Assembly (NCBI GenBank): GCA_030615765.1
Contig: JAUWYP010000011.1
Span: 21,867-53,866, forward strand
From: Dehalococcoidia bacterium
Lineage (GTDB): Bacteria; Chloroflexota; Dehalococcoidia; SM23-28-2
Length of the DNA stretch: 32,000 bases
Reading direction: 5' to 3'
In this document: piece after piece, positions 1 to 32,000 of the stretch
Position numbering within the stretch: position 1 is the first letter of the stretch
Layout: each line of letters starts with the position of its first letter
The notes under the pieces: model-generated
Told to the model about the DNA's origin: nothing
What the model saw: the letters and a program-made list of their open reading frames with translations, nothing else
Databases searched by the model: none
Translations under genes and position numbers: made by a program

Positions 1-415
1 CCCACAGGCCGCCCTCCTTCCCATAGGCGAGCCGCCCTTCCGTCGGCGACCACTCATACAAGAACACCCCTTCATCGACCCAGTGAGCTTCGCTCCCATC
101 AGCGCGCATCACCCACAGACCGCCACAGCTCGAGGTCGGGTCCACTGTCTCGCATTTGGTCACCGCCAGCCATTGCCCGTCGCTGGACCAGCGCGGCCGT
201 CGATTTTGGCCCTCGCTGGTTAGGCGCCGCTCATGCCCGCTGTCCAGATCCACCACCCACACGTCGCCGTCGCGCACGTACGCGAGTTTGCCCAGACTGG
301 CGAGCGCCACGGTCGGGCTGGGAACGTCGGATCGTTGCGCAGCCTCTTCGCTGCATCCCTCCAAGAGTCCGGCCAAGACAAACACCACACCGAGGATTGT
401 CCACCACAGCCTCAT
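1..415 (-). CDS. Lipoprotein with PD40/TolB-like beta-propeller repeats (N-terminal part; gene runs off the window start)
   Basis: Own minus-strand translation from ATG 415-413: MRLWWTILGVVFVLAGLLEGCSEEAAQRSDVPSPTVALASLGKLAYVRDGDVWVVDLDSGHERRLTSEGQNRRPRWSSDGQWLAVTK... Shows a signal peptide with a lipobox-like LEGC. 'RPRWSSDGQWLAV' is a PD40-type signature. SD GAGGAGGGG (422-430, minus) lies 6 nt upstream. Absent from the ORF track because it is open at the window edge. Confidence 0.7.
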   Translation of the reverse strand, partial: MRLWWTILGVVFVLAGLLEGCSEEAAQRSDVPSPTVALASLGKLAYVRDGDVWVVDLDSGHERRLTSEGQNRRPRWSSDGQWLAVTKCETVDPTSSCGGLWVMRADGSEAHWVDEGVFLYEWSPTEGRLAYGKEGGLW

Positions 416-453
416 GCCTGACCCCTCCTCATTGGCCCTCGCTGGTTGGCTAC

Positions 454-482
454 ATCATAGGTCGTCTGCGAGACCTGCACAA
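454..482 (-). promoter_or_regulatory. Possible sigma70-type promoter for the PD40 lipoprotein gene
   Basis: Minus strand reads TTGTGC (482-477) - 17 nt - TATGAT (459-454), about 40 nt upstream of the ATG at 415. The -35 is weak. Confidence 0.3.
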
Positions 483-909
483 TCAATTCTGCACGTTGCG
501 GGACTCCTTTGTCGCTACCATCAGTGCTGACCAGCAAATGAACTGCTCACAGGACAACAAGGCGCCAGGCCTCAGCATTGCTCGCCAGCCCCACGCGCCC
601 GCTTTGGGTGTCGAGGCCACCATACTACCGCTGTCGGGCGCGCCGCCTGGCGCCAACCTTGCGATTTCCTTGTCCTTTGCCTGCGGCTTGGCGCCACCGC
701 CCTGATCCTGCTTGACAGCCAACTTCTCGTGTTCGACAACTTGGCTGTCCGCCGCGCGTCGGGGTGGCGTCTTTCGGGCCCTCCCGTCTCCGCAGGGGTT
801 CGTGAGGCGGTCCCCGACAGTGGCCCGAGGTAAGGTATAATGCGTGGAGAGGAGACATTCGCCTCCGTCCGCTCCGGGGCCCGGCAACGTTTGGGAGGCA
901 TCCGAAAGA

Positions 910-1761
910 ATGAAACGCAGTCCTAGCTGGCGCACCGCCATGGTCATCGTGTTCGGCGTTCTCGGCGTAGCCGCCGCAGTCACTTTTGCTGTGCGTAGCT
1001 GGCCATCGGGCACTCTGGATGCAGCGACTGTTCTAGCGAGGTCCCGGGACGCGGAAGCGAGAATCCTGGCTGAGGCCACGGAAGGGAAAGTATTCCATCT
1101 GGTGGATACGGTCTACAAGAGGCACGGGCCTGCCGCGGCTCGGATCAGAGCAATGAGCGACGAGTGGTATTCGCCAGAGTCATATCAGGGGGAGCTTTGG
1201 ATTGAGATAGGAAGCGGGGGCAAGATAAGCAGGGTGTGTGGTTCGGTGGCAGACGAGGAAGGCACCGTATATCAGGAAATTCGCACCGCGGGGGAGGAAG
1301 TGGTAACTCGCGATGTGGCGACGGGCACCGAGGAGCGCTGGCCGCTCCTCCGGTCCGTGAAGGATATAGCGCGTGCAGCCAAGATGTCCGTGCAGACTAT
1401 CGAGGAGGAGATCGCTAGTGGCAGTGCTACCATAGTCGGCCACGGGAGCGTGGATGGAAGCAGGACCATAATACTGGAGGTGAGCCGCCGGCCGGAGATT
1501 CGGGCGGCGCAACCCGAGAGCGAAGGCGAGGGGTATTCGATTGGTTACTCCCTGCCTTACACCGCCGACCTCGATGCTGTGGAGCGGGTAAAGCGCACGG
1601 AGATAGACAGCGGCACCTTCCTGCCCTTTCGCTGGTCGGTGGTAGTCATCGACGCCGCCGGTAAGGAGCATCTAGTGGAGGAGAAGCAGAGGGTCGCTTT
1701 CGAAATCGTCGAGCGTGCAGAGGTGCCCCCGGGGGTGTTCAGCGACCCGCAGGGTTCGTGA
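910..1761 (+). CDS. Hypothetical N-terminally membrane-anchored / secreted protein
   Basis: ORF 844..1761. The internal ATG at 910 gives MKRSPSWRTAMVIVFGVLGVAAAVTFAV..., a basic n-region followed by a hydrophobic helix. GGGAGG lies at 893-898 and a TATAAT box at 835-840. No family recognised. Confidence 0.6.
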   Translation: MKRSPSWRTAMVIVFGVLGVAAAVTFAVRSWPSGTLDAATVLARSRDAEARILAEATEGKVFHLVDTVYKRHGPAAARIRAMSDEWYSPESYQGELWIEIGSGGKISRVCGSVADEEGTVYQEIRTAGEEVVTRDVATGTEERWPLLRSVKDIARAAKMSVQTIEEEIASGSATIVGHGSVDGSRTIILEVSRRPEIRAAQPESEGEGYSIGYSLPYTADLDAVERVKRTEIDSGTFLPFRWSVVVIDAAGKEHLVEEKQRVAFEIVERAEVPPGVFSDPQGS

Positions 1762-1777
1762 CGGGTGGTGAGGGTGG

Positions 1778-2416
1778 ATGATCTGCTACATCTGCGGCCA
1801 GCCGGCGGTAGGCCAGTGCCAGAGCTGCTGGCGCTTCTACTGCAAAGAGCACGGTGACCTGCGCTGCCAGAACTGCGCTCGGTCAGGGGCGGGGGAGGCG
1901 CGCTTCGGCGTGTCGCCTCCGAGCTTTCAGGTCTTCAGAGTGGAGCGCGGCGCCGAGCGGCGAAGAGAGGGACGAAGGACCATGCGCGTCCCGTGGCGAC
2001 CGCCCAGACTCTACACCCTGGAGCGCGTCATCCCCGTGGTGCAAAGCCAGACTTGCGGCCAGACTGAGCTCATCCTTGTCTCCATTGAATGCTACGAGGA
2101 CGGCTTCCTTGTGAACCACATCGTTCGAGGAGGCCCGTCGCCGCCTCGGCCAAAGCTGGCCCTGGCGGGTTTCCACTCGCCGGAGCTATGGTGGGAAGCG
2201 AGCGATGACGCAGGAGTAGTCTATCAGGGAATGACCAGAGCGGGCGGAGGCGGCGCCGGCGACTTTCGCGGTAGCGCCTCCTTTAGCCCTCGGCTGAACC
2301 CGGCGGCGTCCGTGCTTCACTTGCGTGTGGAAGAAGTGCAGTGGCTAGCCCATGGGCCTGGGCAGAGGTCATCGGTGGAGGCGGGCCCCTGGCAATTCGA
2401 GATTGCGTTGACCTAA
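1778..2416 (+). CDS. Hypothetical protein with N-terminal Cys-rich (B-box/zinc-ribbon-like) motif
   Basis: MICYICGQPAVGQCQSCWRFYCKEHGDLRCQNCA contains 8 Cys/His in CxxC spacing. Purine-rich GGTGAGGGTGG lies directly upstream of the ATG. Starts 17 nt after the preceding gene, same strand. Confidence 0.6.
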   Translation: MICYICGQPAVGQCQSCWRFYCKEHGDLRCQNCARSGAGEARFGVSPPSFQVFRVERGAERRREGRRTMRVPWRPPRLYTLERVIPVVQSQTCGQTELILVSIECYEDGFLVNHIVRGGPSPPRPKLALAGFHSPELWWEASDDAGVVYQGMTRAGGGGAGDFRGSASFSPRLNPAASVLHLRVEEVQWLAHGPGQRSSVEAGPWQFEIALT

Positions 2417-2516
2417 AACATGCCGCCTCCGCCAGGCGCAGCAGACTTGGCCCCGTGGCTGTAGGACCGCGCGACGATGAGGCGATGCCTGCCTGGGCCG
2501 GCAGGTATCGGAATCT

Positions 2517-2801
2517 TCACGTGGCCGGCCTGATTCGTCCGTCTGTTCCGGCGACCGGGTCCCACCTCCATTCGCGTTCATGAAGAAGGACGGTGTTGAA
2601 CCAGACGTGAGCGCGGTCGCTATAGCCAGTCTCGAGGATGGCCTGCTCCGATCCCGGCGGGATTTCAATTTCGCAGGCGGCAAAGGCCTGGGATTCAGAC
2701 TCTGCACGGTAAAGGCGATTCAGGCAGAGCGTTCCGTTGTGCTCGGTCGTCGCCGGCCGGTGCTCGACGAAGGTTCCTGACGCTCTATCGTACCGAGCCA
2801 C
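2517..2801 (-). CDS. Small hypothetical protein (94 aa), start uncertain
   Basis: Part of ORF 2517..3125(-). The upstream part of that ORF overlaps the better-supported lipoprotein gene in another frame. The in-frame GTG at 2801 is preceded by GGGAG with 6-nt spacing. Product: (M)ARYDRASGTFVEHRPATTEHNGTLCLNRLYRAESES... No family recognised. Confidence 0.35.
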   Translation of the reverse strand: MARYDRASGTFVEHRPATTEHNGTLCLNRLYRAESESQAFAACEIEIPPGSEQAILETGYSDRAHVWFNTVLLHEREWRWDPVAGTDGRIRPAT

Positions 2802-2844
2802 AAGCCACTCCCGTACGGTGCCCGGCGGGACTCTTACCTTCTCC

Positions 2845-3396
2845 TTAGGGAGCGGCGGGGGTAGCGACCTCCTCTTCCTCTTCCTCCTCGCCGCCGCAGG
2901 CCAGGTCAACCTCGATGCCATTCTCGTCAGCGATTCCCTGAAGCTCGAGGCAGGCGTTTGCACTCTGCTCTGAGGCCGCGGCGAATGCCGGCATCGGCTC
3001 GGCGAGCAGCGCTTGCAACTCGGAGGGTGATTCGACATCCGCGAGCTGGTCACTGAAGTCCTCCAATGATGCCAGCATCTCCGCTCCGGCGGCGACGAAT
3101 TCGCTGTGGGCATCCCGGGCCTCACCTGGTGGCTGGAGGTTCTTCAGATCGTTGAAGGTTTCTTCAAAGATGTCCACGAGGCTATCGAAGTAATCCCGGC
3201 TTGCCTCAATGTCTTGCCCGACTCCCTCCGACTCCAGCCTCTCAACGCGTGTCTGGGCGTCATCGCTAATTCGGTCAAACTGCCGCAAGTACTCGTCGAG
3301 CTTTAGCTCCTCCTCCCCACCGCCGCAGGCCACCAGCAGCAGGGAACCTGCCACCAGACCGGCGACGACCAGCACATATCGCCATAGAAACTTCAT
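2845..3396 (-). CDS. Lipoprotein, helical, with poly-Glu C-terminal tail
   Basis: MKFLWRYVLVVAGLVAGSLLLVACGGGEEE... has a classical signal peptide and lipobox (LVAC). SD GGGAGGTG lies upstream. The C-terminus reads GGEEEEEEEVATPAAP. Confidence 0.75.
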   Translation of the reverse strand: MKFLWRYVLVVAGLVAGSLLLVACGGGEEELKLDEYLRQFDRISDDAQTRVERLESEGVGQDIEASRDYFDSLVDIFEETFNDLKNLQPPGEARDAHSEFVAAGAEMLASLEDFSDQLADVESPSELQALLAEPMPAFAAASEQSANACLELQGIADENGIEVDLACGGEEEEEEEVATPAAP

Positions 3397-3431
3397 GGCT
3401 CACCTCCCACGAATCAGGCTTTGGTGCCCCT

Positions 3432-3460
3432 ATACTACTTGCAGCCGTGAGCGCTCGCAA
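3432..3460 (-). promoter_or_regulatory. sigma70-type promoter of the 2845-3396 lipoprotein gene (member of the recurring cassette)
   Basis: Minus strand reads TTGCGA (3460-3455) - gcgctcacggctgcaag (17 nt) - TAGTAT (3437-3432). The spacer resembles those at 6930-6946 and 7652-7668. Confidence 0.5.
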
Positions 3461-3737
3461 GGGAAGAAGCTACAGCCATCCCGGCGTCACCACCAACCAC
3501 GCGATGGCATTGACGAGCAGCAAGATGGCCGGGGTCTCACCGCGGTTCAGGCCTTCTGTAGTCGACGCGGACGTCGAATGTGTCTGACCTAGCCGCAGAC
3601 ATGCTGGCCATGTCGATCGAAATGGCCTCTGTCCCCGGTGTGAAGCGGGCAATAAGCATCCTACCCCCCCGACGGGGTACTCGTCGATGGCATGCTGCCA
3701 TTCGGGCCCAACATGGGAGCGGATAGGCATCTTTGCA

Positions 3738-5321
3738 CTATGACCGCCGCCTAGCACCAATTCTTGCTAGGATGCCACCCGCCACTACCATAACGGAGCA
3801 GACAGCGGCGATGGCAATCTGCCACCACCCAATGGGCAGGCCAGAGGAGGACCCCGAAGGGGAGGGTTCTGGGGAAGGACTCCCTACCCTGTGTACTCCA
3901 AAGTCCACCCCAGTCGCCGCCTGGCCTTCCTCCAGGATCACCGTCCGCCAATACGTGTCAGGCACGGTGACCACCCAGTACGGCGGCTCATCCTGGTCGC
4001 TCTCCAGGTCCGGCTGGTCAGGGCGAAGGCTGTGCTCGCCAGGGCCAAGACCGCCCACAGCATAGCTGCCGTCTTCCCGCGTGTGAATGATGCCGCACTC
4101 GATGACGTCTGAAGAGCCGCGGGCAAGGCAAAGGCTCCATCTGTCGAGGCCTGGCTCGCCTTCCTCCAGCACGCCGTCCCCGTCCAGGTCGTTAATGACG
4201 CGGCCGGATATGCTCGCGGGCCGGAGCCGGGCGAAGCCAAAGTTTACCCCGGTCAGCATCTCACCTTCGGCCAGGACAATTGGGCCCTCGGGACCTGTGG
4301 TGCGGACGGACAGTCCCAACATCGGGGCGCTGGCGAATACCCTATACCTCCCCGCGGGCAGATCGCTAAGAAGGTAGCTGCCGTCAGCCTCGCTGGCTGC
4401 CGGCTCGAGGCTGTACGTGGAGAAGTCGACGCCCTCCAGCCGTAGCTGTGCTCTCTCGAGACGGGGCTCATCCGGCTCCATCAGGCCGTTCCTGTTGACA
4501 TCCTCAAATACGAACCCGCCGATGGCCCCCGTCCCCTCCAGGCGGCGAACACCAAAGCTGACCTCTGACGCGGCCTGGCCTTCCTCCAGCACGACCTCAC
4601 GGTGTACGCCCGTTCGGGGGTCTGGCGCAGGAGAAGTGGCTTGCCAGATCCCCTCAGGTACTCGTACGAGGCTCAGGCTCAGGTGATACGCCCCAGCCGA
4701 TAGGCCAGTGAATGAGTAACCACCGTCGACCCCCGTCTCCGCCCACATATCCCCCTCACGCAGGGTGAGCGACCATCCTTTCAGCCCGCACTCCCCTTCA
4801 TCCGGTACGCCGTCTCCATCGGTGTCCAAGAAGACGTAGCCCTTTATGCTCGCGCCCGCTGGGGAAGGTGGTGTGGGCGTGGCCTCAGGCAGGGCGATGC
4901 GAAAGTTCACTTCCTTGATGCTCTGGCCCGCTTCCACGGTCAGTCGATGCATCAGAGCAGCACCTGGTGCCGGTAACGGAGGGGCTCCATGAGGACCGAC
5001 TGGCGGTACAGGGCCCAAGACCACCAGATAGTCTCCCGGTTCGACGTCGGAGAAGCTGTAGCCGCCGTCCCAAGCAGTCGCGGCGACCTCAACCGGTTCG
5101 CTGACTTCGGGCCCGGTGACTTTGGCCAGGGTTAGGTACGACCGTTCGAGGCCTGGCTCGCACCGATCACGTAGGCCGTTCTCGTTCAGGTCGTAGAAGA
5201 CAAAGCCAGCAATGCTGTCAGGGCTCTCAGCAGAGGCCAGATTGGCCAGGCGGTCCGCTCGAAGGAGGCCAGCGGCTAGTGCTGCTGTTGCTAGGAGCAC
5301 CACCACCCATACTAGCTTCAT
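3738..5321 (-). CDS. Surface protein with 4 SdrD-B-like (Cna-B/carboxypeptidase-regulatory-like) repeats and a C-terminal TM anchor
   Basis: ORF 3738..5384. The start is taken as ATG 5321 (MKLVWVVVLLATAALAAG, signal peptide), because a TATAAT box lies inside the longer extension. Four repeats of G[FY]VF.D.N.NG..D..E.GL....L.L: IAGFVFYDLNENGLRDRCEPGL, IKGYVFLDTDGDGVPDEGECGL, IGGFVFEDVNRNGLMEPDEPRL, ISGRVINDLDGDGVLEEGEPGL. The C-terminus has a Pro/Ser-rich stalk, the hydrophobic helix WWQIAIAAVCSVMVVAGGIL, and a basic tail ARIGARRRS. Confidence 0.8.
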   Translation of the reverse strand: MKLVWVVVLLATAALAAGLLRADRLANLASAESPDSIAGFVFYDLNENGLRDRCEPGLERSYLTLAKVTGPEVSEPVEVAATAWDGGYSFSDVEPGDYLVVLGPVPPVGPHGAPPLPAPGAALMHRLTVEAGQSIKEVNFRIALPEATPTPPSPAGASIKGYVFLDTDGDGVPDEGECGLKGWSLTLREGDMWAETGVDGGYSFTGLSAGAYHLSLSLVRVPEGIWQATSPAPDPRTGVHREVVLEEGQAASEVSFGVRRLEGTGAIGGFVFEDVNRNGLMEPDEPRLERAQLRLEGVDFSTYSLEPAASEADGSYLLSDLPAGRYRVFASAPMLGLSVRTTGPEGPIVLAEGEMLTGVNFGFARLRPASISGRVINDLDGDGVLEEGEPGLDRWSLCLARGSSDVIECGIIHTREDGSYAVGGLGPGEHSLRPDQPDLESDQDEPPYWVVTVPDTYWRTVILEEGQAATGVDFGVHRVGSPSPEPSPSGSSSGLPIGWWQIAIAAVCSVMVVAGGILARIGARRRS

Positions 5322-5366
5322 CGCTATCGCCTGCCTGCTGCCAGCGTCGTTCTCGTTTACGCTAGC

Positions 5367-5372
5367 ATTATA
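5367..5372 (-). promoter_or_regulatory. -10 box (TATAAT) for the SdrD-B-repeat gene
   Basis: The minus strand reads TATAAT about 45 nt upstream of ATG 5321. No convincing -35. Confidence 0.35.
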
Positions 5373-5384
5373 CCTGGTACGCAT

Positions 5385-5414
5385 AGTGCTCTGCTTGCCA
5401 GGGTACCTGGCGGC
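5385..5414 (+). promoter_or_regulatory. sigma70-type promoter for the 5485 lipoprotein gene (divergent from the SdrD-like gene)
   Basis: TTGCCA (5385-5390) - 18 nt - TACAAT (5409-5414). Confidence 0.5.
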
Positions 5415-5484
5415 CGCCTACAATAAGGCTACCGAGGCTGCCATTACGAAACAGCTTTTCGCTCTCAGCGGGCAGGCATTAGCG

Positions 5485-6228
5485 ATGCGAACGTTTGTCG
5501 CCGCCGTTGCCTTTGGTAGTGCTTGTGTGCTCTTCCTCGCGTGCATTGGCACAGAGGCTACACCGTCCCATGGGCTGACCCCCCAGCAGATCCTTCAGCA
5601 AGCCATGGAGGTCGGCCGGGATCTGCGGTCCCTTCGGTCCCTGGAGATCAGCGATGACGGAACCACCGTCGAACGCCTCTTCCAGGCCCCCGACACTGTC
5701 TATGTGAAAGTGATCCCAGCGACTGGCCCCAGAGGCTTCTGGCCTGAGATGCTCGTCGTTGGCTCCGAAGCCTTCCTCCGGGATTCGGGCGGCGAGTGGG
5801 AGCCAGCGCAAGGGGAGGGTGCAGTCGTCACAACGCGCGAAATCGCAGACGGCGATTGGGCGCCTCTTGCCTACGGCATCGATTTCCGTCGGCTGCTATC
5901 AGACCCCACTCTGGCCGCCGATGAGGTCATCAATGGCCGTCTCACCTACCATATCGTAGCCTCCTTCCGCTACGACCTGGCCTATCCCGAGCCCGACCTG
6001 CCCGGCTATCCAGACCTCTCTCCCCGGCCAGCTGCCGTCCTGCCTACCCCGGAGGCAGACTACGTCTCCGGCTCCTTCGACCTCTGGATCGGTCAAGGCG
6101 ACTTCTATGTGTACCGCATGGATGTTACGGGCAGCAGCTACGCTGACGAAACCCCAAAAGAATCCTTCCACCGCTCTACCCGCTTCTCGAACTTCAACGA
6201 ACGTCTCGATATCCCAAGCCCTAAGTAA
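5485..6228 (+). CDS. Hypothetical lipoprotein
   Basis: ORF 5212..6228. Its first 91 codons are antisense to the SdrD-like gene start and contain the promoter. The internal ATG 5485 gives MRTFVAAVAFGSACVLFLACIGTE, a signal peptide with lipobox FLAC. Confidence 0.7.
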   Translation: MRTFVAAVAFGSACVLFLACIGTEATPSHGLTPQQILQQAMEVGRDLRSLRSLEISDDGTTVERLFQAPDTVYVKVIPATGPRGFWPEMLVVGSEAFLRDSGGEWEPAQGEGAVVTTREIADGDWAPLAYGIDFRRLLSDPTLAADEVINGRLTYHIVASFRYDLAYPEPDLPGYPDLSPRPAAVLPTPEADYVSGSFDLWIGQGDFYVYRMDVTGSSYADETPKESFHRSTRFSNFNERLDIPSPK

Positions 6229-6351
6229 GCCTCCTGGCTCGATCAACGTGCGCACCCCCTCAGAAGGATGTCCGATACCGCCAGTTATCTGACTTTCACG
6301 GGGTAATGACACGGAACGAGCGATAGTGTTTCGGCGGAGCAGGTCGGCGGC

Positions 6352-6873
6352 TTACCAGCGCAGTTCGTCCAGTCGCAGTCTAACCTGGCGCTCTATTTCC
6401 CTTAGGCTCTTTTCCTTCTCCGATACCCCAGCCCACCACTGATCCATTTCCGCCGTGATCACGGACATGAGGTGAGTGTCGAGGTTCTCGAGGCCGTCAT
6501 GAAGTTGTTCCACAAGGTGGCTCAGCGTGTCGTCCGTAATGCGGTAGGGCTCCCACCGGCGGCGAGGCTGATCCCTTGACTCCTCCAATCGCCGAGCTAC
6601 GGAGCGATTGTAGGCGTCCAGCGGTGAGGATCTGAGGAAGCGCACATCGGCATGGATGCGGAAAGCAGCCCCAAGGAGTCGCCCGCAGTCGTCCAGCCTC
6701 TCCTCTATCATCTGCCGCAGTTCTCTATGGATTTCGCGCTCGCGCTCTTCCTCGCGCTCACGGCGGCGCAGGTGATGGTTAACAATAGGCCCTAACACGC
6801 TGCCCAGCACGCCGCTAAGGAGCCCCACAATAACCAGAATAACCGCTGTGATCGTCGTGTTCACGAAGGCCAT
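6352..6873 (-). CDS. Hypothetical N-terminally membrane-anchored, charged helical protein
   Basis: ORF 6352..7035. The internal ATG 6873 gives MAFVNTTITAVILVIVGLLSGVLGSVLGPIV (TM helix), followed by the highly charged RRREREEEREREIHRELRQ. The longer extension would overlap the marR-type promoter and RBS. No clear SD, so the start is uncertain. Confidence 0.55.
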   Translation of the reverse strand: MAFVNTTITAVILVIVGLLSGVLGSVLGPIVNHHLRRREREEEREREIHRELRQMIEERLDDCGRLLGAAFRIHADVRFLRSSPLDAYNRSVARRLEESRDQPRRRWEPYRITDDTLSHLVEQLHDGLENLDTHLMSVITAEMDQWWAGVSEKEKSLREIERQVRLRLDELRW

Positions 6874-6923
6874 CTTATCAGAGTGCGCTACGCCGCCGCG
6901 ACACCTATTCTCCCAGCATACCC

Positions 6924-6952
6924 TTGCCAACCCTCGCGGCTGCGAGTAGGAT
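6924..6952 (+). promoter_or_regulatory. sigma70-type promoter of the MarR-family gene with palindromic spacer (candidate operator)
   Basis: TTGCCA (6924-6929) - accCTCGCggctGCGAG (17 nt) - TAGGAT (6947-6952). SD GGAGGGAGG lies at 6983-6991 and the ATG at 7001. Confidence 0.55.
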
Positions 6953-7000
6953 GGGGCTACTATCCGCACAAAAGGCACAAGAGGAGGGAGGACACCTCTG

Positions 7001-7507
7001 ATGACGACAAGACAGCAACAGAAAGGGAAGGCCAAGCTTGAGGGCGCCAGGGGCCTAGCTGAATGGATAACGATCTATAAAGCCTACAACGCCATCTTCA
7101 AGCTGACCGAGTTGGCTCTTCTGCCCCATGGTCTTTCGCTTCCCCAGCTCCATCTCCTGGGTGTCCTGAAAAAGGGGGACGAGCCGATCACCACTGGCGA
7201 GATAGGGCAAGCCATGGTCAAGGCTAGCCAGACGATAACTGGGCTGGTGGACAGGCTGGAGGAGCCAGGCCTGGTGGAAAGGATCTTTGACAGGCGTGAT
7301 CGACGCAAGACATGGGTCCGCATGACCGAAAAAGGCGAAAGCAAATTCACCGAGGCCTTCCCCGTCGCAAATCGCCTGGCCGAGGAACTCTCTGCTGTTC
7401 TGACCGACCAGGAGCTAAAGGACTTGCAGGCCAAAGTAGAGAAGCTATGGCGTGCGGCGACAGATAGGCTTGACGCGGTCCTCACCTCAAGCGGTAGGAC
7501 ACGCTAG
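7001..7507 (+). CDS. MarR-family transcriptional regulator
   Basis: LSLPQLHLLGVLKKGDEPITTGEIGQAMVKASQTITGLVDRLEEPGLVERIFDRRDRRKTWVRMTEKGESKF is the canonical MarR winged-helix pattern (recognition helix, then the D.RD.R wing). Strong SD upstream. Confidence 0.9.
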   Translation: MTTRQQQKGKAKLEGARGLAEWITIYKAYNAIFKLTELALLPHGLSLPQLHLLGVLKKGDEPITTGEIGQAMVKASQTITGLVDRLEEPGLVERIFDRRDRRKTWVRMTEKGESKFTEAFPVANRLAEELSAVLTDQELKDLQAKVEKLWRAATDRLDAVLTSSGRTR

Positions 7508-7645
7508 TAGCCTCCAGGGTCTGTAAGCGGTTCCTCAATGGGCACCTGAAGGCTCGCTCTTGCTCCCCTGAAGACGGGGGTGCCATCCAGCGGACTCCCC
7601 TGACCAACGGCATTGTGCGGTTCGTGGTGAACGCAGTTTCTTCTC

Positions 7646-7674
7646 TTGCCATCCCTCGCGCCTGCGAGTACGAT
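7646..7674 (+). promoter_or_regulatory. Second copy of the palindromic-spacer promoter cassette, upstream of the PQQ-like propeller gene
   Basis: TTGCCA (7646-7651) - tccCTCGCgcctGCGAG (17 nt) - TACGAT (7669-7674). Confidence 0.45.
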
Positions 7675-8825
7675 TGGGGCGCCATAAGAGATGGAGGTTC
7701 AAAATCAGGCAGCCAATAGCGAGGCTTCTGGTTGTCGGTCTGGCGCTGGCCGCCGCCGCAGTGGTGCTGGGTTGTGGCGAGGAGGAAGGTGCCGGTCGGG
7801 GCGTGCCCATGTTCCGGGGCGACCGCGCCCACACGGGCGTAAACCCTGGCCCGGGCGTTGAGCACTCGCCAAAGCTGCTCTGGCGCTTCAAGGCGGGCGA
7901 CTTCGTTGGCTCCTCGCCAGCGGTGGTGGACGGTGTGGTCTACACCGGCGGCGACTCCGTCTATGCCATCGACGCAGCTACAGGGAAGGAGCGATGGCGC
8001 TTCCAGACGGGCGACTACGTTTCGTCCTCGCCAGCAGTGGTCGACGGCGTGGTCTACGTCGGCAGCGAGGACCAGCATATCTATGCCCTCGACGCAGCTA
8101 CAGGACAGGAGCGGTGGCGCTTCCAGACGGGCGACAGCGTTGGCTCCTCACCGGCGGTGGCGGATGGGGTAGTCTACATCGGCGGCGGAGACGGCTACGT
8201 CTACGCCCTGGACGCCGCCACAGGGGAGGAACGCTGGCGCTTTCAGACGGGCGCCTGGGTTTATTCCTCGCCGGCGGTGGTGGATGGGGTGGTCTACATC
8301 GGCAGCTGGGACAGCCACGTCTACGGCTTGGAGGCTGCCACGGGGCAGGAGCGGTGGCGCTTCCAGACGGGCGATTACATTGTCTCCTCCCCGGCGGTGG
8401 TGGATGGGGTGGTCTACATCGGCAGCTACGACCGTTACGTCTACGCTCTGGACGCCGCCACGGGAGAGCAGCGCTGGCGCCTGAAGGTGGGCCACATCGC
8501 TCGTTCGTCCTCGGCGGTGGTGGACGGGGCAGTCTACATTGGGAGCAGCTACGACCGTTACGTCTACGCTGTGGATTCCGCCACAGGAGAGCAGTATTGG
8601 CGCTCCGCAACGGGCGGCCCCGGTTTTTCCTCGCCAGCGGTGGTGGACGGTGTGGTCTACATCGGGAGCGTAGACGGCTACGTCTACGCCCTCGAAGCTG
8701 CCACGGGGCAGGAGCGCTGGCGCTTCATGACGAGCGGCCCGGGTTTTTCGTCGCCGGCGGTGGTGGATGGGGTGGTCTACGTGGGTAGTGAGGACGGCTA
8801 CGTCTACGCCATCACTGAGGACTGA
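7674..8825 (+). CDS. Lipoprotein, 8-bladed PQQ-like (BamB-like) beta-propeller repeat protein; true start probably downstream of 7674
   Basis: Eight ~40-aa units of the type GD.V.SSPAVVDGVVY[IV]GS.D..VYALDAATG.ERWRFQT. The signal peptide with lipobox is ..RQPIARLLVVGLALAAAAVVLGCGEEEG. The track start (TTG 7674) overlaps the -10 box. SD GGAGG at 7693-7697 points to a non-AUG start near 7704 (ATC). Confidence 0.85.
   Translation: MGRHKRWRFKIRQPIARLLVVGLALAAAAVVLGCGEEEGAGRGVPMFRGDRAHTGVNPGPGVEHSPKLLWRFKAGDFVGSSPAVVDGVVYTGGDSVYAIDAATGKERWRFQTGDYVSSSPAVVDGVVYVGSEDQHIYALDAATGQERWRFQTGDSVGSSPAVADGVVYIGGGDGYVYALDAATGEERWRFQTGAWVYSSPAVVDGVVYIGSWDSHVYGLEAATGQERWRFQTGDYIVSSPAVVDGVVYIGSYDRYVYALDAATGEQRWRLKVGHIARSSSAVVDGAVYIGSSYDRYVYAVDSATGEQYWRSATGGPGFSSPAVVDGVVYIGSVDGYVYALEAATGQERWRFMTSGPGFSSPAVVDGVVYVGSEDGYVYAITED
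7896..8822 (+). repeat. Tandem ~120-bp coding repeats (8 PQQ-like blades) with high nucleotide identity
   Basis: Strings such as ggtggtggatggggtggtctacatcggcagc and gacgccgccacgggagagcagcgctggcgc recur. The same repeats generate long spurious ORFs in other frames and on the other strand. Confidence 0.8.
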
Positions 8826-8972
8826 GAGGGCCAGCCTGCCTTGGTTGCCCTCCCGACCGGCGGGGAATCCGTAACGGAGGGCGACTCCTCATCGCGAGCT
8901 TGCCCACCTCCCGCTGGCCAACGGCGTCGTGTGTGCTTCGTGGCGGCGACGGGGTGGCCCTAGCTTCTTTCC

Positions 8973-9001
8973 TTACCAGCCCTCGTGCCCGCGGGTACGA
9001 T
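8973..9001 (+). promoter_or_regulatory. Third, 'orphan' copy of the promoter-like cassette
   Basis: TTACCA (8973-8978) - gccctcgtgCCCGCGGG (17 nt) - TACGAT (8996-9001). A better consensus promoter follows 45 nt downstream, so its function is unclear. Confidence 0.3.
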
Positions 9002-9045
9002 GAGCCGCCTCAAGGGGCGTCAGGCCAGCAAACGTTGTCACGAAC

Positions 9046-9073
9046 TTGACAAAATGCCCCAGGGGCGTACAAT
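9046..9073 (+). promoter_or_regulatory. Near-consensus sigma70 promoter for the 9181 lipoprotein gene
   Basis: TTGACA (9046-9051) - 16 nt - TACAAT (9068-9073). Confidence 0.55.
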
Positions 9074-9180
9074 AGCGCCGCGCTATCCTTGTAGTCGCTC
9101 TTTGCCTGGGCGGTTACTCTTTTGGCGAGACGCCTGCGATTACGACGGGGCGTCAAGGCGTGGTTCGTGGGGGGTGCAGA

Positions 9181-10704
9181 GTGAGGTTCCCATGGCGTTA
9201 TGTGTCAATCATTGCGGCCGTGATGGCGGCTTCCCTGGTGGTAGCCGCCTGCGGTGGTGGCGGGGAGGGCGACCTAGCCGACCGCGAGATCGGCGATGAG
9301 CTGGAGCGAGCCCTGCAATCTGTGACGGAGAATGACCTGGCAATTATGGTCTTGCCTCAAGAAGAGCTCGGCGAGGAATTTGCAGACCTGGAGATTGACG
9401 AGGATTCGGGTTTCCAGAACAACGAGCAGGCGACTGATGACACCATCAATCCTGAGGACACGGGAGAGGACCTCGAACGGGCGGGGCGCATCAATGGGTA
9501 TGAGCTGGAATATGTCGCCCCAGACCTGTTATCCATGCTCGAGGCAGGCGAGGGAGTCGCCGTCGTCGAAACAATGGTGCACCTGTTCAAAGATGCCGGG
9601 GCGGCCTCAGACTTTCTCGCGGAACAGGTGGAGGACTACCAACGGTTTGAGGGTAAGGAGGTCATGCCCAGCATGACTCTGCAAGAAGCCCAAACCTTTG
9701 CAGTTGATGGGCTAGCCGACGAAGCGATAGGTGTCAGGGCCCGTGTCAGCTTCGGAGATATGCAGCTATATGGGACGGGGGTCTACTTCAGACTGGGACG
9801 GCTCGTGGGCGAGGCCTGGATAGCCACAGGCGACGATGCGGACGTCAATTCGCAGGTCAAGACAATCGCCCGGGCGCTGGAGGAGAGGATTGAGGGCGTT
9901 CTACTGGGCGACATTACGGGGACGCCGATGCCGCTGCCGCAGGTCGAGGAAGAAGCGACAGTGGCGCCACCACCCGAGGGCGCGCCCGACCTGCCGGCGA
10001 TGGCCCTGAGCCTCGACGACCTGCCCGCCGGCGTCTCCATCGACCACGAAGGCTACGTGGAAGACGAGGACACCGTCGCCTCCTACGAGCGGGAATTCGA
10101 CCTTGGGTCGGTGAGTATCGGCAGTTCGCGGCCTATCTCGCTGGAAAGCGAGGTCGACCTCTACGAGAACGCTACAGAGGCGTCGGGTCGCCTGGCGGCG
10201 TTTGAATTGATAGCCACGAGCGAGTCTGGCGTGGACCTCTTGGCGCCGGTCGTCAGCGAGAGAGTAGGATTTCGGGCTACCGATGTCCGCCTAGAACCTC
10301 TTCCCACGTCTGGCTTAGGCGAAGACTCCGTAGGGTTCCGCGTCTCCTTTGACTCGCCTCTGGGGCGCCTTGAGATGACCTTCATCTTTGTCCGTGTGGA
10401 CCGCGCCGTCGGTTCGGTCAGCCTAATGGGACTGGGGGGCAAGGTCGATTCCACGGACGCCATCTCCCTGGCCGAAGCGATGGCGGCACGCATGGCGGCG
10501 GAGGGTGCACGGGTGGCCACAGCAAGTCCTACCGCCGGTGCCCCTGCCAGCCTCACTCCCACGCGCGAGGGAGCTGTTTCAGAGCCTTCCTGCCAGCTCC
10601 CCGCGGATATCACCAGCTATCGCTACATCATGGAGATGAGCATGGAAGCTCCTGAGCTCATGGAGGAGCTCAGCGAGGATCTCGAGGGTGCGGCCGAAGG
10701 GTGA
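9181..10704 (+). CDS. Large acidic hypothetical lipoprotein, possibly 3'-truncated by the IS
   Basis: ORF 9160..10704. GTG 9181 (GGGGGG 6 nt upstream) gives (M)RFPWRYVSIIAAVMAASLVVAACGGGGEG, a signal peptide with lipobox VAAC. The stop codon TGA 10702-10704 is formed by the first three bases of the IS terminal inverted repeat. Confidence 0.7.
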   Translation: MRFPWRYVSIIAAVMAASLVVAACGGGGEGDLADREIGDELERALQSVTENDLAIMVLPQEELGEEFADLEIDEDSGFQNNEQATDDTINPEDTGEDLERAGRINGYELEYVAPDLLSMLEAGEGVAVVETMVHLFKDAGAASDFLAEQVEDYQRFEGKEVMPSMTLQEAQTFAVDGLADEAIGVRARVSFGDMQLYGTGVYFRLGRLVGEAWIATGDDADVNSQVKTIARALEERIEGVLLGDITGTPMPLPQVEEEATVAPPPEGAPDLPAMALSLDDLPAGVSIDHEGYVEDEDTVASYEREFDLGSVSIGSSRPISLESEVDLYENATEASGRLAAFELIATSESGVDLLAPVVSERVGFRATDVRLEPLPTSGLGEDSVGFRVSFDSPLGRLEMTFIFVRVDRAVGSVSLMGLGGKVDSTDAISLAEAMAARMAAEGARVATASPTAGAPASLTPTREGAVSEPSCQLPADITSYRYIMEMSMEAPELMEELSEDLEGAAEG

Positions 10705-10730
10705 CCTGCCCCCATGAACGGTACCACCCA

Positions 10731-11627
10731 CTATGTTAGTCCTGCCATGGCCTCTTGGAGGAGCGCAGAGGAGGCTGATGGCCATGGCAGCATCGCTTCC
10801 GGCGCCGGCGGCTCGTACCCGAGCGAGCTATGGGGACGAACGGCATTGTAGTGCCGTCTCCACTGCTCGCACAGCACCTTCGCCTCCAGCACCGTATCGA
10901 ACACCTCCACGTTCAGCAACTCATCCCGCAGCCTGCCGTTGAACGACTCGATGTAGCCGTTCTCCCACGGGCTGCCAGGCTCGATGTACAGCGTCTTCAC
11001 TCCTACCCGCGCCAGCCAATCCCGGACCACCCTCGCCGTGAACTCCGGCCCATTGTCTGACCGAAGGTACGTCGGAGTCCCTCGCAGAACGAAGAGCTGC
11101 GTCAGACGCCCCAGCACCTCATCACTGGTGATCCTCCTCGCCACCTCGATGGCTAGGCACTCTCGGCTGAACTCGTCTATGATCGTCAGCAGCCGCAGGG
11201 CACGTCCATCGCTGGTTCTCGCCAGCACGAAATCGTAGCTCCACACATGGTTCCGGTAGACCGGCCTCAGTCTGATGCAGGAGCCTTCGGTCAGCCAGAG
11301 CCGCTTCCGCTTGGGCTGCCTGGCCGGTACCTTCAACCCCTCCAGTCGCCACAGCCGCTCCACCCGCTTGTGGTTCACTGACCATCCCTCCTGACGCAAC
11401 ATCGCTGTCACCCGCCGGTAGCCGTAGCGGCCATACTGCGTTGCCAACTCTACCATCCGCCTCCGAAGTCTGGGCTCATCATCTGGAGAGCGGCATGTTC
11501 TCCTCTGGGTCGAACGCGCCTGCCCCAACACCCGGCATACCCGGCGCTCCGAGACGACCTGCCCGCCGAGCGCATCACGCACCCACGCGACCACCTGCCG
11601 TCTCTTCGCCGGGCTCAGAAGTTTCCC
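10731..11627 (-). CDS. IS3-family transposase OrfB (rve integrase core), expressed as an OrfAB fusion by -1 frameshift
   Basis: ...YRNHVWSYDFVLARTSDGRALRLLTIIDEFSRECLAIEV...LRSDNGPEFTA...YIEPGSPWENGYIESFNGRLRDELLN... shows the D, D and E(N)GY.ES.N motifs. The orfB frame is open upstream to the slippery heptamer: G-K-L-L-S-P-A-K-R-R-Q-V-V-A-W. The track ORF is 10731..11594. Confidence 0.85.
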   Translation of the reverse strand, partial: GKLLSPAKRRQVVAWVRDALGGQVVSERRVCRVLGQARSTQRRTCRSPDDEPRLRRRMVELATQYGRYGYRRVTAMLRQEGWSVNHKRVERLWRLEGLKVPARQPKRKRLWLTEGSCIRLRPVYRNHVWSYDFVLARTSDGRALRLLTIIDEFSRECLAIEVARRITSDEVLGRLTQLFVLRGTPTYLRSDNGPEFTARVVRDWLARVGVKTLYIEPGSPWENGYIESFNGRLRDELLNVEVFDTVLEAKVLCEQWRRHYNAVRPHSSLGYEPPAPEAMLPWPSASSALLQEAMAGLT

Positions 11628-11893
11628 TGGGCCGCCTCCTTCAGAATGGCGTTGTCCAACGACAGCTCAGCCACGAGCTTCTTCAGCCGGGCGTTCTCCC
11701 GCTCCAGCTCCTTCAGCCTCTTGGCCTGATCCCTCCCCAGCCCTCCATACTCCTTGCGCCAGCGGTAGTACGTCTGCTCGGTCACGCCGAGCTTCTTACT
11801 AACCTCGGGCACCGTCATCCCCCTGGCGAGCCCGACTTCCGCCTCCCTGAGCTTGTTGATGATCTCCTCCGGTGTGCGGCACTTCCTGCTCAT
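11615..11893 (-). CDS. IS3-family transposase OrfA (HTH + coiled coil)
   Basis: MSRKCRTPEEIINKLREAEVGLARGMTVPEVSKKLGVTEQTYYRWRKEYGGLGRDQAKRLKELERENARLKKLVAELSLDNAILKEAAQGNF. The ATG at 11893 lies inside the IS; the track's longer start at 11971 lies outside the IR. Confidence 0.85.
   Translation of the reverse strand: MSRKCRTPEEIINKLREAEVGLARGMTVPEVSKKLGVTEQTYYRWRKEYGGLGRDQAKRLKELERENARLKKLVAELSLDNAILKEAAQGNF
11621..11627 (-). promoter_or_regulatory. Putative -1 programmed ribosomal frameshift site G-GGA-AAC
   Basis: The minus strand reads cag gga aac ttc tga. The heptamer fits X XXY YYZ, sits 2 codons before the orfA stop, and orfB is in the -1 frame. Confidence 0.5.
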
Positions 11894-12070
11894 GCAGCTT
11901 GCCCCTTTCCCTGGTCCAGAACCCCTGTACACTAACATTGGAACTGGACTCGTTTTCGGGGGCAAGGTCACCCGCAGGTGCCCCGGATTGTCACTCAGCT
12001 ATCCCTGGATCTCACTGTAATCTGCTACTCGGTCACGCAGCCAGTCGATGCGTCCAGATGCTGCTCGCAC

Positions 12071-12099
12071 TTGACAGATTCTCTTTCGGGAACTAATCT
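12071..12099 (+). promoter_or_regulatory. sigma70-type promoter of the NLR operon
   Basis: TTGACA (12071-12076) - 17 nt - TAATCT (12094-12099). Followed by AGGAG (12112-12116) and ATG 12127. Confidence 0.55.
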
Positions 12100-12126
12100 C
12101 CACCTGCGGAAAGGAGCGCGTGACCG

Positions 12127-12300
12127 ATGGCGCGGGTGGGGGCTTCGGATGGCGGTAGCAGTCAGATCATGATCGAATTCGAGTGCGACTGTGGGAACGT
12201 AATTCGCGTCCCAAAGAGTCCTGCCCACAAAGAGGGCACGTGTCCAGGATGCCAGCGACTCACACGTGTTCCCTCGGGAGGAGAATACGTTGGAATTTGA
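12127..12300 (+). CDS. Small Zn-ribbon protein (57 aa; below the ORF-track cut-off)
   Basis: Own translation: MARVGASDGGSSQIMIEFECDCGNVIRVPKSPAHKEGTCPGCQRLTRVPSGGEYVGI*. Contains CxC...CxxC. SD AGGAG lies 10 nt upstream of ATG 12127; an alternative ATG is at 12169. The stop at 12298-12300 overlaps the start region of the next ORF. Confidence 0.5.
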   Translation: MARVGASDGGSSQIMIEFECDCGNVIRVPKSPAHKEGTCPGCQRLTRVPSGGEYVGI

Positions 12301-15300
12301 GGAGGCAACGTCCCTTGTTCTCCGCCTTCTCGAGGAGAAGGGGAAGGCGAAGAACAGTGAGATGATGAAGCTGTGCGGCAACGACCGAGAGTTGTTCGAT
12401 CGTGTCCGCGAAGACCTCATCTTCAACGACTTGGCTGAAGACAAAAAGGGCGTCGGGCTGGTCTACGTACGCCCGCCCTCCGAGGTGCCACCTCTTGAGG
12501 TTCCCGTGGCGGAGGACGTTCAGGAAGTAGTAGCTTCCGAGCCCAACATTCCTGACGCCGATGTCGTCATCAGTTATTCGCACAAGGACTTCGATCTCGC
12601 CCGCGAAATCGTGCGACAGCTCGAGAACGCAAGCGTCAAGCTGTGGTGGGATAAGACCGGCATCCGAGCTGGTCGGTGGCGCGAGAAGATCGTCCGCGCA
12701 ATACGATCCTCCAAGACTCTCACTGTTTTGTGCTCTATCAACTCGATGCAGTCTGAGGATGTTCGCACGGAACTTGAGTTAGCCGACTATTATAGGCGCA
12801 ATCGGCTGCCGCTTGGTCTCGATGAAACGGACTATCCCGAAAGTATCATCTACTGCCTGGTTAGCTGGCACAAGCACCGGGTTCCGATCATGGACCGCTC
12901 GGTCACCGAGTGGCTGCCGGAGGTTCTGGATGCCTTGGTAGCCCTCGGCGTTGCCTGCGACCGGCCGGCACTTCCACCCCCAGCCGTCGCTCCGGCTCCA
13001 ACCGCTGCTAAGGCTGTCAAGCCAAGCTGGCCTGAGCGGAGGGCTGTTCCCGTCACGGCTCCCCCGGTAGGCCGGCCGGGAGCGGGACGGAGGTTCCGCA
13101 TCTTCGTCAGCTCTACTTACGGCGACATGAAGGAGGAGCGGAACGCGCTCCAGCGCTTCGTCTTCCCACGGCTAAGGGAGCTTTGTTCGGTGCATGGGTG
13201 CCGGTTTGAGGCGGTCGACCTGCGTTGGGGCGTCAGCCAGGAAGCTGGCCTCGACCAGCAAGCCATGCCGATCGCCCTCCAAGAGATCGACCCATGCCGG
13301 CGCACGACGTCTCGGCCCAACTTCATCGTCCTCCTCGGCGACCGTTACGGCTGGCGCCCGCTGCCCTCCGAGATCCCGGCCCATGAGTTCGAGGAGATCT
13401 GCCGGCGTATCTCCGCAGACAAACAGCAGCGGCTGAAGGACTGGTATTTCAGGGACGATAACGCCGTCCCGCCCGACTACTGCTTGAAGCCGCGTGAAAT
13501 GGGAGGCGAGTACGAAGACTTCGCCATATGGGAAGCGGTGGAGCGCGACCTTCGTTCCATCCTGCTCGCGGCGGTGAAGGGCATGCCGCTTGAGGCTCAT
13601 GACCGTATGAAGTACGAGGCGTCGGCCACCGAACAGGAGATCGCCCAGGGGGCGTTACGGGTCCCGGACGCCCGGGAGCACGTCTACTGCTTCTTCCGGA
13701 CGATCAAGGATTTGCCACGAGATCTGAGCGGGAGGGACTTTGTCGATCTTGACAGCGAGGGCAATCCGGACATCGATGCGCGCAGACGACTGGAAGAGCT
13801 GAAGCACAAGCTACGTGGCCTCCTCCCCGATAACATCTACGATTACGAGGCAAGGTGGAACGACGGTGGCATCACCACCGATCACATCGACAAGCTGTGC
13901 GAGGACGTTTTCGACGCCCTCTCCCGGATCATCGAGCAGGAGATCGAGCGGCTTGAACAGGTTGACCCACTGGATAAAGAGATAGCAGACCACGACGACT
14001 TCGGCCAGGATAGAGCGAAGTTCTTCACAGGTCGGGCCGACATGCTTAGGAAGATCGGCGACTACGTCAAGAGTGGGGACAGTCAGCCGTTAGCGGTTTG
14101 GGGAGAGTCAGGTTCGGGCAAATCGGCGCTGATGGCCCGCGCGGCCCAACAGGTTCGGGAAGACCTACCGAATGCCGAGGTCGTCCTTCGTTTCCTCGAT
14201 GCGACGCCGGAATCCTCGGACGGGCGCGCTTTGCTCGACAGCCTGTGCCGTCAGATCTCCCGGGCCTACGGGGCGGACGAAGCCACAGTGCCCACGGATT
14301 ACAGGGAAGTGGTCGACGATTTCCCGAAGCGGCTAGCCCTGGCCACTGAGGAGAAGCCGCTCATCCTGTTCCTAGACGCACTGGACCAGCTGTCCGACGC
14401 CGAGGGGGCCCGTAGCCTCATCTGGCTGCCCGCTGACCTGCCCGAACACGTGCGCCTGATCGTCTCCACCTTGCCGGGCGAATGCCTGTCGGCGCTGGAG
14501 AGCAAGCTCTCGGACACGAGCCTCGTGGAGCTAAAGCCGATGCCGCCCGATGAAGGTCGCAAGCTCCTGGACCTCTGGCTGGAGGACGCGGGTAGGACCC
14601 TTCCGCAGCATCAGCGAGACGAGGTGCTCAGCAAGTTCGGGGCCGAAGGTCGGCCGCTCTACCTCAAGCTGGCCTTTGAGGAGGCCCGCCGCTGGAAGTC
14701 CTACACGGACCCCAGCGACACAGTACTAGCTGAGGGCATCCGGGGCATCATCCGTGAGAACCTGTTCGCTCGTCTCTCGTCGCCGGCCAACCACGGCAAG
14801 ATGATAGTCTCGCGCAGCCTAGGGTATCTGGTCGCGGCGAAGAACGGTCTATCCGAGGACGAGCTGCTGGACGTGCTGTCCAGCGATGCAGACGTCCTCT
14901 CCGACTTCAAACGTCGTTCGCCAATATCGCCGGAGGTGGAGAGGCTACCGGTGGTGCTGTGGTCTCGCCTGTACTTCGACCTGGAACCCTACCTGACAGA
15001 ACGCAGCGCCGATGGCGCCTCCCTGATGACATTCTACCACCGTCAACTCGGCGAGGTTGTGGCGGAGGACTACCTGGCCGGCGATGCGAAACCAGGGCGC
15101 CACCGCGCTCTGGCGGACTACTTCGATAAACAAGGGCTTGAAATCGAAGGCGCTCCCAATCTACGCAAGATGTCCGAGCTGCCATTCCAGCAGACGCACG
15201 GCGAGATGTGGGAAGAGCTCTTCGCCACCCTCACCAATTTCCCCTTCCTGGAAAGGAAGGCCGCCGATCTCGGAGTCCTGGAGCGCACAGACGCCGAGGG

Positions 15301-17548
15301 GAACGTGACGCGGACCCACACCGGCGTCTTCCTGCTCCAGGACGACTTCCGGCTGGCCCTGGAAAAGATGCCCGGCGACGGCGCCACGCCCGGGGGCAGG
15401 AGACCGCTGCTTGAGGTCTTCTCGCGAGCCCTGGGTCGCGAGAGTCACGTCCTTCATCGGCGGCCCGATCTCCTCTGGCAGCAGCTGTACAACCGTCTCC
15501 AGTGGTCGGAGGGTGGCCCCGAGCGGCTCGCGGCAGAGCTTCAACGCCGAACAAGGCCGGGCTCAGCGCCCTGGATGCGGGTCCGAACGCCTTCCCGGGA
15601 ATCGGAGGCGCTCATCCGAACGCTCGAGGGTCACTCTGGTCCGGTCAGAAGTTGCGTGCTGAGTCGTGACGGCTCCGTGGTCGTCTCAGCGGGCGACGAC
15701 TACACCGTCCGACTCTGGGATGCGACGACCGGCGCTGAGCGGGCCTGCCTCGTTGGCCATGACGATTGGGTCACCGGCTGCGCCATCAGCCGGGACGGCA
15801 GCTTCGTCGTATCGGCCAGCTCCGACCTCACCTTGAGGGTTTGGGATGCGGTCAGGGGGGTGGAGCGAGCGGTTCTCGGAGGCCACACGGCCGCGGTCAC
15901 AGCCTGCGCCATCAGCCCCGACGGCTCCTTCATCGTCTCGGGAAGTCGCGACGGGACGCTCAAGCTCTGGGACGTGGCCACCGGGAAGGAGCTTCGCACC
16001 CTTGAAGGCCATACGTCCGGTGTCAGGAGCTGCGCCATCAGCCCGGACGGCGCCTTCATCGTCTCGGCAAGCGAGGACGGGAGCCTCAGAATCTGGGACG
16101 CGGCTGGCGGGCGGGTACTCTGCACTCTCAAGGGTCACACCGACGCGGTCTTGGGCTGCGCGGTCAGCCCTGATGAGGCCTTCATCGTCTCGGCAAGTCG
16201 CGACGGGACGCTGAAGCTCTGGGACCCGTCGAGCGGGAGGGAGCTTCGCAGTCTCGAAGGCCACGGCGAGCCGGTTCGGGGCTGTGCCATCAGCGGTGAG
16301 GGCTCGTTCATCGTGTCGGCAGGCGACGACAGGGTGCTGAGGATCTGGGATTCGGCTACTGGCATCCAGCGAGCGACCCTCGTTGGCCACGCCGATCTTG
16401 TGACCGCATGCGCGGTGAGTTCTGATGGCTCGTTCGTCGTTTCCGCGAGTGACGACGGCACGCTCAAGGTCTGGGATATGACTCTCCTCCAAGAGCCCGC
16501 TGCCATCGAAGGCCACGACGGCGCAATCTCCGGCTGCGCCATCAGCGCTGACGGCGCGCTGGTAGCTTCGGCAAGTCAGGACGGGACCATCAAGGTCTGG
16601 GATTTGGCCACCGGGGTGGAGCGCGCAACTCTCGGCGGCCACATGGGCGGTGTTTTCAGTTGTACTTTCAGCCCGGACGGCTCCGCTCTTGTCTCGGCAA
16701 GTGACGATGGGACTCTCAAGGTCTATGATCCAGAGACCGGGGAGGAGCGGGCCACCCTGCGTGGCCACAGGGGCGGCGTCTTCGGCTGTGCAGTCAGCCC
16801 AGACGGTGCGTTCGTAGTCTCAGCCGGCGAAGACCGGACGCTCAAGCTCTGGGACATCGGCACCGGAATGGAGCGGGCAACGCTGGAGGGACATGTCTCG
16901 TCCGTCAATCGTTGTGCGGTCAGCCCGGACGGGTCGTTCGTCGTCTCGGCCAGCGATGACGAGACAGTCCGGATCTGGGATGCGGTAACCGGTCAGCAGC
17001 GCGCTCGGCTCGTCGGTCACGGCTCGTCGGTCTGGGGCTGCGCCGTGAGCCCTGATGCCGCGTTCGTCGTTTCAGCGAGTTGGGATGGGACCGTCAGGAT
17101 CTGGGACGTGAAGAGCGGCGAACAGCGGACTGTCCTGAACGGCCACACCGACCAGGTGTGGGACTGCTCGGTTACTCCCGACGGTGGGTTCATAGTCTCG
17201 GCGAGCCGGGACAAGACTCTGAGGGTCTGGGATACGTTCGGCCGAGAGTGCGCCTCGTTGCCGCTGCCCGGCGGAGCGCTGTCCGTGGCCCTACATCCCC
17301 ACCTGCCGTTCGCAGCCTGTGGCGACGAGAGCGGGAGCTTCTACCTCGTCGATCTTGTCGGCATCGAGTACGGGCCTATCATCGTCACAACGAGTCATGG
17401 AGGGACGGGACCGACCCTGCGCTGCCCCGCGTGTCACGGGATCTTCCCTCTCGAGCAGAGCTGGCTCGGAGCCGAGATGACGTGTCCAAACCGCGAGTGC
17501 GGCACTCCGCTCCGGGTCAACCCGTTCATCGCCGGCCTACAGCGATGA
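12266..17548 (+). CDS. NLR-like STAND protein: N-terminal wHTH-like region - TIR - DUF4062 - NACHT NTPase - helical module - 14 WD40 blades - C-terminal Zn-ribbon
   Basis: TIR: DADVVISYSHKDFDLAREIVRQLENASVKLWWDK...LCSINSMQSEDVRTELELA (aa ~97-190; conserved Glu169 at nt 12770-12772). DUF4062: RRFRIFVSSTYGDMKEERNALQRFVFPRL...NFIVLLGDRYGWRPLP (aa ~276-366). Walker A GESGSGKS at 14102-14125; Walker B LILFLDALDQ at 14360-14389. WD40: 13 canonical units GH..V..CA.SPDGSF.VSAS.D.TL.[VIL]WD plus 1 degenerate (15623-17365). C-terminus: LRCPACHGIFPLEQSWLGAEMTCPNRECGTPLRV. The start is GTG 12266 or TTG 12290, the latter with GGGAGGAG 6 nt upstream. Confidence 0.9.
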   Translation: MFPREENTLEFEEATSLVLRLLEEKGKAKNSEMMKLCGNDRELFDRVREDLIFNDLAEDKKGVGLVYVRPPSEVPPLEVPVAEDVQEVVASEPNIPDADVVISYSHKDFDLAREIVRQLENASVKLWWDKTGIRAGRWREKIVRAIRSSKTLTVLCSINSMQSEDVRTELELADYYRRNRLPLGLDETDYPESIIYCLVSWHKHRVPIMDRSVTEWLPEVLDALVALGVACDRPALPPPAVAPAPTAAKAVKPSWPERRAVPVTAPPVGRPGAGRRFRIFVSSTYGDMKEERNALQRFVFPRLRELCSVHGCRFEAVDLRWGVSQEAGLDQQAMPIALQEIDPCRRTTSRPNFIVLLGDRYGWRPLPSEIPAHEFEEICRRISADKQQRLKDWYFRDDNAVPPDYCLKPREMGGEYEDFAIWEAVERDLRSILLAAVKGMPLEAHDRMKYEASATEQEIAQGALRVPDAREHVYCFFRTIKDLPRDLSGRDFVDLDSEGNPDIDARRRLEELKHKLRGLLPDNIYDYEARWNDGGITTDHIDKLCEDVFDALSRIIEQEIERLEQVDPLDKEIADHDDFGQDRAKFFTGRADMLRKIGDYVKSGDSQPLAVWGESGSGKSALMARAAQQVREDLPNAEVVLRFLDATPESSDGRALLDSLCRQISRAYGADEATVPTDYREVVDDFPKRLALATEEKPLILFLDALDQLSDAEGARSLIWLPADLPEHVRLIVSTLPGECLSALESKLSDTSLVELKPMPPDEGRKLLDLWLEDAGRTLPQHQRDEVLSKFGAEGRPLYLKLAFEEARRWKSYTDPSDTVLAEGIRGIIRENLFARLSSPANHGKMIVSRSLGYLVAAKNGLSEDELLDVLSSDADVLSDFKRRSPISPEVERLPVVLWSRLYFDLEPYLTERSADGASLMTFYHRQLGEVVAEDYLAGDAKPGRHRALADYFDKQGLEIEGAPNLRKMSELPFQQTHGEMWEELFATLTNFPFLERKAADLGVLERTDAEGNVTRTHTGVFLLQDDFRLALEKMPGDGATPGGRRPLLEVFSRALGRESHVLHRRPDLLWQQLYNRLQWSEGGPERLAAELQRRTRPGSAPWMRVRTPSRESEALIRTLEGHSGPVRSCVLSRDGSVVVSAGDDYTVRLWDATTGAERACLVGHDDWVTGCAISRDGSFVVSASSDLTLRVWDAVRGVERAVLGGHTAAVTACAISPDGSFIVSGSRDGTLKLWDVATGKELRTLEGHTSGVRSCAISPDGAFIVSASEDGSLRIWDAAGGRVLCTLKGHTDAVLGCAVSPDEAFIVSASRDGTLKLWDPSSGRELRSLEGHGEPVRGCAISGEGSFIVSAGDDRVLRIWDSATGIQRATLVGHADLVTACAVSSDGSFVVSASDDGTLKVWDMTLLQEPAAIEGHDGAISGCAISADGALVASASQDGTIKVWDLATGVERATLGGHMGGVFSCTFSPDGSALVSASDDGTLKVYDPETGEERATLRGHRGGVFGCAVSPDGAFVVSAGEDRTLKLWDIGTGMERATLEGHVSSVNRCAVSPDGSFVVSASDDETVRIWDAVTGQQRARLVGHGSSVWGCAVSPDAAFVVSASWDGTVRIWDVKSGEQRTVLNGHTDQVWDCSVTPDGGFIVSASRDKTLRVWDTFGRECASLPLPGGALSVALHPHLPFAACGDESGSFYLVDLVGIEYGPIIVTTSHGGTGPTLRCPACHGIFPLEQSWLGAEMTCPNRECGTPLRVNPFIAGLQR
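15623..17365 (+). repeat. Tandem 126-bp WD40 coding repeats (moderately diverged)
   Basis: 14 blades at 42-aa periodicity. The repeats produce the long antisense artefact ORF 15686..16768(-). Confidence 0.85.
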
Positions 17549-19404
17549 CCCCCAAAGGCGGAATAGACACGCACGAGAGCGAACGTTCGAGCGGGACGCC
17601 TCCCCGCGCTCGGAGCGAGACGTTCTGGCGGGACCGTGTACGGCCTCTCTGGGAGGCCGTCGAGTGGCCGCTAGTCGGCCTCCTTGCGCTGCTCGCGCTG
17701 GGATTGGGGATCGACGGCTTCCGGCAGCACCTCGAGGCGAGCGGGCAATCGCACTCAGCGTCGGATGTGCTCTACCGGACGTTGCAGCTCTTCGTTCTCG
17801 AGTCCGGATGGGACTCGAGAGGCGTCAACTGGGAACTCGGCGTGGCGCGACTCTTGGCGCCTGCGGTGGCCGCGTACGCAGCCGTGCGAGCGCTGGGGGC
17901 GATCTTTCGCGAGCAGCTCCACTTGCTTCGGGTTCGCTCTTGGGGGAACCACGTCGTGATCTGCGGGTTGGGGCGAAAGGGCGTGCTCTTAGCGGAGGCG
18001 TTCCGCGCCCGCAAGGAACGGGTGGCGGTGATCGAGAAGGATGAGGAGAACAGTGCGGTCCGCAGGTGCCGCGACCAGGGCATCCCAGTCGTGATCGGCG
18101 ACGCGACGGACCTGGCCGTCCTCCGCAAAGCAGGAGTCCAGAAGGCCAAGTGTCTGATCTCCGTCTGCGGCGAGGACGGCGTTAATGCCGACGTGGCCGC
18201 TCATGCCCAGGAGCTGGTGGCCGCGAAGCCTCGTCGAAGCGGCTTCCTCCGCTCGTTCGTCCACGTCGTCGACCTCGAGCTGTGCACTCTGCTCAGAGAC
18301 AGGGTGGCTGTGGCCGGGAAGCGACACTCCTTCCGGCTCGAGCTCTTCAACGTCTTTGAGAGCGGCGCCCGCGGCTGGTTGAACGAGCACCTGCCCTTCG
18401 AGTCGGCTGGCCGAGAGGACGGCCGGCCGCATCTCCTCGTCGTCGGCGCCGGGCAGATGGGAAAGAGCCTCATCGTCGGGGCGGCGAGAAGGTGGCTCAC
18501 CCTCCATGCTGGCGCCGGCCCGCGCCCGCGGATCACCATCGTCGATCGGGAGGCGGAGCGGAGGAAGGACTCGCTACTCCTGCGCCACCCGCAGCTCGAG
18601 CAGGTCTGCGAGCTGGTCCCCGTCCGGACGGACGTCACCTGGCCGGAGTTCGAGGAGGGGAGGTTCCTCTTCGACGCCGAGGGACGCTGCGACGTGACCA
18701 CGATCTACGTCTGTCTCGACGACGACGTGCGCGGCCTAGCCGCGGGGCTGGACTTGTTGCAGCGGGTGCGTGAACACGGGGTCACGATCGTCGTTCGCAC
18801 CGCCGAGAAGGCGGGACTCGCGGCCGCGCTTGGGAGCGAGCGTCCAGGCGGCGACGGCTTGGAGCTCCTGCACGCCTTTCCGCTGCTCGACCTAACCTGC
18901 ACCCCGGAGCAGCTTCTCGGTGAGACCCCCAGCGAGCGCCTCGCCCGCACCATCCACGAGGACTACGTGCAGCGCGAAAGGGAAAAAGGCGAGACGGTCG
19001 AGACCAACCCCTCGATAGTCGAGTGGGACGAACTCCCCGAGAGCCTCAGGGAGTCGAACCGGCGACAGGCCGACCACCTCGGTGCTAAACTCAAGGCCGT
19101 CGGTTGCGGTAGCGCACCGCTGACCGGTTCGGAAGCGGAACCGATCGCCTTCTCCCCGGAGGAGGTGGAGTTGCTTGCGGAGCTCGAGCACAAGCGCTGG
19201 ATGGCCGAGCGCCTGTTCGAGGGCTGGACGCACGCGCCAGGCCCGAAGAATCTCGAGCGGAAAACAAGCCCCGCTCTCGTCGCCTGGGAGGAGCTGCCCG
19301 AAACCGAGAAGGAGAAGGATCGAGCGACGGCGGGCCAGCTGCCGGCGTGCCTCGCCCGCGCCAGCTTCCAGGTTTACCGCCTTGAGGAAGGAGCCGTGCG
19401 ATGA
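17545..19404 (+). CDS. Membrane protein: 2 TM helices (ion-channel-like) - TrkA_N/RCK Rossmann x2 - RyR domain x2
   Basis: The start ATG 17545 overlaps the upstream stop (ATGA 17545-17548); the track's longer 17080 start lies inside the NLR gene. TM helices: WPLVGLLALLALGLGIDGF and WELGVARLLAPAVAAYAAVRALGAIF. TrkA_N: HVVICGLGRKGVLLAEAF...VAVIEKD and HLLVVGAGQMGKSLIVGAA. RyR: ERLARTIHEDYVQREREKGETVETNPSIVEWDELPESLRESNRRQADHL and VELLAELEHKRWMAERLFEGWTHAPGPKNLERKTSPALVAWEELPETEKEKDRA. Confidence 0.85.
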   Translation: MTPKGGIDTHESERSSGTPPRARSETFWRDRVRPLWEAVEWPLVGLLALLALGLGIDGFRQHLEASGQSHSASDVLYRTLQLFVLESGWDSRGVNWELGVARLLAPAVAAYAAVRALGAIFREQLHLLRVRSWGNHVVICGLGRKGVLLAEAFRARKERVAVIEKDEENSAVRRCRDQGIPVVIGDATDLAVLRKAGVQKAKCLISVCGEDGVNADVAAHAQELVAAKPRRSGFLRSFVHVVDLELCTLLRDRVAVAGKRHSFRLELFNVFESGARGWLNEHLPFESAGREDGRPHLLVVGAGQMGKSLIVGAARRWLTLHAGAGPRPRITIVDREAERRKDSLLLRHPQLEQVCELVPVRTDVTWPEFEEGRFLFDAEGRCDVTTIYVCLDDDVRGLAAGLDLLQRVREHGVTIVVRTAEKAGLAAALGSERPGGDGLELLHAFPLLDLTCTPEQLLGETPSERLARTIHEDYVQREREKGETVETNPSIVEWDELPESLRESNRRQADHLGAKLKAVGCGSAPLTGSEAEPIAFSPEEVELLAELEHKRWMAERLFEGWTHAPGPKNLERKTSPALVAWEELPETEKEKDRATAGQLPACLARASFQVYRLEEGAVR

Positions 19405-22400
19405 CCGACGAAACTAGAAAGACGCGCGATCGGAGAGCGAGGGTGAGGACGCCGCGCTCGCAGCGCCGCGTCGTCGTAACCGGAGACGTGACGATGGACT
19501 GGAACCTCGCCCGAACGCGTCGAGCCGAAGGGGCGGGCGCGGCGTGGAACGCGGAGGACACGACCGAGGGCTACCTGCAGCTGGGCGGGGCGGCGCTGCT
19601 GGCGGACCTCATCCAGACGGTCGTCGATCGGTTTCCGCCGGGCGCCGAGAAGTTCGAAGTCCGCCGGGCCGGCCTGCCCGGTGGGTTCTCGCTGGAGGCT
19701 CCGGAGTTCCACCATTCCTTCGCGCTCTGGTCGGCCTACGAGTCAGCCGACACTCCCCGGGTCTGGCGAGTCAAGGAGTTCCTGGGGCTGGACCGCCCGA
19801 GCGCAGAAGCGCAGCCCGCACCCAAAGGGGAGCAGGTGGTCGATGACCCGGTCGAGGCGGACTTGGTGATCCTGGACGACGCGGCGCTTGGCTTCCGAGA
19901 CGATCGCGGGCTGTGGCCAAAGGTGATCAGGGAACCCGCTGGACTGCAACCGTGGGTCTTGCTGAAGATGGCGCGGCCCATCGCCCAGGGAGACCTGTGG
20001 GAGCACCTGCGGCAGCACTTCGCGGAGCGACTGATCGTCATCATGACGATCAACGACCTGCGCCTCTCCGAGGTACAGATCAGCCGCGAGCTCTCGTGGG
20101 AGCGAACGGGGGAGGATCTCGCCCGCGAGCTGGTGAGCAATCCGCGGGTGAACGCCCTCTCTCAATGCGCCCACGTGGTGGTGTCGCTGAACACCGACGG
20201 GGCGTTCTTGCTCTCCCGCCGGGATGAGCCAGATAGGCGGTCCCCGGGGGAGACGCGGCCCGAGTGCCACCTCTTCTTCGACCCCAAGACAATCGAGGGC
20301 GTATGGGCGCAGCAGTACCCCGGCGGGATGGTTGGCTACACCACCTGCCTGACTGCCGGTATCGCCCGCGAGCTCATGCTCATGCCTGCCGACCCCGATG
20401 TCCGCCGGGGCATCCAGCGGGGGCTCGCGGCGATGCGGACGCTCCACCTGGTCGGATATGGCTCACGGGAGCCCGACGCCCGGGCCGACCTAAAGTTCCC
20501 CTACGAGGACGTGGCCGATGAGCTGGCGCGAGAAAGGGAGCAATTCGCCGTCGCTGAGGTGCCTGCGCCACACGGCGGCTCGTGGAGGATTCTGGAGGCT
20601 CGTTACCCGGAGGGCCTCGAGCGGGTCGCCCGGCAGATCGCGCGCGAGGGGGCGGAGGTCGCGCTCGAGGGCGTGCCGCTCGGCCGCTTCGGCGATCTGT
20701 TGACGGTCGATCGCGCAGAGATCGAGGACTTCCGGAGCATCCGGTCCCTGATCCACGAGTACAGCCGCGGGCGGCCGACTCGTCCGCTCTCGATCGCGGT
20801 CTTCGGGCCGCCGGGCTCGGGGAAGTCGTTCGGGATCGTCCAGGTGGTCGAGTCTCTGCCCGGAGAATTCGAGCGGCTCGACTTCAACCTCTCTCAGCTC
20901 AACGAGCCGGCCGAGCTGCACGGCGCCTTCCACCAAGTGCGCGACGTTGCCCTGGCTGGCTGCATCCCGCTCGTCTTCTGGGACGAGTTCGACACGACCC
21001 TGGGCGGCACGCAGCTCGGCTGGCTGCGCTACTTCCTAGTGCCAATGCAGGACGGCACCTTCCAGGAAGGGGAGCTAATGCATCCCATCGGCCCTGCCGT
21101 CTTCGTCTTCGCCGGAGGCACGAGCCACCGGATGGCTGCGTTCGAGACGATGGCGATGAAGGACACGGGGGCGAAGGCGACCGACTTCCTGAGCCGGCTC
21201 AAGGGCTACGTCGACATCCTAGGGCCGAACCCCCGCGACGGGGACGCAGCCACTGATCCCTACTACCTGATCCGCCGGGCGATCTTGCTGCGCTCTGTGC
21301 TTCTGCGCGACCAGCCAGATTTGTTCGAGCTGCGGGATGGCAACAAGTTGCTGCGGATCGATTCCGGTGTGCTGCGCGCGTTCCTCGAGACGCGCGAGTA
21401 CCGACACGGAGCGCGTTCGATTAAGGCGATCGTGGCGATGAGCCTCCTCCACGGCAAGACGCACTTCGAGCGCTCCGCCTTGCCCGCGGCGGGGCAGCTC
21501 GACGTTCACGTCCAGGCAGACGACTTCCTCGCGCTGGCACAGCGACACGAGCCGGAGGAGGAGGCGCTCGAGGCGCTCGCAGAGGCCGCGCACGTCGTCT
21601 ATTGCGCGGGGAGGCTCGAGGAGGGTCACAGGTGGCGCGAGCGGGACGTCGCGTATCTCGAGCGCCACAGCCTTCTCAAGCCGTTTGCCGCTTCGGCGTA
21701 CGACGGCACGGAGATGCTACCCGCCCTCGTCTCCTGGGAGAACCTGAGCGGCGAGGACAGGGAGCAGAACCGCGGCCAGGTGCGCCACATCCCGAGCCGT
21801 CTCGAGGCCCTCGGTTACGTCATGCGGAAGGCGCGCGGCGGCGTCGACCCCACTGCTTTCGTCCTCTCTAGGCGCATGCTTGAGCTCCTCGCCGAACAGG
21901 AGCACGAGCGCTGGCTCTGGGCAAGGCTGCGAGCGGGCTGGCGCTACGGCGCGATCAGGAACAACCGCCGGAAGCTCCATCCGGCGCTGCTGCCCTGGCG
22001 TCCGCTCTCGCTGGAGGAGCGCGAGCAGAGCTATGGGGTCTGCGAAGACCGCCTGGGGCCGGGCGAGCTTGTTGAAGGCGACAAGGAGAAGGACCGCGAG
22101 GCCGTGCGCGAGATGACACAGATCGTCGCCGCGGCAGGGTGCGAGATCGTGAAGGTGCGTGAGCCGGCCGTGATCGTCGGGGTAACGGGCCACCGCATCC
22201 TGGCTGAGGTCGAGAAGATCAAGAAGGGAATAGGGGAGGCGCTCGATCGGGTCGAGCGGTCGTTCCCTGGGAAGCCCCTCACGGTGATGTCCGCCCTGGC
22301 CGAGGGTGCCGACTGCCTCGTGGTGAAGCGGGTACTCGCGCGCTCGACCGGAGGCCTCGTCGCCGTTCTGCCGCTGGCCGCAGCCGACTACGAGACCGAC

Positions 22401-22730
22401 TTCGAGTCAGATGAGTCCAAACAGGAGTTCCGAAACTTGCTGGCTCAGGCAGACGAGACGATCGAGCTGCCGCCCGCTGCCACTCGGGAGGCGGCCTACG
22501 AGGCGGTGGGCGAGTACATCGTCGATCACTGCGACGTGCTCGTCACCGTCTGGGACGGCCAGGGCGCGCAGGGCCAGGGCGGGACAGGCGGGGTGGTGGC
22601 GCGCGCCCGCGAGCGTGGCCTCCCGATCGCCTGGGTGCACGCCGGCAACCGCAAGCCCGGAACGAACGAGCCGACCTCCCTGGGCACTGAGCAGGGAATG
22701 GTGACCTTTGAGCGTCTCGAGCCCGCCTGA
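19401..22730 (+). CDS. Multidomain protein: degenerate PfkB/ribokinase-like domain - AAA+ ATPase - RyR x2 - C-terminal SLOG (LOG/DprA/YpsA-like) domain
   Basis: ATG 19401 overlaps the upstream stop (ATGA 19401-19404). PfkB-like order of motifs: RVVVTGDVTMDWNL / LGGAALLADL / LIVIMTINDLRLSEV / AHVVVSLNTDGAFLLS / PGGMVGYTTCLTAGIAREL; the GAGD catalytic motif is not conserved. AAA+: Walker A GPPGSGKS (20805-20828), Walker B PLVFWDEFD, and YRHGARSIKAIV (sensor-2-like). RyR: MLELLAEQEHERWLWARLRAGWRYGAIRNNRRKLHPALLPWRPLSLEE...DKEKDREAV, plus an upstream copy (aa ~722-808). SLOG: VIVGVTGHR...SALAEGADCLVV...LVTVWDGQGAQGQGGTGGVV (22167-22655). Confidence 0.85.
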   Translation: MTDETRKTRDRRARVRTPRSQRRVVVTGDVTMDWNLARTRRAEGAGAAWNAEDTTEGYLQLGGAALLADLIQTVVDRFPPGAEKFEVRRAGLPGGFSLEAPEFHHSFALWSAYESADTPRVWRVKEFLGLDRPSAEAQPAPKGEQVVDDPVEADLVILDDAALGFRDDRGLWPKVIREPAGLQPWVLLKMARPIAQGDLWEHLRQHFAERLIVIMTINDLRLSEVQISRELSWERTGEDLARELVSNPRVNALSQCAHVVVSLNTDGAFLLSRRDEPDRRSPGETRPECHLFFDPKTIEGVWAQQYPGGMVGYTTCLTAGIARELMLMPADPDVRRGIQRGLAAMRTLHLVGYGSREPDARADLKFPYEDVADELAREREQFAVAEVPAPHGGSWRILEARYPEGLERVARQIAREGAEVALEGVPLGRFGDLLTVDRAEIEDFRSIRSLIHEYSRGRPTRPLSIAVFGPPGSGKSFGIVQVVESLPGEFERLDFNLSQLNEPAELHGAFHQVRDVALAGCIPLVFWDEFDTTLGGTQLGWLRYFLVPMQDGTFQEGELMHPIGPAVFVFAGGTSHRMAAFETMAMKDTGAKATDFLSRLKGYVDILGPNPRDGDAATDPYYLIRRAILLRSVLLRDQPDLFELRDGNKLLRIDSGVLRAFLETREYRHGARSIKAIVAMSLLHGKTHFERSALPAAGQLDVHVQADDFLALAQRHEPEEEALEALAEAAHVVYCAGRLEEGHRWRERDVAYLERHSLLKPFAASAYDGTEMLPALVSWENLSGEDREQNRGQVRHIPSRLEALGYVMRKARGGVDPTAFVLSRRMLELLAEQEHERWLWARLRAGWRYGAIRNNRRKLHPALLPWRPLSLEEREQSYGVCEDRLGPGELVEGDKEKDREAVREMTQIVAAAGCEIVKVREPAVIVGVTGHRILAEVEKIKKGIGEALDRVERSFPGKPLTVMSALAEGADCLVVKRVLARSTGGLVAVLPLAAADYETDFESDESKQEFRNLLAQADETIELPPAATREAAYEAVGEYIVDHCDVLVTVWDGQGAQGQGGTGGVVARARERGLPIAWVHAGNRKPGTNEPTSLGTEQGMVTFERLEPA

Positions 22731-22778
22731 TCCGCCGGGGCCGGCCTTGAGCGGTCTGCATTGCTGGCGGCCAAAGTC

Positions 22779-22955
22779 ATGAAGCGACTCTGCGCCGGTG
22801 ATGTTTCATACTCCTCTATCGTGAGAGAAATCAGGCGCAAGAGGCCGGGGGCGCTGTCTAACCCGTGGTTCGTCCGGTTTCTGCTGCGAGGAGAGCAAGA
22901 GAGGGAGATACAGAGTCTGCTTCGCGAGGGAGATGAAGATCAGCAGTATGGGTGA
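22779..22955 (+). CDS. Possible small protein (58 aa), HTH-like; weak call
   Basis: MKRLCAGDVSYSSIVREIRRKRPGALSNPWFVRFLLRGEQEREIQSLLREGDEDQQYG. Lies in a visibly less GC-rich intergenic stretch. No clear SD. Confidence 0.3.
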   Translation: MKRLCAGDVSYSSIVREIRRKRPGALSNPWFVRFLLRGEQEREIQSLLREGDEDQQYG

Positions 22956-23031
22956 GCTCAGCCGATTGTCCTATTCTGCTGACCGTGACACAGAGCGGAC
23001 TGACGTGAGTGCTCTCGTAGGACTAGTTCGC

Positions 23032-23040
23032 ATGATATAA
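23032..23040 (+). promoter_or_regulatory. Extended -10 promoter element (TGaTATAAT) upstream of the 865-aa WD40 gene
   Basis: catGaTATAATg at 23032-23040, 34 nt before ATG 23074. No good -35. Confidence 0.35.
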
Positions 23041-23073
23041 TGCGCGTACGAATCGCACAAGTAGGTACGAGGA

Positions 23074-25671
23074 ATGACGCACAGCGATGACGGCAACCCG
23101 GCTCAACCGGCACCGTCCTCCCTAGCCGAGCACCGCGAGCAGCTCGCCCTCCTTTCGCGCACGCTGGAGCGCGAGGCGCACATCTTGGCGCGGGAGCCGG
23201 AGGTGCTGGCCTCGCACCTGCACAACATGGTCTACCTGGACGAGGGCGATGATGGCCCCGCGGGCCCGCTGCTGGCTCGGGCACGCGACGCCCTGTCCGG
23301 ACGCCCCTGGCTGCGCCTCATCAACCGGCCACAGGTCGGAATAAGCCGCCGGGCACTGATCCGTGTCTTGGGCGACAGAATCGGTGCCACGTGTCTGGCT
23401 TGGTCATCCGACGGGCGAGTGCTGGCCGTCGGAACCATAGAGGGAATAGCACTGTGGATGGCAGATGGGATACCGGGTCCGGGCCTAGATCTTCGAGTCA
23501 GCGTAGAGACGCTGATCTGGTCACCAGACGGTCGACAGATCGCGTGGACGGACGAAGTTGGGAAGGCCCATGTGTGGACGCCCGGAACAAGCGAGCATCC
23601 AAGAAGCGTACAGGGCCACGGCCGAGACCAGGTCACATCGGTAGGCTGGTTGGATAACGAGACGCTCTTTCTCGCCACCGAGTTCGACGGCATTTTCGTC
23701 TGGCGTCTAGGAGCTCCAGGTCTGCGCCCCAGAGTGCTTGTGAGACAGAAAGAAGATGAGAGCGTGGAGACAGCTGCAGTGAGCCCGGATGGGAAAATGC
23801 TTGCCTGGACCGAGTACTCGAGTGTCTACATCAAGTCTCTTATCCCGCCCGGCCGTCGCACCTGGCTCGGTGCGTGCCACGATGTCGTTAAGTACTTGTC
23901 GTGGTCTGTGGATTCAATGTACCTTGCCTGCGCGGGGGACGGCTATGGGGTCACGATCTGGAGCGTTGAGACGAGGGCACCATTGACTATCGACGACGCG
24001 GCCCCTCCCCTGGCGTGGTCGCCGCGCGAATACACGTTGGCGTCCGGAGGGGATGGAACAGGAATTTACCTGTGGGATGGCCGCACCGGGAAGCCTACGT
24101 CGGTCCTCTACGGCCATCTCGCCTGGCTTGAGAGTCTAGCTTGGGCTCCAGACGGAAGGACTCTAGCATCAGGCAGCCACGATGCGGTGCGTTTGTGGGA
24201 CGCGGAGACGGCTACAAGGTGGCCGGGAACCAGGCAGAGGAAGCTTACCGAAATCCAGCGGCGTCGCTTGCCGGAGGTGAAGGATGTCGAGTGGTCCTCC
24301 GATGGGCAAGCATTTGCCTCAACCCATTACGAAACAAGCCGAAGGAAATCAGCTGTCTGCGTCTGGAAGGGGAAAACCGGTGACGAAGTCGCGATTCGTG
24401 AGGGTCTCGGGTTTGGCCAGCCCCGAATTGCCTGGTGTCCCGCTATTGATGTCCTATCGATGGCAATTGATTTCAACCTCATCTCGTGGGCTATTCCGGT
24501 CGATAGGCCGCTCAAAGGGCACGAAGGCGAAATCGATGCCCTGGCGTGGTCACGGCGCGGCGACTTGCTGGCCTCCGGTGATACAAAGGGAACGACACGC
24601 ATTTCCTGTGCCGCTAGCGTGTTTCATCTAGCTAAGCGTATGGGGGTAGATCAGTGGGCATCGCGATTGGGCGACGAGGATGATTGGACATGGGAGACCG
24701 GCGAAGGGTCCATCTGCAACTTGGAGTGGTTAGGAGAGGACGAGGTGTTGGTGGGGTTCGTACTCGGCCCGGGAATAGACATGGAGGCAGCAGAAGGTGG
24801 CGGTGCCTCGTATGTGAATCCACAGAAAGCGGCCATTTGGCATCTTGACTCAGGACGTCAACACCTGATCCCAGTCGGTTACGGGAGCGGCCGTCGCGAC
24901 GCCTTGAGGTGCTCGCCCGTCGGGTATCGCTTTGCAGTGTCGCATCTGAAACACCCCAAGAAGGAGCCGACAAGCCTGCAAGATGCCATGGCGCCTCTGC
25001 AGCATCTTACATCGATATGGGACGCTCGAGGTCTGCGCTGCGAGGTGGAGTTGGAGGGCGACGTAGCGACGTGCGGGTGGTCTCCAGACGGCTCTATACT
25101 GGTACTAGAGCGCGAAGATGAGTTGGTTCTTTGGGACAGCACTAGGCGGAAACCACGTGAGGTCTTGAAAGGCCATGGGCAGATTCAGGATGCAAGCTGG
25201 TCACCGAACAGCAGCTCATTTATATGGACCTCCGTTGATGCGAGCGTATGGATGTGGAACACGACGAACGGTGTAACGCGTCTGCTCCCGCCAGCTAGCG
25301 GGGGAGCGTCACGTCTTCTGTGGGCTCCTGACGGTGAGAAGTTGGTTTTGGCTGGCGTCTATGAGTACGACGCTGACTCCGAAGAGGACTTCCGAGAAGA
25401 GCAGTCAAGTCCTCGGTTGCCTCAAGTGGTGGACTTGTGGGATATGATCTCTGGCAGTTCAGTCGCGCGTGCGTACTGCCTCTCCCCTGTTCTTGCCCTC
25501 CAGTTCAGCTCGGACGGCCGCATCTTGCGGGCAGCGGACGATGGCAGCGCCACCGGCAACCGGCCCATCCCCTACCTCTTCGAGCTGTGCAACATCGAGA
25601 TAGGTTCGCCGGCGGTGCGCCCTGTCTCGCCACAGGAAACGCCGGGCGTGGAGCGAAATGGCGAAGCTTGA
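23074..25671 (+). CDS. Divergent WD40/beta-propeller repeat protein with an NLR-type pre-WD40 helical N-terminus and no NTPase domain
   Basis: The N-terminus LSRTLEREAHILAREPEVLASHLHNMVYL...RPWLRLINRP parallels LGRESHVLHRRPDLLWQQLYNRLQW...APWMRVRTP of the NLR. Degenerate WD units follow: WSPDGRQIAWTDEVGKAHVW, VSPDGKMLAW, LYGHLAWLESLAWAPDGRTLASGSHDAVRLWD, LKGHEGEIDALAWSRRGDLLASGD, LKGHGQIQDASWSP. Confidence 0.8.
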   Translation: MTHSDDGNPAQPAPSSLAEHREQLALLSRTLEREAHILAREPEVLASHLHNMVYLDEGDDGPAGPLLARARDALSGRPWLRLINRPQVGISRRALIRVLGDRIGATCLAWSSDGRVLAVGTIEGIALWMADGIPGPGLDLRVSVETLIWSPDGRQIAWTDEVGKAHVWTPGTSEHPRSVQGHGRDQVTSVGWLDNETLFLATEFDGIFVWRLGAPGLRPRVLVRQKEDESVETAAVSPDGKMLAWTEYSSVYIKSLIPPGRRTWLGACHDVVKYLSWSVDSMYLACAGDGYGVTIWSVETRAPLTIDDAAPPLAWSPREYTLASGGDGTGIYLWDGRTGKPTSVLYGHLAWLESLAWAPDGRTLASGSHDAVRLWDAETATRWPGTRQRKLTEIQRRRLPEVKDVEWSSDGQAFASTHYETSRRKSAVCVWKGKTGDEVAIREGLGFGQPRIAWCPAIDVLSMAIDFNLISWAIPVDRPLKGHEGEIDALAWSRRGDLLASGDTKGTTRISCAASVFHLAKRMGVDQWASRLGDEDDWTWETGEGSICNLEWLGEDEVLVGFVLGPGIDMEAAEGGGASYVNPQKAAIWHLDSGRQHLIPVGYGSGRRDALRCSPVGYRFAVSHLKHPKKEPTSLQDAMAPLQHLTSIWDARGLRCEVELEGDVATCGWSPDGSILVLEREDELVLWDSTRRKPREVLKGHGQIQDASWSPNSSSFIWTSVDASVWMWNTTNGVTRLLPPASGGASRLLWAPDGEKLVLAGVYEYDADSEEDFREEQSSPRLPQVVDLWDMISGSSVARAYCLSPVLALQFSSDGRILRAADDGSATGNRPIPYLFELCNIEIGSPAVRPVSPQETPGVERNGEA

Positions 25672-26399
25672 TGTAACGGAGCCCCTGGCGAGAGCACTGA
25701 TGCGCGAGGTCGCTCCCATCGTGGAGCGGCTCACGGGCTGGCGGCTGCACGTCGAGCAGATGGCGGTGCAGATCCTTCCCAAAACCCAGGCGTACGAAGA
25801 GATCTTCCTCGCAAGACTCCAGCGCCTCTCGCCAAGCGGGGACCTCTCTGCCTTCAGCGAAGGGATCGCCCGTCGGCTGGCGGAGTACGTGCTGGAGGGG
25901 ACAACCCTCGCTGCCTATGACCACACGAACGGCACTCTGTACGTCGTCCGGGAGAATGTGGACGACAGCGACAAGGACGGGCTCAAGGTCATCCTCGGCC
26001 ACGAGCTGGTGCACCGGGGGCAGGGTCTTCATCACCCGGACCTGCTCCGACGCACGGAACAGGTGGCCGCTGAGGTGCTCTCCGCGGAGACCATATCCGG
26101 CAAGATGGAGAAGATCCAGGAGGCCAATGCGGTCTTGACCCTTTTTGGAGGGCCACGCGACCCTGGTACAGGGCGTCCTGCGCCGCCTGTACCCGAAGGC
26201 GAAAATCGAGCGCCATTGGGGGATAACGGCGCTCCTCTTTCGCAGCCTCGGCTTCCTCAAGGCGCGCCAGTACACCGTCGGCACCAAGCGTCTGGCCGCG
26301 CTCAAGTCACCGAAAGAACTGGAGGCGCTCTACCGAAGCCCTGGGCGAGTTCAAGAGCTGTTCGGCGCCGCATCAAGAAGGAAGAAGGTCACGTCGTGA
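25658..26399 (+). pseudogene. HExxH zinc metallopeptidase (DUF2342/Zincin_2-like), interrupted by a frameshift in a T5 run at 26142-26146
   Basis: Frame A (25658-) contains VILGHELVHRGQ and reads normally up to ..EANAVLTL, then becomes Pro/Gly-rich noise. Frame B (track ORF 26145..26399) continues LEGHATLVQGVLRRLYPKAKIERHWG..., giving the family-typical L(L)EGHA motif if one T is removed. ATG 25658 overlaps the end of the WD40 gene by 14 nt. Confidence 0.7.
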
Positions 26400-26515
26400 G
26401 GGCTGTTGATGACGCGAACTCCTTGGAGGGCGGGGCGTTGGCTGCGAGTTCCCGTTGATGCGGGGGAGGGTTGCGCCCCGCCTGGGCGGTCGGGTACCGA
26501 ACTTGACGGGGAACC

Positions 26516-26743
26516 CTAGGAGAAGTGGTATCGGATAACCTTCCTGCCATTCACCACGTCGCCGGTCTTCACTGACTCGCTGGACACAACGATTCGGATG
26601 TCCGCATCAGGGTAGCCCTTTGAATTCGTCTCCACGTACCGTCCTGCGGGCAGCTTCTGACTCTCGTGCCAAACGTAGATGTCGATCTCGCGATCGCCGG
26701 CTGCCAGCATCTGGTCAAGGACTGTAGCGTATCCCTCAGGCAT
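26516..26743 (-). CDS. Small hypothetical protein (75 aa)
   Basis: Internal ATG 26743 preceded by GGAGGAGG with 6-nt spacing: MPEGYATVLDQMLAAGDREIDIYVWHESQKLPAGRYVETNSKGYPDADIRIVVSSESVKTGDVVNGRKVIRYHFS. No family recognised. Confidence 0.5.
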   Translation of the reverse strand: MPEGYATVLDQMLAAGDREIDIYVWHESQKLPAGRYVETNSKGYPDADIRIVVSSESVKTGDVVNGRKVIRYHFS

Positions 26744-26861
26744 CTTCGACCTCCTCCGCGGCTGGCCGCTCGGATGCGTATTGCCCAAGGCGAGCTGCAT
26801 TCTCTGCGTCAGAACGATTACTAGCCCTGGCCATTGAGGTAGCCCGGCGGCCGCCGCAGTG

Positions 26862-26890
26862 ATATTACACGGCTATGGAGATGGTGGCAA
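26862..26890 (-). promoter_or_regulatory. sigma70-type promoter for the 26743 small gene
   Basis: Minus strand reads TTGCCA (26890-26885) - 17 nt - TAATAT (26867-26862). Confidence 0.5.
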
Positions 26891-27008
26891 CGGGTTAGCC
26901 CCTCCATACCTGAGCGTTCTCTGGCGGCCCGTGAGCGGCTGGCTCGTGTGGTAAAATGTGTCCGCCTTGGGAGGTATTGACAATGACGGGTGGGCATAGT
27001 GGCCAGCC

Positions 27009-29909
27009 ATGAGCGCTCCTGAATCCCTGACCAGCGCCGACCGACGGTCGACCGTCGAGACCTTCGCGCGCGCCCTCAACCGGGAGGCGCACAACCTCAC
27101 CCGGCGCCCCGACCTGCTGTGGCAGCAGCTCTACAACCGGTTGCAGTGGGAGGACGAGCCGGTCGCGCAGGTGCTGGCGCCGGAGCTGGCCCGCCGGACA
27201 GCCCCGGGGGCCACCCCGTGGCTGAGGACGAGGACGCCCCTCCGCGAGTCAAAGGCTCTCATCCGTATCCTCGCGGGCCATAGCAACTCGGTCACCGCCT
27301 GCGCGGTGAGCCCGGACGGCTCCTTTATCGTCTCGGCCAGCTTCGACGAGACCCTGAGGGTCTGGGATACCGCCACGGGGCGGGAGCGGGCCACCCTGGC
27401 CGATCATACCAACTTTGTCAATGCCTGCGCCGTCAGCCCCGATGGCTCCTTCATCGTCTCCGCTAGCGAAGATGGCACGCTGAAGGTGTGGAACGCACGG
27501 ACAGGGCAGGAGCGGGCCACCCTGGAAGGCCATACCCTGGGGGTCCTTGCCTGCGCCGTCAGCCCCGACGGCTCCTTCATCGTCTCCGCAAGCCAGGATA
27601 AGACCCTTAAGGTCTGGGACGCAAAGACGGGGCAGGAGCGGGCCACCCTGGAAGGCCATACCCTGGGGGTCCTTGCCTGCGCTGTCAGCCCCGATGGCTC
27701 CTTCATCATCTCGGCCAGCCTAGACAAGACCCTTAAGGTCTGGGACGCAAGGACGGGGCGGGAGCGGGCCACCCTGGAAGGCCATACCCTGGGGGTCCTT
27801 GCCTGCGCCGTCAGCCCCGACGGCTCCTTCATCGTCTCCGCTAGCGCGGACCGGACCCTGAAGATCTGGGAGGCAGAGACGGGAGCGGAGCGGGCCACCC
27901 TGCCCGGCCATACCGACGGGGTCTTTGCCTGCGCGGTCAGCCCCGACGGCTCCTTCATCGTCTCCGCAAGCCTAGACAAGACCCTTAAGGTCTGGGACGC
28001 AAAGACGGGGCGGGAGCGGGCCACCCTGGAAGGCCACACCGACAGCGTCTGGGCCTGCGCGGTCAGCCCCGACGGCTCCTTCATCGTCTCGGGAAGTTCG
28101 GACAAGACCCTTAAGGTCTGGGACGCGCCGACAGGGGAGGAGCGGGCCACCCTGGAAGGCCATACCGGCGGAGTCCTTGCCTGCGCCGTCAGCCCCGACG
28201 GCTCCTTCATCGTCTCCGCTAGCGAGGATAAGACCCTGAGGGTCTGGCAGGCAGGGACGGGGGAGGAGGCCACCCTGCCCGGCCATACCGACGGGGTCTT
28301 TGCCTGCGCCGTCAGCCCCGACGGCTCCTTCATCGTCTCCGCAAGCCTAGACAAGACCCTTAAGGTCTGGGACGCAAAGACGGGGCGGGAGCGGGCCACC
28401 CTGGAAGGCCACACCGACAGCGTCTGGGCCTGCGCGGTCAGCCCCGACGCCTCCTTCATCGTCTCGGGAAGTTCGGACAAGACCCTGGAAGTCTGGGACG
28501 CGGAGACGGGGCGGGAGCGGGCCACCCTGGCCGGCCATACCCGCGACATCCGAGACTGCGCCGTCAGCCCCGACGGCTCCGTCATCGTCTCCGCACGCGA
28601 AGAAGCGACGCTGAAGGTCTGGGATGCAAGGACGGGGGAGGAGGGGGCCACTCTGGTCGGGCATACCCGCGACATCCGAGACTGCGCGGTCAGCCCCGAC
28701 GCCTCTCTCATCGTCTCCGCAAGCAGAGATGGGACGCTGAAGGTCTGGGATGCAAGGACGGGGGAGGAGGGGGCCACCCTGGTCGGCCATACCCGCGACA
28801 TCCTAGACTGCGCCGTCAGCCCCGACGGCTCCTTCATCGTCTCGGGAAGTTGGGACAAGACCCTCAAAGTCTGGGACGCGGAGACGGGGCGGGAGCGGGC
28901 CACCCTGGAAGGCCACACCGACAGCGTCTGGGCCTGCGCCGTGAGCCCCGACGCCTCTCTCATCGTCTCCGCAGGTTATGACAATACCCTGGAGGTTTGG
29001 GAGGCAGGAACGGGCGTGGAGCGGGCCACCCTCCTCCTCTTGGGCGAGGGGAGGAGCGTAGCTTTGCACCCTCGACGGCCCCTCGCTGTCTGCGGCGATA
29101 AAGGCGGAAACGTCTACCTGGCAGAACTCGTGGGCATCCAGTATCGCCCCATGACCGCGACGCCAGCGGAGAGACTGCCGAAGAGGGCTGCGCCCCCAGC
29201 GGAAGCGATGCCGAGCCCGTCTCCTGCGGAAGTGACGAGGCTCAACAGCCTGGCGACTGTCCACTACAAGGAGGGCAAGTACGCTGAGGCGCTGCCCCTG
29301 TATCAGCGCGCGGTCGAAATTGGCGAGTGGCTCCTCGACGCTGACCACCTGGAACTCGCAACCGCCCTCAACGGCCTGGCCATGGTCCTCTATATGCAGG
29401 GCAGATATGCTGACGCGCTGCCTCTATGTCAGCGCGCGCTGGCGATCTACGAACGGGCCCTCGGCCCCGACCACCCCCATGTAGCAAGTAGCCTCGACAA
29501 CCTGGCACAACTCTGCGAGAAGCTGGGAGAGCGCACCGAGGCTCTCACTCTCTATCAGCGCGCGCTGGAAATCCGGCAACATGCTCTTGGCGCCGACCAC
29601 CCTGAGGTGGCAAGTAGCCTGAGGAACTTGGCCCGGCTGTACTACGAGCAGGGCAAGTATGCCGAGGCGCTACCTCTCTACCATCGTGCCCTGGAAATCC
29701 GGGAACACACCCTTGGCCCCGATCACCCCGAGGTCGCATACAGTCTCAACGGCCTGGCAGTGACCTACTACGGCCAGGGCAAGTACGCCGAAGCCCTGCC
29801 TCTCCTCAGGCGCGCGGTCAGCATTGCTGAAGCAACGCTCGGGCCTGAGTACCCTAGCACGGCCGCGTTCAGGAGAAACCTGAAGGCCTGCCAGAGTGCG
29901 GTGCGCTGA
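27009..29909 (+). CDS. NTPase-less NLR sensor paralogue: pre-WD40 helical module - ~15 highly conserved WD40 blades - TPR (TPR_12/kinesin-light-chain type) repeats
   Basis: The N-terminus FARALNREAHNLTRRPDLLWQQLYNRLQWEDE...ATPWLRTRTPLRESKALIRILAGH is ~65% identical to aa ~1052-1122 of the 1760-aa NLR. There are 14 canonical units GHT..V..CAVSPDGSFIVSAS.DKTLKVWDA.TG.ERATLE plus a degenerate blade and the shared tail SVALHP..P.A.CGD..G..YL..LVGI.Y.P. Then ~7 TPRs of the type LN.LA.LY..QGKYAEALPLYQRALEI.E..LGPDHP.VA.S. Confidence 0.9.
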   Translation: MSAPESLTSADRRSTVETFARALNREAHNLTRRPDLLWQQLYNRLQWEDEPVAQVLAPELARRTAPGATPWLRTRTPLRESKALIRILAGHSNSVTACAVSPDGSFIVSASFDETLRVWDTATGRERATLADHTNFVNACAVSPDGSFIVSASEDGTLKVWNARTGQERATLEGHTLGVLACAVSPDGSFIVSASQDKTLKVWDAKTGQERATLEGHTLGVLACAVSPDGSFIISASLDKTLKVWDARTGRERATLEGHTLGVLACAVSPDGSFIVSASADRTLKIWEAETGAERATLPGHTDGVFACAVSPDGSFIVSASLDKTLKVWDAKTGRERATLEGHTDSVWACAVSPDGSFIVSGSSDKTLKVWDAPTGEERATLEGHTGGVLACAVSPDGSFIVSASEDKTLRVWQAGTGEEATLPGHTDGVFACAVSPDGSFIVSASLDKTLKVWDAKTGRERATLEGHTDSVWACAVSPDASFIVSGSSDKTLEVWDAETGRERATLAGHTRDIRDCAVSPDGSVIVSAREEATLKVWDARTGEEGATLVGHTRDIRDCAVSPDASLIVSASRDGTLKVWDARTGEEGATLVGHTRDILDCAVSPDGSFIVSGSWDKTLKVWDAETGRERATLEGHTDSVWACAVSPDASLIVSAGYDNTLEVWEAGTGVERATLLLLGEGRSVALHPRRPLAVCGDKGGNVYLAELVGIQYRPMTATPAERLPKRAAPPAEAMPSPSPAEVTRLNSLATVHYKEGKYAEALPLYQRAVEIGEWLLDADHLELATALNGLAMVLYMQGRYADALPLCQRALAIYERALGPDHPHVASSLDNLAQLCEKLGERTEALTLYQRALEIRQHALGADHPEVASSLRNLARLYYEQGKYAEALPLYHRALEIREHTLGPDHPEVAYSLNGLAVTYYGQGKYAEALPLLRRAVSIAEATLGPEYPSTAAFRRNLKACQSAVR
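27261..29040 (+). repeat. Tandem 126-bp WD40 coding repeats with very high internal nucleotide identity
   Basis: For example, 27895-28127 and 28270-28502 (233 nt, two blades each) differ at 5 positions by my alignment. The offset is 375 nt, which is 3 units minus one codon. Confidence 0.9.
29229..29885 (+). repeat. TPR repeat array (coding, ~7 x 42 aa units)
   Basis: Recurrent ..Y..QGKYAEALPLYQRALEIREH.LGPDHPEVA.SLN.LA.. with 126-nt periodicity. Confidence 0.8.
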
Positions 29910-30027
29910 ACGGGTACCTGGATTCCGAGTAGGCCTGGCATCGACCGCATTGCCGCGGCGGCCCCGGTGGGCGTTCTGGCGGCGGGGGTCACTTGGGGCT
30001 GGGAGGCGAGTCGGATAGGAGGCTGAG

Positions 30028-32000
30028 ATGGCACGAGCAACTAGGACGTTCCGGATTTTCGTCAGTTCCACCTTCAACGATCTCAAGGCGGAACGAAACG
30101 CACTACAGCAGCACGTGTTCCCCAAGCTGCGAGAGTTCTGCATGCAGCGCGGCGCCCGTTTCCAGGCTATCGACCTGCGCTGGGGCGTGAGCGAGGAGGC
30201 GGGCCTCGACCAGCGGACGATGAACATCTGCCTGGACGAGATCGAGCGCTGCCGTAAGACCACGCCCCGCCCCAACTTCATCGTGCTATTGGGCGACCGC
30301 TACGGCTGGCGTCCCCTACCAGCTCAGGTGGAGGCCGAGGAGTTCGAGGCCATCCTCGATAAGCTATCGGAACCCGATAGAGAACCCGACAGAGAGCTGC
30401 TCCTTTGGAGTGATTCCCAGCCCGACGATCAGAAAGGCTGGTATCGGAGAGATGATAACGCGCTTCCTCCGGTGTATTGCCTGAGGCCACGGGAGATAGA
30501 CGTCCCCGAGGGTGCCAGCGACGAAGAGAAGAAGGCCGCGCAGTATGAAGAAGCCGCCGAATGGAGGCAGACCGAGCAGCGACTTCGCTCTATATTCCTC
30601 AAAGCTGTGGAGGACATGCCGCCCGAGGCCTACGACCGCATGAAGTATGAGGCCTCGGCCACTGAACAAGAGATCGACCGAGGAGCAGTACGCGTCCTCG
30701 ACGCACGGGAGCACGTATTCTGCTTTTTCCGAAAGATCAAAGATGCCCCAGAGGATGAGAGCGCGAAGGACTTCCTCGACTTGGTGAAAGAAGGGGACAA
30801 GTGGGTAGCGGACAACGATGCGCGCACCCGGCTGAAAGGGCTAAAGGAGAAGCTGCGTGGCCTTTTCCCTGACAACATTTTCGAGTACGAGGCAGCATGG
30901 ACAGGCCTCCGCAGCGTCACGACAAATAGGATCGACAGACAATGCCGAGTGATTTTGGATGCCATCTCTCGCCATATTGCCGAGCTGGCAAAAGCAGAAG
31001 GGGCGTTCCAACCGGACTCCAAAACTTGCGATCGTCTTAACGAACTGAAGAACCAGGAACTACGAAAGCATCTCCCCGAGAATCTCACCAATGCAGAGAG
31101 CAAGACCATTGAAGCCGCCACCACTATTGACCACATCCCGAAGCTGTGCGCAGACGTCTACGCTGCTCTGTCCTGCATCATCCTGCAGGAGATGGCTCGG
31201 CTCGAAGATGTCGGCCCGCTGGACAAAGAGATTGAGGATCACAAGAAGTTCGGCGATGACCGCGCCGAGTTCTTCACCGGCCGGGCCGCCATCCTGAAGA
31301 CCATCGGCGACTACGTCAGAGGTGACGACCGTCACCCGCTGGCGGTATGGGGCGAATCGGGTTCAGGCAAGTCAGCGCTGATGGCCCGTGCGGCACAGCA
31401 GGTTCAGAGCGATATCCCGCACGCCGAGATCGTTCTTCGTTTCATTGGCTGGACGCCGGACTCGTCCGACATCCGATCTTTGCTGGCGAGAGTGTGCCGC
31501 CAGATCTCCCGCGCCTACGGGGCGGACGAAGCCACTGTTCCGACGGACTACAAGGAACTGGTTGATGATTTCCCCAAGCGCCTGGCCCTGGCCACTGCGG
31601 AAAAGCCGCTGGTCCTATTCCTGGATGCGTTGGACCAGCTATCCGACGTCGAGCAAGGTCGCAGTCTTGTCTGGCTACCCGCTGACCTGCCCGAGCACGT
31701 GCGCCTGATCGTGTCGACCCTGCCCGGCGAATGCCGGGCAGCGCTGGAGACAAAGCTTCCGGACACAAACCGCAAGAAACTGGAGCCGATGCCGCCGGAT
31801 GAGGGCAAGAAGCTGCTGGAACTCTGGCTGAAGGACGCGCGCAGAACCCTCCGGGACCATCAGAGAAAGGAGGTGCTCCGCAAGTTCGAGCTCTCTGGCA
31901 TGCCGCTCTACTTGAGGCTAGCTTTCCAGGAGGCGCGCCTGTGGAAGTCCTACACCACGAGAACGGAACTCAGCCCGGACATTCCGGGGATCATCCGCGA
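30028..32000 (+). CDS. Second NLR paralogue: DUF4062 - NACHT (no TIR); 3' end beyond the window
   Basis: Own translation from ATG 30028 (SD AGGAGG at 30017-30022) is open to the window end: MARATRTFRIFVSSTFNDLKAERNALQQHVFPKLREFCMQRGARFQAIDLRWGVSEEAGLDQRTMNICLDEIERCRKTTPRPNFIVLLGDRYGWRPLP... Walker A GESGSGKS at 31351-31374; Walker B LVLFLDALDQL. Not in the ORF track because it is open-ended. Confidence 0.9.
   Translation, partial: MARATRTFRIFVSSTFNDLKAERNALQQHVFPKLREFCMQRGARFQAIDLRWGVSEEAGLDQRTMNICLDEIERCRKTTPRPNFIVLLGDRYGWRPLPAQVEAEEFEAILDKLSEPDREPDRELLLWSDSQPDDQKGWYRRDDNALPPVYCLRPREIDVPEGASDEEKKAAQYEEAAEWRQTEQRLRSIFLKAVEDMPPEAYDRMKYEASATEQEIDRGAVRVLDAREHVFCFFRKIKDAPEDESAKDFLDLVKEGDKWVADNDARTRLKGLKEKLRGLFPDNIFEYEAAWTGLRSVTTNRIDRQCRVILDAISRHIAELAKAEGAFQPDSKTCDRLNELKNQELRKHLPENLTNAESKTIEAATTIDHIPKLCADVYAALSCIILQEMARLEDVGPLDKEIEDHKKFGDDRAEFFTGRAAILKTIGDYVRGDDRHPLAVWGESGSGKSALMARAAQQVQSDIPHAEIVLRFIGWTPDSSDIRSLLARVCRQISRAYGADEATVPTDYKELVDDFPKRLALATAEKPLVLFLDALDQLSDVEQGRSLVWLPADLPEHVRLIVSTLPGECRAALETKLPDTNRKKLEPMPPDEGKKLLELWLKDARRTLRDHQRKEVLRKFELSGMPLYLRLAFQEARLWKSYTTRTELSPDIPGIIR

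Follow-up and report, generated by a model that had tools for sequence, protein, structure and literature searches.

In this study, we examined a predicted operon of a Dehalococcoidia bacterium (SM23-28-2; GCA_030615765.1). It lies in a window, by which we mean the whole stretch of DNA analysed, of 32,000 nt (JAUWYP010000011.1, 21,867-53,866, forward strand). Three large ORFs, referred to below as genes 2, 3 and 4, lie on one strand (+) at 12266 (GTG) or 12290 (TTG) to 17548, 17545 to 19404 and 19401 to 22730. An ATGA joins the stop of gene 2 to the start of gene 3 (17545-17548), and another the stop of gene 3 to the start of gene 4 (19401-19404). The three frames and both overlaps are exactly as a preliminary description had them; its residue numbers for TIR E169, NACHT K619 and AAA+ K475 hold, and profile and structure searches confirmed all of its domain calls in genes 2, 3 and 4. 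The features are as follows, with gene 2 residues counted from GTG 12266.

12071-12099, plus strand: candidate promoter, TTGACA-N17-TAATCT; sequence as described, weak
12127-12300, plus strand: small CxC...CxxC Zn-ribbon-like ORF, 57 aa if started at ATG 12127, 43 aa if at ATG 12169; membership doubtful
12290-17548, plus strand: gene 2, NLR-like sensor and putative signal generator, from domain searches; longest ORF from GTG 12266
12563-12823, plus strand: TIR_2, aa 100-186; Pfam E 9.6e-15; catalytic-position Glu E169
13097-13651, plus strand: TIR-like DUF4062 domain with its Pfam core at aa 278-367; Pfam score 40.8 bits (threshold 24.7)
14090-15079, plus strand: NTPase of the NACHT kind, aa 609-774, with Walker A K619; NWD1-type winged helix, aa 841-938
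15608-17515, plus strand: WD40 beta-propellers (aa ~1115-1695) and C-terminal tail; Pfam WD40 E 8e-150, 13 stretches
17545-19404, plus strand: gene 3, 619 aa, predicted cation channel (P-loop, RCK-gated) with RyR sensor domain
17650-17907, plus strand: pore module of gene 3, from DSSP of the AF2 model and a hydropathy scan
17953-18921, plus strand: two RCK/TrkA_N Rossmann domains of gene 3, aa 137-281 and 296-459; Pfam TrkA_N E 2.6e-20
18928-19386, plus strand: tandem RyR Repeat12 of gene 3, aa 462-614; two Pfam RyR stretches; PDB profile E 4e-30
19401-22730, plus strand: gene 4, 1109 aa, ribokinase-like, AAA+, RyR and SLOG
19458-20765, plus strand: PfkB/ribokinase-fold domain of gene 4, aa ~20-455, from Foldseek on the AF2 model
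20766-21545, plus strand: AAA+ module of gene 4; Walker A GPPGSGKS (K475), Walker B D528-E529
21558-22136, plus strand: tandem RyR Repeat12 of gene 4, aa 720-912; Pfam E 4e-22; PDB profile E 1.4e-31
22158-22715, plus strand: SLOG domain of gene 4, aa ~920-1105; Foldseek match YpsA (2nx2), TMt 0.70, rmsd 3.3

Upstream of the large genes, two elements stood only in part. What had been called a consensus-like promoter has a perfect -35 hexamer (TTGACA, 12071-12076), but its -10 hexamer (TAATCT) matches at only 3 of 6 positions and the promoter scan made no call at 12071-12099. The candidate lies about 100 bp outside the inverted repeat (11959-11973) of an IS3 element, which is found directly upstream of the operon. 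The small Zn-ribbon-like frame, listed as an operon gene, does exist as an ORF and is preceded by AAAGGAG, but it matches nothing in Pfam, PADLOC or NCBIfam and has no counterpart upstream of homologous DUF4062-NACHT genes (0/32). This peptide probably lies outside the system.

Gene 2 encodes, in order, a wHTH-like N-terminus, TIR_2, DUF4062, NACHT, an NWD1-type winged helix, WD40 repeats and a C-terminal Zn ribbon. TTG 12290 appears the likelier start compared with GTG 12266, being preceded by GGAGGAG and matching the NCBI product of 1752 aa. A glutamate occupies the position of E169 in 84 of the 86 TIR segments taken from related loci. The DUF4062 domain, which has a conserved extension to about aa 462 that includes S453-A-T-x-Q-E458, belongs to a family described in a preprint as a TIR-like NADase acting in defence by NAD+ depletion, with linear ADPR as reported product and no cyclic signal (10.64898/2026.05.01.722283). 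Because of that report, we predict an NLR with two NAD-cleaving heads. NACHT was matched in Pfam at E 4e-12, together with nSTAND1 and HTH_NWD1, and the WD40 region has at least 13 repeats by Pfam, or about 14 blades. The CxxC...CxxxC tail gave only a weak Trm112p/Zn_ribbon match, and RyR is absent from this protein, as had been noted before.

The AF2 model of gene 3 finds its best Foldseek match in the full GsuK channel, aligned over the full length. Its pore module comprises TM1 (aa ~36-58), a pore-helix-like helix (aa 72-81), the stretch L85-E86-S87-G88 and TM2 (aa 96-121); Y77, Q81, L82 and L85 are invariant among homologues, and E86 and G88 are kept in 22 and 21 of 23. The RCK domains match TrkA and GsuK by PDB profile and GsuK, TrkA, CASTOR and MthK by Foldseek, and both GxGxxG Rossmann motifs, E164 and D334 are invariant. 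The predicted topology is thus that of a tetrameric RCK-gated P-loop ion channel, which narrows the "membrane permeabiliser" proposed earlier while keeping it a membrane protein; this reading rests on a monomer model and a non-canonical filter. Since the filter position reads LESG, not TVGYG, the channel is probably not K+-selective. In the RyR region, which by Foldseek matches human RyR3 Repeat12 and phage RyR-domain proteins, H549 is conserved in 22/23 and D592 in 19/23, and an aromatic residue occupies position 552 in 23/23, with the phosphate-contacting His replaced by Ser or Asn in most members.

Gene 4 begins with a ribokinase fold, recognised by Foldseek (LacC, HldA and ribokinase, probability 1.0, TMt ~0.53) and lacking a Pfam match; no clear GAGD motif, the catalytic signature of PfkB, is seen in it. 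Eight of its residues (G28, D29, G63, A64, D159, D160, D294 and E299) are invariant in 26/26 homologues, as are K475, S476, D528, E529, R599 and R626 of the AAA+ module, which matches AAA and bpMoxR only weakly in Pfam and dynein AAA modules by Foldseek. Aligned residue by residue to the RyR2 repeats, the second RyR repeat retains all the ligand residues (H835, W838, H860 and K897-D898), conserved in 24-26 of 26 homologues; the first repeat is degenerate in this protein and in that of gene 3. The SLOG motifs G-x-T-G-H-R (927-932), E-G-A-D (968-971) and G-G-T (1060-1062) are kept in all SLOG-bearing members. Across homologous loci, SLOG is a separate adjacent gene in 30 and fused in 7, and fused or adjacent SLOG is missing from 44 of the 80 gene 4-anchored loci in directon maps.

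Genes 3 and 4 recur beside TIR, DUF4062 and NACHT genes in many phyla, the pattern that the preliminary description had staked its claim on. A TIR or DUF4062 gene lies within 5 kb of 41/69 (59%) gene 4 homologues in genomes and of 32/51 (63%) gene 3 homologues in metagenomes, and TIR density within 5 kb is 4.6-5.6 times that at 5-10 kb (p 1e-5 and 4e-4). In each set, 30 of 80 loci have a TIR or DUF4062 gene in the same directon, with the order shuffled (G4>SLOG>G3>TIR, G4>TIR, G3>TIR, G4>G3>NACHT>DUF4062-NACHT) among hosts from Chloroflexota, Acidobacteriota, Planctomycetota, Actinomycetota, Gemmatimonadota, Proteobacteria and Archaea. When look-ups were anchored on homologues of the NLR, gene 3 and/or gene 4 adjoined them in three of four cases. 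Known predicted partners, namely Nudix genes and effectors of the SLOG-SLATT 2TM kind, turn up in gene 3/gene 4 loci as well. About 40% of gene 3 and gene 4 loci have neither TIR nor DUF4062 within 5 kb, including loci with short gene 4 forms in Chlorobiaceae and Clostridia. In the closest relatives (62-77% identity), genes 3 and 4 again overlap and are directly preceded by a double-TIR protein of 261 aa (ThsB_TIR-like plus TIR_2), in which no STAND or other sensor module was detected; there the genes lie beside dnaA, in another genomic context. That change of setting, together with the IS3 directly upstream here, is as expected of a mobile accessory module. Taken together, the comparisons support the operon genes forming a functional unit.

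Phage RyR domains have been reported, in two 2026 preprints, to bind 2'/3'-cADPR at nanomolar affinity or to cleave it, with H, W, H and K/D as ligand residues, and to dimerise via helices alpha1 and alpha4 (PMC13232231; 10.64898/2026.06.04.730250). Because these domains bind 2'/3'-cADPR, we consider RyR more likely a signal receptor than a protein-protein coupler. Its distribution reads as that of a sensor module: it is found on the channel, on the AAA+ protein, on RelA_SpoT-TPR-SLOG(LSDAT) proteins adjoining TIR genes and, at an archaeal locus, fused directly to TIR, and it is absent from gene 4 relatives of ~700 aa. ATP or ADP is bound in structures of human RyR3 Repeat12, and given the roughly 40% of loci with neither TIR nor DUF4062 nearby, RyR may read an adenine nucleotide other than a TIR product.

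With moderate confidence, we favour a three-gene conflict system of the TIR-signalling, Thoeris-like kind, most likely anti-phage, in which RyR reads an NAD-derived signal. By analogy with STAND biology, the WD40 propellers would bind an invader protein and NACHT would oligomerise the NLR, which would switch on the TIR (E169) and DUF4062 heads to yield ADP-ribose and/or a cyclic ADPR isomer. Phage RyR biochemistry and the logic of domain fusions suggest that the RyR Repeat12 of genes 3 and 4 would read this product, as SLOG of gene 4 also might; the earlier proposal of SLOG and TrkA_N as readers stays plausible, both Rossmann sites of gene 3 being invariant. From structure prediction, gene 3 would be a tetrameric 2TM P-loop channel of the GsuK/MthK type, gated by a double-RCK ring and opened by ligand so that cation flow depolarises the cell and aborts infection. 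In the weakest step, gene 4 might assemble as an AAA+ hexamer and respond to the signal independently, as a second effector or an amplifier, and its ribokinase-like domain could act on a ribose or nucleotide substrate.

A rather unlikely alternative, and the one that survives best, is that the NLR is a complete abortive-infection NADase, like TIR-STAND/Avs/bNACHT or Swarozyc, with genes 3 and 4 as accessories. These would sense falling NAD+ or rising ADPR via the RCK Rossmann sites, RyR and SLOG, and reinforce arrest, or else end or recycle the signal through RyDEP-like glycosidase activity and ribokinase-like salvage. The NLR may indeed be self-sufficient, given a full-length homologue of 54% identity that occurs without genes 3 and 4, and the ADPR-only product reported for DUF4062 proteins fits NAD+ depletion. 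GsuK has been crystallised with NAD and ADP bound, according to entry titles, which agrees with the invariant Rossmann motifs of gene 3, and the ribokinase fold of gene 4 suits ribose or nucleotide salvage. The second gene 4 repeat retains the catalytic His/Asp dyad of RyDEP, but this dyad is also present in sponge-type phage RyR proteins, which are not catalytic. Against this alternative, SLOG-SLATT membrane effectors keep company with genes 3 and 4, and the partner in the closest relatives is a small TIR-only protein in the style of ThsB, an arrangement typical of signal generators, unlike stand-alone NADase effectors.

The preliminary description had SLOG and/or TrkA_N reading the signal and RyR-RyR contacts coupling the AAA+ protein to the membrane protein as sole effector, which we now regard as improbable. 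The two proteins do resemble each other in their tandem RyR modules and in how the repeats have degenerated, their genes show translational overlap in this operon as in the closest relatives, and phage RyR proteins dimerise. However, genes 3 and 4 are mostly apart (gene 3 within 5 kb of 9/69 gene 4 loci, gene 4 within 5 kb of 20/51 gene 3 loci), many gene 4 loci are without SLOG, RyR is also carried by a TIR protein and by effector-like proteins unrelated to these two, and its conserved positions lie along the ligand pocket known from phage structures. That genes 3 and 4 are a housekeeping nucleotide-gated cation channel and a sugar-kinase-like ATPase beside the NLR by chance is very improbable: gene 3 relatives are annotated 'NAD-binding protein' or 'voltage-gated potassium channel Kch', many Chlorobiaceae and Clostridia gene 4 loci have no detected TIR, DUF4062 or NACHT, and no known defence genes were found flanking the operon within the window, but the association with TIR/DUF4062, the shared and shuffled directons, the Rosetta-stone fusions TIR-RyR and RelA_SpoT-SLOG-RyR and the mobile setting all speak against it.

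The signal-receptor reading resembles Thoeris in its proposed logic, with a TIR-made NAD-derived signal read by effectors. As predicted, the PADLOC matches were generic TIR/WD40 ones confined to gene 2, with genes 3 and 4 left unmatched, and we found no published description of this gene system in the literature. The operon probably represents an as yet undescribed branch of NAD-signal immunity in bacteria, and this bacterial RyR/NAD-signal branch is a possible ancestor of animal cADPR-RyR signalling.

We found the operon to consist of three large same-strand ORFs that share an ATGA overlap at both junctions, as the preliminary description of this DNA had stated. The window, with a GC content of approximately 0.58–0.68, holds the following features in and around it.

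12266 (GTG) or 12290 (TTG) to 17548, plus strand: gene 2, the NLR, by ORF reading
17545–19404, plus strand: gene 3, by ORF reading, with an ATGA overlap with gene 2
19401–22730, plus strand: gene 4, by ORF reading, with an ATGA overlap with gene 3
12127 (ATG behind AAAGGAG, 57 aa) or 12169 (ATG, 43 aa), ending at 12298–12300, plus strand: small Zn-ribbon ORF, read directly
10699–11973, minus strand: IS3-family element immediately upstream of the operon
11615–11971, minus strand: IS3 orfA (HTH_Tnp_1)
10731–11594, minus strand: IS3 orfB (rve/rve_3)
10699–10713 and 11959–11973: IS3 inverted repeats of 15 nt
23074–25671, plus strand: gene for an 865-aa WD40/PD40 protein, downstream of the operon
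25658–26458, plus strand: gene for a 266-aa protein without family match, overlapping the 865-aa gene
27009–29909, plus strand: gene for a 966-aa protein with 14 WD40 repeats and TPR

NCBI calls a gene 2 product of 1752 aa, which matches the TTG start at 12290, a codon preceded by GGAGGAG. The Zn-ribbon peptide had been counted as part of the operon; its ORF is indeed present, but it matches nothing in Pfam, PADLOC or NCBIfam and gave no homologue by phmmer, and a role for it as a conserved component is not supported, since an upstream CxxC...CxxC ORF accompanies none of 32 homologous DUF4062-NACHT genes. The promoter, described as consensus-like, has a perfect −35 box, but its −10 matches only three of six positions and the promoter scan does not report it. 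With these two exceptions the earlier observations were essentially right, and the interpretation built on them was partly so. An outward promoter carried by the IS3 element can be set aside, as the inverted repeats end about 100 bp short of TTGACA. Downstream of gene 4 there is no terminator-like site. The three genes that follow (23074–29909) have generic repeat matches only in PADLOC, and their products could possibly be extra sensors tied to the operon; within the window, PADLOC found a known defence system in none of the operon's flanking genes.

Gene 2 encodes a NACHT/STAND NTPase with an intact Walker A motif (K619), an N-terminal TIR/DUF4062 head and a C-terminal WD40 repeat sensor. 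Pfam places TIR_2 at aa 100–186 (E 9.6e-15; ThsB_TIR reaches only E 0.17), DUF4062 (PF13271) at aa 278–367 (40.8 bits against a gathering score of 24.7) and NACHT at aa 609–774, together with nSTAND1, HTH_NWD1 and at least 13 WD40 repeats. Within the TIR domain, E169 occupies the catalytic glutamate position, which is Glu in 84 of 86 aligned TIR segments from related loci. The catalytic Glu of the TIR-like NADase DUF4062 (Swarozyc/TEP1 family) is E97 in KpSwz and E1008 in TEP1; in gene 2, the candidates are E326, E340, E374, E426 and E458, each at least 90% conserved. E169 and K619, as well as K475 of gene 4, stand at the positions first given for them, and every domain initially proposed for the operon was confirmed by Pfam, PDB profiles, and AF2 models with Foldseek. 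For gene 2, PADLOC returned no more than generic TIR and WD40 matches, and genes 3 and 4 gave none, as had been expected.

Gene 3 encodes a putative ligand-gated channel of the RCK-gated, 2TM P-loop kind, as judged from its predicted structure. Pfam detects TrkA_N and two RyR stretches, and the PDB profile search matched RyR Repeat12 (E 4e-30) along with TrkA and GsuK. The AF2 model (pLDDT 82) contains a long transmembrane helix, a short helix (aa 72–81), a loop, a second long helix (aa 96–132), two Rossmann domains and a helical RyR module; its best PDB matches by Foldseek are the full-length GsuK channel, TrkA, the CASTOR gating ring, MthK and human RyR3 Repeat12, and in a viral structure library the top matches are phage RyR-domain proteins. 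GsuK is the best full-length structural match. Gene 3 shares with GsuK, MthK and CASTOR the succession of TM1, pore helix, filter, TM2 and tandem RCK as well as the Rossmann GxGxxG sites, but differs from them in its L-E-S-G filter, an extra C-terminal RyR domain and the setting in a TIR/NLR operon. Among 23 sequences, L85 of this filter is invariant, and E86, S87 and G88 are kept in 22, 17 and 21; the K+ selectivity signature T-V-G-Y-G is absent from this position. In our view the L-E-S-G filter resembles TLESW, the filter sequence of sodium channels in bacteria. The two GxGxxG motifs show no variation, nor do the acidic residues E164 and D334, and members of the family are annotated as 'NAD-binding protein' or 'Kch'.

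Gene 4 belongs to a wholly uncharacterised family that PADLOC does not see. Pfam identifies RyR and a weak AAA match only, and neither Pfam nor NCBIfam offers a name beyond RyR. Its AF2 model (pLDDT 77) matches PfkB/ribokinase enzymes, dynein AAA modules, RyR Repeat12 and YpsA. The N-terminal domain has a ribokinase fold, which Foldseek matches to LacC, HldA and ribokinase with probability 1.0 (TMt approximately 0.53); a Pfam PfkB match is absent even with E allowed up to 1, and no catalytic GAGD motif for the anion hole is evident, the region holding invariant D294 and E299. In the AAA+ module, none of the 26 sequences departs from K475 and S476 (Walker A), D528 and E529 (Walker B), R599 or R626. 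The C-terminal domain has a SLOG fold (Foldseek to YpsA 2nx2, TMt 0.70, rmsd 3.3) with conserved Gly-rich motifs G-x-T-G-H-R and G-G-T, and matches no Pfam SLOG family at the sequence level.

The gene-4 family is large, with more than 2,000 matches in a word-indexed search and 2,246 representatives at 50% identity (E up to 1e-30). Members of about 1,100 aa carry SLOG, those of about 900 aa lack it and those of about 700 aa have no RyR. Since many of the latter match only aa ~20–715, the ribokinase-like and AAA+ pair appears from these alignments to be the core unit, to which RyR and SLOG are optional C-terminal additions. In 30 cases SLOG has its own gene alongside, and in 7 it is fused. In several Chloroflexota (L003, L004, L005, L006, L024, L057 and other loci from our sample), a SLOG ORF lies in-frame after the core with one stop codon between (two in L006). 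Programmed stop-codon read-through from core to SLOG was considered and rejected: the 30 split cases use all three frames (11, 6 and 13) with an ordinary ATG just past the stop, which points to ordinary gene fission or fusion.

To place these genes in context, we sampled 80 loci from genomes, with gene 4 as the anchor, and 80 from metagenomes, with gene 3 as the anchor, labelling ORFs by phmmer and iterated HMMs. Counts within 5 kb are restricted to loci whose flank measures 4 kb or more (69 for gene 4, 51 for gene 3). Of these, 41/69 and 32/51, respectively, have TIR or DUF4062 within 5 kb, and TIR ORF density is 4.6- and 5.6-fold higher within 5 kb than at 5–10 kb (p 1.4e-5 and 4.3e-4). TIR or DUF4062 shares the directon of the anchor in 30 of the 80 loci of each set, in shuffled orders such as G4>SLOG>G3>TIR, G4>TIR, G3>TIR, G3>DUF4062-NACHT and G4>G3>NACHT>DUF4062-NACHT. 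The preliminary description had made its reading depend on homologues of genes 3 and 4 being co-localised with TIR/NACHT genes elsewhere, and this is clearly what we found. Gene 3 accompanies gene 4 in 9/69 loci and gene 4 accompanies gene 3 in 20/51. The gene-4-anchored loci span many bacterial phyla and include two archaeal MAGs. The closest relatives of genes 3 and 4 (62–77% identity) overlap each other directly behind a gene for a small TIR protein, in a locus that adjoins dnaA and is thus a different genomic setting from the window.

L084, 9182–9967 (also in L001 and L085): 261-aa small TIR protein, ThsB_TIR/DUF4062-like at aa 12–89, TIR_2 at aa 120–251

With its two TIR-type domains, this protein mirrors the window's NLR and its pair of predicted NAD-cleaving heads. 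Further neighbours in related loci encode SLOG-SLATT 2TM, TIR-TPR and TIR-NACHT-TPR proteins and Nudix hydrolases. When 568 unlabelled neighbours were clustered, only two-component regulators from related Clostridia recurred in more than seven loci, and the only thematically relevant recurrent ones were Nudix (five loci) and RelA/SpoT (four loci). The small Nudix hydrolase occurs with a gene-3 homologue and (DUF4062-)NACHT genes (L140, L094, L108, L114 and L136), directly upstream of gene 3 in L140 (9428–9913), and may be an ADPR-processing accessory. SLOG-SLATT (2TM) genes adjoin gene-3 or gene-4 homologues in L092 (8086–9705), L027 (4738–6549) and L169 (12552–13991); their SLOG shares homology with the domain at the C-terminus of gene 4, and the proteins resemble the '4TM SLOG' putative Thoeris effector class of Yirmiya et al. 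In L167 (7979–12675), the gene-3 homologue is apparently split into a TM and RCK part (475 aa) and, beyond a gene-4 homologue (930 aa), a 151-aa RyR-only ORF matching the gene-3 RyR domain, either an assembly artefact or a true rearrangement.

What genes 3 and 4 have in common is the tandem RyR domain, for which the PF02026 match and Repeat12 fold are established in both by Pfam, PDB profiles and Foldseek. Two phage proteins of this family were characterised in preprints from 2026. RyDEP cleaves 2'/3'-cADPR through contacts at H75, W78, H100 and D117, and its homologues sponge the same molecules with nanomolar affinity (PMC13232231). RyR Tad binds 1''-3' gcADPR (Kd 43 nM) as well as 1''-2' gcADPR and cADPR, using H129/W132, K147/H154 and K170/D171 (10.64898/2026.06.04.730250). 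Neither paper names a host protein that uses the domain (PMC13232231; 10.64898/2026.06.04.730250). In gene 4, repeat 2 retains the ligand set almost completely (H835 26/26, W838 25/26, H860 26/26, K897 24/26, D898 25/26), so that the His-x-x-Trp, His and Lys-Asp of the phage proteins are kept. Repeat 2 of gene 3 has a partial set, with H549 in 22/23, an aromatic residue at 552 in 23/23, D592 in 19/23 and Ser/Asn in place of the second His. Whereas RyDEP and RyR Tad are small viral anti-defence homodimers, the domain is found here as a tandem C-terminal repeat on large host proteins beside TIR genes, a putative host-side receptor rather than a sponge.

In related loci, RyR is also found on 850–885-aa RelA_SpoT-TPR-LSDAT_prok(SLOG)-RyR proteins beside TIR genes and gene 3, and, in an archaeon, directly fused to TIR.

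L096, 3098–5752: 885-aa protein with RelA_SpoT nucleotide pyrophosphokinase, TPR, LSDAT_prok (TRPM-type SLOG) and RyR
L108, 15997–18531: 845-aa protein in which Pfam finds RelA_SpoT and RyR only
L065 (Methanobacteriaceae MAG), 12688–14691: 668-aa protein with N-terminal TIR_2 and C-terminal RyR, directly after a gene-4 homologue

The L096 architecture thus places RyR and a TRPM-type SLOG within one prokaryotic protein. A second-messenger sensor is typically recognised by just this pattern, one small domain on several unrelated outputs beside signal enzymes, as with SLOG, SAVED, CARF and Macro. This distribution and the fact that genes 3 and 4 often occur apart argue for RyR as a putative signal receptor in both proteins, and against the earlier suggestion that RyR-RyR contacts couple gene 4 to gene 3.

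From these domain assignments, we infer each step of a mechanism from NLR sensing to activation of genes 3 and 4. The NLR would sense an invader and oligomerise, and its TIR and DUF4062 heads, the latter reported to be a TIR-like NADase (10.64898/2026.05.01.722283), would cleave NAD+. The cleavage product would bind the RyR domains of genes 3 and 4, plus the SLOG in gene 4; the GsuK-like channel of gene 3 would open on ligand, and the ribokinase-like AAA+ machine of gene 4 would be activated in parallel. In the most serious alternative, the NLR would suffice by itself as an NADase, and genes 3 and 4 would act as secondary responders or signal terminators. A full-length NLR homologue (54% identity) does stand alone in L166, and bNACHT/Avs proteins act as single genes; gene 2, unlike them, is translationally coupled to two large conserved partners. 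The NLR is operonic with genes 3 and 4 in the window and in L167 and L168, and gene 3 and/or gene 4 are adjacent in three of four NLR-anchored look-ups. For the preferred scheme, in which one signal would drive both effectors, ThsH and ThsI of Thoeris provide a precedent within one operon.

Thoeris is known in types I–XI, and a recent survey distinguishes 29 effector classes, among them 'ion channel', which is validated (type X; from Bacillus and Vibrio, with a DUF1863-like TIR), and 'ATPase', which is not (Yirmiya et al. 2025 preprint, 10.64898/2025.12.03.692087). As in Thoeris, a TIR with catalytic Glu adjoins effector genes bearing small-molecule sensor domains, here SLOG and RyR; the SLOG of ThsA is the 3'cADPR receptor, and gene 4 also carries a SLOG fold. 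Where the operon has its NLR, its closest relatives encode a small ThsB-like TIR protein; two effectors with one common sensor per operon parallel the ThsH and ThsI operons, and type X likewise has an ion-channel effector. In contrast to Thoeris, the TIR forms part of a DUF4062-NACHT-WD40 STAND protein, and such proteins were deliberately left out of the survey, which removed TIRs in Avs/STAND proteins (10.64898/2025.12.03.692087); the effectors carry RyR Repeat12 domains as well as an RCK-gated P-loop channel and a ribokinase-like/AAA+ core. The PADLOC Thoeris models match none of the four operon proteins. In a comparison of TIR sequences, those of the survey classes showed generic identity (30–46% over 70–100 aa) to TIRs in related loci, and the type X TIR sequence did not match them. 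RyR, PF02026, TrkA and PF02254 find no mention in the available part of the survey's supplementary text (10.64898/2025.12.03.692087), and a literature search for links of RyR/PF02026 to SLOG/NACHT, phage defence, Thoeris or TIR yielded the two phage RyR papers only. On PADLOC, literature and survey comparison, we file the locus as Thoeris-like by analogy and outside the named types. Gene 2 itself shares with bNACHT/Avs an N-terminal effector head, NACHT module, winged helix and repeat sensor, and with TEP1/NWD1 the order DUF4062-NACHT-HTH_NWD1-WD40, but differs from all of these in its two predicted NAD-cleaving heads, TIR_2 and DUF4062, and in a wHTH at the N-terminus; the PADLOC bNACHT/Avs models do not match. 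STAND-fused TIRs, left out of Thoeris surveys as presumed NADase effectors, may be signal generators too.

The locus suggests that RyR-domain effectors associated with TIR/DUF4062 form a widespread family, so far unnamed, that includes a putative ligand-gated channel. We propose tentatively, as something possible rather than probable, that RyR Repeat12 effectors are NAD-messenger receptors in widespread, undescribed bacterial and archaeal TIR/DUF4062 systems, one effector being a ligand-gated cation channel. The operon family is a candidate host-side counterpart of the phage RyR proteins that bind or destroy cADPR-isomer immune signals, and if the proposal is true, the phage RyR sponges and glycosidases would be captured copies of a host receptor domain. 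There are also parallels in animals, where RyR and TRPM2 are ADPR/cADPR-linked Ca2+ channels. Like the ryanodine receptor, gene 3 is predicted to carry RyR Repeat12 on an ion channel; as in TRPM2 with its SLOG-like MHR1/2, a TRPM-type SLOG (LSDAT_prok) is found, in related loci, with RyR in one prokaryotic protein beside TIR genes; and, as with cADPR-making SARM1, a TIR enzyme stands upstream of the channel. The pore family, size and organism are different, and the likeness is one of domains. If true, a TIR to cADPR-isomer to RyR-domain-channel axis would be a prokaryotic forerunner of animal cADPR–ryanodine-receptor signalling and, with the LSDAT-SLOG partners, also of ADPR–TRPM2 signalling. 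The direct action of cADPR on ryanodine receptors has long been debated, and a small bacterial RyR-domain channel beside its presumed ligand-making enzyme would make that question directly testable. For TIR-based immunity, the family would, if this is true, add one new receptor domain and two new effector types.

Follow-up and report, generated by a model that had tools for sequence, protein, structure and literature searches.

The window analysed here is a stretch of 32,000 nucleotides from a Dehalococcoidia contig. On its forward strand, the ORF list and the translation agree on an unbroken frame that runs from a GTG at 12266 to a stop codon at 17546-17548; a TAA at 12200 lies in the same frame. 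This is a real gene for a bacterial immune-receptor-like protein of the STAND/NLR type, with approximately 1,750 residues. All domains named in the initial annotation are present in the order given there, and the TIR_2, DUF4062 and NACHT profiles all match above their Pfam gathering cut-offs. The gene, its domains and its neighbours are listed in Table 1.

Table 1. Features of the receptor gene and its surroundings in the window
Feature	Nucleotides	Strand	Residues	Evidence
Whole gene, cap-TIR_2-DUF4062-NACHT-WHD-WD40x14-Zn ribbon	12266..17548	+		ORF list, translation
Three-helix HTH-like cap	12290..12475	+	9-70	Homologue conservation, AlphaFold
Canonical TIR domain (TIR_2)	12554..12961	+	97-232	Pfam, PADLOC, phmmer, Foldseek
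Pro/Ala-rich flexible linker joining the two TIR-type domains	12962..13090	+	233-275 (about 45 residues)	Sequence, pLDDT
DUF4062, TIR-like NADase-type domain	13091..13960	+	276-565	Pfam, TEP1 structure homology, AlphaFold
NACHT NTPase	14090..14587	+	609-774	Pfam NACHT E=1.3e-12; also AAA_16, NPHP3_N
NWD1-type winged helix of STAND module	14786..15079	+	841-938	Pfam HTH_NWD1 E=3.6e-7, 30.6 bits vs cut-off 27
Lead-in segment (RPDLLWQQLYNRLQW...), NTPase module to WD40 array	15383..15622	+		Homology to free-standing WD40 genes
WD40 sensor array	15623..17386	+		Pfam WD40, TEP1 and other propeller models
C-terminal zinc ribbon (C1720, C1723, C1740, C1745, ...PLRVNPF)	17417..17521	+		Sequence, CxxC...CxxxxC
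Partner 1: membrane protein, two predicted TM helices, TrkA_N, RyR	17545..19404	+		Pfam, ATGA overlap
Partner 2: unknown N-domain, AAA-type P-loop, RyR, C-terminal YpsA-like SLOG	19401..22730	+		Pfam, AlphaFold, Foldseek
Second free-standing WD40/PD40 protein, related N-terminal lead-in helix	23074..25671	+		Pfam
Free-standing WD40 (14 Pfam repeats) + TPR protein	27009..29909	+		Pfam, homology
Paralogue, DUF4062-NACHT without cap or TIR; runs past window end	30028..32000	+		Translation, Pfam

The protein has 1760 residues if translation starts at GTG 12266 and 1752 if it starts at TTG 12290, eight codons downstream. A Shine-Dalgarno sequence (GGGAGGAG, 12276-12283) is located 6 nt ahead of TTG 12290, and the equivalent residue is the first in most homologues of the N-terminal domain; this TTG may be the true start. 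GTG 12266 may also be the start, as P0125, the closest N-terminal-domain homologue, is seven residues longer. An IS integrase is found approximately 700 bp upstream of the gene.

The first ~70 residues are translated: the same domain stands at residue 1 and is followed by TIR_2 in approximately 30 cluster representatives. This cap has no match in Pfam or NCBIfam. Its sequence shares 56-61% identity with the N-termini of other TIR proteins and carries the conserved motif FxRVREDLIFNDLAEDKKGVGLVY. Its earlier reading as a winged helix holds for three helices (model residues 3-17, 22-28 and 33-45, pLDDT above 90 in AlphaFold); the 'wing' has no confident model.

When pieces of the protein were scanned against Pfam, TIR_2 matched residues 100-186 (E=2.8e-15, 57 bits against a cut-off of 28). 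PADLOC matches the protein with TIR models only. The catalytic-type glutamate that had been assigned to this domain, E169 (nt 12770-12772), falls in an alignment column where 204 of 215 related TIR domains have Glu, and phmmer aligns it with the Glu of AbTIR 'NYEL' and PdTIR 'QKEL'. The best Foldseek matches of the TIR_2 model are the TIR domains of AbTIR, PdTIR and BtpA (probability 0.97-1.0); this part of the AlphaFold model is of moderate confidence (pLDDT 55-87). Four residues before the Glu there is an Asp where Trp is usual. The Pro/Ala linker that follows, already read from the sequence, has pLDDT below 50 (model residues 229-262).

The DUF4062 signature (FRIFVSSTYGD...LLGDRYGWRPLP) recognised in the translation corresponds to a significant Pfam match at residues 278-368 (E=8e-11, 42 bits against a cut-off of 24.7). 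The fold is TIR-like, as judged by homology to the crystal chain of the human TEP1 TIR-like domain (11gz_A; E=1.7e-12, or 5.7e-19 with a profile) and by the AlphaFold topology, b-a-b-a-b-[insert]-a-b-a-b-a, with pLDDT mostly above 90. The insert is family-specific, comprises ~95 residues (358-453, nt 13337-13624) and lies between strand C and helix C. When it is removed, the match to 11gz_A reaches 8e-15 over 183 residues and places E458 (nt 13637-13639) on TEP1 E1008; the chain offset of 893 was checked on R908, R954, R976 and the chain length. The equivalent of TEP1 R908 is Gly, and R976 is kept as R360. On this homology, DUF4062 is a TIR-like, NADase-type domain with a catalytic-type glutamate. 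Since it is TIR-like and E458 falls on TEP1 E1008, the two heads belong to one superfamily. The initial annotation was thus right that two N-terminal modules stand in tandem, but they are distant relatives rather than unrelated kinds. The '~240-aa helical region' also exists, but it is mostly the second half of the DUF4062 fold after LLGDRYGWRPLP and not just helices.

DUF4062 hydrolyses NAD+ to ADPR; this activity requires E97 in KpSwz and E1008 in TEP1, where it climbs with concentration (bioRxiv 10.64898/2026.05.01.722283). A catalytic E-Y motif and NAD+ depletion have also been described for DUF4062 (bioRxiv 10.64898/2026.06.25.731849). In published assays of the full-length human proteins, TEP1 alone is active, and NWD1, NWD2 and NPHP3, which are nearest to the present protein in architecture, have no NADase activity; consequently, conservation of the Glu is no guarantee of catalysis.

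The annotated NACHT motifs are both intact, with Walker A GESGSGKS at residues 613-620 of the translation (nt 14102-14125) and Walker B LILFLDALDQ at nt 14360-14389 (core LFLDALDQ, residues 701-708). The lead-in segment that follows the NTPase module also stands at the start of the two free-standing WD40 genes (23074 and 27009), and short-form relatives stop just ahead of it. The fourteen WD40 repeats counted earlier comprise 13 Pfam stretches, which are 13 exact 42-residue units (residues 1120-1665), and a degenerate closing unit that extends to about residue 1707. Fourteen repeats could form two seven-bladed propellers. Starting at its first residues, ORF 27009-29909 matches the C-terminal half of the protein with 55% identity; this ORF looks like a split-off sensor module. 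The zinc ribbon has a weak Trm112p-like match in Pfam; it also terminates the short-form relatives P0001, P0048 and L008 and the gene upstream of P0001 in locus L001.

Sequence comparison supports the earlier proposal that the cap+TIR module is a graft on a DUF4062-NACHT chassis. P0001 is the only one of the 120 best relatives of residues 1-610 to combine TIR_2 and DUF4062, and all but one (119 of 120) of the best DUF4062-NACHT relatives lack the module. No TIR-DUF4062 fusion occurs in the 77 species-representative genome loci (0/77). Conversely, DUF4062 is present only in P0125 among the 148 best cap+TIR relatives (1.84 billion representatives searched); the usual host of the module is a different STAND type, NPHP3_N/HTH_TANC1 with WD40. 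L008, at 73-75% identity the closest relative among the genome loci, is a short form with neither TIR nor WD40. The paralogue at 30028, 57% identical to the core and preceded by GGAGG ahead of its ATG, begins directly at DUF4062 (MARATRTFRIFVSS), as had been noted.

Among the best relatives listed, TIR_2 and DUF4062 are known together in only two other proteins. P0125 (1768 aa, 60% identical) is an independent instance of the architecture; P0001 is another, with no cap and no WD40. Walker A is broken in both (GAFGSGQS in P0001, GPAGADST in P0125). The DUF4062 of P0001 has Gly at the catalytic Glu position, and that of P0125 has lost the S-x-T of its motif. All three tandem proteins keep the TIR_2 Glu. 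Such decay of the DUF4062-NACHT core beside a retained TIR_2 Glu would suit a protein in which a single head is catalytic and the other is an adaptor, an autoinhibitory partner in a TIR_2:DUF4062 hetero-pair, or a decoy for phage anti-TIR proteins. The published head-to-head autoinhibition of KpSwz DUF4062 dimers and the inactivity of NWD1, NWD2 and NPHP3 in vitro point the same way. However, every catalytic and NTPase motif is intact in both heads and in NACHT of the present protein, which argues that both heads are under selection for activity, and decoy domains usually lose their catalytic residues; a single working head is quite unlikely.

The gene opens an operon whose members are translationally coupled: the ATG of partner 1 overlaps the stop codon of the receptor gene (ATGA), and the ATG of partner 2 overlaps that of partner 1 in the same way. 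Partner 1 contains TrkA_N, an RCK-type nucleotide-binding domain (nt 17953-18222, Pfam E=6e-20), and RyR (nt 19165-19368, E=2e-12); its sole NCBIfam match is a K+ transporter regulatory domain. In partner 2, RyR is again clear (nt 21873-22037, Pfam E=9e-19) and the AAA/bpMoxR matches are weak. Its C-terminal domain (nt 22191-22727) has no match in Pfam, and relatives of this domain are mostly stand-alone proteins of ~184 aa. The best Foldseek match of its AlphaFold model (pLDDT 89.5) is B. subtilis YpsA (2nx2; E=5e-5, probability 1.0, TM 0.65), the only significant one; ThsA is not among the best 50. The glycine-rich motifs SxLAEGAD and GGT are invariant in this SLOG family. In conflict systems, the YpsA-like SLOG clade is tied to the sensing of NAD/ADPR/cADPR (PMC6459960, PMC9503650).

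Genes of the partner types also lie beside DUF4062-NACHT genes in loci L001, L006 and L007 by synteny. In raw counts, uncorrected for the background rate of RyR, SLOG and TrkA_N genes, 39 of the 77 genome loci have them at a distance of up to 10 kb, as do 19 of the 31 loci with full flanks. Loci with partners are found in Chloroflexota, Acidobacteriota, Ignavibacteriota, Thermodesulfobacteriota, Planctomycetota and archaea. Such a conserved operon, with partners that resemble nucleotide sensors and channels, has apparently not been described in the literature.

The protein is most likely a ligand-triggered, oligomerising, NAD+-consuming receptor, whose products may signal to the partners. We give a little better than an even chance to a STAND/NLR receptor with two NADase heads that acts in four steps: sensing, assembly, NAD cleavage and partner signalling. 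The WD40 array, perhaps with the zinc ribbon, would keep the protein inactive in the absence of a trigger, which is most likely a macromolecule derived from phage or stress. Once the trigger has bound, NACHT would swap its nucleotide and oligomerise, in analogy to APAF-1, NLRs, Avs and bNACHT proteins. The oligomer would crowd both TIR-type heads, with DUF4062 abutting NACHT and TIR_2 on its flexible tether. As judged from alignments and models, both heads retain the fold and the catalytic glutamate (E169, E458); their active sites would need self-association, like those of known TIR NADases and of TEP1/Swarozyc DUF4062. Both would cleave NAD(P)+, causing depletion and releasing ADP-ribose-type products. 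SLOG and/or TrkA_N, as nucleotide-binding domains, could read the NAD+ drop or an NAD-derived product and pass the signal on, possibly by RyR-RyR contacts, to a membrane effector, resulting in cell arrest or death. On this view the cap+TIR_2 module is a lineage-specific gain from another STAND clade that adds a second, sequence-divergent NADase. It could plausibly make the receptor robust to phage proteins that inhibit one of the heads, or provide a second product.

In a rival reading, labour is divided between the heads. TIR_2 may be a cyclase or transferase making a cADPR isomer or other ADPR conjugate that the YpsA-like SLOG reads specifically, with DUF4062 as bulk NAD+ depleter or mainly as assembly scaffold beside the NACHT ring. 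Because the TEP1 DUF4062 yields ADPR without any cyclic product, a signalling chemistry could be what a second head contributes; by analogy with AbTIR W204, the Trp-to-Asp change in TIR_2 might shift product choice. A canonical TIR with its Glu shares the operon with a SLOG domain. Thoeris is built on the same pairing, and cADPR sensors are among the members of the YpsA-like clade (PMC9503650). This division of labour is nevertheless unlikely. SLOG, RyR and TrkA_N partners accompany DUF4062-NACHT genes in dozens of loci that contain no TIR_2; the partners are thus independent of TIR_2, and the SLOG ligand is unlikely to be a TIR_2-specific product. At the P0125 locus, which has TIR_2, partner genes were not found nearby.

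The neighbours of the gene, its partners included, have no PADLOC matches and no classic defence genes adjoin the operon in the window; a defence role is therefore a matter of family context. The operon might instead serve housekeeping or developmental signalling, for example in a multicellular organism of the Chloroflexota type, where it would couple redox or NAD status to ion flux via the TrkA_N membrane protein, with the NLR-like protein as a regulator rather than a suicide switch. TrkA_N domains normally control K+ transport according to NAD(H) or ATP, YpsA itself works in cell division and oxidative stress, and filamentous bacteria are rich in STAND/WD40 paralogues (Kibby et al. preprint). 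This role is very unlikely given the patchy distribution across phyla, archaea included, and the IS integrase upstream. Conflict systems typically show the paralogue expansion, domain shuffling and splitting or joining of sensor modules seen here, and the DUF4062 proteins tested to date are antiphage NADases (2026 preprints).

As a candidate two-headed NADase receptor, the protein can be compared with several known systems. Animal NWD1, NWD2, TEP1 and NPHP3 and the bacterial DUF4062-NACHT-WD40 STAND relatives likewise have DUF4062 directly ahead of NACHT, then an NWD1-type winged helix and WD40 propellers; with TEP1 the likeness extends to the TIR-like crystal structure and the aligned catalytic Glu. 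Unlike this group, the protein has cap+TIR_2 in front and a C-terminal zinc ribbon, and its gene is in an operon with RyR, TrkA_N and SLOG proteins. TEP1 has no ~95-aa insert in DUF4062 and contains TROVE/vWA domains, which are absent here.

The single-gene antiphage NADases Swarozyc (KpSwz) and Evangelion (Eva01) of the 2026 preprints share the DUF4062 TIR-like core with its S-x-T-E-x-E motif and the output, predicted for the present protein, of NAD+ hydrolysis upon higher-order assembly. In contrast, they are small, have no STAND NTPase, WD40 or second TIR, and sense phage portal or replication proteins directly through auxiliary C-terminal regions.

TIR-bearing STAND defence proteins are known under the system name 'TIR-NLR'. 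Bacterial TIR-STAND proteins of the bNACHT/Avs type have the same tripartite plan, with an N-terminal TIR effector, a central STAND NTPase and a C-terminal repeat sensor, and bacterial NACHT proteins show fast turnover of effectors, N-terminal TIRs among them (Kibby et al. preprint). NPHP3_N/HTH_TANC1-WD40 STAND proteins are headed by the same cap+TIR_2 module. In bacterial TIR-STAND proteins, however, TIR abuts the NTPase as sole effector; here DUF4062 lies between TIR and NACHT.

Thoeris, in which the TIR of ThsB makes a cADPR isomer and the SLOG domain of ThsA reads it, also encodes a TIR-family enzyme together with a SLOG-family domain. In the present operon, by contrast, SLOG is joined to an AAA-RyR protein, or elsewhere lies beside one, and does not go with SIR2 or TM effectors, the TIR-type enzymes are carried on an NLR, and the signalling is a prediction. 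In the APAF-1 apoptosome, similarly, tandem WD40 propellers serve as the sensor of a STAND NTPase and are thought to free oligomerisation upon ligand binding. APAF-1 differs in having 15 blades (7+8) instead of 14, and a recruitment domain where the output domains of this protein are enzymes.

A single output domain is the norm in NLR-type receptors of bacteria and animals. The receptor encoded at 12266-17548 carries two sequence-divergent domains of NAD-cleaving type, a canonical TIR_2 and a DUF4062, and both are apparently catalytically competent, judging by their residues. Whole-protein Pfam and PADLOC scans are dominated by WD40 models; the N-terminal domains emerged once the protein was split into pieces. 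Scanned in this way, the TIR_2, DUF4062 and NACHT profiles claimed in the initial annotation all exceed the Pfam gathering score. The NACHT motifs claimed with them are intact in the translation: Walker A (aa 613-620) matches GxxxxGK[ST] and Walker B, LILFLDALD (aa 699-707), is of the hhhhD type. The STAND layout is complete, with NACHT followed by the winged helix HTH_NWD1 and a C-terminal repeat sensor. This sensor consists of 13 exact 42-residue WD40 units (aa 1120-1665) and one degenerate closing unit, in agreement with the 14 repeats counted earlier; we infer a 7+7 split of these repeats into two propellers. A zinc ribbon (CPAC...CPNREC) follows at the C-terminus. Every sequence and predicted-structure criterion that can be tested places the protein in the TIR_2, DUF4062 and NACHT/STAND families.

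Features of the focal protein, its neighbourhood and related loci (window coordinates unless a locus is named; aa numbered from GTG 12266)
Feature	Position	Strand	Profile score or sequence
IS-type transposase (HTH_21 + rve + rve_3)	10731-11594	-	
57-aa ORF	12127-12300	+	MARVGASDGGSSQIMIEFECDCGNVIRVPKSPAHKEGTCPGCQRLTRVPSGGEYVGI
Focal ORF	12266-17548	+	DUF4062 motif SATEQEI intact; Walker A GESGSGKS intact
TIR_2	aa 100-186	+	Pfam E=2.8e-15, 57.3 bits (cut-off 28)
DUF4062 (PF13271)	aa 278-368	+	Pfam E=8e-11, 42.4 bits (cut-off 24.7)
DUF4062 insert	13337-13624 (aa 358-453)	+	WYxRDDNAxPPxYCLxPR
NACHT	aa 609-774	+	Pfam E=1.3e-12, above gathering score
HTH_NWD1	aa 841-938	+	Pfam E=3.6e-7, 30.6 bits (cut-off 27)
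Gene 2 (TrkA_N-RyR)	17545-19404	+	TrkA_N E=6e-20; RyR E=2e-12
Gene 3 (AAA-RyR-SLOG)	19401-22730	+	RyR E=9e-19
Gene 3 N-terminal domain	19401-20720	+	
Gene 3 C-terminal domain	22191-22727	+	
WD40 gene	23074-25671	+	
266-aa ORF	25658-26458	+	HExxH-like GHELVHRGQG
WD40-TPR gene	27009-29909	+	
Antisense 519-aa ORF	27404-28963	-	
DUF4062-NACHT paralogue	from 30028	+	
P0001 (tandem relative)	L001 2683-5802		DUF4062 motif SATEQGV, Glu -> Gly; Walker A GAFGSGQS broken
P0125 (tandem relative)	L085 4271-9577		DUF4062 motif YLLEQEI, S-x-T lost; Walker A GPAGADST broken
TIR-TM-WD40 or TIR-TM gene	L011 17604-19073		
TIR-TM-WD40 or TIR-TM gene	L028 6591-9839		
TIR-TM-WD40 or TIR-TM gene	L048 1945-5721		

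The canonical TIR is also matched by PADLOC TIR models, down to E=3e-10. Its AlphaFold topology (bA-aA-bB-aB-bC-aC-bD-aE) is flavodoxin-like b-a-b, modelled with moderate pLDDT (55-87). The top PDB matches in Foldseek are AbTIR, PdTIR and BtpA (probability 0.97-1.0); the E-values are weak (~1e-2) because the 592-residue query model held three domains. E169, earlier proposed as the catalytic Glu, lies in helix C and is aligned with the Glu of AbTIR and PdTIR; in a domain-level phmmer alignment, 204 of 215 related TIR domains have Glu in this column. From sequence and model together, the canonical TIR looks catalytically competent. Four residues before the Glu, Asp replaces the usual Trp. An 'E192' given by a large MAFFT alignment, in which the focal helix C was out of place, is spurious.

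DUF4062 was identified as a TIR-like NADase in two preprints of 2026. Hydrolysis of NAD(P)+ to ADPR was shown for KpSwz (Swarozyc), where it requires E97, and for human TEP1, where it requires E1008 and increases with concentration, while human NWD1, NWD2 and NPHP3 are inactive in vitro (10.64898/2026.05.01.722283). Evangelion proteins have a catalytic 'acidic-S-Y-T...E-Y' motif in common (10.64898/2026.06.25.731849). The focal DUF4062 aligns with the TIR-like crystal chain of TEP1, 11gz_A, at E=1.7e-12 (5.7e-19 with the family profile). The HMMER alignment ends at LLGDRYGWRPLP because a large insert of this bacterial family sits there. HMMER does not bridge this insert of ~70-95 aa, and the catalytic Glu is reached only after in-silico deletion of residues 373-440. 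The alignment to TEP1 then spans 183 residues (E=8e-15), and E458 of 'SATEQEI' falls on the second Glu of TEP1 'SVTEMEV'. This TEP1 Glu is chain position 115, equal to residue 1008; the offset of 893 was checked with R908, R954 and R976 and with the 220-residue length of the chain. E458 is the focal equivalent of the catalytic Glu in the motif S-x-T-E-x-E-[YIV]. This Glu corresponds to Eva01 E87 as well as to the KpSwz and TEP1 residues, and its conservation across the family alignment exceeds 90%. Two active-site arginines are reported for TEP1. R976 has its counterpart in R360 (GDRYG); at the position of R908 the focal protein has Gly (STYGD), and the family consensus there is S/N, not R.

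AlphaFold predicts a full b-a-b-a-b-[~95-aa insert]-a-b-a-b-a fold for aa 276-565, with pLDDT mostly above 90. Whether DUF4062 adopts a TIR-like fold had been posed as a question; the complete modelled fold and its homology to the TEP1 chain answer it in the affirmative. Foldseek with the 592-residue model did not place DUF4062, as the TEP1 structure is outside the library searched; the domain was placed instead through the sequence alignment to the TEP1 chain. By alignment and predicted structure, DUF4062 belongs to the TIR-like NADase family and the two heads are related. The two N-terminal modules described as different are thus both present, but both are of TIR type. Similarly, the ~240-aa helical region described behind them exists, but the AlphaFold model and the TEP1 alignment assign most of it to the second half of the DUF4062 fold plus the family-specific insert. 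A flexible linker separates TIR_2 from DUF4062. The insert, which human TEP1 lacks, is confidently modelled as helices and small hairpins between strand C and helix C, and contains a conserved motif (see table); it may be a regulatory or oligomerisation subdomain.

The focal gene is a single unbroken ORF from GTG 12266 to the stop codon at 17546-17548, with an in-frame TAA at 12200. The true start is probably TTG 12290, eight codons 3' of the listed GTG, because the N-termini of homologues correspond to it and the Shine-Dalgarno sequence GGGAGGAG lies 6 nt before it. P0125, the closest homologue, carries a 7-residue N-terminal extension, in view of which GTG 12266 may be the start. The first ~60 residues form a conserved cap domain (motif FxRVREDLIFNDLAEDKKGVGLVY) shared at 56-61% identity with the N-termini of other proteins, there too ahead of TIR_2; this disposes of the concern that the N-terminal 95 aa are untranslated. 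Among 1.84 billion cluster representatives, searched exhaustively with HMMER, ~30 carry the cap, nearly all of them from residue 1. No Pfam or NCBIfam model matches the cap. Its earlier reading as a winged helix holds for three helices, which AlphaFold models with pLDDT above 90, but not for the putative wing, which has no confident model; the domain is described here no further than as an HTH-like three-helix cap. Promoter and terminator scans gave only chance-level results.

Upstream of the focal gene is a 57-aa ORF, preceded by AAGGAG at 10 nt; its stop overlaps the TTG 12290 start by 11 nt. Its pattern CxC-x16-CPxC-xxLxRV is similar to the zinc ribbon with which the focal protein ends, as do the short forms, DUF4062-NACHT relatives that lack WD40. 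It has no significant Pfam match. The idea that it is the remnant of a deleted upstream short-form gene was rejected, since a stop codon directly precedes its ATG and no homologue is found among 84 related loci. An IS-type transposase is located ~700 bp upstream of the focal gene, as would fit a region that is mobile or has been rearranged.

A single protein, P0001, combines TIR_2 with DUF4062 among the 120 best relatives of aa 1-610; the remaining complete proteins begin 'MARASRTFRIFVSS...'. TIR is fused to DUF4062 in none of 77 loci from species-representative genomes, which are mainly of Chloroflexota and Acidobacteriota and include other phyla and archaea. The closest of these loci, in a Dehalococcoidia MAG (73-75% identity), encodes a short form that has neither TIR nor WD40 and carries the same terminal zinc ribbon. 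Searches with the cap+TIR module give the converse result: P0125 alone carries DUF4062 among the 148 best relatives. The 25 cap-bearing representatives carry TIR_2 (24), NPHP3_N (15), WD40 (14) and HTH_TANC1 (12); on sequence evidence the module normally heads a different STAND clade, in which TIR abuts the NTPase. The paralogue at 30028, which is 57% identical, opens directly at DUF4062 and is without TIR, as first described. The proposal that a TIR was grafted onto a DUF4062-NACHT chassis is supported by these comparisons. By sequence, the cap+TIR module was grafted on, and a tandem of this kind is very rare, with three examples found in all.

P0125 (1768 aa, 60% identical) comes from an independent metagenome and has the full architecture minus the zinc ribbon, so the tandem did not arise as an artefact of assembly. 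P0001 (51% identical) is TIR-DUF4062-NACHT-zinc ribbon, without cap or WD40. All three tandem proteins retain the TIR Glu. The core motifs of P0001 and P0125 (see table) suggest that the old core may be decaying once TIR has been added. The three TIR-bearing proteins do not group in an NJ tree of the core; this tree is not bootstrapped, and P0002, the nearest relative, is truncated at its N-terminus. Either a single gain followed by losses or recombinational transfer is possible. Several of the best TIR relatives hold 3-7 tandem TIR_2 domains. At three loci, TIR-TM-WD40 or TIR-TM genes without an NTPase are found within 10 kb of DUF4062-NACHT.

The sensor half is also modular. The segment RPDLLWQQLYNRLQW marks the point just before which short-form relatives end. 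In the window it recurs as the start of the free-standing WD40-TPR gene, whose TPRs are C-terminal and whose product shares 55% identity with the C-terminal half of the focal protein; the WD40 gene at 23074-25671 opens with a related lead-in. Since these boundaries are shared, the focal protein reads as cap+TIR, short DUF4062-NACHT form, WD40 sensor and zinc ribbon; comparison of the genes shows fission and fusion of the sensor within the family. In the related locus L006, two free-standing WD40 genes with the lead-in lie ahead of a short DUF4062-NACHT gene. The free-standing genes suggest split receptors, with the sensor as a separate polypeptide. The start of a 266-aa ORF overlaps the end of the first WD40 gene; this ORF has no family match, a 40% identical stretch adjoins RyR genes in L048, and the ORF may belong to the cluster as one more component. 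An antisense 519-aa ORF opposite the repeats of the WD40-TPR gene is repetitive and almost certainly a GC-rich-repeat mirror artefact, not a gene.

The focal gene is followed by two partner genes. Its stop overlaps the ATG of gene 2 (ATGA 17545-17548), and the gene 2 stop overlaps the ATG of gene 3 (ATGA 19401-19404). Gene 2 encodes two hydrophobic helices, an RCK-type TrkA_N domain and a RyR domain. By eye, its layout is K+-channel-like (TM1, 'VLYRTLQLFVLESGWD', TM2, RCK domain), with LESGWD versus TVGYGD at the selectivity-filter position; the protein could be a channel that is degenerate or non-selective, or have no pore. Gene 3 encodes an N-terminal domain, an AAA-type P-loop, a RyR domain and a 179-residue C-terminal domain. 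The 440-residue N-terminal domain has no Pfam, NCBIfam or PDB sequence match, but 22 of the 77 genome loci have it conserved at 25-64% identity.

The C-terminal domain of gene 3 is usually a stand-alone 'hypothetical protein' of ~184 aa, as in L006, where it is a separate 184-aa gene. The family (835 relatives, including homologues P0273-P0392) is unannotated, with no model in Pfam or NCBIfam, and has invariant SxLAEGAD and GGT motifs. Pfam (including ThsA and SLOG models), NCBIfam and PDB sequence searches do not support a SLOG assignment and return only weak Rossmann-like noise (GAPDH or haloacid dehalogenase). The AlphaFold model (pLDDT 89.5) has one significant structure match, B. subtilis YpsA (E=5e-5, probability 1.0, TM 0.65), after which a clade of the SLOG superfamily is named, and it is this predicted structure that points to a YpsA-like domain of the SLOG superfamily. 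The YpsA-like SLOG clade has been linked to sensing of NAD, ADPR and cADPR in conflict systems (PMC6459960, PMC9503650).

In the P0001 locus, L006 and L007, these partners again lie beside DUF4062-NACHT genes. By tblastn, 39 of the 77 genome loci have at least one partner within 10 kb; of the 31 loci with full flanks, 19 do (raw counts). Partners also adjoin NLRs without TIR_2; therefore, whatever they read is not specific to TIR_2. Neither the partners nor the NACHT core has a PADLOC match, and literature searches returned nothing relevant on RyR+TrkA+NACHT or on SLOG+RyR+TIR. As far as we could find, the RyR/TrkA_N/SLOG operon is undescribed, and we rank it as a more interesting lead than the tandem. 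RyR, TrkA_N and YpsA-like SLOG are nucleotide- or channel-associated modules for which we know of essentially no prokaryotic role. DUF4062-NACHT genes travel with them across phyla, a wider result that may exceed the tandem in importance.

By analogy with APAF-1, NLRs, Avs and bNACHT, the WD40 array would sense a trigger and the NACHT module would oligomerise. The clustered DUF4062 and tethered TIR_2 would then self-associate and cleave NAD(P)+, as do known TIR and DUF4062 NADases. The inactivity of human NWD1, NWD2 and NPHP3 in vitro and the moderate confidence of the TIR model call for caution here. More speculatively, SLOG and/or TrkA_N might read a drop in NAD+ or an ADPR-type product, and the RyR domains might relay the signal to a membrane protein. 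Equally speculative are two roles for the second head: it might confer robustness against inhibitors of one head, an idea which follows the effector arms race proposed in the preprint of Kibby et al., or it might add a second chemistry.

The focal protein is a natural test case for why effectors duplicate, whether for inhibitor evasion, two products or mutual regulation. It could likewise be used to ask whether NACHT oligomerisation switches on an NWD1-type DUF4062, given that human proteins of this type are inactive in vitro. In its fullest form, which we consider rather unlikely, the proposal is of an undescribed, widely transferred prokaryotic system with the focal gene as its sensor and enzyme arm: NLR-borne TIR-type NADases produce or deplete an NAD-derived nucleotide, SLOG/TrkA_N read it, RyR relays to a membrane protein derived from a K+ channel, and TIR_2 adds a second nucleotide chemistry. 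If true, this would give bacteria a counterpart of the connections that eukaryotes have between NAD-derived messengers (cADPR, ADPR) and both RyR and SLOG-bearing TRPM2 channels, and those connections might have evolved from it; it would also provide a first function for the RyR domain.

The window neighbours of the focal gene are an IS integrase and proteins without known identity. At the related locus L006, a type I R-M subunit and a CAP12-type TIR gene are nearby. A defence role is suggested by family context and not by this locus. The nearest architectural counterparts of the focal protein are NWD1/TEP1-type proteins and the TIR-STAND defence proteins of bacteria. Like Thoeris, its operon, joined by ATGA overlaps, encodes a TIR enzyme together with a SLOG-domain protein. 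In contrast to Thoeris, SLOG is fused to an AAA-RyR protein (elsewhere it is stand-alone), and there is no SIR2 and no ThsA-type effector; because of this different fusion context and effector content, the operon is not filed as Thoeris. If it is one pathway, the RyR domain would gain a function, and the logic by which TIR makes a nucleotide and SLOG reads it would reach past Thoeris to NLR-based systems. Set against these known systems, a canonical TIR in tandem with a TIR-like DUF4062 on one NLR is a novel combination of known kinds of domain.

Follow-up and report, generated by a model that had tools for sequence, protein, structure and literature searches.

The stretch of DNA analysed here (the window) comprises 32,000 nucleotides of a Dehalococcoidia bacterium (contig JAUWYP010000011.1), and all coordinates refer to it. 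It contains a gene for a 619-residue membrane protein, the target of this study, which raises a simple question: is the protein a pore, and what would open it? Our best reading is a P-loop channel effector, not a K+ channel, that signals derived from NAD+ would gate; the pore, the ligand and the defence role are what we infer.

The ATG of the target at 17545 overlaps the TGA of an upstream ORF of 1760 residues (ATGA), and its stop codon at 19402-19404 overlaps the ATG of a downstream ORF of 1109 residues (ATGA). The target is thus translationally coupled on both sides, to a TIR-DUF4062-NACHT-WD40 gene upstream and to an AAA-RyR-SLOG-like gene downstream. In the ORF listing its frame extends further 5', from a TTG at 17080. 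Because the alignments of homologues to the target begin at Met-1 (e.g., P0003, 'MTGHGGID'), 17545 is the real start. The target is not a chance ORF, since it has 445 close homologues and a profile of the TM module alone retrieved 2,406 clusters (about 2,400 at 50% identity). A preliminary description of this DNA had given the protein two transmembrane helices, two Rossmann modules and two RyR domains; this architecture holds by Pfam, AF2 and Foldseek. Its features are as follows.

17545..19404, + strand: target ORF, 619 aa, with a 2TM/P-loop-like module, two RCK domains and an RyR (R12) pair
17665..17730, + strand: TM1 (aa 41-62), from the hydropathy peak and the AF2 helix 21-66
17758..17829, + strand: re-entrant 'pore-helix' (aa 72-81) and LQLF-x-LESG loop (aa 81-95) at the selectivity-filter position, from AF2 and column conservation
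17830..17904, + strand: TM2 or inner helix (aa 96-120), with W96, A101, R102 and P106 nearly invariant, from AF2, conservation and hydropathy
17953..18387, + strand: RCK/Rossmann module 1 (aa 137-281), with GLGRKG and E164, from Pfam TrkA_N, conservation and Foldseek matches to TrkA and GsuK
18430..18915, + strand: RCK/Rossmann module 2 (aa 296-457), with GAGQMG and D334, from the AF2 fold, Foldseek matches to tandem-RCK proteins and conservation
18928..19398, + strand: tandem RyR repeats, a Repeat12-like module (aa 462-618), from Pfam RyR, the PDB profile, Foldseek and a residue tally

By hydropathy, the protein has no more than two hydrophobic segments, with centres near residues 43-52 and 107-113. 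In the full-length AF2 model (pLDDT 89.7, pTM 0.82), which as a monomer cannot itself reveal a pore, helices occupy residues 21-66 and 96-132, and a short helix (72-81) lies between them. Foldseek aligned this model with a subunit of the GsuK channel over 539 of 548 columns (E = 1.5 × 10−10), and other matches were the TrkA gating ring (1.3 × 10−10), the CASTOR/DMI1 gating rings and full-length MthK. The TM fragment gave a model of only moderate quality (pLDDT 71.6). Nearly all of its top 50 PDB matches were tetrameric P-loop channels, including KCNQ2, NaK, Kir, Slo2, iGluR, TRPV and MthK, none of them individually significant (E ≥ 0.9, TM-score 0.33-0.56). Thus, the channel-like fold put forward in the preliminary description is supported by the GsuK alignment and by the mostly P-loop-channel matches of the TM fragment, the latter at E ≥ 0.9. 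The checks proposed there, TM topology and comparison with channel structures, gave two TM helices and matches to GsuK and full-length MthK.

GsuK is a multi-ligand-gated K+ channel of Geobacter sulfurreducens (4gx0-4gx5). It consists of TM1, a pore helix, TM2 and two tandem RCK/Rossmann domains, an order that the predicted fold of the target reproduces, and the target also shares with GsuK and other RCK-gated 2TM channels (MthK, Kch, CASTOR/DMI1) a cytosolic TrkA_N domain after TM2 with intact dinucleotide-binding motifs. Unlike GsuK-type channels, the target carries LESG instead of TVGYG, its TM sequence showed no similarity to any solved channel (E ≥ 1), and Pfam found no TrkA_C lobes in it. 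It also adds a C-terminal RyR/R12 pair and sits among conflict systems rather than ion homeostasis genes.

The K+ signature (T-[VI]-G-[YF]-G, TVGYG) is absent from the P-loop position of the target, as had been stated earlier. However, the position is not empty: a conserved Y-x-T-LQLF-x-LESG motif occupies the place of the K+ filter. The target reads VLESGWD there, and the family consensus is L-[E/Q]-S-G-[S/A]. Across 113 members, Y77, Q81 and L82 vary hardly at all, and variation is also rare at L85, S87, G88, W96, A101, R102 and P106. Residue 86 is Glu in 82 of the 113, Gln in 20 and Lys in 5; about 22% of members thus have Gln or Lys in place of the filter-position Glu. Because LESG would place a ring of Glu where K+ channels have TVGYG, the pore would be expected to conduct cations without selectivity, or else Na+/Ca2+ and not K+.

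Rossmann module 1 matched Pfam TrkA_N at residues 137-226 (E = 2.6 × 10−20). Module 2 (296-457) had no Pfam match and is a beta-alpha-beta domain in the AF2 model. The pair aligned with the tandem-RCK proteins TrkA, GsuK and CASTOR (Foldseek, 10−10), and little or no variation occurs at G141/G143/G146 and E164 of the first module or at G301/G303/G306 and D334 of the second.

Pfam (PF02026) recognised a single RyR stretch at 541-608 (E = 1.2 × 10−12, 48.3 bits; cut-off 27.4); repeat 1, at about 462-530, has diverged. A PDB profile search matched RyR repeats at 4 × 10−29, and Foldseek aligned 187 columns with RyR3 Repeat12 (two repeats, nucleotide-bound entries; 2 × 10−7). According to preprints of 2026, phage RyR/R12 proteins use H, W, H and D residues to bind or hydrolyse TIR-made 2'/3'cADPR (PMC13232231; 10.64898/2026.06.04.730250). 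In the target, the corresponding pocket positions are occupied by H471/Y474/N488/N505 (repeat 1) and H549/W552/S575/D592 (repeat 2). In the family, H549 is kept in 105/113 members, W/F552 in 111/113 and D592 in 95/113, and position 575 is His in only 8/113. The Pfam family and the two-repeat fold are common to the target, the phage proteins (RyDEP, RyR-Tad) and animal RyR, and the target keeps the His and the aromatic residue (ribose/adenine contacts) in both repeats and the Asp in repeat 2. The phosphate-contacting His of the phage binders differs: it is Ser in repeat 2 of the target and Ser/Thr/Asn in most of its family, whereas the RyR pairs of partner proteins, including the full set in the downstream partner, retain H/W/H/D. 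The settings differ too, in that the phage proteins are soluble viral counter-defence proteins, the animal module is a regulatory domain of a 5,000-aa channel, and the target is a host-side bacterial 2TM-RCK fusion.

These residues also bear on whether a pore exists at all. The TM helices could merely anchor a cytosolic nucleotide-handling regulator at the membrane: a sponge or a RyDEP-like glycosidase, either of which would buffer the ADPR-type signal or end it, or a scaffold for RyR-bearing partners. We consider this unlikely. It would agree with the action of phage RyR-domain proteins as sponges or glycosidases for cADPR isomers, with the RyDEP catalytic dyad His/Asp retained in repeat 2 (H549 and D592, tallied above), and with structural matches to channels that are weak when taken singly. 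However, few parts of the protein are as well conserved as the stretch between the TM helices, which would be surprising in a simple anchor, and the elements of the GsuK-like layout follow one another as in the channel (TM1, P-helix, TM2, RCK, RCK). No locus-specific co-evolution was seen between the RyR pairs of target and partner, and this speaks against specific docking.

The adjoining genes and domains are as follows.

12266..17548, + strand: upstream STAND/NLR protein, 1760 aa, TIR_2 - DUF4062 - NACHT - WD40 propellers (Pfam)
12563..12823, + strand: TIR_2 domain of this protein (Pfam; PDB alignment to the AbTIR NAD+ hydrolase)
13097..13366, + strand: DUF4062 domain of this protein (Pfam)
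19401..22730, + strand: downstream partner, 1109 aa: N-domain of unknown type, P-loop NTPase (AAA/STAND-like), RyR pair and C-terminal SLOG-like domain

In the upstream protein, Pfam located TIR_2 at 100-186 (10−14), DUF4062 at 278-367 (2.7 × 10−10), NACHT at 609-774 (4.3 × 10−12) and 13 WD40 stretches. A Glu of the TIR domain at about residue 169 ('RTEL') aligns with the Glu of the AbTIR 'NYEL' motif. DUF4062 is reported in another preprint of 2026 to be a TIR-like NADase that converts NAD+ to linear ADPR (10.64898/2026.05.01.722283). The upstream protein is predicted to be both a sensor and an NAD+-cleaving signal generator.

The downstream gene is part of the target's unit, which the preliminary description had not recognised. 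Pfam found RyR in its product at 9.2 × 10−19 and bpMoxR/AAA weakly. Its C-terminal domain is homologous to small genes lying directly upstream of target homologues, and these gave weak matches to SLOG domains of the YpsA/YAcAr/DprA type; in three loci a domain of this type is fused to SLATT domains, again directly upstream of a target homologue. In a locus with 62% identity (L002), the order TIR, target, AAA-RyR-SLOG is kept, and the TIR is a stand-alone protein of 261 aa. A PADLOC-DB v2 search left the target and the downstream protein unmatched and gave only TIR-level matches for the NLR.

We also explored the neighbourhood across the family, using 85 non-redundant loci for context counts and 84 for immediate neighbours. 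TIR lies within the flanks in 28/85 loci, and TIR or DUF4062/NACHT in 40/85. The other partners were a second RyR protein (34 loci), AAA-RyR (24), SLOG-like (19), DUF4062/NACHT (17-18), NUDIX (13) and RelA_SpoT-RyR (12). At least one NAD/ADPR-type partner class occurs nearby in 61/85 loci; a partner class is the immediate neighbour in 49/84 and TIR in 14/84. Partner genes were absent from 17 of 60 long loci. Pfam detected RyR on neighbours in 26/42 and TIR_2 in 24/60, and an architecture RelA_SpoT-TPR-LSDAT_prok(SLOG)-RyR was among the neighbours. Thus, the conflict context suggested beforehand recurs. The emphasis on an NLR has to be modified: a TIR protein does lie upstream, but across the family it is NADases and other proteins with RyR or SLOG domains that recur most constantly beside the target, and not an NLR as such.

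These counts bear on the idea of a housekeeping cation or K+ channel that stands beside defence genes by chance in this window. Homologues are indeed annotated as 'voltage-gated potassium channel Kch' or 'NAD-binding protein', and NCBIfam gave weak domain-level matches to TrkA, KefB and Kch. However, those scores all lie far below the family cut-offs and concern the Rossmann domain only, and the K+ signature is lacking. Only 286 relatives were found in 185,579 species genomes (about 0.15%), in a patchy distribution over many phyla. When neighbours were clustered, no family of K+ transport genes reached four loci; the preliminary description had named such synteny as the observation that would speak against its proposal. 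Conflict-type genes, in contrast, are frequent. A housekeeping role is thus very improbable.

The target as a channel effector may still be switched in more than one way. Gating by NAD+ loss or by a TIR product had been suggested; both ideas gain from the RyR/R12 and DUF4062 literature (PMC13232231; 10.64898/2026.06.04.730250; 10.64898/2026.05.01.722283). If NAD+ loss were the trigger, the Rossmann/RCK sites would hold NAD+ (or NADH/ATP) and keep the channel closed until depletion by TIR/DUF4062 emptied them and opened the pore. This reading is favoured by the GxGxxG motif and the beta2 acidic residue kept in both Rossmann folds, by the closest structural relative, GsuK, being deposited with NAD and ADP bound (4gx2, 4gx1), and by the hydrolysis of NAD+ to linear ADPR by DUF4062 enzymes. 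STAND-fused TIRs, moreover, are mostly treated as NAD+ depleters; a Thoeris screen set them aside as such. A STAND-fused TIR is usually viewed as an NAD+-depleting effector more than as a signal generator, which counts against our main reading. However, loss sensing leaves unexplained the invariable fusion of the RyR/R12 pair to the target, and also the recurrence on its neighbours of RyR, SLOG and NUDIX, which are typical signal readers or erasers. We give it a small probability.

Known systems offer partial parallels to a signal-gated effector. Thoeris type X consists of a TIR and the ion-channel effector ThsK (10.64898/2025.12.03.692087). As here, the TIR adjoins a P-loop-channel-like membrane protein, and the predicted logic, in which a TIR product activates a membrane effector, would be shared. 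In this window, by contrast, the TIR forms part of a STAND NTPase, within a unit of three genes or more. A 208-aa protein of Vibrio sp. JCM 19052 (L089:3369-3995), which gene order leads us to take as the probable ThsK, has a 'TLTYGGF' filter and, unlike the target, lacks RCK and RyR domains. Homology between the two was rejected (hhalign probability 0.1, this 208-aa neighbour against the family alignment).

SLATT 2TM effectors, in the passage of PMC7159879 that cites Burroughs et al. 2015, are likewise predicted to be nucleotide-responsive and lie beside nucleotide-generating and SLOG genes. The three SLOG-SLATT genes mentioned above bring them next to target homologues. However, Pfam found no SLATT domain in the target, and the fold and the sensor domains differ.

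In animals, ADPR gates the cation channel TRPM2, which has SLOG/MHR and NUDT9-H domains. Its domain vocabulary is echoed here by a putative P-loop cation channel, SLOG (LSDAT_prok on RelA_SpoT-RyR partners), NUDIX (the 13 loci above) and ADP-ribose chemistry. In contrast to TRPM2, the bacterial modules are on separate genes and the channel is 2TM with RCK, not 6TM; the likeness rests on domain content, not on pore homology.

The membrane proteins of known nucleotide-signalling systems (SLATT, ThsC, ThsF, ThsK) are outputs, and this bears on the direction of signalling. The target might instead be an input that senses membrane or ionic disturbance (phage DNA injection, depolarisation, ion leak) and relays it through RCK/RyR to the cytosolic NTPases and NADases. 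In RCK channels, the coupling between ion flow and the state of the ligand runs both ways, and the target gene is the constant element beside very variable partners. Besides the precedent of those outputs, the STAND proteins in the neighbourhood have WD40/TPR sensor arrays of their own, and an input role appears quite improbable.

We return to the channel effector. That the target is the membrane component of a multi-gene NAD+/ADP-ribose conflict (immune) system, most likely its pore-forming effector, has in our estimation a little less than an even chance. Points against it, besides the usual view of STAND-fused TIRs, are the TM region's weak matches to channels, the Gln or Lys at position 86, the Ser at position 575, the long loci that lack partner genes and the absence of a PADLOC model. 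By analogy with STAND/NLR proteins, the upstream NACHT-WD40 protein would sense an invader and oligomerise. Its TIR and DUF4062 domains, judging from the chemistry of these families, may then cleave NAD+ to ADPR or a cyclic ADPR isomer while NAD+ falls. Adenine-nucleotide modules would read the product: in the target, the RyR/Repeat12 pair and both Rossmann/RCK sites; in the downstream partner, its RyR pair and its SLOG-like domain. Ligand binding might shift the RCK gating ring and open a tetrameric P-loop pore, so that the membrane potential would collapse and the infected cell be arrested or killed. The target would thus probably be a signal-opened pore that shuts the infected bacterium down; the analysis shows the architecture, the predicted fold, the coupling of the operon and the recurring neighbourhood, and oligomerisation, conduction, ligand, signalling direction and defence role are all predictions of this scheme.

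To our knowledge, the bacterial RyR domains described until now all belong to counter-defence proteins of phages, which bind cADPR isomers or destroy them. A wider and more speculative proposal, which we hold only tentatively, is that the family represents widespread bacterial P-loop cation channels gated by immune signals made from NAD+ (ADPR or cADPR isomers) through the Repeat12 module of animal ryanodine receptors. In prokaryotes they would correspond to the long-debated link from cADPR to RyR, and might even be its origin in evolution; they would also be an analogue of the plant path from TIR-NLR through a small molecule to a Ca2+-permeable channel, with RyR-tagged effectors (channel, RelA/SpoT synthetase, AAA NTPase) switched by one signal. 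If the reading as an effector channel is right, a large unannotated family (about 2,400 clusters, labelled 'NAD-binding protein' or 'Kch') would gain a function as immune effector channels, and bacterial RyR domains would gain their missing host-side role. A small bacterial protein would let an old eukaryotic question be tested, that is, whether Repeat12 transmits (c)ADPR binding to a cation pore. The output repertoire of bacterial NLR/TIR proteins would also be wider, with TIR or DUF4062 NADases coupled in trans to several RyR-tagged effectors.

One further gene of related type lies near the end of the window.

30028..31998, + strand: second DUF4062-NACHT gene, which runs off the window end (own HMMs)

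This gene possibly belongs to the same island.

The target gene lies among the following genes of the window:

3738 to 5384, minus strand: 548-aa protein with SdrD_B and carboxypeptidase-regulatory-like repeats, of cell-surface type and unrelated to the target
10731 to 11594, minus strand: IS3-type transposase (rve, rve_3, HTH_21), lying roughly 700 bp before the start of the NLR operon
12266 to 17548, plus strand: 1760-aa TIR_2-DUF4062-NACHT-WD40 protein (NLR)
17545 to 19404, plus strand: target, 619 aa
19401 to 22730, plus strand: 1109-aa AAA-RyR-SLOG-like protein (downstream protein)
23074 to 25671, plus strand: 865-aa WD40/PD40 protein, following the operon
25658 to 26458, plus strand: 266-aa ORF without Pfam match, its start overlapping the end of the 865-aa WD40/PD40 gene
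27009 to 29909, plus strand: 966-aa WD40+TPR protein, following the operon
30028 to 31998, plus strand: second DUF4062-NACHT gene, at least 657 aa, running past the window end

The ATG of the target overlaps the stop codon of the NLR gene (ATGA), and its own stop overlaps the ATG of the downstream gene (gcgATGAcc). The three genes are therefore translationally coupled. In the ORF listing the target frame extends back to a TTG at 17080; we took 17545 as the start because homologues begin at the Met of this position (homologue P0003, 'MTGHGGID' vs 'MTPKGGID'). A scan for promoters and terminators yielded about as many matches as expected by chance.

Pfam assigned TrkA_N to residues 137-226 of the target (E = 2.6 × 10−20) and RyR to residues 541-608 (E = 1.2 × 10−12). 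A 19-residue hydropathy scan of the full protein revealed just two hydrophobic segments, with centres near residues 43-52 and 107-113. An AlphaFold2 model was built on 113 homologues (mean pLDDT 89.7, pTM 0.82) and contains these parts:

residues 21-66: long helix (TM1)
residues 72-81: short helix
residues 82-95: loop
residues 96-132: long helix (TM2 plus linker)
residues 137-281: Rossmann fold 1
residues 296-457: Rossmann fold 2
residues 462-618: helical pair

Both hydropathy and the model predict TM1 and TM2, and the model places the short helix and the loop between them. The elements named in the preliminary description, a channel-like 2TM module, two TrkA_N modules and two RyR domains, were all found within 17545 to 19404 by Pfam, hydropathy and the model.

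The comparison with MthK/KtrA/Kch-type structures proposed there was made with Foldseek against the PDB, in which the predicted fold matched GsuK, MthK and TrkA. The closest matches were the TrkA gating ring 4j9v (E = 1.3 × 10−10) and full-length GsuK 4gx2_B (E = 1.5 × 10−10; 539 columns on a 548-residue chain), the latter alignment spanning essentially the entire subunit, pore domain included; the CASTOR and DMI1 gating rings and full-length MthK followed. The C-terminus matched human RyR3 Repeat12 over 187 columns (E = 2 × 10−7), and the matched entries included ATP-, ADP- and AMP-PCP-bound structures. A profile of the target family searched against PDB sequences likewise found RyR repeats (4 × 10−29) and the RCK domains of TrkA and GsuK. 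In its topology and in the sequence of its parts, the model corresponds to a 2TM channel gated by RCK domains.

For the membrane part, modelled separately (residues 18-136, pLDDT 71.6), Foldseek returned no significant single match in the PDB (best E = 0.9, TM-scores 0.33-0.56). The top 50 matches, each individually non-significant, were almost wholly pore domains of tetrameric P-loop cation channels, such as KCNQ2, NaK, Kir/KATP, KirBac, Slo2.2, KCa2.2, MthK, TREK2, AMPA/NMDA receptors and TRPV5/6. The TM-region profile gave nothing below E = 1 against all PDB sequences; it is therefore the predicted structure, and not sequence similarity, that points, weakly, to pore homology. We consider the chance that the target forms a conducting pore to be about even. 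In one rival reading the target would have no pore and would act as a sponge, glycosidase or scaffold anchored in the membrane.

The column conservation of the family confirmed the earlier remark that no TVGYG is present at the filter position. This segment is nevertheless among the best conserved of the family (113 members), with the consensus Y-x-[TS]-L-Q-L-F-x-L-[E]-S-G. Y77, Q81 and L82 are essentially invariant and L85, S87 and G88 nearly so, and the conserved columns W96, A101, R102 and P106 come after the loop. Position 86 is Glu in 82/113 members, Gln in 20/113 and Lys in 5/113, and the Gln and Lys residues argue against an obligatory ring of four Glu. With its conserved acidic or polar residue where the pore helix ends, the segment resembles, by analogy, the 'TLESW' of bacterial Na+ channels. 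That filter is a widely cited motif (e.g., PMC7041947). The target would work in the manner of GsuK and other RCK-gated channels; however, it fails the K+-filter test, and lacking the defining filter it is not filed as a K+ channel.

According to the conservation tally, Rossmann fold 1 keeps G141/G143/G146 with E164 at the end of β2, and Rossmann fold 2 keeps G301/G303/G306 with D334 at the same place. In TrkA, KtrA and GsuK, such a glycine motif with an acidic residue at the β2 end holds NAD(H), ATP or ADP by the adenosine ribose. Gating by the loss of bound NAD+, and not by a product, would be a rival explanation at these sites.

Two 2026 preprints on RyR-domain proteins, both of which treat phage proteins only, now allow an interpretation of the RyR pair (PMC13232231; 10.64898/2026.06.04.730250). 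Phage RyDEP, which has a Repeat12 fold, binds 2'cADPR and 3'cADPR, both TIR products, and hydrolyses them; the contacts are made by H75 (ribose), W78 (adenine), H100 (phosphates) and D117 (ribose), and its homologues are nanomolar sponges (PMC13232231). RyR-Tad binds 3'cADPR, 2'cADPR and cADPR via the equivalent H129/W132, H154 and D171 (10.64898/2026.06.04.730250). We placed these positions on the target by spacing in an alignment of Bacteroides RyR domains. RyR repeat 2 keeps H549 (105/113), W/F552 (111/113) and D592 (95/113), while position 575 is S/T/N, with His in only 8/113 members; repeat 1 has H471, Y474, N488 and N505. All four positions are retained in the RyR pairs of neighbouring partner proteins (H 28/28, W 27/28, H 17/28, D 28/28), the downstream protein of the window being one of them ('EHERW...KLHP...KEKDR'). 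The conserved positions therefore make a nucleotide pocket in the target plausible. We also considered RyR pairs as locus-specific adaptors, like the effector-associated domains (EADs) of Aravind, and rejected this: identity was 35.5% within the same locus vs 35.1% across loci, with uniform ranks. This equality argues against EAD-like docking of target and partner, and the similarity pattern fits a conserved ligand-binding role.

Genomic context is the main evidence in the case of the target. We retrieved 80 loci from genomes and 8 from metagenomes, called ORFs and clustered the neighbours within 7 kb. All loci come from metagenome-assembled genomes, many contigs are short, and genes were called by a longest-ORF heuristic. 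Only two large neighbour clusters were obtained, one in 43 loci (STAND, TIR, WD40) and one in 42 (RyR- and SLOG-bearing); NUDIX (7 loci), ClpB-like double AAA+ (7) and DUF6572 (6) recurred on a smaller scale. Besides WD40, Pfam found TIR_2 in 24/60 of the former, and in the 42-locus cluster RyR in 26/42, LSDAT_prok in 9, RelA_SpoT in 8, nSTAND_NTPase5 in 7 and SLATT_1 in 3.

Domain HMMs iterated from the window's own domains were then scanned over 85 non-redundant loci, and enrichment was judged against the general rarity of TIR, RyR and SLOG genes. TIR occurred near the target in 28/85 loci, DUF4062/NACHT in 17-18 and either of them in 40/85. A second RyR-pair protein was found in 34/85, the AAA-RyR type in 24/85, SLOG-like genes in 19/85, RelA_SpoT-RyR in 12/85 and NUDIX in 13/85. 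At least one partner class was present in 61/85 loci; among those with flanks of at least 8 kb, a partner was found in 43/60 and none was recognised in 17/60. The gene directly adjoining the target homologue belonged to a partner class in 49/84 loci. The recurrent arrangements were as follows (L numbers denote fetched loci):

AAA-RyR, SLOG-like, target homologue, in this order: L021, L047, L048, L082, L084
NUDIX, then RelA_SpoT-TPR-LSDAT(SLOG)-RyR, near the target homologue: L006, L014, L039, L060, L086
DUF4062-NACHT, then target homologue: L006, L010, L011, L013, L035
SLOG-like-SLATT_3-SLATT_1, then target homologue: L015, L019, L076

In the window and in L002, the AAA-RyR protein and the SLOG-like domain form one polypeptide. 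L002, the closest relative among those with long flanks (62% identity), has its TIR as a separate 261-aa protein, with the channel-like gene and a 1108-aa AAA-RyR-SLOG-like protein after it in the order of the window. The neighbourhood comprises NAD+ cleavers (TIR, DUF4062), product binders (SLOG, RyR/R12, Rossmann/RCK) and a NUDIX hydrolase, with RelA/SpoT, SLATT and the channel-like protein as output domains. As a whole, this vocabulary concerns NAD+ and ADP-ribose, and the target very probably belongs to a conflict system centred on them.

RelA_SpoT-TPR-LSDAT_prok-RyR pair proteins (L006 13530-16130, L014 13883-16369, L050 3268-5754 and others), usually beside a NUDIX gene, are alarmone-synthetase-like enzymes with two nucleotide-sensor modules. 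LSDAT_prok, the SLOG type of TRPM channels, is carried by these partners and not by the AAA-RyR partners. The ClpB-like protein (about 730 aa; AAA_2, ClpB_D2-small) adjoins target homologues in its 7 loci (L036 11555-13741, L037 7295-9472 and five others), and the DUF6572 proteins near target homologues in 6 loci are small. In one metagenome contig (L008 1-8004), a target homologue directly follows kynurenine-pathway genes (3-HAO, Amidohydro_2, kynureninase-like, FAD monooxygenase). The kynurenine pathway makes NAD+ de novo, and the link could be coincidental or NAD-related.

A housekeeping channel is the weakest of the rival explanations. The names of homologues, where given, are 'NAD-binding protein' or 'voltage-gated potassium channel Kch', but the K+ signature is absent, and the NCBIfam TrkA, KefB and Kch matches, far below cut-off and at Rossmann level only, were rejected as evidence of K+ transport. 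The preliminary description had set housekeeping synteny with K+ transport genes against a defence role; no K+-transport family recurred among the clustered neighbours within 7 kb, where the STAND/TIR/WD40 and RyR/SLOG clusters did. The family is also rare and patchy, as is typical of accessory genes: with one genome per species, 286 loci in 185,579 species encode a relative, in Chloroflexota, Acidobacteriota, Gemmatimonadota, Planctomycetota, Actinomycetota, Bacteroidota, Ignavibacteriota, Aminicenantes and several Pseudomonadota.

Among 5.8 billion proteins searched there were 445 homologues, all of about 600 aa, 46-68% identical and sharing both Pfam domains. The TM-module profile alone matched 2,406 clusters at 50% identity (1,340 at E ≤ 1 × 10−10), and in the best 150 of the 2,406 the module was always N-terminal in proteins of about 600 aa or fragments. 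The phage collection gave only Rossmann-level matches, and the plasmid collection only one distant relative, on the conjugative Sinorhizobium meliloti plasmid pEm1132b (L090, 203017-204648; 26% identity over aa 74-565). It lies near TPR, patatin-like and adenylate-cyclase genes, and in RefSeq the region is divided between two hypothetical CDS of opposite orientation.

The NLR carries TIR_2 and DUF4062 ahead of NACHT-WD40 in one polypeptide. Its TIR aligns with the NAD+ hydrolase AbTIR, including the Glu of the AbTIR 'NYEL' motif. DUF4062 has been shown to be a TIR-like NADase making ADPR (10.64898/2026.05.01.722283); we took the TIR-like label from this preprint, as hhalign of DUF4062 vs locus-derived TIR alignments gave no significant match (probability 0.3). 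For the downstream protein, Pfam found no match to the C-terminal 209 aa even at E ≤ 1. The SLOG-like label comes from small homologous genes, which match YpsA, YAcAr and DprA weakly, and from a SLATT fusion; this transitive assignment is weak.

What the data show is the architecture, the predicted fold, the coupling of the operon and the neighbourhood counts; the dynamic steps are what we infer. The target would be the effector at the membrane in a conflict system centred on NAD+/ADPR, in which the STAND sensor switches on its own NADase domains (TIR/DUF4062). The RyR pair and the RCK sites would sense either the product or the drop in NAD+; that the ligand derives from TIR/DUF4062 is a tentative proposal, with rather less than an even chance. 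The RCK gating ring would then open a tetrameric P-loop pore that is not K+-selective, and the cell would depolarise. The whole chain from STAND sensor to depolarisation falls just short of an even chance. The downstream AAA-RyR-SLOG-like protein, and elsewhere RelA_SpoT-SLOG-RyR, would be parallel RyR-tagged outputs or regulators with the same ligand. A rival explanation reverses the order and makes the target a membrane sensor upstream of the system.

Thoeris likewise combines a TIR with a ligand-activated effector, often a membrane protein, to which the target's system may be compared. The closest described case is Thoeris type X, 'TIR + ion channel', described in a preprint whose screen left out TIRs fused to STAND proteins (10.64898/2025.12.03.692087). 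Neither 'RyR' nor 'TrkA' was found in the preprint text or the searched parts of its supplements (10.64898/2025.12.03.692087). A type X locus (L089, Vibrio sp. JCM 19052) was located through the published TIR sequence. Its probable effector (3369-3995, 208 aa, without Pfam match) lies between two ThsB-type TIR genes and has the K+-filter-like motif 'TLTYGGF'. Membership of the target family in type X ThsK was rejected, as hhalign against this probable ThsK gave a probability of 0.1. PADLOC had no model matching the target or the downstream protein, and none of the papers searched dealt with host-encoded RyR-domain channels or with this gene neighbourhood. Because these searches found no match and type X ThsK is not homologous, we rate the target as a known type, a nucleotide-signal-activated membrane effector of TIR/STAND immunity, in which the combination of effector and sensor modules is new.

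The NLR also matches NWD1-type winged-helix and TEP1-type propeller models. Although bacterial, it has the layout of animal NWD1/TEP1, with a TIR in addition. With the second DUF4062-NACHT gene, the island therefore has two NWD1/TEP1-like STAND NADase genes. The IS3-type transposase near the NLR operon hints at a mobile or recently rearranged island.

Follow-up and report, generated by a model that had tools for sequence, protein, structure and literature searches.

A predicted ligand-regulated AAA+ ATPase with PfkB-like, RyR and SLOG domains in a TIR operon of a Dehalococcoidia bacterium

A three-gene operon of TIR, RCK and AAA+ proteins

The window analysed here, a stretch of 32,000 nucleotides from a Dehalococcoidia bacterium, carries three consecutive genes on the plus strand, which encode proteins of 1760, 619 and 1109 residues and are translationally coupled via ATGA overlaps between the stop of one gene and the start of the next. 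The third gene (19401-22730), the main subject of this work, is preceded by an SD-like GGAAGGAG at 19386-19393, and the same 1109-residue protein was called in an independent Logan contig. As it has more than 2000 homologues, the closest at 77% identity, the ORF is a real gene rather than a chance ORF. Every motif quoted in a preliminary description of this DNA was located in its translation.

The first gene (12266-17548), two genes upstream in the same operon, encodes a TIR-DUF4062-NACHT-WD40 protein, a candidate invader sensor and signal generator. Pfam search revealed the domains TIR_2 (residues 100-186, 55.6 bits), DUF4062 (residues 278-367, 40.9 bits) and NACHT (residues 609-774, 46.7 bits); the protein also has an NWD1-like wHTH, about 14 WD40 repeats and a Cys-rich C-terminal tail. 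The catalytic Glu of the TIR lies in VRTELELA, in a column conserved to at least 90% across 54 neighbouring TIRs.

The 619-residue TM-RCK-RyR protein (17545-19404), for which the Logan gene call agrees, is a candidate membrane effector or channel. It consists of two TM helices on either side of a pore-helix-like segment (DVLYRTLQLFVLESGWD), a TrkA_N/RCK domain (Pfam, 2.6e-20) and two RyR repeats (1.2e-12), in addition to a conserved LQLfxLeSG motif. Its second RyR repeat has EHKRW and EKEKDR, with TSP where HP is expected. PADLOC models, among them those of known ThsA and ThsB, matched neither the 619-residue nor the 1109-residue protein, and gave only partial, generic TIR matches to the 1760-residue protein.

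Domain structure of the 1109-residue protein

The four domain assignments made in the preliminary description all hold, by Pfam for the RyR repeats, by AF2 models and Foldseek for the two terminal domains, which resemble ribokinase/PfkB kinases and SLOG proteins, respectively, and by profile comparisons. The N-terminal PfkB/ribokinase-fold domain (about residues 22-385; 19464-20555, plus strand) was modelled over residues 18-400 with a pLDDT of 89.7 and a pTM of 0.91, and adopts a ribokinase-like α/β fold with a β-sheet lid. Structural similarity search against the PDB gave 187 matches at E<=1e-3, of which the best 50 are all ribokinase/PfkB-family kinases (best E 7.5e-10, TM 0.39-0.59). At the sequence level, no Pfam (E<=10), NCBIfam or PADLOC model matched this domain, and the family profile found no match, and no kinase, among PDB sequences.

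Residue-level comparison with E. coli PfkB kinases, which rests on a low hhalign probability of 22%, places GDVTMDW (residues 28-34) on GSINADH of RbsK, and GGAA (residues 62-65) on GGKG. The ribose-binding Asp and the GG motif are thereby kept; across the family D33 and G63 are conserved to at least 90% and G62 is invariant. By contrast, the NXXE motif is absent, with (N)DLR (residues 217-221; D-L-R-L aligned) in its place, a hydrophobic or variable residue in the Glu column and an invariant R221. The GXGD motif is likewise absent, GGMVGYTT (residues 308-315) taking its place; the column of RbsK D255 holds Thr or Ser (T315 here), and the six columns around it contain no conserved acidic residue in any register. 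The replacement of the C-terminal catalytic motif by PGGMVGYTTC (residues 307-316), as claimed earlier, is thus borne out and extends further, in that NXXE and the catalytic Asp of GXGD are both missing throughout the family in every alignment register. The domain shares the lidded fold and, near its N-terminus, Gxxx(x)D and GG with the ribokinase/PfkB carbohydrate and nucleoside kinases, but is predicted to be kinase-dead; it is also outside their sequence models and fused to an AAA+ module.

This AAA+ ATPase module with its lid (about residues 415-700; 20643-21500, plus strand) is assigned to the classical clade, with intact Walker A (GPPGSGKS, residues 469-476) and Walker B (VFWDEFD, residues 525-531) motifs. 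In the family alignment, K475 of Walker A shows no variation, nor does D531, and conservation reaches at least 90% for D528 and E529 of Walker B. Further candidate elements are sensor-1 (AGGTS, residues 571-575), an Arg finger (R599 of SRL) and sensor-2 (HGARS, residues 669-673, overlapping GARSIK at residues 670-675). The family profile matched Mpa/ARC best among PDB sequences (5e-5), followed by Hsp104, Rpt2 and p97, with values up to 3e-2. In pore loop 1, KFVG of Mpa aligns to SQ[FLM] of the family (SQL here), which keeps the hydrophobic residue but not the motif. Pfam AAA matches in this region are sub-threshold only (PF00004, 17.4 bits vs a cutoff of 21.2), and several homologues carry precomputed PF00004 matches; there is also a weak sub-threshold similarity to nSTAND_NTPase5.

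The two tandem RyR (R12-type) repeats (about residues 720-905; 21558-22115, plus strand) match PF02026 in several stretches, with 67.9 bits for the whole protein and 78.3 bits for a slice of residues 715-915, against a cutoff of 27.4; PDB RyR matches to the pair include the RyR-domain protein 35tm. PF02026 domains have been shown to be nanomolar binders or hydrolases of 2'/3'cADPR, acting via H75, W78, H100 and D117 (2026 preprint, PMC13232231). Repeat 1 is degenerate at these positions (His of AAHVVYC, QNR). All of the ligand residues are present in repeat 2, namely H835, W838, H860 and the Asp of KDR (residues 897-899), as mapped onto RyDEP by motif spacing and alignment to RyR2 R12 rather than by alignment to a RyDEP structure; this repeat also contains a family-specific insertion of about 20 residues. 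Across 90 sequences, the His, Trp and Asp columns are conserved to at least 90% and the second His to 60-90%.

As the residues for 2'/3'cADPR are retained in repeat 2, the RyR pair probably provides a third ligand-binding pocket instead of acting as a protein adaptor. The suggestion of the preliminary description that the pair serves as a protein-protein handle on the RyR-bearing membrane protein is accordingly given up; the 619- and 1109-residue proteins more likely share a sensor module than dock on each other. Residue conservation is, however, no guarantee of binding, as only one of nine phage RyR proteins tested was a hydrolase and two of eight homologues did not bind (PMC13232231). Moreover, the pair and RyDEP both belong to PF02026, and repeat 2 has the His, Trp, His and Asp with which 2'/3'cADPR is bound or cleaved, but the pair differs from RyDEP, a small phage-encoded homodimer for immune evasion (PMC13232231), in being a host-encoded tandem with one degenerate repeat and a 20-residue insertion, fused to an ATPase and linked to TIR. 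Its role is presumably that of a receptor and not of an anti-defence factor.

The C-terminal SLOG domain (about residues 922-1085; 22164-22655, plus strand), followed by a conserved tail up to residue 1109, was modelled with a pLDDT of 91.9. Its best Foldseek match is YpsA (PDB 2nx2; E 1.3e-8, TM 0.63/0.71), followed by DprA, TM1055, the ThsA SLOG domain with 3'cADPR (PDB 7uxs, E 2e-4), N-terminal domains of TRPM, MCP and LOG, so the earlier SLOG assignment is corroborated by structure. GVTGHR (residues 927-932), ALAEGAD (residues 965-971) and WDG...GGTGG (GGTGG at residues 1060-1064) are all present; across 34 members, fused as well as stand-alone, EGAD (G969, A970, D971) and GVTGHR show little or no variation. 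With YpsA and the DUF1273 clade the domain shares a TG[HY][RK] loop after strand 1 and the GxD/E signature, which marks substrate binding in YpsA-clade SLOG domains (PMC6459960). Unlike them, it matches no Pfam SLOG-family model (DUF1273, LOG, DprA, LSDAT and others) even at E<=10, and YpsA pairs with GpsB in Firmicutes; by these comparisons of sequence, it is a separate family within the SLOG superfamily. In other loci, members of this same family are found as fusions with SLATT membrane effectors, in keeping with the proposed role as a sensor. Of the earlier picture of two sensing modules bracketing an ATPase, the SLOG sensor is thus retained and the RyR pair joins as a probable third pocket, so that the protein is predicted to be an ATPase with three different pockets of the kind that binds NAD-derived alarm molecules.

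Family distribution and gene neighbourhoods

The recurring unit is a PfkB-like-AAA-RyR core, which is found in about 1,500 clusters at 50% identity from many bacterial phyla, archaea and one fungus. Search for the same architecture in other genomes showed that the four-domain fusion recurs as a minority form; relative to the core, SLOG is fused, separate, split off by an in-frame stop codon (loci L020, L027 and L070) or fused to SLATT. The PfkB-like domain is always N-terminal. TIR-AAA-RyR and TIR-RyR fusions also occur, with TIR at the PfkB-like position on the AAA-RyR chassis. The family has no name and no family model, and full-text literature searches gave no match. The fusion had been called unusual and undescribed; the second point stands, and as to the first, the fusion is a minority version of a three-domain core that is very widespread and from which SLOG can be detached.

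Gene neighbours were recorded in 44 well-flanked loci, with a 5-kb window for TIR_2 or DUF4062 (TIR-fold) genes. Of the 44, 25 (57%) have such a gene within 5 kb and 17 have one within 1 kb, figures that could be inflated by the abundance of STAND-WD40 genes in family-bearing genomes; the local TIR HMM was verified as Pfam TIR_2 in 10 of 10 cases. Distances to the core peak below 500 bp (20 of 50 TIR-fold genes), which supports the proposed link to TIR signalling. SLOG is found in half of the loci (22/44), a TM-RCK-RyR membrane protein in 10 (23%), and at least one partner of the TIR-fold, SLOG or TM-RCK kind in 80%, so homologues are not mainly in non-defence contexts. Individual arrangements range from a TIR gene and the core alone (L008, L009, L054, L057) to TIR-WD40, core with SLOG, and SLATT in that order (L085), or core, TrkA_N-RyR and TIR adjoining HicA, PIN and Phd toxin-antitoxin genes (L087). 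IS elements, TA genes and SLATT effectors are seen near family loci. A GH3 glycosidase lies directly upstream in L086 and L055, as part of a three-locus neighbour cluster.

Eight of the 44 loci (18%) have no partner of these kinds or a solo RyR gene only, five of them from Chlorobiaceae; partner genes are likewise absent from L084. Chlorobiaceae loci without detected partners number six in all, and the two annotated ones lie amid housekeeping genes, namely IleRS, a DksA-type zinc-finger gene and FtsX in L042, and SecA in L044. These partnerless loci and their surroundings indicate that the core can exist alone and that the family is not exclusive to defence islands.

Proposed function in TIR-based signalling

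As the family usually lies beside TIR immune-signalling genes, it is probably an undescribed part of bacterial antiviral signalling, and the most likely role of the 1109-residue protein is that of a new component of Thoeris-like signalling. More specifically, we favour, with some reservation, the reading that it is a ligand-regulated AAA+ ATPase of the PfkB-like-AAA-RyR family acting within TIR-based (Thoeris-like) conflict systems. The WD40 array of the 1760-residue protein would detect an invader, upon which that protein would oligomerise and its TIR domain, with the catalytic Glu, would convert NAD+ into an ADPR-derived signal. By homology to tested proteins, this signal would be read by RyR repeat 2, with the cADPR-binding residues of phage RyDEP, and also by the SLOG domain of the YpsA clade. 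A further reader may be the kinase-dead PfkB-like domain, as it keeps the ribose-binding Asp, the GG loop and four invariant basic residues. Ligand binding would then switch the assembly of the AAA+ ring or its ATPase cycle. The PfkB-like head might be the output module, given that TIR occupies the same position in the paralogous TIR-AAA-RyR chassis, and membrane effectors that share the sensors (TM-RCK-RyR here, SLOG-SLATT elsewhere) might collapse the membrane in parallel.

Several features of this proposal recall Thoeris (ThsB TIR and ThsA SIR2-SLOG; types I-XI), especially type VII, in which TIR and SLATT/ThsH form an experimentally validated cADPR system (10.64898/2025.12.03.692087). In both cases a TIR with a catalytic Glu adjoins sensor proteins of nucleotide signals, the SLOG fold is that of ThsA, and SLATT effectors occur in related loci. 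The present operon differs in lacking a SIR2, Macro or caspase effector, in placing the TIR inside a giant DUF4062-NACHT-WD40 STAND protein, and in having as its central protein an AAA+ ATPase that bears RyR repeats and a PfkB-like head; the preprint on Thoeris types mentions neither an ATPase nor RyR (10.64898/2025.12.03.692087). A signal binder at the C-terminus, a module for oligomerisation and an enzymatic head at the N-terminus make up a logic shared with TIR-STING, TIR-SAVED and ThsA-type effectors, and the sister architecture TIR-AAA-RyR fits this logic directly. However, an ATP-hydrolysing AAA+ ring would oligomerise here instead of a passive filament, and the head of the main family is a pseudokinase.

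Two other readings are each unlikely in our view, and about equally so. According to the first, the 1109-residue protein would buffer, degrade or reset the TIR signal, thereby setting a threshold or ending the response, with RyR as a RyDEP-like glycosidase or sponge, SLOG as a binder, and TM-RCK-RyR and SLATT as the killers. This is consistent with the complete RyDEP catalytic dyad (His and Asp) in repeat 2, with the RyDEP-like solo RyR proteins of 94-96 residues that adjoin the core in L035, L038, L064 and L077, with the lack of a recognisable toxic effector domain in the core and with the membrane effectors in many loci. Yet the effector would be missing from the four loci with TIR and core only, and why a buffer should need an AAA+ motor, or conserve a PfkB-like head, is not obvious. 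The second reading takes that head as a predicted enzyme with a non-canonical active site, its catalytic output switched on by AAA+ assembly and its substrate a ribose-containing metabolite (NAD+, ADPR, a nucleotide or the signal itself). Unusually many charged residues are invariant or nearly so (D29, D33, R123, D160, R166, K189, R221, E234 and E299), ribose-binding elements are kept, and the invariably N-terminal domain is replaced on the same chassis by an NAD-consuming TIR. These charges could, however, serve ligand binding only; both phosphotransfer motifs are absent in every register, and no earlier case of a lidded PfkB fold carrying out other chemistry was found.

It is quite improbable that the protein is a nucleotide- or NAD-metabolite-responsive AAA+ remodelling factor of stress or metabolic control, co-opted sometimes by TIR/STAND loci: the Chlorobiaceae loci, L084, the GH3 neighbours of L086 and L055, the fungal homologue and the role of YpsA, the nearest SLOG, in cell division and oxidative stress (PMC6459960) would fit, but the partner genes in 80% of loci, their short distances, the TIR fusions and the nearby SLATT effectors, TA genes and IS elements argue against it.

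Returning to the ligand-regulated ATPase, the operon adds a very large and phylogenetically broad family of ATPases that carry up to three domains with nucleotide pockets, and with it natural experiments such as fused and split SLOG, the TIR-for-PfkB swap and SLOG-SLATT fusions. It also makes directly testable a question of May 2026, whether cellular RyR domains recognise cADPR isomers as phage RyDEP proteins do. Tentatively, and with the balance somewhat against it, host RyR (R12) domains could be the receptors that naturally sense cADPR-type signals made by TIR, in a widespread undescribed Thoeris-like class built on the PfkB-like-AAA-RyR ATPase, which would then represent a new signal-gated AAA+ effector with a repurposed ribokinase fold as its output head. 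TIR-to-cADPR signalling is common to bacterial, plant and animal immunity, and the animal ADPR/cADPR-responsive Ca2+ channels RyR and TRPM2 bear the same kinds of ligand-binding module. Here, RyR (R12) and SLOG modules occur alongside a channel-like membrane protein with an RCK domain in one bacterial TIR operon, which so provides a concrete prokaryotic context for RyR-type and TRPM-type ligand modules together with a channel-like protein. If the proposal is true, a prokaryotic immune origin would be indicated for the control of ion channels by cADPR and ADPR.

Domain composition of the 1109-residue protein

The ORF called in the window at 19401..22730 on the (+) strand encodes a protein of 1109 residues, with more than 2000 homologues among the 5.8 billion protein clusters searched and a top identity of 77%. 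It therefore represents a real, conserved gene, and a chance or spurious ORF is ruled out; an identical copy was also called on an independent Logan contig. The RyR repeats are the sole part of the protein recognised by sequence models (PF02026, cutoff 27.4: 67.9 bits for the whole protein, 78.3 bits for the slice of residues 715-915). The N- and C-terminal domains have no match in Pfam (E ≤ 10), NCBIfam or PADLOC, so that structure prediction was needed; homologue alignments were built, and both model-less ends were predicted by AlphaFold2. The preliminary description had proposed a PfkB-like domain, an AAA+ ATPase, a pair of RyR repeats and a SLOG domain in one chain. This four-domain makeup is borne out by the Pfam RyR matches, an AAA family profile and the AlphaFold2/Foldseek results, and every motif cited there was found at its expected place.

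The model of residues 18-400 (pLDDT 89.7, pTM 0.91) has 187 PDB matches in Foldseek (E ≤ 1e-3), among them pseudouridine kinase, LacC, HldA and ribokinase, and 50 of 50 among the matches listed are ribokinase/PfkB kinases. At the sequence level, the PfkB-like family profile gave no match against PDB sequences, and tblastn of E. coli RbsK against 1.2 Mb of fetched loci found zero PfkB kinases. Across 47 diverse N-terminal domains, with identity down to 28%, the invariant or near-invariant residues (in protein numbering) are G28, D29, D33, G62, G63, R123, D160, R166, K189, R221, S232-W233-E234, E299, G308 and G312. Alignment by hhalign against RbsK alone (reference sequence identical to 1RKD) covers the N-terminal 42 columns only, placing GDVTMDW on GSINADH and GGAA on GGKG; Asp16 of RbsK, within GSINADH, is the ribose-binding Asp, and Asp255 the catalytic one. 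Against a profile of five E. coli K-12 paralogues (RbsK, PsuK, FruK, PfkB and YeiI), the alignment covers the C-terminal 83 columns at a probability of 22%, in which D-L-R-L falls on N-E-T-E, the NXXE motif, and GGMVGYTT on DTIAAGDT, with Thr or Ser in the column of Asp255. This residue mapping is indicative, being backed by column conservation and not by a confident alignment. Whatever the register, the six columns that surround the second Gly contain no conserved acidic residue in the 47 domains, which bears out the earlier term “catalytically degenerate” as far as the canonical mechanism goes. The half of the site that binds sugar is kept and four invariant basic residues appear, as would suit either a pocket for a ribose-phosphate ligand or an active site put to a new use. 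An active sugar kinase was rejected on account of the lost motifs.

In the AAA+ module, the P-loop gives only sub-threshold AAA matches in Pfam. The family profile matches the classical-clade Mpa/ARC (5e-5), Hsp104 NBD2, Rpt2, p97 D2 and Vps4, and the alignment takes in the pre-Walker-A segment “VP..f.d” typical of this clade. The Walker A Lys is the same in all of 39 diverse members, at least 90% of which keep each of the Walker B Asp-Glu, the sensor-1-like Thr of GGT, the Arg of SRL and the Arg of HGARS. A MoxR-type AAA was rejected, as the match to bpMoxR involves the P-loop only (17-18 bits).

For the C-terminus, the model of residues 905-1109 (pLDDT 91.9) most closely resembles B. subtilis YpsA (E 1.3e-8, TM 0.63/0.71), followed by DprA, TM1055, the SLOG domain of the Thoeris effector ThsA with 3'cADPR, the N-terminal domains of TRPM5/8/2/4, a Moco carrier protein and LOG. 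Judged by this predicted model, the domain is a member of the SLOG superfamily, as had been claimed. The motifs GVTGHR, S-LAEGADR and WDG...G-GGT are common to 34 fused and stand-alone members. In the YpsA clade, GxD serves as the signature for substrate binding, and mutants of it have been tested in YpsA itself (PMC6459960). By eye, the catalytic Glu of LOG (PGGxGTxxE) is replaced by Ile or Val in the family, so that the domain would be a binder and not a hydrolase of the LOG type.

In the phage-encoded RyR-domain protein RyDEP, His75 and Asp117 form the catalytic dyad, Trp78 stacks on the adenine and His100 contacts the phosphates (May 2026 preprint, PMC13232231). Mapped by motif spacing and the text of that preprint, repeat 2 of the 1109-residue protein possesses H835-x-x-W838, H860-P and the Asp of KDR, the last preceded by a family-specific insertion of ~20 residues, whereas repeat 1 keeps only the first ligand His and has QNR. 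Over 90 RyR pairs from the family and its neighbours, conservation reaches at least 90% for the ligand His, Trp and Asp, and 60-90% for the second His. Moreover, the 619-residue membrane protein encoded just upstream has its RyR repeats arranged in the same way. From the kept ligand residues and this shared arrangement, the RyR pair is best read as a putative nucleotide-signal pocket rather than a protein-protein adaptor; the protein-protein handle suggested previously gives way to the RyDEP ligand residues present in repeat 2.

Operon and family architecture

Start and stop codons overlapping as ATGA link three genes of the window; an SD-like GGAAGGAG precedes 19401. The first (12266-17548, +) encodes a 1760-residue TIR-STAND protein, in which the domain search found TIR_2, DUF4062, NACHT, wHTH and WD40 repeats; the second (17545-19404, +) encodes the 619-residue protein, with two TM helices, TrkA_N/RCK and two RyR repeats. 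A promoter/terminator scan across the operon gave counts near the shuffled expectation. After the WD40 array, the tail of the 1760-residue protein (17440-17545) carries a zinc-ribbon-like CPACHG...CPNRECG. Residues 1-130 of the 619-residue protein (17545-17940) contain a conserved D.lY.tLQLf.leSG....P.pW.LeiARfLAP between the TM helices; as a motif, it resembles the pore helix of a K-channel with a non-K+ filter, somewhat of the CASTOR/POLLUX type. An IS3-family transposase (HTH_21, rve, rve_3; 10731-11594, −) lies ~670 bp upstream of the TIR-STAND gene, and IS elements also occur in locus L084. Further downstream, an 865-residue WD40 protein (23074-25671, +) has a weaker version of the RRPDLLWQQLYNRLQW linker, a 966-residue WD40-TPR protein (27009-29909, +) shares this linker with the post-NACHT region of the 1760-residue protein, and a second DUF4062-NACHT gene (30028-32000, +) continues past the window end; these three look like split or paralogous STAND modules.

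Among the best 120 of the homologues, 74 have four domains and ~40 end right after the RyR pair. In 80 loci, one genome per species, the constant unit is the PfkB-like-AAA-RyR core, with SLOG fused to it in 5 cases. The “unusual fusion” thus exists but is a minority form; save for this caveat and the correction concerning RyR, the preliminary interpretation is largely correct. SLOG lies directly downstream of the core in some loci, and upstream or on the opposite strand in others. In L020 (~7037), L027 (~11213) and L070 (~12635), a single in-frame stop parts the RyR C-terminus (...AIVKS*) from the SLOG frame, precisely at the junction where the window protein is fused. In ~9 loci, an N-terminal SLOG is followed by C-terminal 2TM modules, which are SLATT_3/DUF4231 then SLATT_1 where scored. 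Such SLOG-SLATT proteins adjoin the core at L033:1231-2841, L016:4813-6552 and L060:17127-19058, where SLATT_1 is above the Pfam cutoff, and in L029, L052, L062, L080 and L069, where it is sub-threshold or absent; one further long SLOG protein has no SLATT match in Pfam.

A phmmer search of the PfkB-like domain against 1.84 billion cluster representatives returned 1541 clusters at E ≤ 1e-3 and 1094 at E ≤ 1e-10. Among the matches listed that include the domain start, it begins within ~45 residues of the N-terminus, and the proteins fall into length classes of ~690-760, 850-980 and 1050-1190 residues. Members of the ~690-760-residue class (P0203, P0206, P0198, P0212 and others) have the PfkB-like N-terminus and AAA module without a Pfam RyR match, and may form a subfamily that is RyR-less or has a divergent C-terminus. 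The core occurs in, among other phyla, Acidobacteriota, Chloroflexota, Actinomycetota, Chlorobiota (e.g. Chlorobium ferrooxidans DSM 13031), Planctomycetota, Gemmatimonadota, Cloacimonadota, Firmicutes and Proteobacteria, as well as in methanogenic archaea. A fungal homologue from Hortaea werneckii (P0196, 869 residues, 35 member sequences) aligns at 29% identity over 712 residues, spanning most of the PfkB-like domain, the AAA module and the RyR region, with ENFE instead of DEFD at Walker B; its presence in this black yeast may stem from horizontal transfer.

In a Methanobacteriaceae archaeon, a 660-residue TIR-AAA-RyR paralogue (L059:12712-14694, +) lies 144 bp downstream of the core (~10001-12570), with a TIR taking the place of the N-terminal pseudokinase on the same AAA-RyR chassis. 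TIR-AAA-RyR recurs in P0122 and P0149, while a TIR-RyR fusion, P0182, carries two stretches each of TIR_2 and RyR.

Neighbours of the core across loci

ORFs were called in all loci, and domain HMMs were built iteratively and used at the domain level, since single-linkage clustering of neighbour proteins merged into one multidomain cluster; 10 of 10 sampled TIR HMM matches are TIR_2 above the Pfam cutoff. Forty-four loci have a complete core flanked by 3 kb or more on either side. Of these, 25 (57%) have a TIR_2 or DUF4062 gene within 5 kb of the core, and 17 have one within 1 kb; SLOG, fused or separate, occurs in 22 (50%), a TM-RCK(-RyR) protein in 10 (23%) and a solo small RyR protein in 6. 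At least one of TIR-fold, SLOG and TM-RCK is found in 35 (80%). Enrichment of TIR near the core is argued from the distance profile, in which 20 of 50 TIR-fold neighbours are less than 500 bp away, and from the domain fusions, rather than from a formal statistic. Two independent contigs with precomputed Pfam annotation agree with this census: L085 has TIR_2-WD40, core+SLOG and SLATT in order, the SLATT 112 bp downstream on the opposite strand, and L087 has core, TrkA_N-RyR and TIR in order, amid HicA, PIN and Phd genes. In addition, a GH3 glycoside hydrolase gene immediately precedes the core in L086 (7198-8982, gap ~20 bp), whereas in L055 (7489-9660) a 104-residue ORF comes between the two; a third locus shares this neighbour cluster.

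Proposed signalling role and alternatives

A Thoeris-like, TIR-based signalling system is the best-supported reading, and we consider it fairly probable that the 1109-residue protein is an ATPase responding to a TIR-made signal. The STAND protein would sense the invader and its TIR would make an NAD-derived signal; across 54 neighbouring TIRs, the column of the catalytic Glu shows conservation of at least 90%. The RyR and SLOG pockets would read the signal, perhaps together with that of the pseudokinase, and these pockets are spread over the AAA+ ATPase and membrane effectors, namely TM-RCK-RyR in the window and SLOG-SLATT elsewhere. TIR and SLATT responding to canonical cADPR constitute type VII Thoeris, as shown experimentally in a preprint that mentions neither an ATPase nor RyR (10.64898/2025.12.03.692087). 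L008, L009, L054 and L057 have only a TIR gene and the core; together with the swap of TIR for the PfkB-like domain, these loci argue that the core itself can be an effector.

Alternatively, the core may degrade or buffer the signal, as its RyR retains the RyDEP catalytic dyad and solo RyR genes adjoin it. These encode single-repeat proteins of 94-96 residues (L035:9689-9973, L038:9673-9960, L064:13554-13838 and L077:1356-1646), and the full set of four RyDEP ligand residues is present in those of L064 and L077. These host-encoded small proteins resemble RyDEP, presumably the protein in PDB 35tm. Part of the family may also have a non-defence role, for which partner-less core genes of Chlorobiaceae speak: 8 of the 44 loci have no partner, 5 of them from Chlorobiaceae. 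In the two Chlorobiaceae loci with annotated neighbours, the core adjoins IleRS, a DksA-type zinc-finger gene and FtsX (L042), and SecA (L044).

The PfkB-like/AAA+/RyR/SLOG architecture was found undescribed in a full-text literature search, whose scope did not take in the SLOG survey of Burroughs et al. 2015, the supplement of which may hold it. Each domain comes from a known superfamily, and the logic from TIR through signal to sensor-effector is known. The novelty lies in the PfkB-like-AAA-RyR family, for which Pfam, NCBIfam and PADLOC lack a model, in an AAA+ protein headed by a ribokinase fold that is kinase-dead, in the link of host RyR domains to TIR domains by genomic position and at times by fusion, and in the combination of RyR-type and SLOG-type pockets with a channel-like RCK protein within one operon.

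Follow-up and report, generated by a model that had tools for sequence, protein, structure and literature searches.

A WD40 array kept alike by recombination in an NTPase-less WD40-TPR gene of a Dehalococcoidia bacterium

A 32,000-nucleotide stretch of contig JAUWYP010000011.1, from a Dehalococcoidia bacterium, is called the window below. It holds a gene with 14 WD40 units that resemble each other closely at the DNA level. This likeness is upheld by repeated recombination within the gene, through unequal exchange and gene conversion, with breakpoints that fall inside units. The gene is not an NLR; it encodes a WD40-TPR protein without an NTPase. It is probably a stand-alone sensor-type protein, paralogous to the sensor arm that NWD1/TEP1-like bacterial NLRs carry, and recombination keeps its array alike with diverse residues on the top face.

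As written, the finding is one more example, because the pattern has already been described for fungal NLRs and bacterial WD40 proteins. The repeat phenomenon is known, and the stand-alone WD40-TPR form is a variant of it. This case contributes a clear example of sub-unit chimeras in a bacterium, an internal control from within the window, namely the old array of a paralogous NLR, and a recombining array within an NTPase-less member of a large family of WD40 sensors, often found in tandem and next to DUF4062-NACHT genes.

Gene architecture and relatives

The open reading frame list and its translation place the gene at 27009..29909 on the plus strand, as are all features listed with coordinates below, with a product of 966 aa. 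From start to end, this consists of an N-terminal domain, 14 WD40 units, a closing blade, a linker and five TPR_12 repeats. The N-terminal domain (27009..27275, about 88 aa) is 62% identical to residues 1038-1125 of an NLR in the same window. It matches no Pfam family, and helices are predicted in it with low confidence. No N-terminal effector or signalling domain was found; for the first 88 aa, the one match is to the linker located ahead of the WD40 units in that NLR. The array itself (27276..29036; 13 units of 126 nt and one of 123 nt) is highly conserved internally. It is followed by a degenerate closing blade, the fifteenth (29037..29144, SVALHP..AVCGDKGGNVYLAELVGIQY), which is kept in the NLR and in most stand-alone relatives, and in which three strands are predicted (residues 683-706). 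The five TPR_12/TPR_10 repeats lie at 29220..29906 (Pfam TPR_12 E 3e-80; pLDDT 87-96). The AlphaFold model behind these predictions was built from a single sequence, with a pLDDT of 68 (moderate confidence), and is used for strand positions only.

Pfam recognises WD40 in 14 stretches (E 3.5e-176) and TPR_12 in 5. A C-terminal repeat sensor as in NLR/STAND receptors is present, made up of the WD40 and TPR_12 parts. The 966-aa product has no Pfam match to NACHT, NB-ARC or AAA, and no NTPase family appears for it in either the Pfam or the PADLOC results. PADLOC returned only generic TIR, repeat and TPR matches and assigned no defence system. An in-frame stop codon lies at 26997-26999, 9 nt 5' of the start codon, and the upstream open reading frame is on the minus strand.

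A true NLR is found 9.5 kb upstream, at 12266..17548. It consists of TIR_2, DUF4062, NACHT, HTH_NWD1, a linker, 13 WD40 units, a closing blade and a zinc-ribbon tail, and it is paralogous to the focal sensor arm. Between the two lies a second stand-alone propeller gene of 865 aa (23074..25671) with Pfam WD40/PD40 propellers. The same N-terminal domain opens its product, matching the focal one at 41% identity over 91 aa (E 2.7e-8). No repeat-less NACHT gene stands beside the focal gene in the window, where the sole NACHT gene is the NLR, fused to its own WD40 arm. Roughly 105 of the 120 closest relatives of this NLR's NACHT module lack repeats.

Stand-alone genes with this N-terminal domain and WD40 units, linked to DUF4062-NACHT, are treated here as a family that was defined operationally in this analysis. 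The domain sits at the start of the open reading frame in nearly all of 80 related metagenome loci, and in each of the 79 relatives compared it resembles the focal N-terminus more than the linker of the NLR. An upstream DUF4062-NACHT gene on the same strand, without repeats, is found in 20 of 31 informative loci. At 22 of the 80 loci, 2-4 sensor genes stand in tandem. The upstream NACHT frame at loci L030, L073 and L052, which is in the frame of the WD40 gene, suggested an NLR split by a nonsense mutation. This was rejected because the upstream protein has its own zinc-ribbon end, and the WD40 gene its own start codon a few codons further on.

The focal protein conforms to the closing-blade pattern of the family, ..ALHP..CGD.GG.VYL..L.G after 13-15 units. 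Where relatives end in a zinc-ribbon tail (RCPxC ... CPxxxC ... LRVNPF), it carries the five TPR_12 repeats instead, a tail matched by none of the other family proteins at the 80 loci. No close relative turned up among species-representative genomes. A genome scan with the closing blade plus TPR tail brought up no WD40-TPR orthologue; its matches were all ordinary TPR_12 proteins, none above 54% identity. We did not find a description of this large family of separately encoded WD40 sensors.

Repeat units and recombination between them

Tandem Repeats Finder reports the array at 27297-29032 with a period of 126, 13.8 copies and 81% matches. A second call, of period 378, has 84% matches over 4.6 copies. 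Read in the GH...ATLE register, unit 1 begins at 27276, unit 2 at 27402, and the last of the 14 at 28911. Unit 8 (28158..28280, TGEEATL) is 123 nt long since it lacks codon 38, which is why a span of three units measures 375 nt. The first-pass annotation had described 14 units of 126 bp with long identical stretches, and had traced a 375-nt offset to one codon-short unit. Tandem Repeats Finder and the unit alignment bear out both, with the one unit at 123 nt.

It had also pointed out a two-blade block at 27895-28127 that recurs at 28270-28502 with 5 mismatches in 233 nt. This is correct, and two more bases on the 5' side match as well (from 27893; 5 mismatches in 235 nt). The first copy, 27893..28127, covers the end of unit 5, unit 6 and most of unit 7; the second, 28268..28502, covers the end of unit 8, unit 9 and most of unit 10. 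At 98% identity over 235 nt, against a background of 80% between units, the block was recently duplicated or converted. The longest exact direct repeat in the array is 139 nt at an offset of 375, followed by one of 81 nt at an offset of 252.

Between units, nucleotide identity averages 80% with a range of 69-99%, and the mean pairwise amino-acid identity is 75% (n=14 units). The NLR array in the same window has 62% nucleotide identity between units, and WD40 arrays from 54 related loci have internal identities from 49% to 89%. With 14 units plus the degenerate closing blade in the focal protein, and 13 plus a closing blade in the NLR, the blade counts of 15 and 14 given earlier hold. The recent expansion read into them is not indicated, because relatives have 13-15 WD40 units ahead of a closing blade, with a maximum of 19-20.

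Scaffold dS between focal units is 0.34 (0.26 for units 3-13), compared to 1.25 in the NLR array. Unit 13 (28785..28910) is a chimera: its first 45 nt resemble units 11/12 and its last 81 nt resemble unit 10. In the first part it has 1 mismatch to unit 11 and 12 to unit 10, and in the last part 24 to unit 11 and 5 to unit 10; a Fisher test of unit 12 versus unit 10 gives p=0.0004. Unit 5 is also a mosaic. The terminal units are the most diverged (0.75-0.76, versus 0.80-0.85 for central units). Focal units are alike at 0.80 among themselves, versus 0.69-0.73 to any unit of the closest relatives, and units of the same rank no longer correspond between the focal gene and these relatives. A control pair of related loci, L035/L036, does retain such a diagonal, at 79-93%. 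Low dS, the chimeric unit, diverged end units and lost rank correspondence all point to repeated intragenic recombination. The earlier description of the array as prone to recombination stands, given the block duplication and chimeric units.

A GENECONV-like permutation of polymorphic columns gave p<0.05 for 19 of 91 pairs. It is not relied on, because clustered hypervariable codons inflate the run lengths. A diversity-generating retroelement as the source of variation is unlikely: the open reading frames scanned hold no reverse transcriptase Pfam match, and the variation consists of whole unit types and chimeras.

Variable positions and known parallels

Outside the variable residues, the unit scaffold is under purifying selection (dN/dS 0.18-0.20). 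Entropy across units is highest at positions 4, 5, 7, 23 and 25. In terms of predicted strands these map to the D-A loop, the start of strand A and the B-C turn, which is the top face. The first-pass annotation had named these five correctly. It counted positions 33, 36 and 42 as scaffold, marked by dots, but these are about as variable. It had further placed the variation on the top face of the propeller. Variation is indeed concentrated at codons matched to Podospora; it is not confined to the top face, because the predicted strands place positions 33 and 36, two of the eight variable ones, in the bottom C-D loop.

In the HET-E/HET-D genes of Podospora, codons 7, 9, 25 and 27 are hypervariable and positively selected. 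Their focal counterparts are 5, 7, 23 and 25, which flank a conserved V and D on the top face. These four codons were fixed beforehand from the Podospora paper and used in place of the eight chosen by variability. Their entropy sum is attained by only 27 of the 111,930 possible four-position sets. Replacement divergence at the four (dN 1.19) exceeds the dS of the remaining 38 codons by a factor of 3.5. At first and second positions of the four codons, diversity amounts to 0.62 versus 0.29 at four-fold sites (p=0.0014), where four-fold sites are not strictly neutral in a gene of 68% GC. Within these codons, dN/dS is 0.79. The eight most variable codons have a dN/dS of 1.67, which is left out as evidence because these sites were picked for their own variability. 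In 24 relatives, within-protein entropy likewise tops at positions 7, 23, 5, 4 and 25.

Because of the within-codon value of 0.79, and because gene conversion confounds the test, positive selection is not demonstrated. Diversifying selection on the four top-face codons is suggested by the sequence, and not proven.

Internally conserved WD40 repeats with a variable top face have also been reported for bacterial NLR-like proteins. The literature and the matching selected codons support the earlier statement that the pattern is Podospora-like and occurs in such proteins too. The Podospora anserina HET-E/HET-D/NWD family (Paoletti et al. 2007; Chevanne et al. 2010) shares internal conservation and unit exchange with the focal gene. 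Its members are fungal NLRs with HET and NACHT domains, where positive selection was established from 69 units and site models, and where allele polymorphism is documented. Here there is a single bacterial gene without NACHT, in which selection is only suggested.

Among prokaryotes, Hu et al. 2017 call WD40 proteins highly repetitive from an internal amino-acid identity of 0.7 or higher. The focal value of 0.75 exceeds this, with slightly different averaging from theirs. In its profile-recognised tandem units, its identity and its low synonymous divergence, the focal gene belongs with highly repetitive (HR/HIC) WD40 genes. It shares with such prokaryotic proteins (Hu et al. 2017; Dunin-Horkawicz et al. 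2014; Pereira and Lupas 2022) variable residues at predicted top-face hotspots and a link to TIR/STAND immunity-type loci. Of the solved structures, 2YMU comes closest (E 9e-174), a 14-blade near-identical Nostoc propeller. This is the WRAP propeller of Nostoc punctiforme Npun_R6612, in which a 42-residue WD40 unit likewise recurs some 14 times at high internal identity. Npun_R6612 carries a fused STAND ATPase, and synonymous differences between its units are absent, whereas the focal protein has no ATPase, a silent divergence of 0.34, mosaic units and a TPR_12 tail.

NWD1/TEP1-like NLRs, with their DUF4062 TIR-like NADase, NACHT, helical arm and WD40 parts, are represented by the neighbour at 12266-17548. 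They have a paralogous N-terminal domain, units and closing blade in common with the focal protein, which lacks their DUF4062, TIR, NACHT and zinc-ribbon tail and has TPR_12 repeats instead. Apaf-1, an NB-ARC protein with one WD40 propeller of 7 blades and one of 8, also has about 15 WD40 blades, which serve as a ligand sensor in a STAND system, and is among the PDB sequence matches (E 7e-73). Its blades are diverged, unlike those found here, and covalently joined to the ATPase.

Rival readings and meaning

The array could also be a young propeller in the sense of Lupas and co-workers: a single recent amplification from one blade, followed by drift, in which variable sites are unconstrained loop residues and neither shuffling nor diversifying selection continues. 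Bacteria commonly have WD40 propellers of this recently amplified kind; among prokaryotic WD40 proteins about 20% look young, and independent amplification has been reported in close homologues. A dN/dS below 1 within the Podospora-matched codons fits, as does the fact that the same positions are the most variable in old arrays too. A burst with neutral drift predicts similar values for top-face dN and scaffold dS, but the former is saturated at 1.19 and the latter is 0.34. Pairwise identity is not uniform, running from 69% to 99%, the edge units are more diverged, and a multi-unit block at 98% exists next to chimeric units with sharp breakpoints. On balance we think this origin unlikely.

It is less likely still that the number or order of units is partly an artefact of an assembly that collapsed, expanded or mis-joined the array. 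In favour of this, the array contains exact repeats of 139, 81 and 58 nt. The only independent assembly of this organism that was found, a short-read Logan contig of SRR14872660 (100% identical, 11,557 nt), stops inside unit 2 at one end and inside the NLR array at the other. An exact look-up in a protein collection, with two alternative starts also tried, missed the focal protein but found its neighbours; the NLR product had no exact match either. Against this, all 14 units are distinct in sequence, the 140 nt between the block copies have diverged and take in the unique 123-nt unit, related metagenome arrays independently show high internal identity, and the core observation is independent of the precise copy number. 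Least probable is that the gene is a decaying, functionless remnant of an NLR whose effector and NACHT part were lost. Points in its favour are the homology of the N-terminus to a linker inside the NLR, the frequency of disrupted propellers in this WD40 branch, and the lack of an obvious promoter or ribosome-binding consensus upstream. Yet the frame is intact over 966 codons with a scaffold dN/dS of 0.18, a well-formed TPR domain has been gained, nearly all of the 80 relatives begin at the same N-terminal domain, and the 79 compared are closer to it than to the linker.

The reading we prefer is a stand-alone sensor-type protein with a short helical domain at its N-terminus, a WD40 region of 15 blades and a C-terminal TPR_12 module. 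Recombination, both as unequal exchange and as gene conversion, homogenises its units, and diversity persists at residues in the D-A loop, at the start of strand A and in the B-C turn. The top face would be the putative ligand-binding surface, and its specificity may be renewed by shuffling a few unit types. The TPR tail that takes the place of the usual zinc ribbon may act as a docking or second recognition module. The protein may work with a NACHT partner in trans, as relatives next to repeat-less DUF4062-NACHT genes probably do; this is suggested by synteny in other organisms, and the WD40 arm that the one nearby NACHT protein already possesses speaks against it.

A wider and more tentative possibility, which we would not bet on, is that DUF4062-NACHT (NWD1/TEP1-like) systems of uncultured bacteria are split NLRs, where one NTPase/effector is served by several interchangeable WD40 sensors, separately encoded in tandem, that renew their binding faces through the exchange of units. 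The WD40-TPR protein could then be a trans-acting sensor or decoy for the NLR 9.5 kb upstream. If action in trans is true, bacterial NLR-like immunity would have a modular layout, with one engine and many sensors.

Structure and homogenisation of the WD40 array

The focal open reading frame (27009-29909, plus strand) encodes 966 residues. In the output of Tandem Repeats Finder, positions 27297-29032 form an array of period 126 (13.8 copies, 81% matches), on which a second period of 378 is superimposed (4.6 copies, 84% matches). Anchored on the motif CAVSPD there are 14 units, which run from 27276 to 29036 in the GH...ATLE register. Of these, 13 are 126 nt long; unit 8 (28158-28280) lacks codon 38 and measures 123 nt. 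This is why the block at 27895-28127 recurs at an offset of 375 nt, at 28270-28502, with 5 mismatches in 233 nt. The match begins two bases further 5', at 27893, and an exact run of 139 nt lies inside the block. The first-pass annotation had described the 126-bp units, the recurring block and the missing codon, and that description stands.

Pairwise nucleotide identity between focal units averages 80% (69-99%), and amino-acid identity 75%. In the neighbouring NLR gene (12266-17548, plus strand), the 13-unit WD40 array has a mean nucleotide identity of 62%, and for the arrays of related metagenome loci the values span 49-89%. The internal identity of the focal array is well above background for such proteins.

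The number of three-unit blocks is given as assembled, with exact repeats in the array of up to 139 nt. A Logan short-read contig (run SRR14872660) matches 15917-27473 at 100% identity, with one end within the NLR array and the other within focal unit 2. Its 5' end falls on a 30-mer that occurs in NLR unit 3 as well as in focal units 7 and 13. The core repeat observation is independent of the exact unit count. The repeat-containing products of 27009-29909 and 12266-17548 are both absent from a 15-billion-protein collection. Non-repeat proteins of 865, 1109, 266 and 168 aa from the same contig are present in it (NCBI, on a 56,427-bp contig), the first three also from Logan.

Over 34 scaffold codons of the focal array, dS is 0.34 and dN/dS 0.18 (Nei-Gojobori, all unit pairs); by the same method, dS at the matching codons of the NLR array is 1.25. 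The WD40 fold is under purifying selection, and the units exchange sequence. Identity is unevenly spread: it reaches 99% between units 6 and 9, is 92-94% among units 3, 4, 6 and 9, and 91% for the pairs 7/10 and 11/12. Units 1, 2 and 14 have diverged most, as expected if exchange is rarer at the ends of an array.

Unit 13 is chimeric. Its first 45 nt differ at 1 site from unit 11 and at 12 from unit 10, while its last 81 nt differ at 5 sites from unit 10 and at 22-24 from units 11 and 12 (Fisher test, unit 12 versus unit 10, p=0.0004). Unit 5 shows one difference from unit 3 in the first 63 nt, and 15 beyond. The variable residues fall into a small set of unit types (LG-L; DG-F with L at 23; DS-W with SGS; RD-I-R-D), so the diversity arises largely from duplicating and recombining these types.

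The classical test for concerted evolution agrees with this. Two related arrays that have remained stable, in loci L035 and L036, are 79-93% identical between units of equal rank and 55-75% otherwise. Between the focal array and its closest relatives (L030, L031, L035 and L036) there is no such diagonal, and focal units resemble one another (0.80) more than they do these foreign units (means 0.69-0.73). The evidence points to recent and repeated homogenisation of the focal units. The recombination between units that had first been proposed is thus borne out by the duplicated block, the chimeric unit and the absent positional match.

Exchange may also reach beyond one array. An exact run of 35 nt is common to NLR unit 3 (15881-16006) and to focal units 7 and 13 (at 28068-28097 and 28821-28850). 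The similarity of this NLR unit to focal units averages 72% (up to 78%), against 66% to the other units of its own array. Sequence may have passed between the two arrays, or the ancestral consensus may simply have been retained. In two loci with tandem sensor genes, L044 (starts near 4476, 6952 and 11393) and L099 (5291 and 10583), identity is 0.69-0.75 between genes and 0.68-0.79 within them. Units would seem to move between these paralogues, a parallel to the Podospora NWD family.

Variable positions and selection

Counting the G of GH as position 1, entropy is highest at positions 23, 33, 7, 4, 36, 42, 25 and 5. Positions 9-14, 16, 18, 20, 26-27, 30, 34-35, 37 and 39-41 are invariant in the protein. 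Both variable motifs named at the outset are correct, but positions 33, 36 and 42, then written as scaffold, are equally variable.

A single-sequence AlphaFold model, of moderate confidence (mean pLDDT 68, with 55-80 across the propeller and about 90 across the TPR repeats), predicts four strands in every unit: A (6-11), B (17-22), C (26-31) and D (37-42). On these predicted strands positions 4, 5 and 7 belong to the D-A loop and the beginning of strand A, and 23 and 25 to the B-C turn, elements that are conventionally assigned to the top face of WD40 propellers. Positions 5, 7 and 23 presumably correspond to residues of the arginine-binding pocket of WDR5 (A47/S49, S91, F133, D107, F149, Y191). 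Positions 33 and 36 are placed in the C-D loop on the opposite face, and 42 at the end of strand D. The variation is mostly on the WD40 binding face, which upholds the original top-face claim except at 33 and 36.

Paoletti et al. placed selected codons in the D-A loop and strand A start and in the B-C turn. Their four strongly selected codons (7, 9, 25 and 27) lie either side of conserved residues 8 and 26. The spacing of these Podospora codons matches focal positions 5, 7, 23 and 25, which flank conserved V6 and D24. With these four fixed in advance, their summed entropy is reached by 27 of 111,930 sets of four positions. Within 24 related proteins, the five most variable positions are 7, 23, 5, 4 and 25.

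At these four a-priori codons dN is 1.19; it exceeds the dS of the remaining 38 codons by a factor of 3.5. The dN/dS within the four codons is 0.79, with very few silent sites. Nucleotide diversity is 0.62 at their first and second positions versus 0.29 at 12 four-fold sites of invariant codons (Mann-Whitney p=0.0014), where sites and pairs are non-independent, four-fold sites are constrained by GC-rich codon usage, and gene conversion breaks tree-based reasoning. One recent burst of amplification followed by neutral drift is contradicted by this contrast and by the high dN. The pattern fits either positive selection or the selective keeping of old differences amid a homogenised rest. The evidence for diversifying selection at these codons is suggestive only.

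A large family of putative stand-alone sensors

Pfam finds WD40 and TPR_12/TPR_10 alone in the focal protein; an NTPase such as NACHT or NB-ARC is absent, and PADLOC yields no more specific assignment. The gene is not an NLR. The true NLR is the gene at 12266-17548, with TIR_2, DUF4062, NACHT, HTH_NWD1, 13 WD40 units, a closing blade and a Cys-rich tail. DUF4062 was recently reported to be a TIR-like NADase, in the effector position in human NWD1, NWD2, TEP1 and NPHP3. Focal residues 5-93 are 62% identical to NLR residues 1038-1125, the linker that joins the NACHT/winged-helix part to the WD40 array. A frameshifted NLR was considered and rejected: there is an in-frame stop 9 nt before the ATG, and a small minus-strand ORF in the upstream 550 nt.

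A metagenome scan with both linker sequences as queries yielded 196 relatives, and 80 loci were retained from these. In nearly all 80, the linker-like segment opens an ORF, with an in-frame stop 0-30 codons upstream, and the focal N-terminus is closer than the NLR linker to 79 of the 79 relatives compared. In the usual architecture this N-terminal domain is followed by 13-15 WD40 units, then a closing blade, and last a zinc-ribbon-like tail (RCPxC...CPxxxC..LRVNPF). The blade count consequently no longer points to recent expansion. Compared with the family proteins of the 80 loci, only the focal one has TPR_12 repeats in place of the tail; within the sensor family it looks like an orphan with a TPR tail.

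Where at least 2.5 kb of upstream sequence is available, 20 of 31 loci have a same-strand DUF4062-NACHT gene upstream, 11 of these within about 300 nt. These NACHT proteins have no repeats and a similar C-terminal zinc-ribbon tail. The NLR's DUF4062-NACHT module was compared with its 120 closest database relatives: about 105 of them are 770-870 residues long and carry no repeat domain; WD40 is fused to about 10 and TPR_12 to 3. Split genes thus seem to be usual in this clade, and the window's fused NLR the exception. Two to four sensor genes stand in tandem in 22 of the 80 loci.

The zinc-ribbon-like tail (RCPxC...CPxxxC..VNPF) closes repeat-less DUF4062-NACHT proteins in L030 (699-3221), L073 (3-3077) and L052 (6455-9967). 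It also ends stand-alone WD40 proteins and the window's fused NLR, and might be a pairing module.

The window holds a second sensor-like propeller gene, of 865 aa (23074-25671), with the same N-terminal domain (41% identity, E 2.7e-8). It overlaps by 14 nt a 266-aa ORF (25658-26458) with no Pfam family. The NLR stop overlaps (ATGA, 17545-17548) the start of a TrkA_N and RyR-domain gene, which by coordinates overlaps the start of a 1109-aa RyR-domain gene by 4 nt (19401-19404). The layout suggests that translation of the NLR is coupled to that of both RyR-domain proteins. About 670 nt separate the NLR start from an upstream IS3-type transposase (HTH_21, rve, rve_3; 10731-11594, minus strand). 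A PQQ/BamB-type gene (7674-8825; 120-nt period, 7.8 copies, 75% matches) encodes a further, moderately repetitive beta-propeller.

Possible function and known systems

The focal protein would be a recognition module. In Apaf-1-type STAND proteins, WD40 propellers keep the ATPase inactive until ligand binding. By analogy, the focal protein may relay ligand binding to a NACHT partner, which in this family would usually be a separate protein. Its partner could be the neighbouring NLR or a NACHT protein from another locus; alternatively it could act as a decoy or competitor.

The first-pass annotation was partly right: recombination and top-face variation hold, selection stays a suggestion, recent expansion is unsupported, and the gene is no NLR. 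The best solved-structure match to the protein is 2YMU. Hu et al. (2017) catalogued prokaryotic WD40 repeats with high internal identity and variable hotspot positions, and the same features have been treated in work on the Nostoc WRAP propeller and other propellers amplified recently. For bacterial NLRs, the pattern has been explicitly likened to Podospora. The repeat phenomenon is therefore already known. A limited literature search found no description of an NTPase-less, TPR-tailed architecture, or of tandem stand-alone sensors beside DUF4062-NACHT genes.
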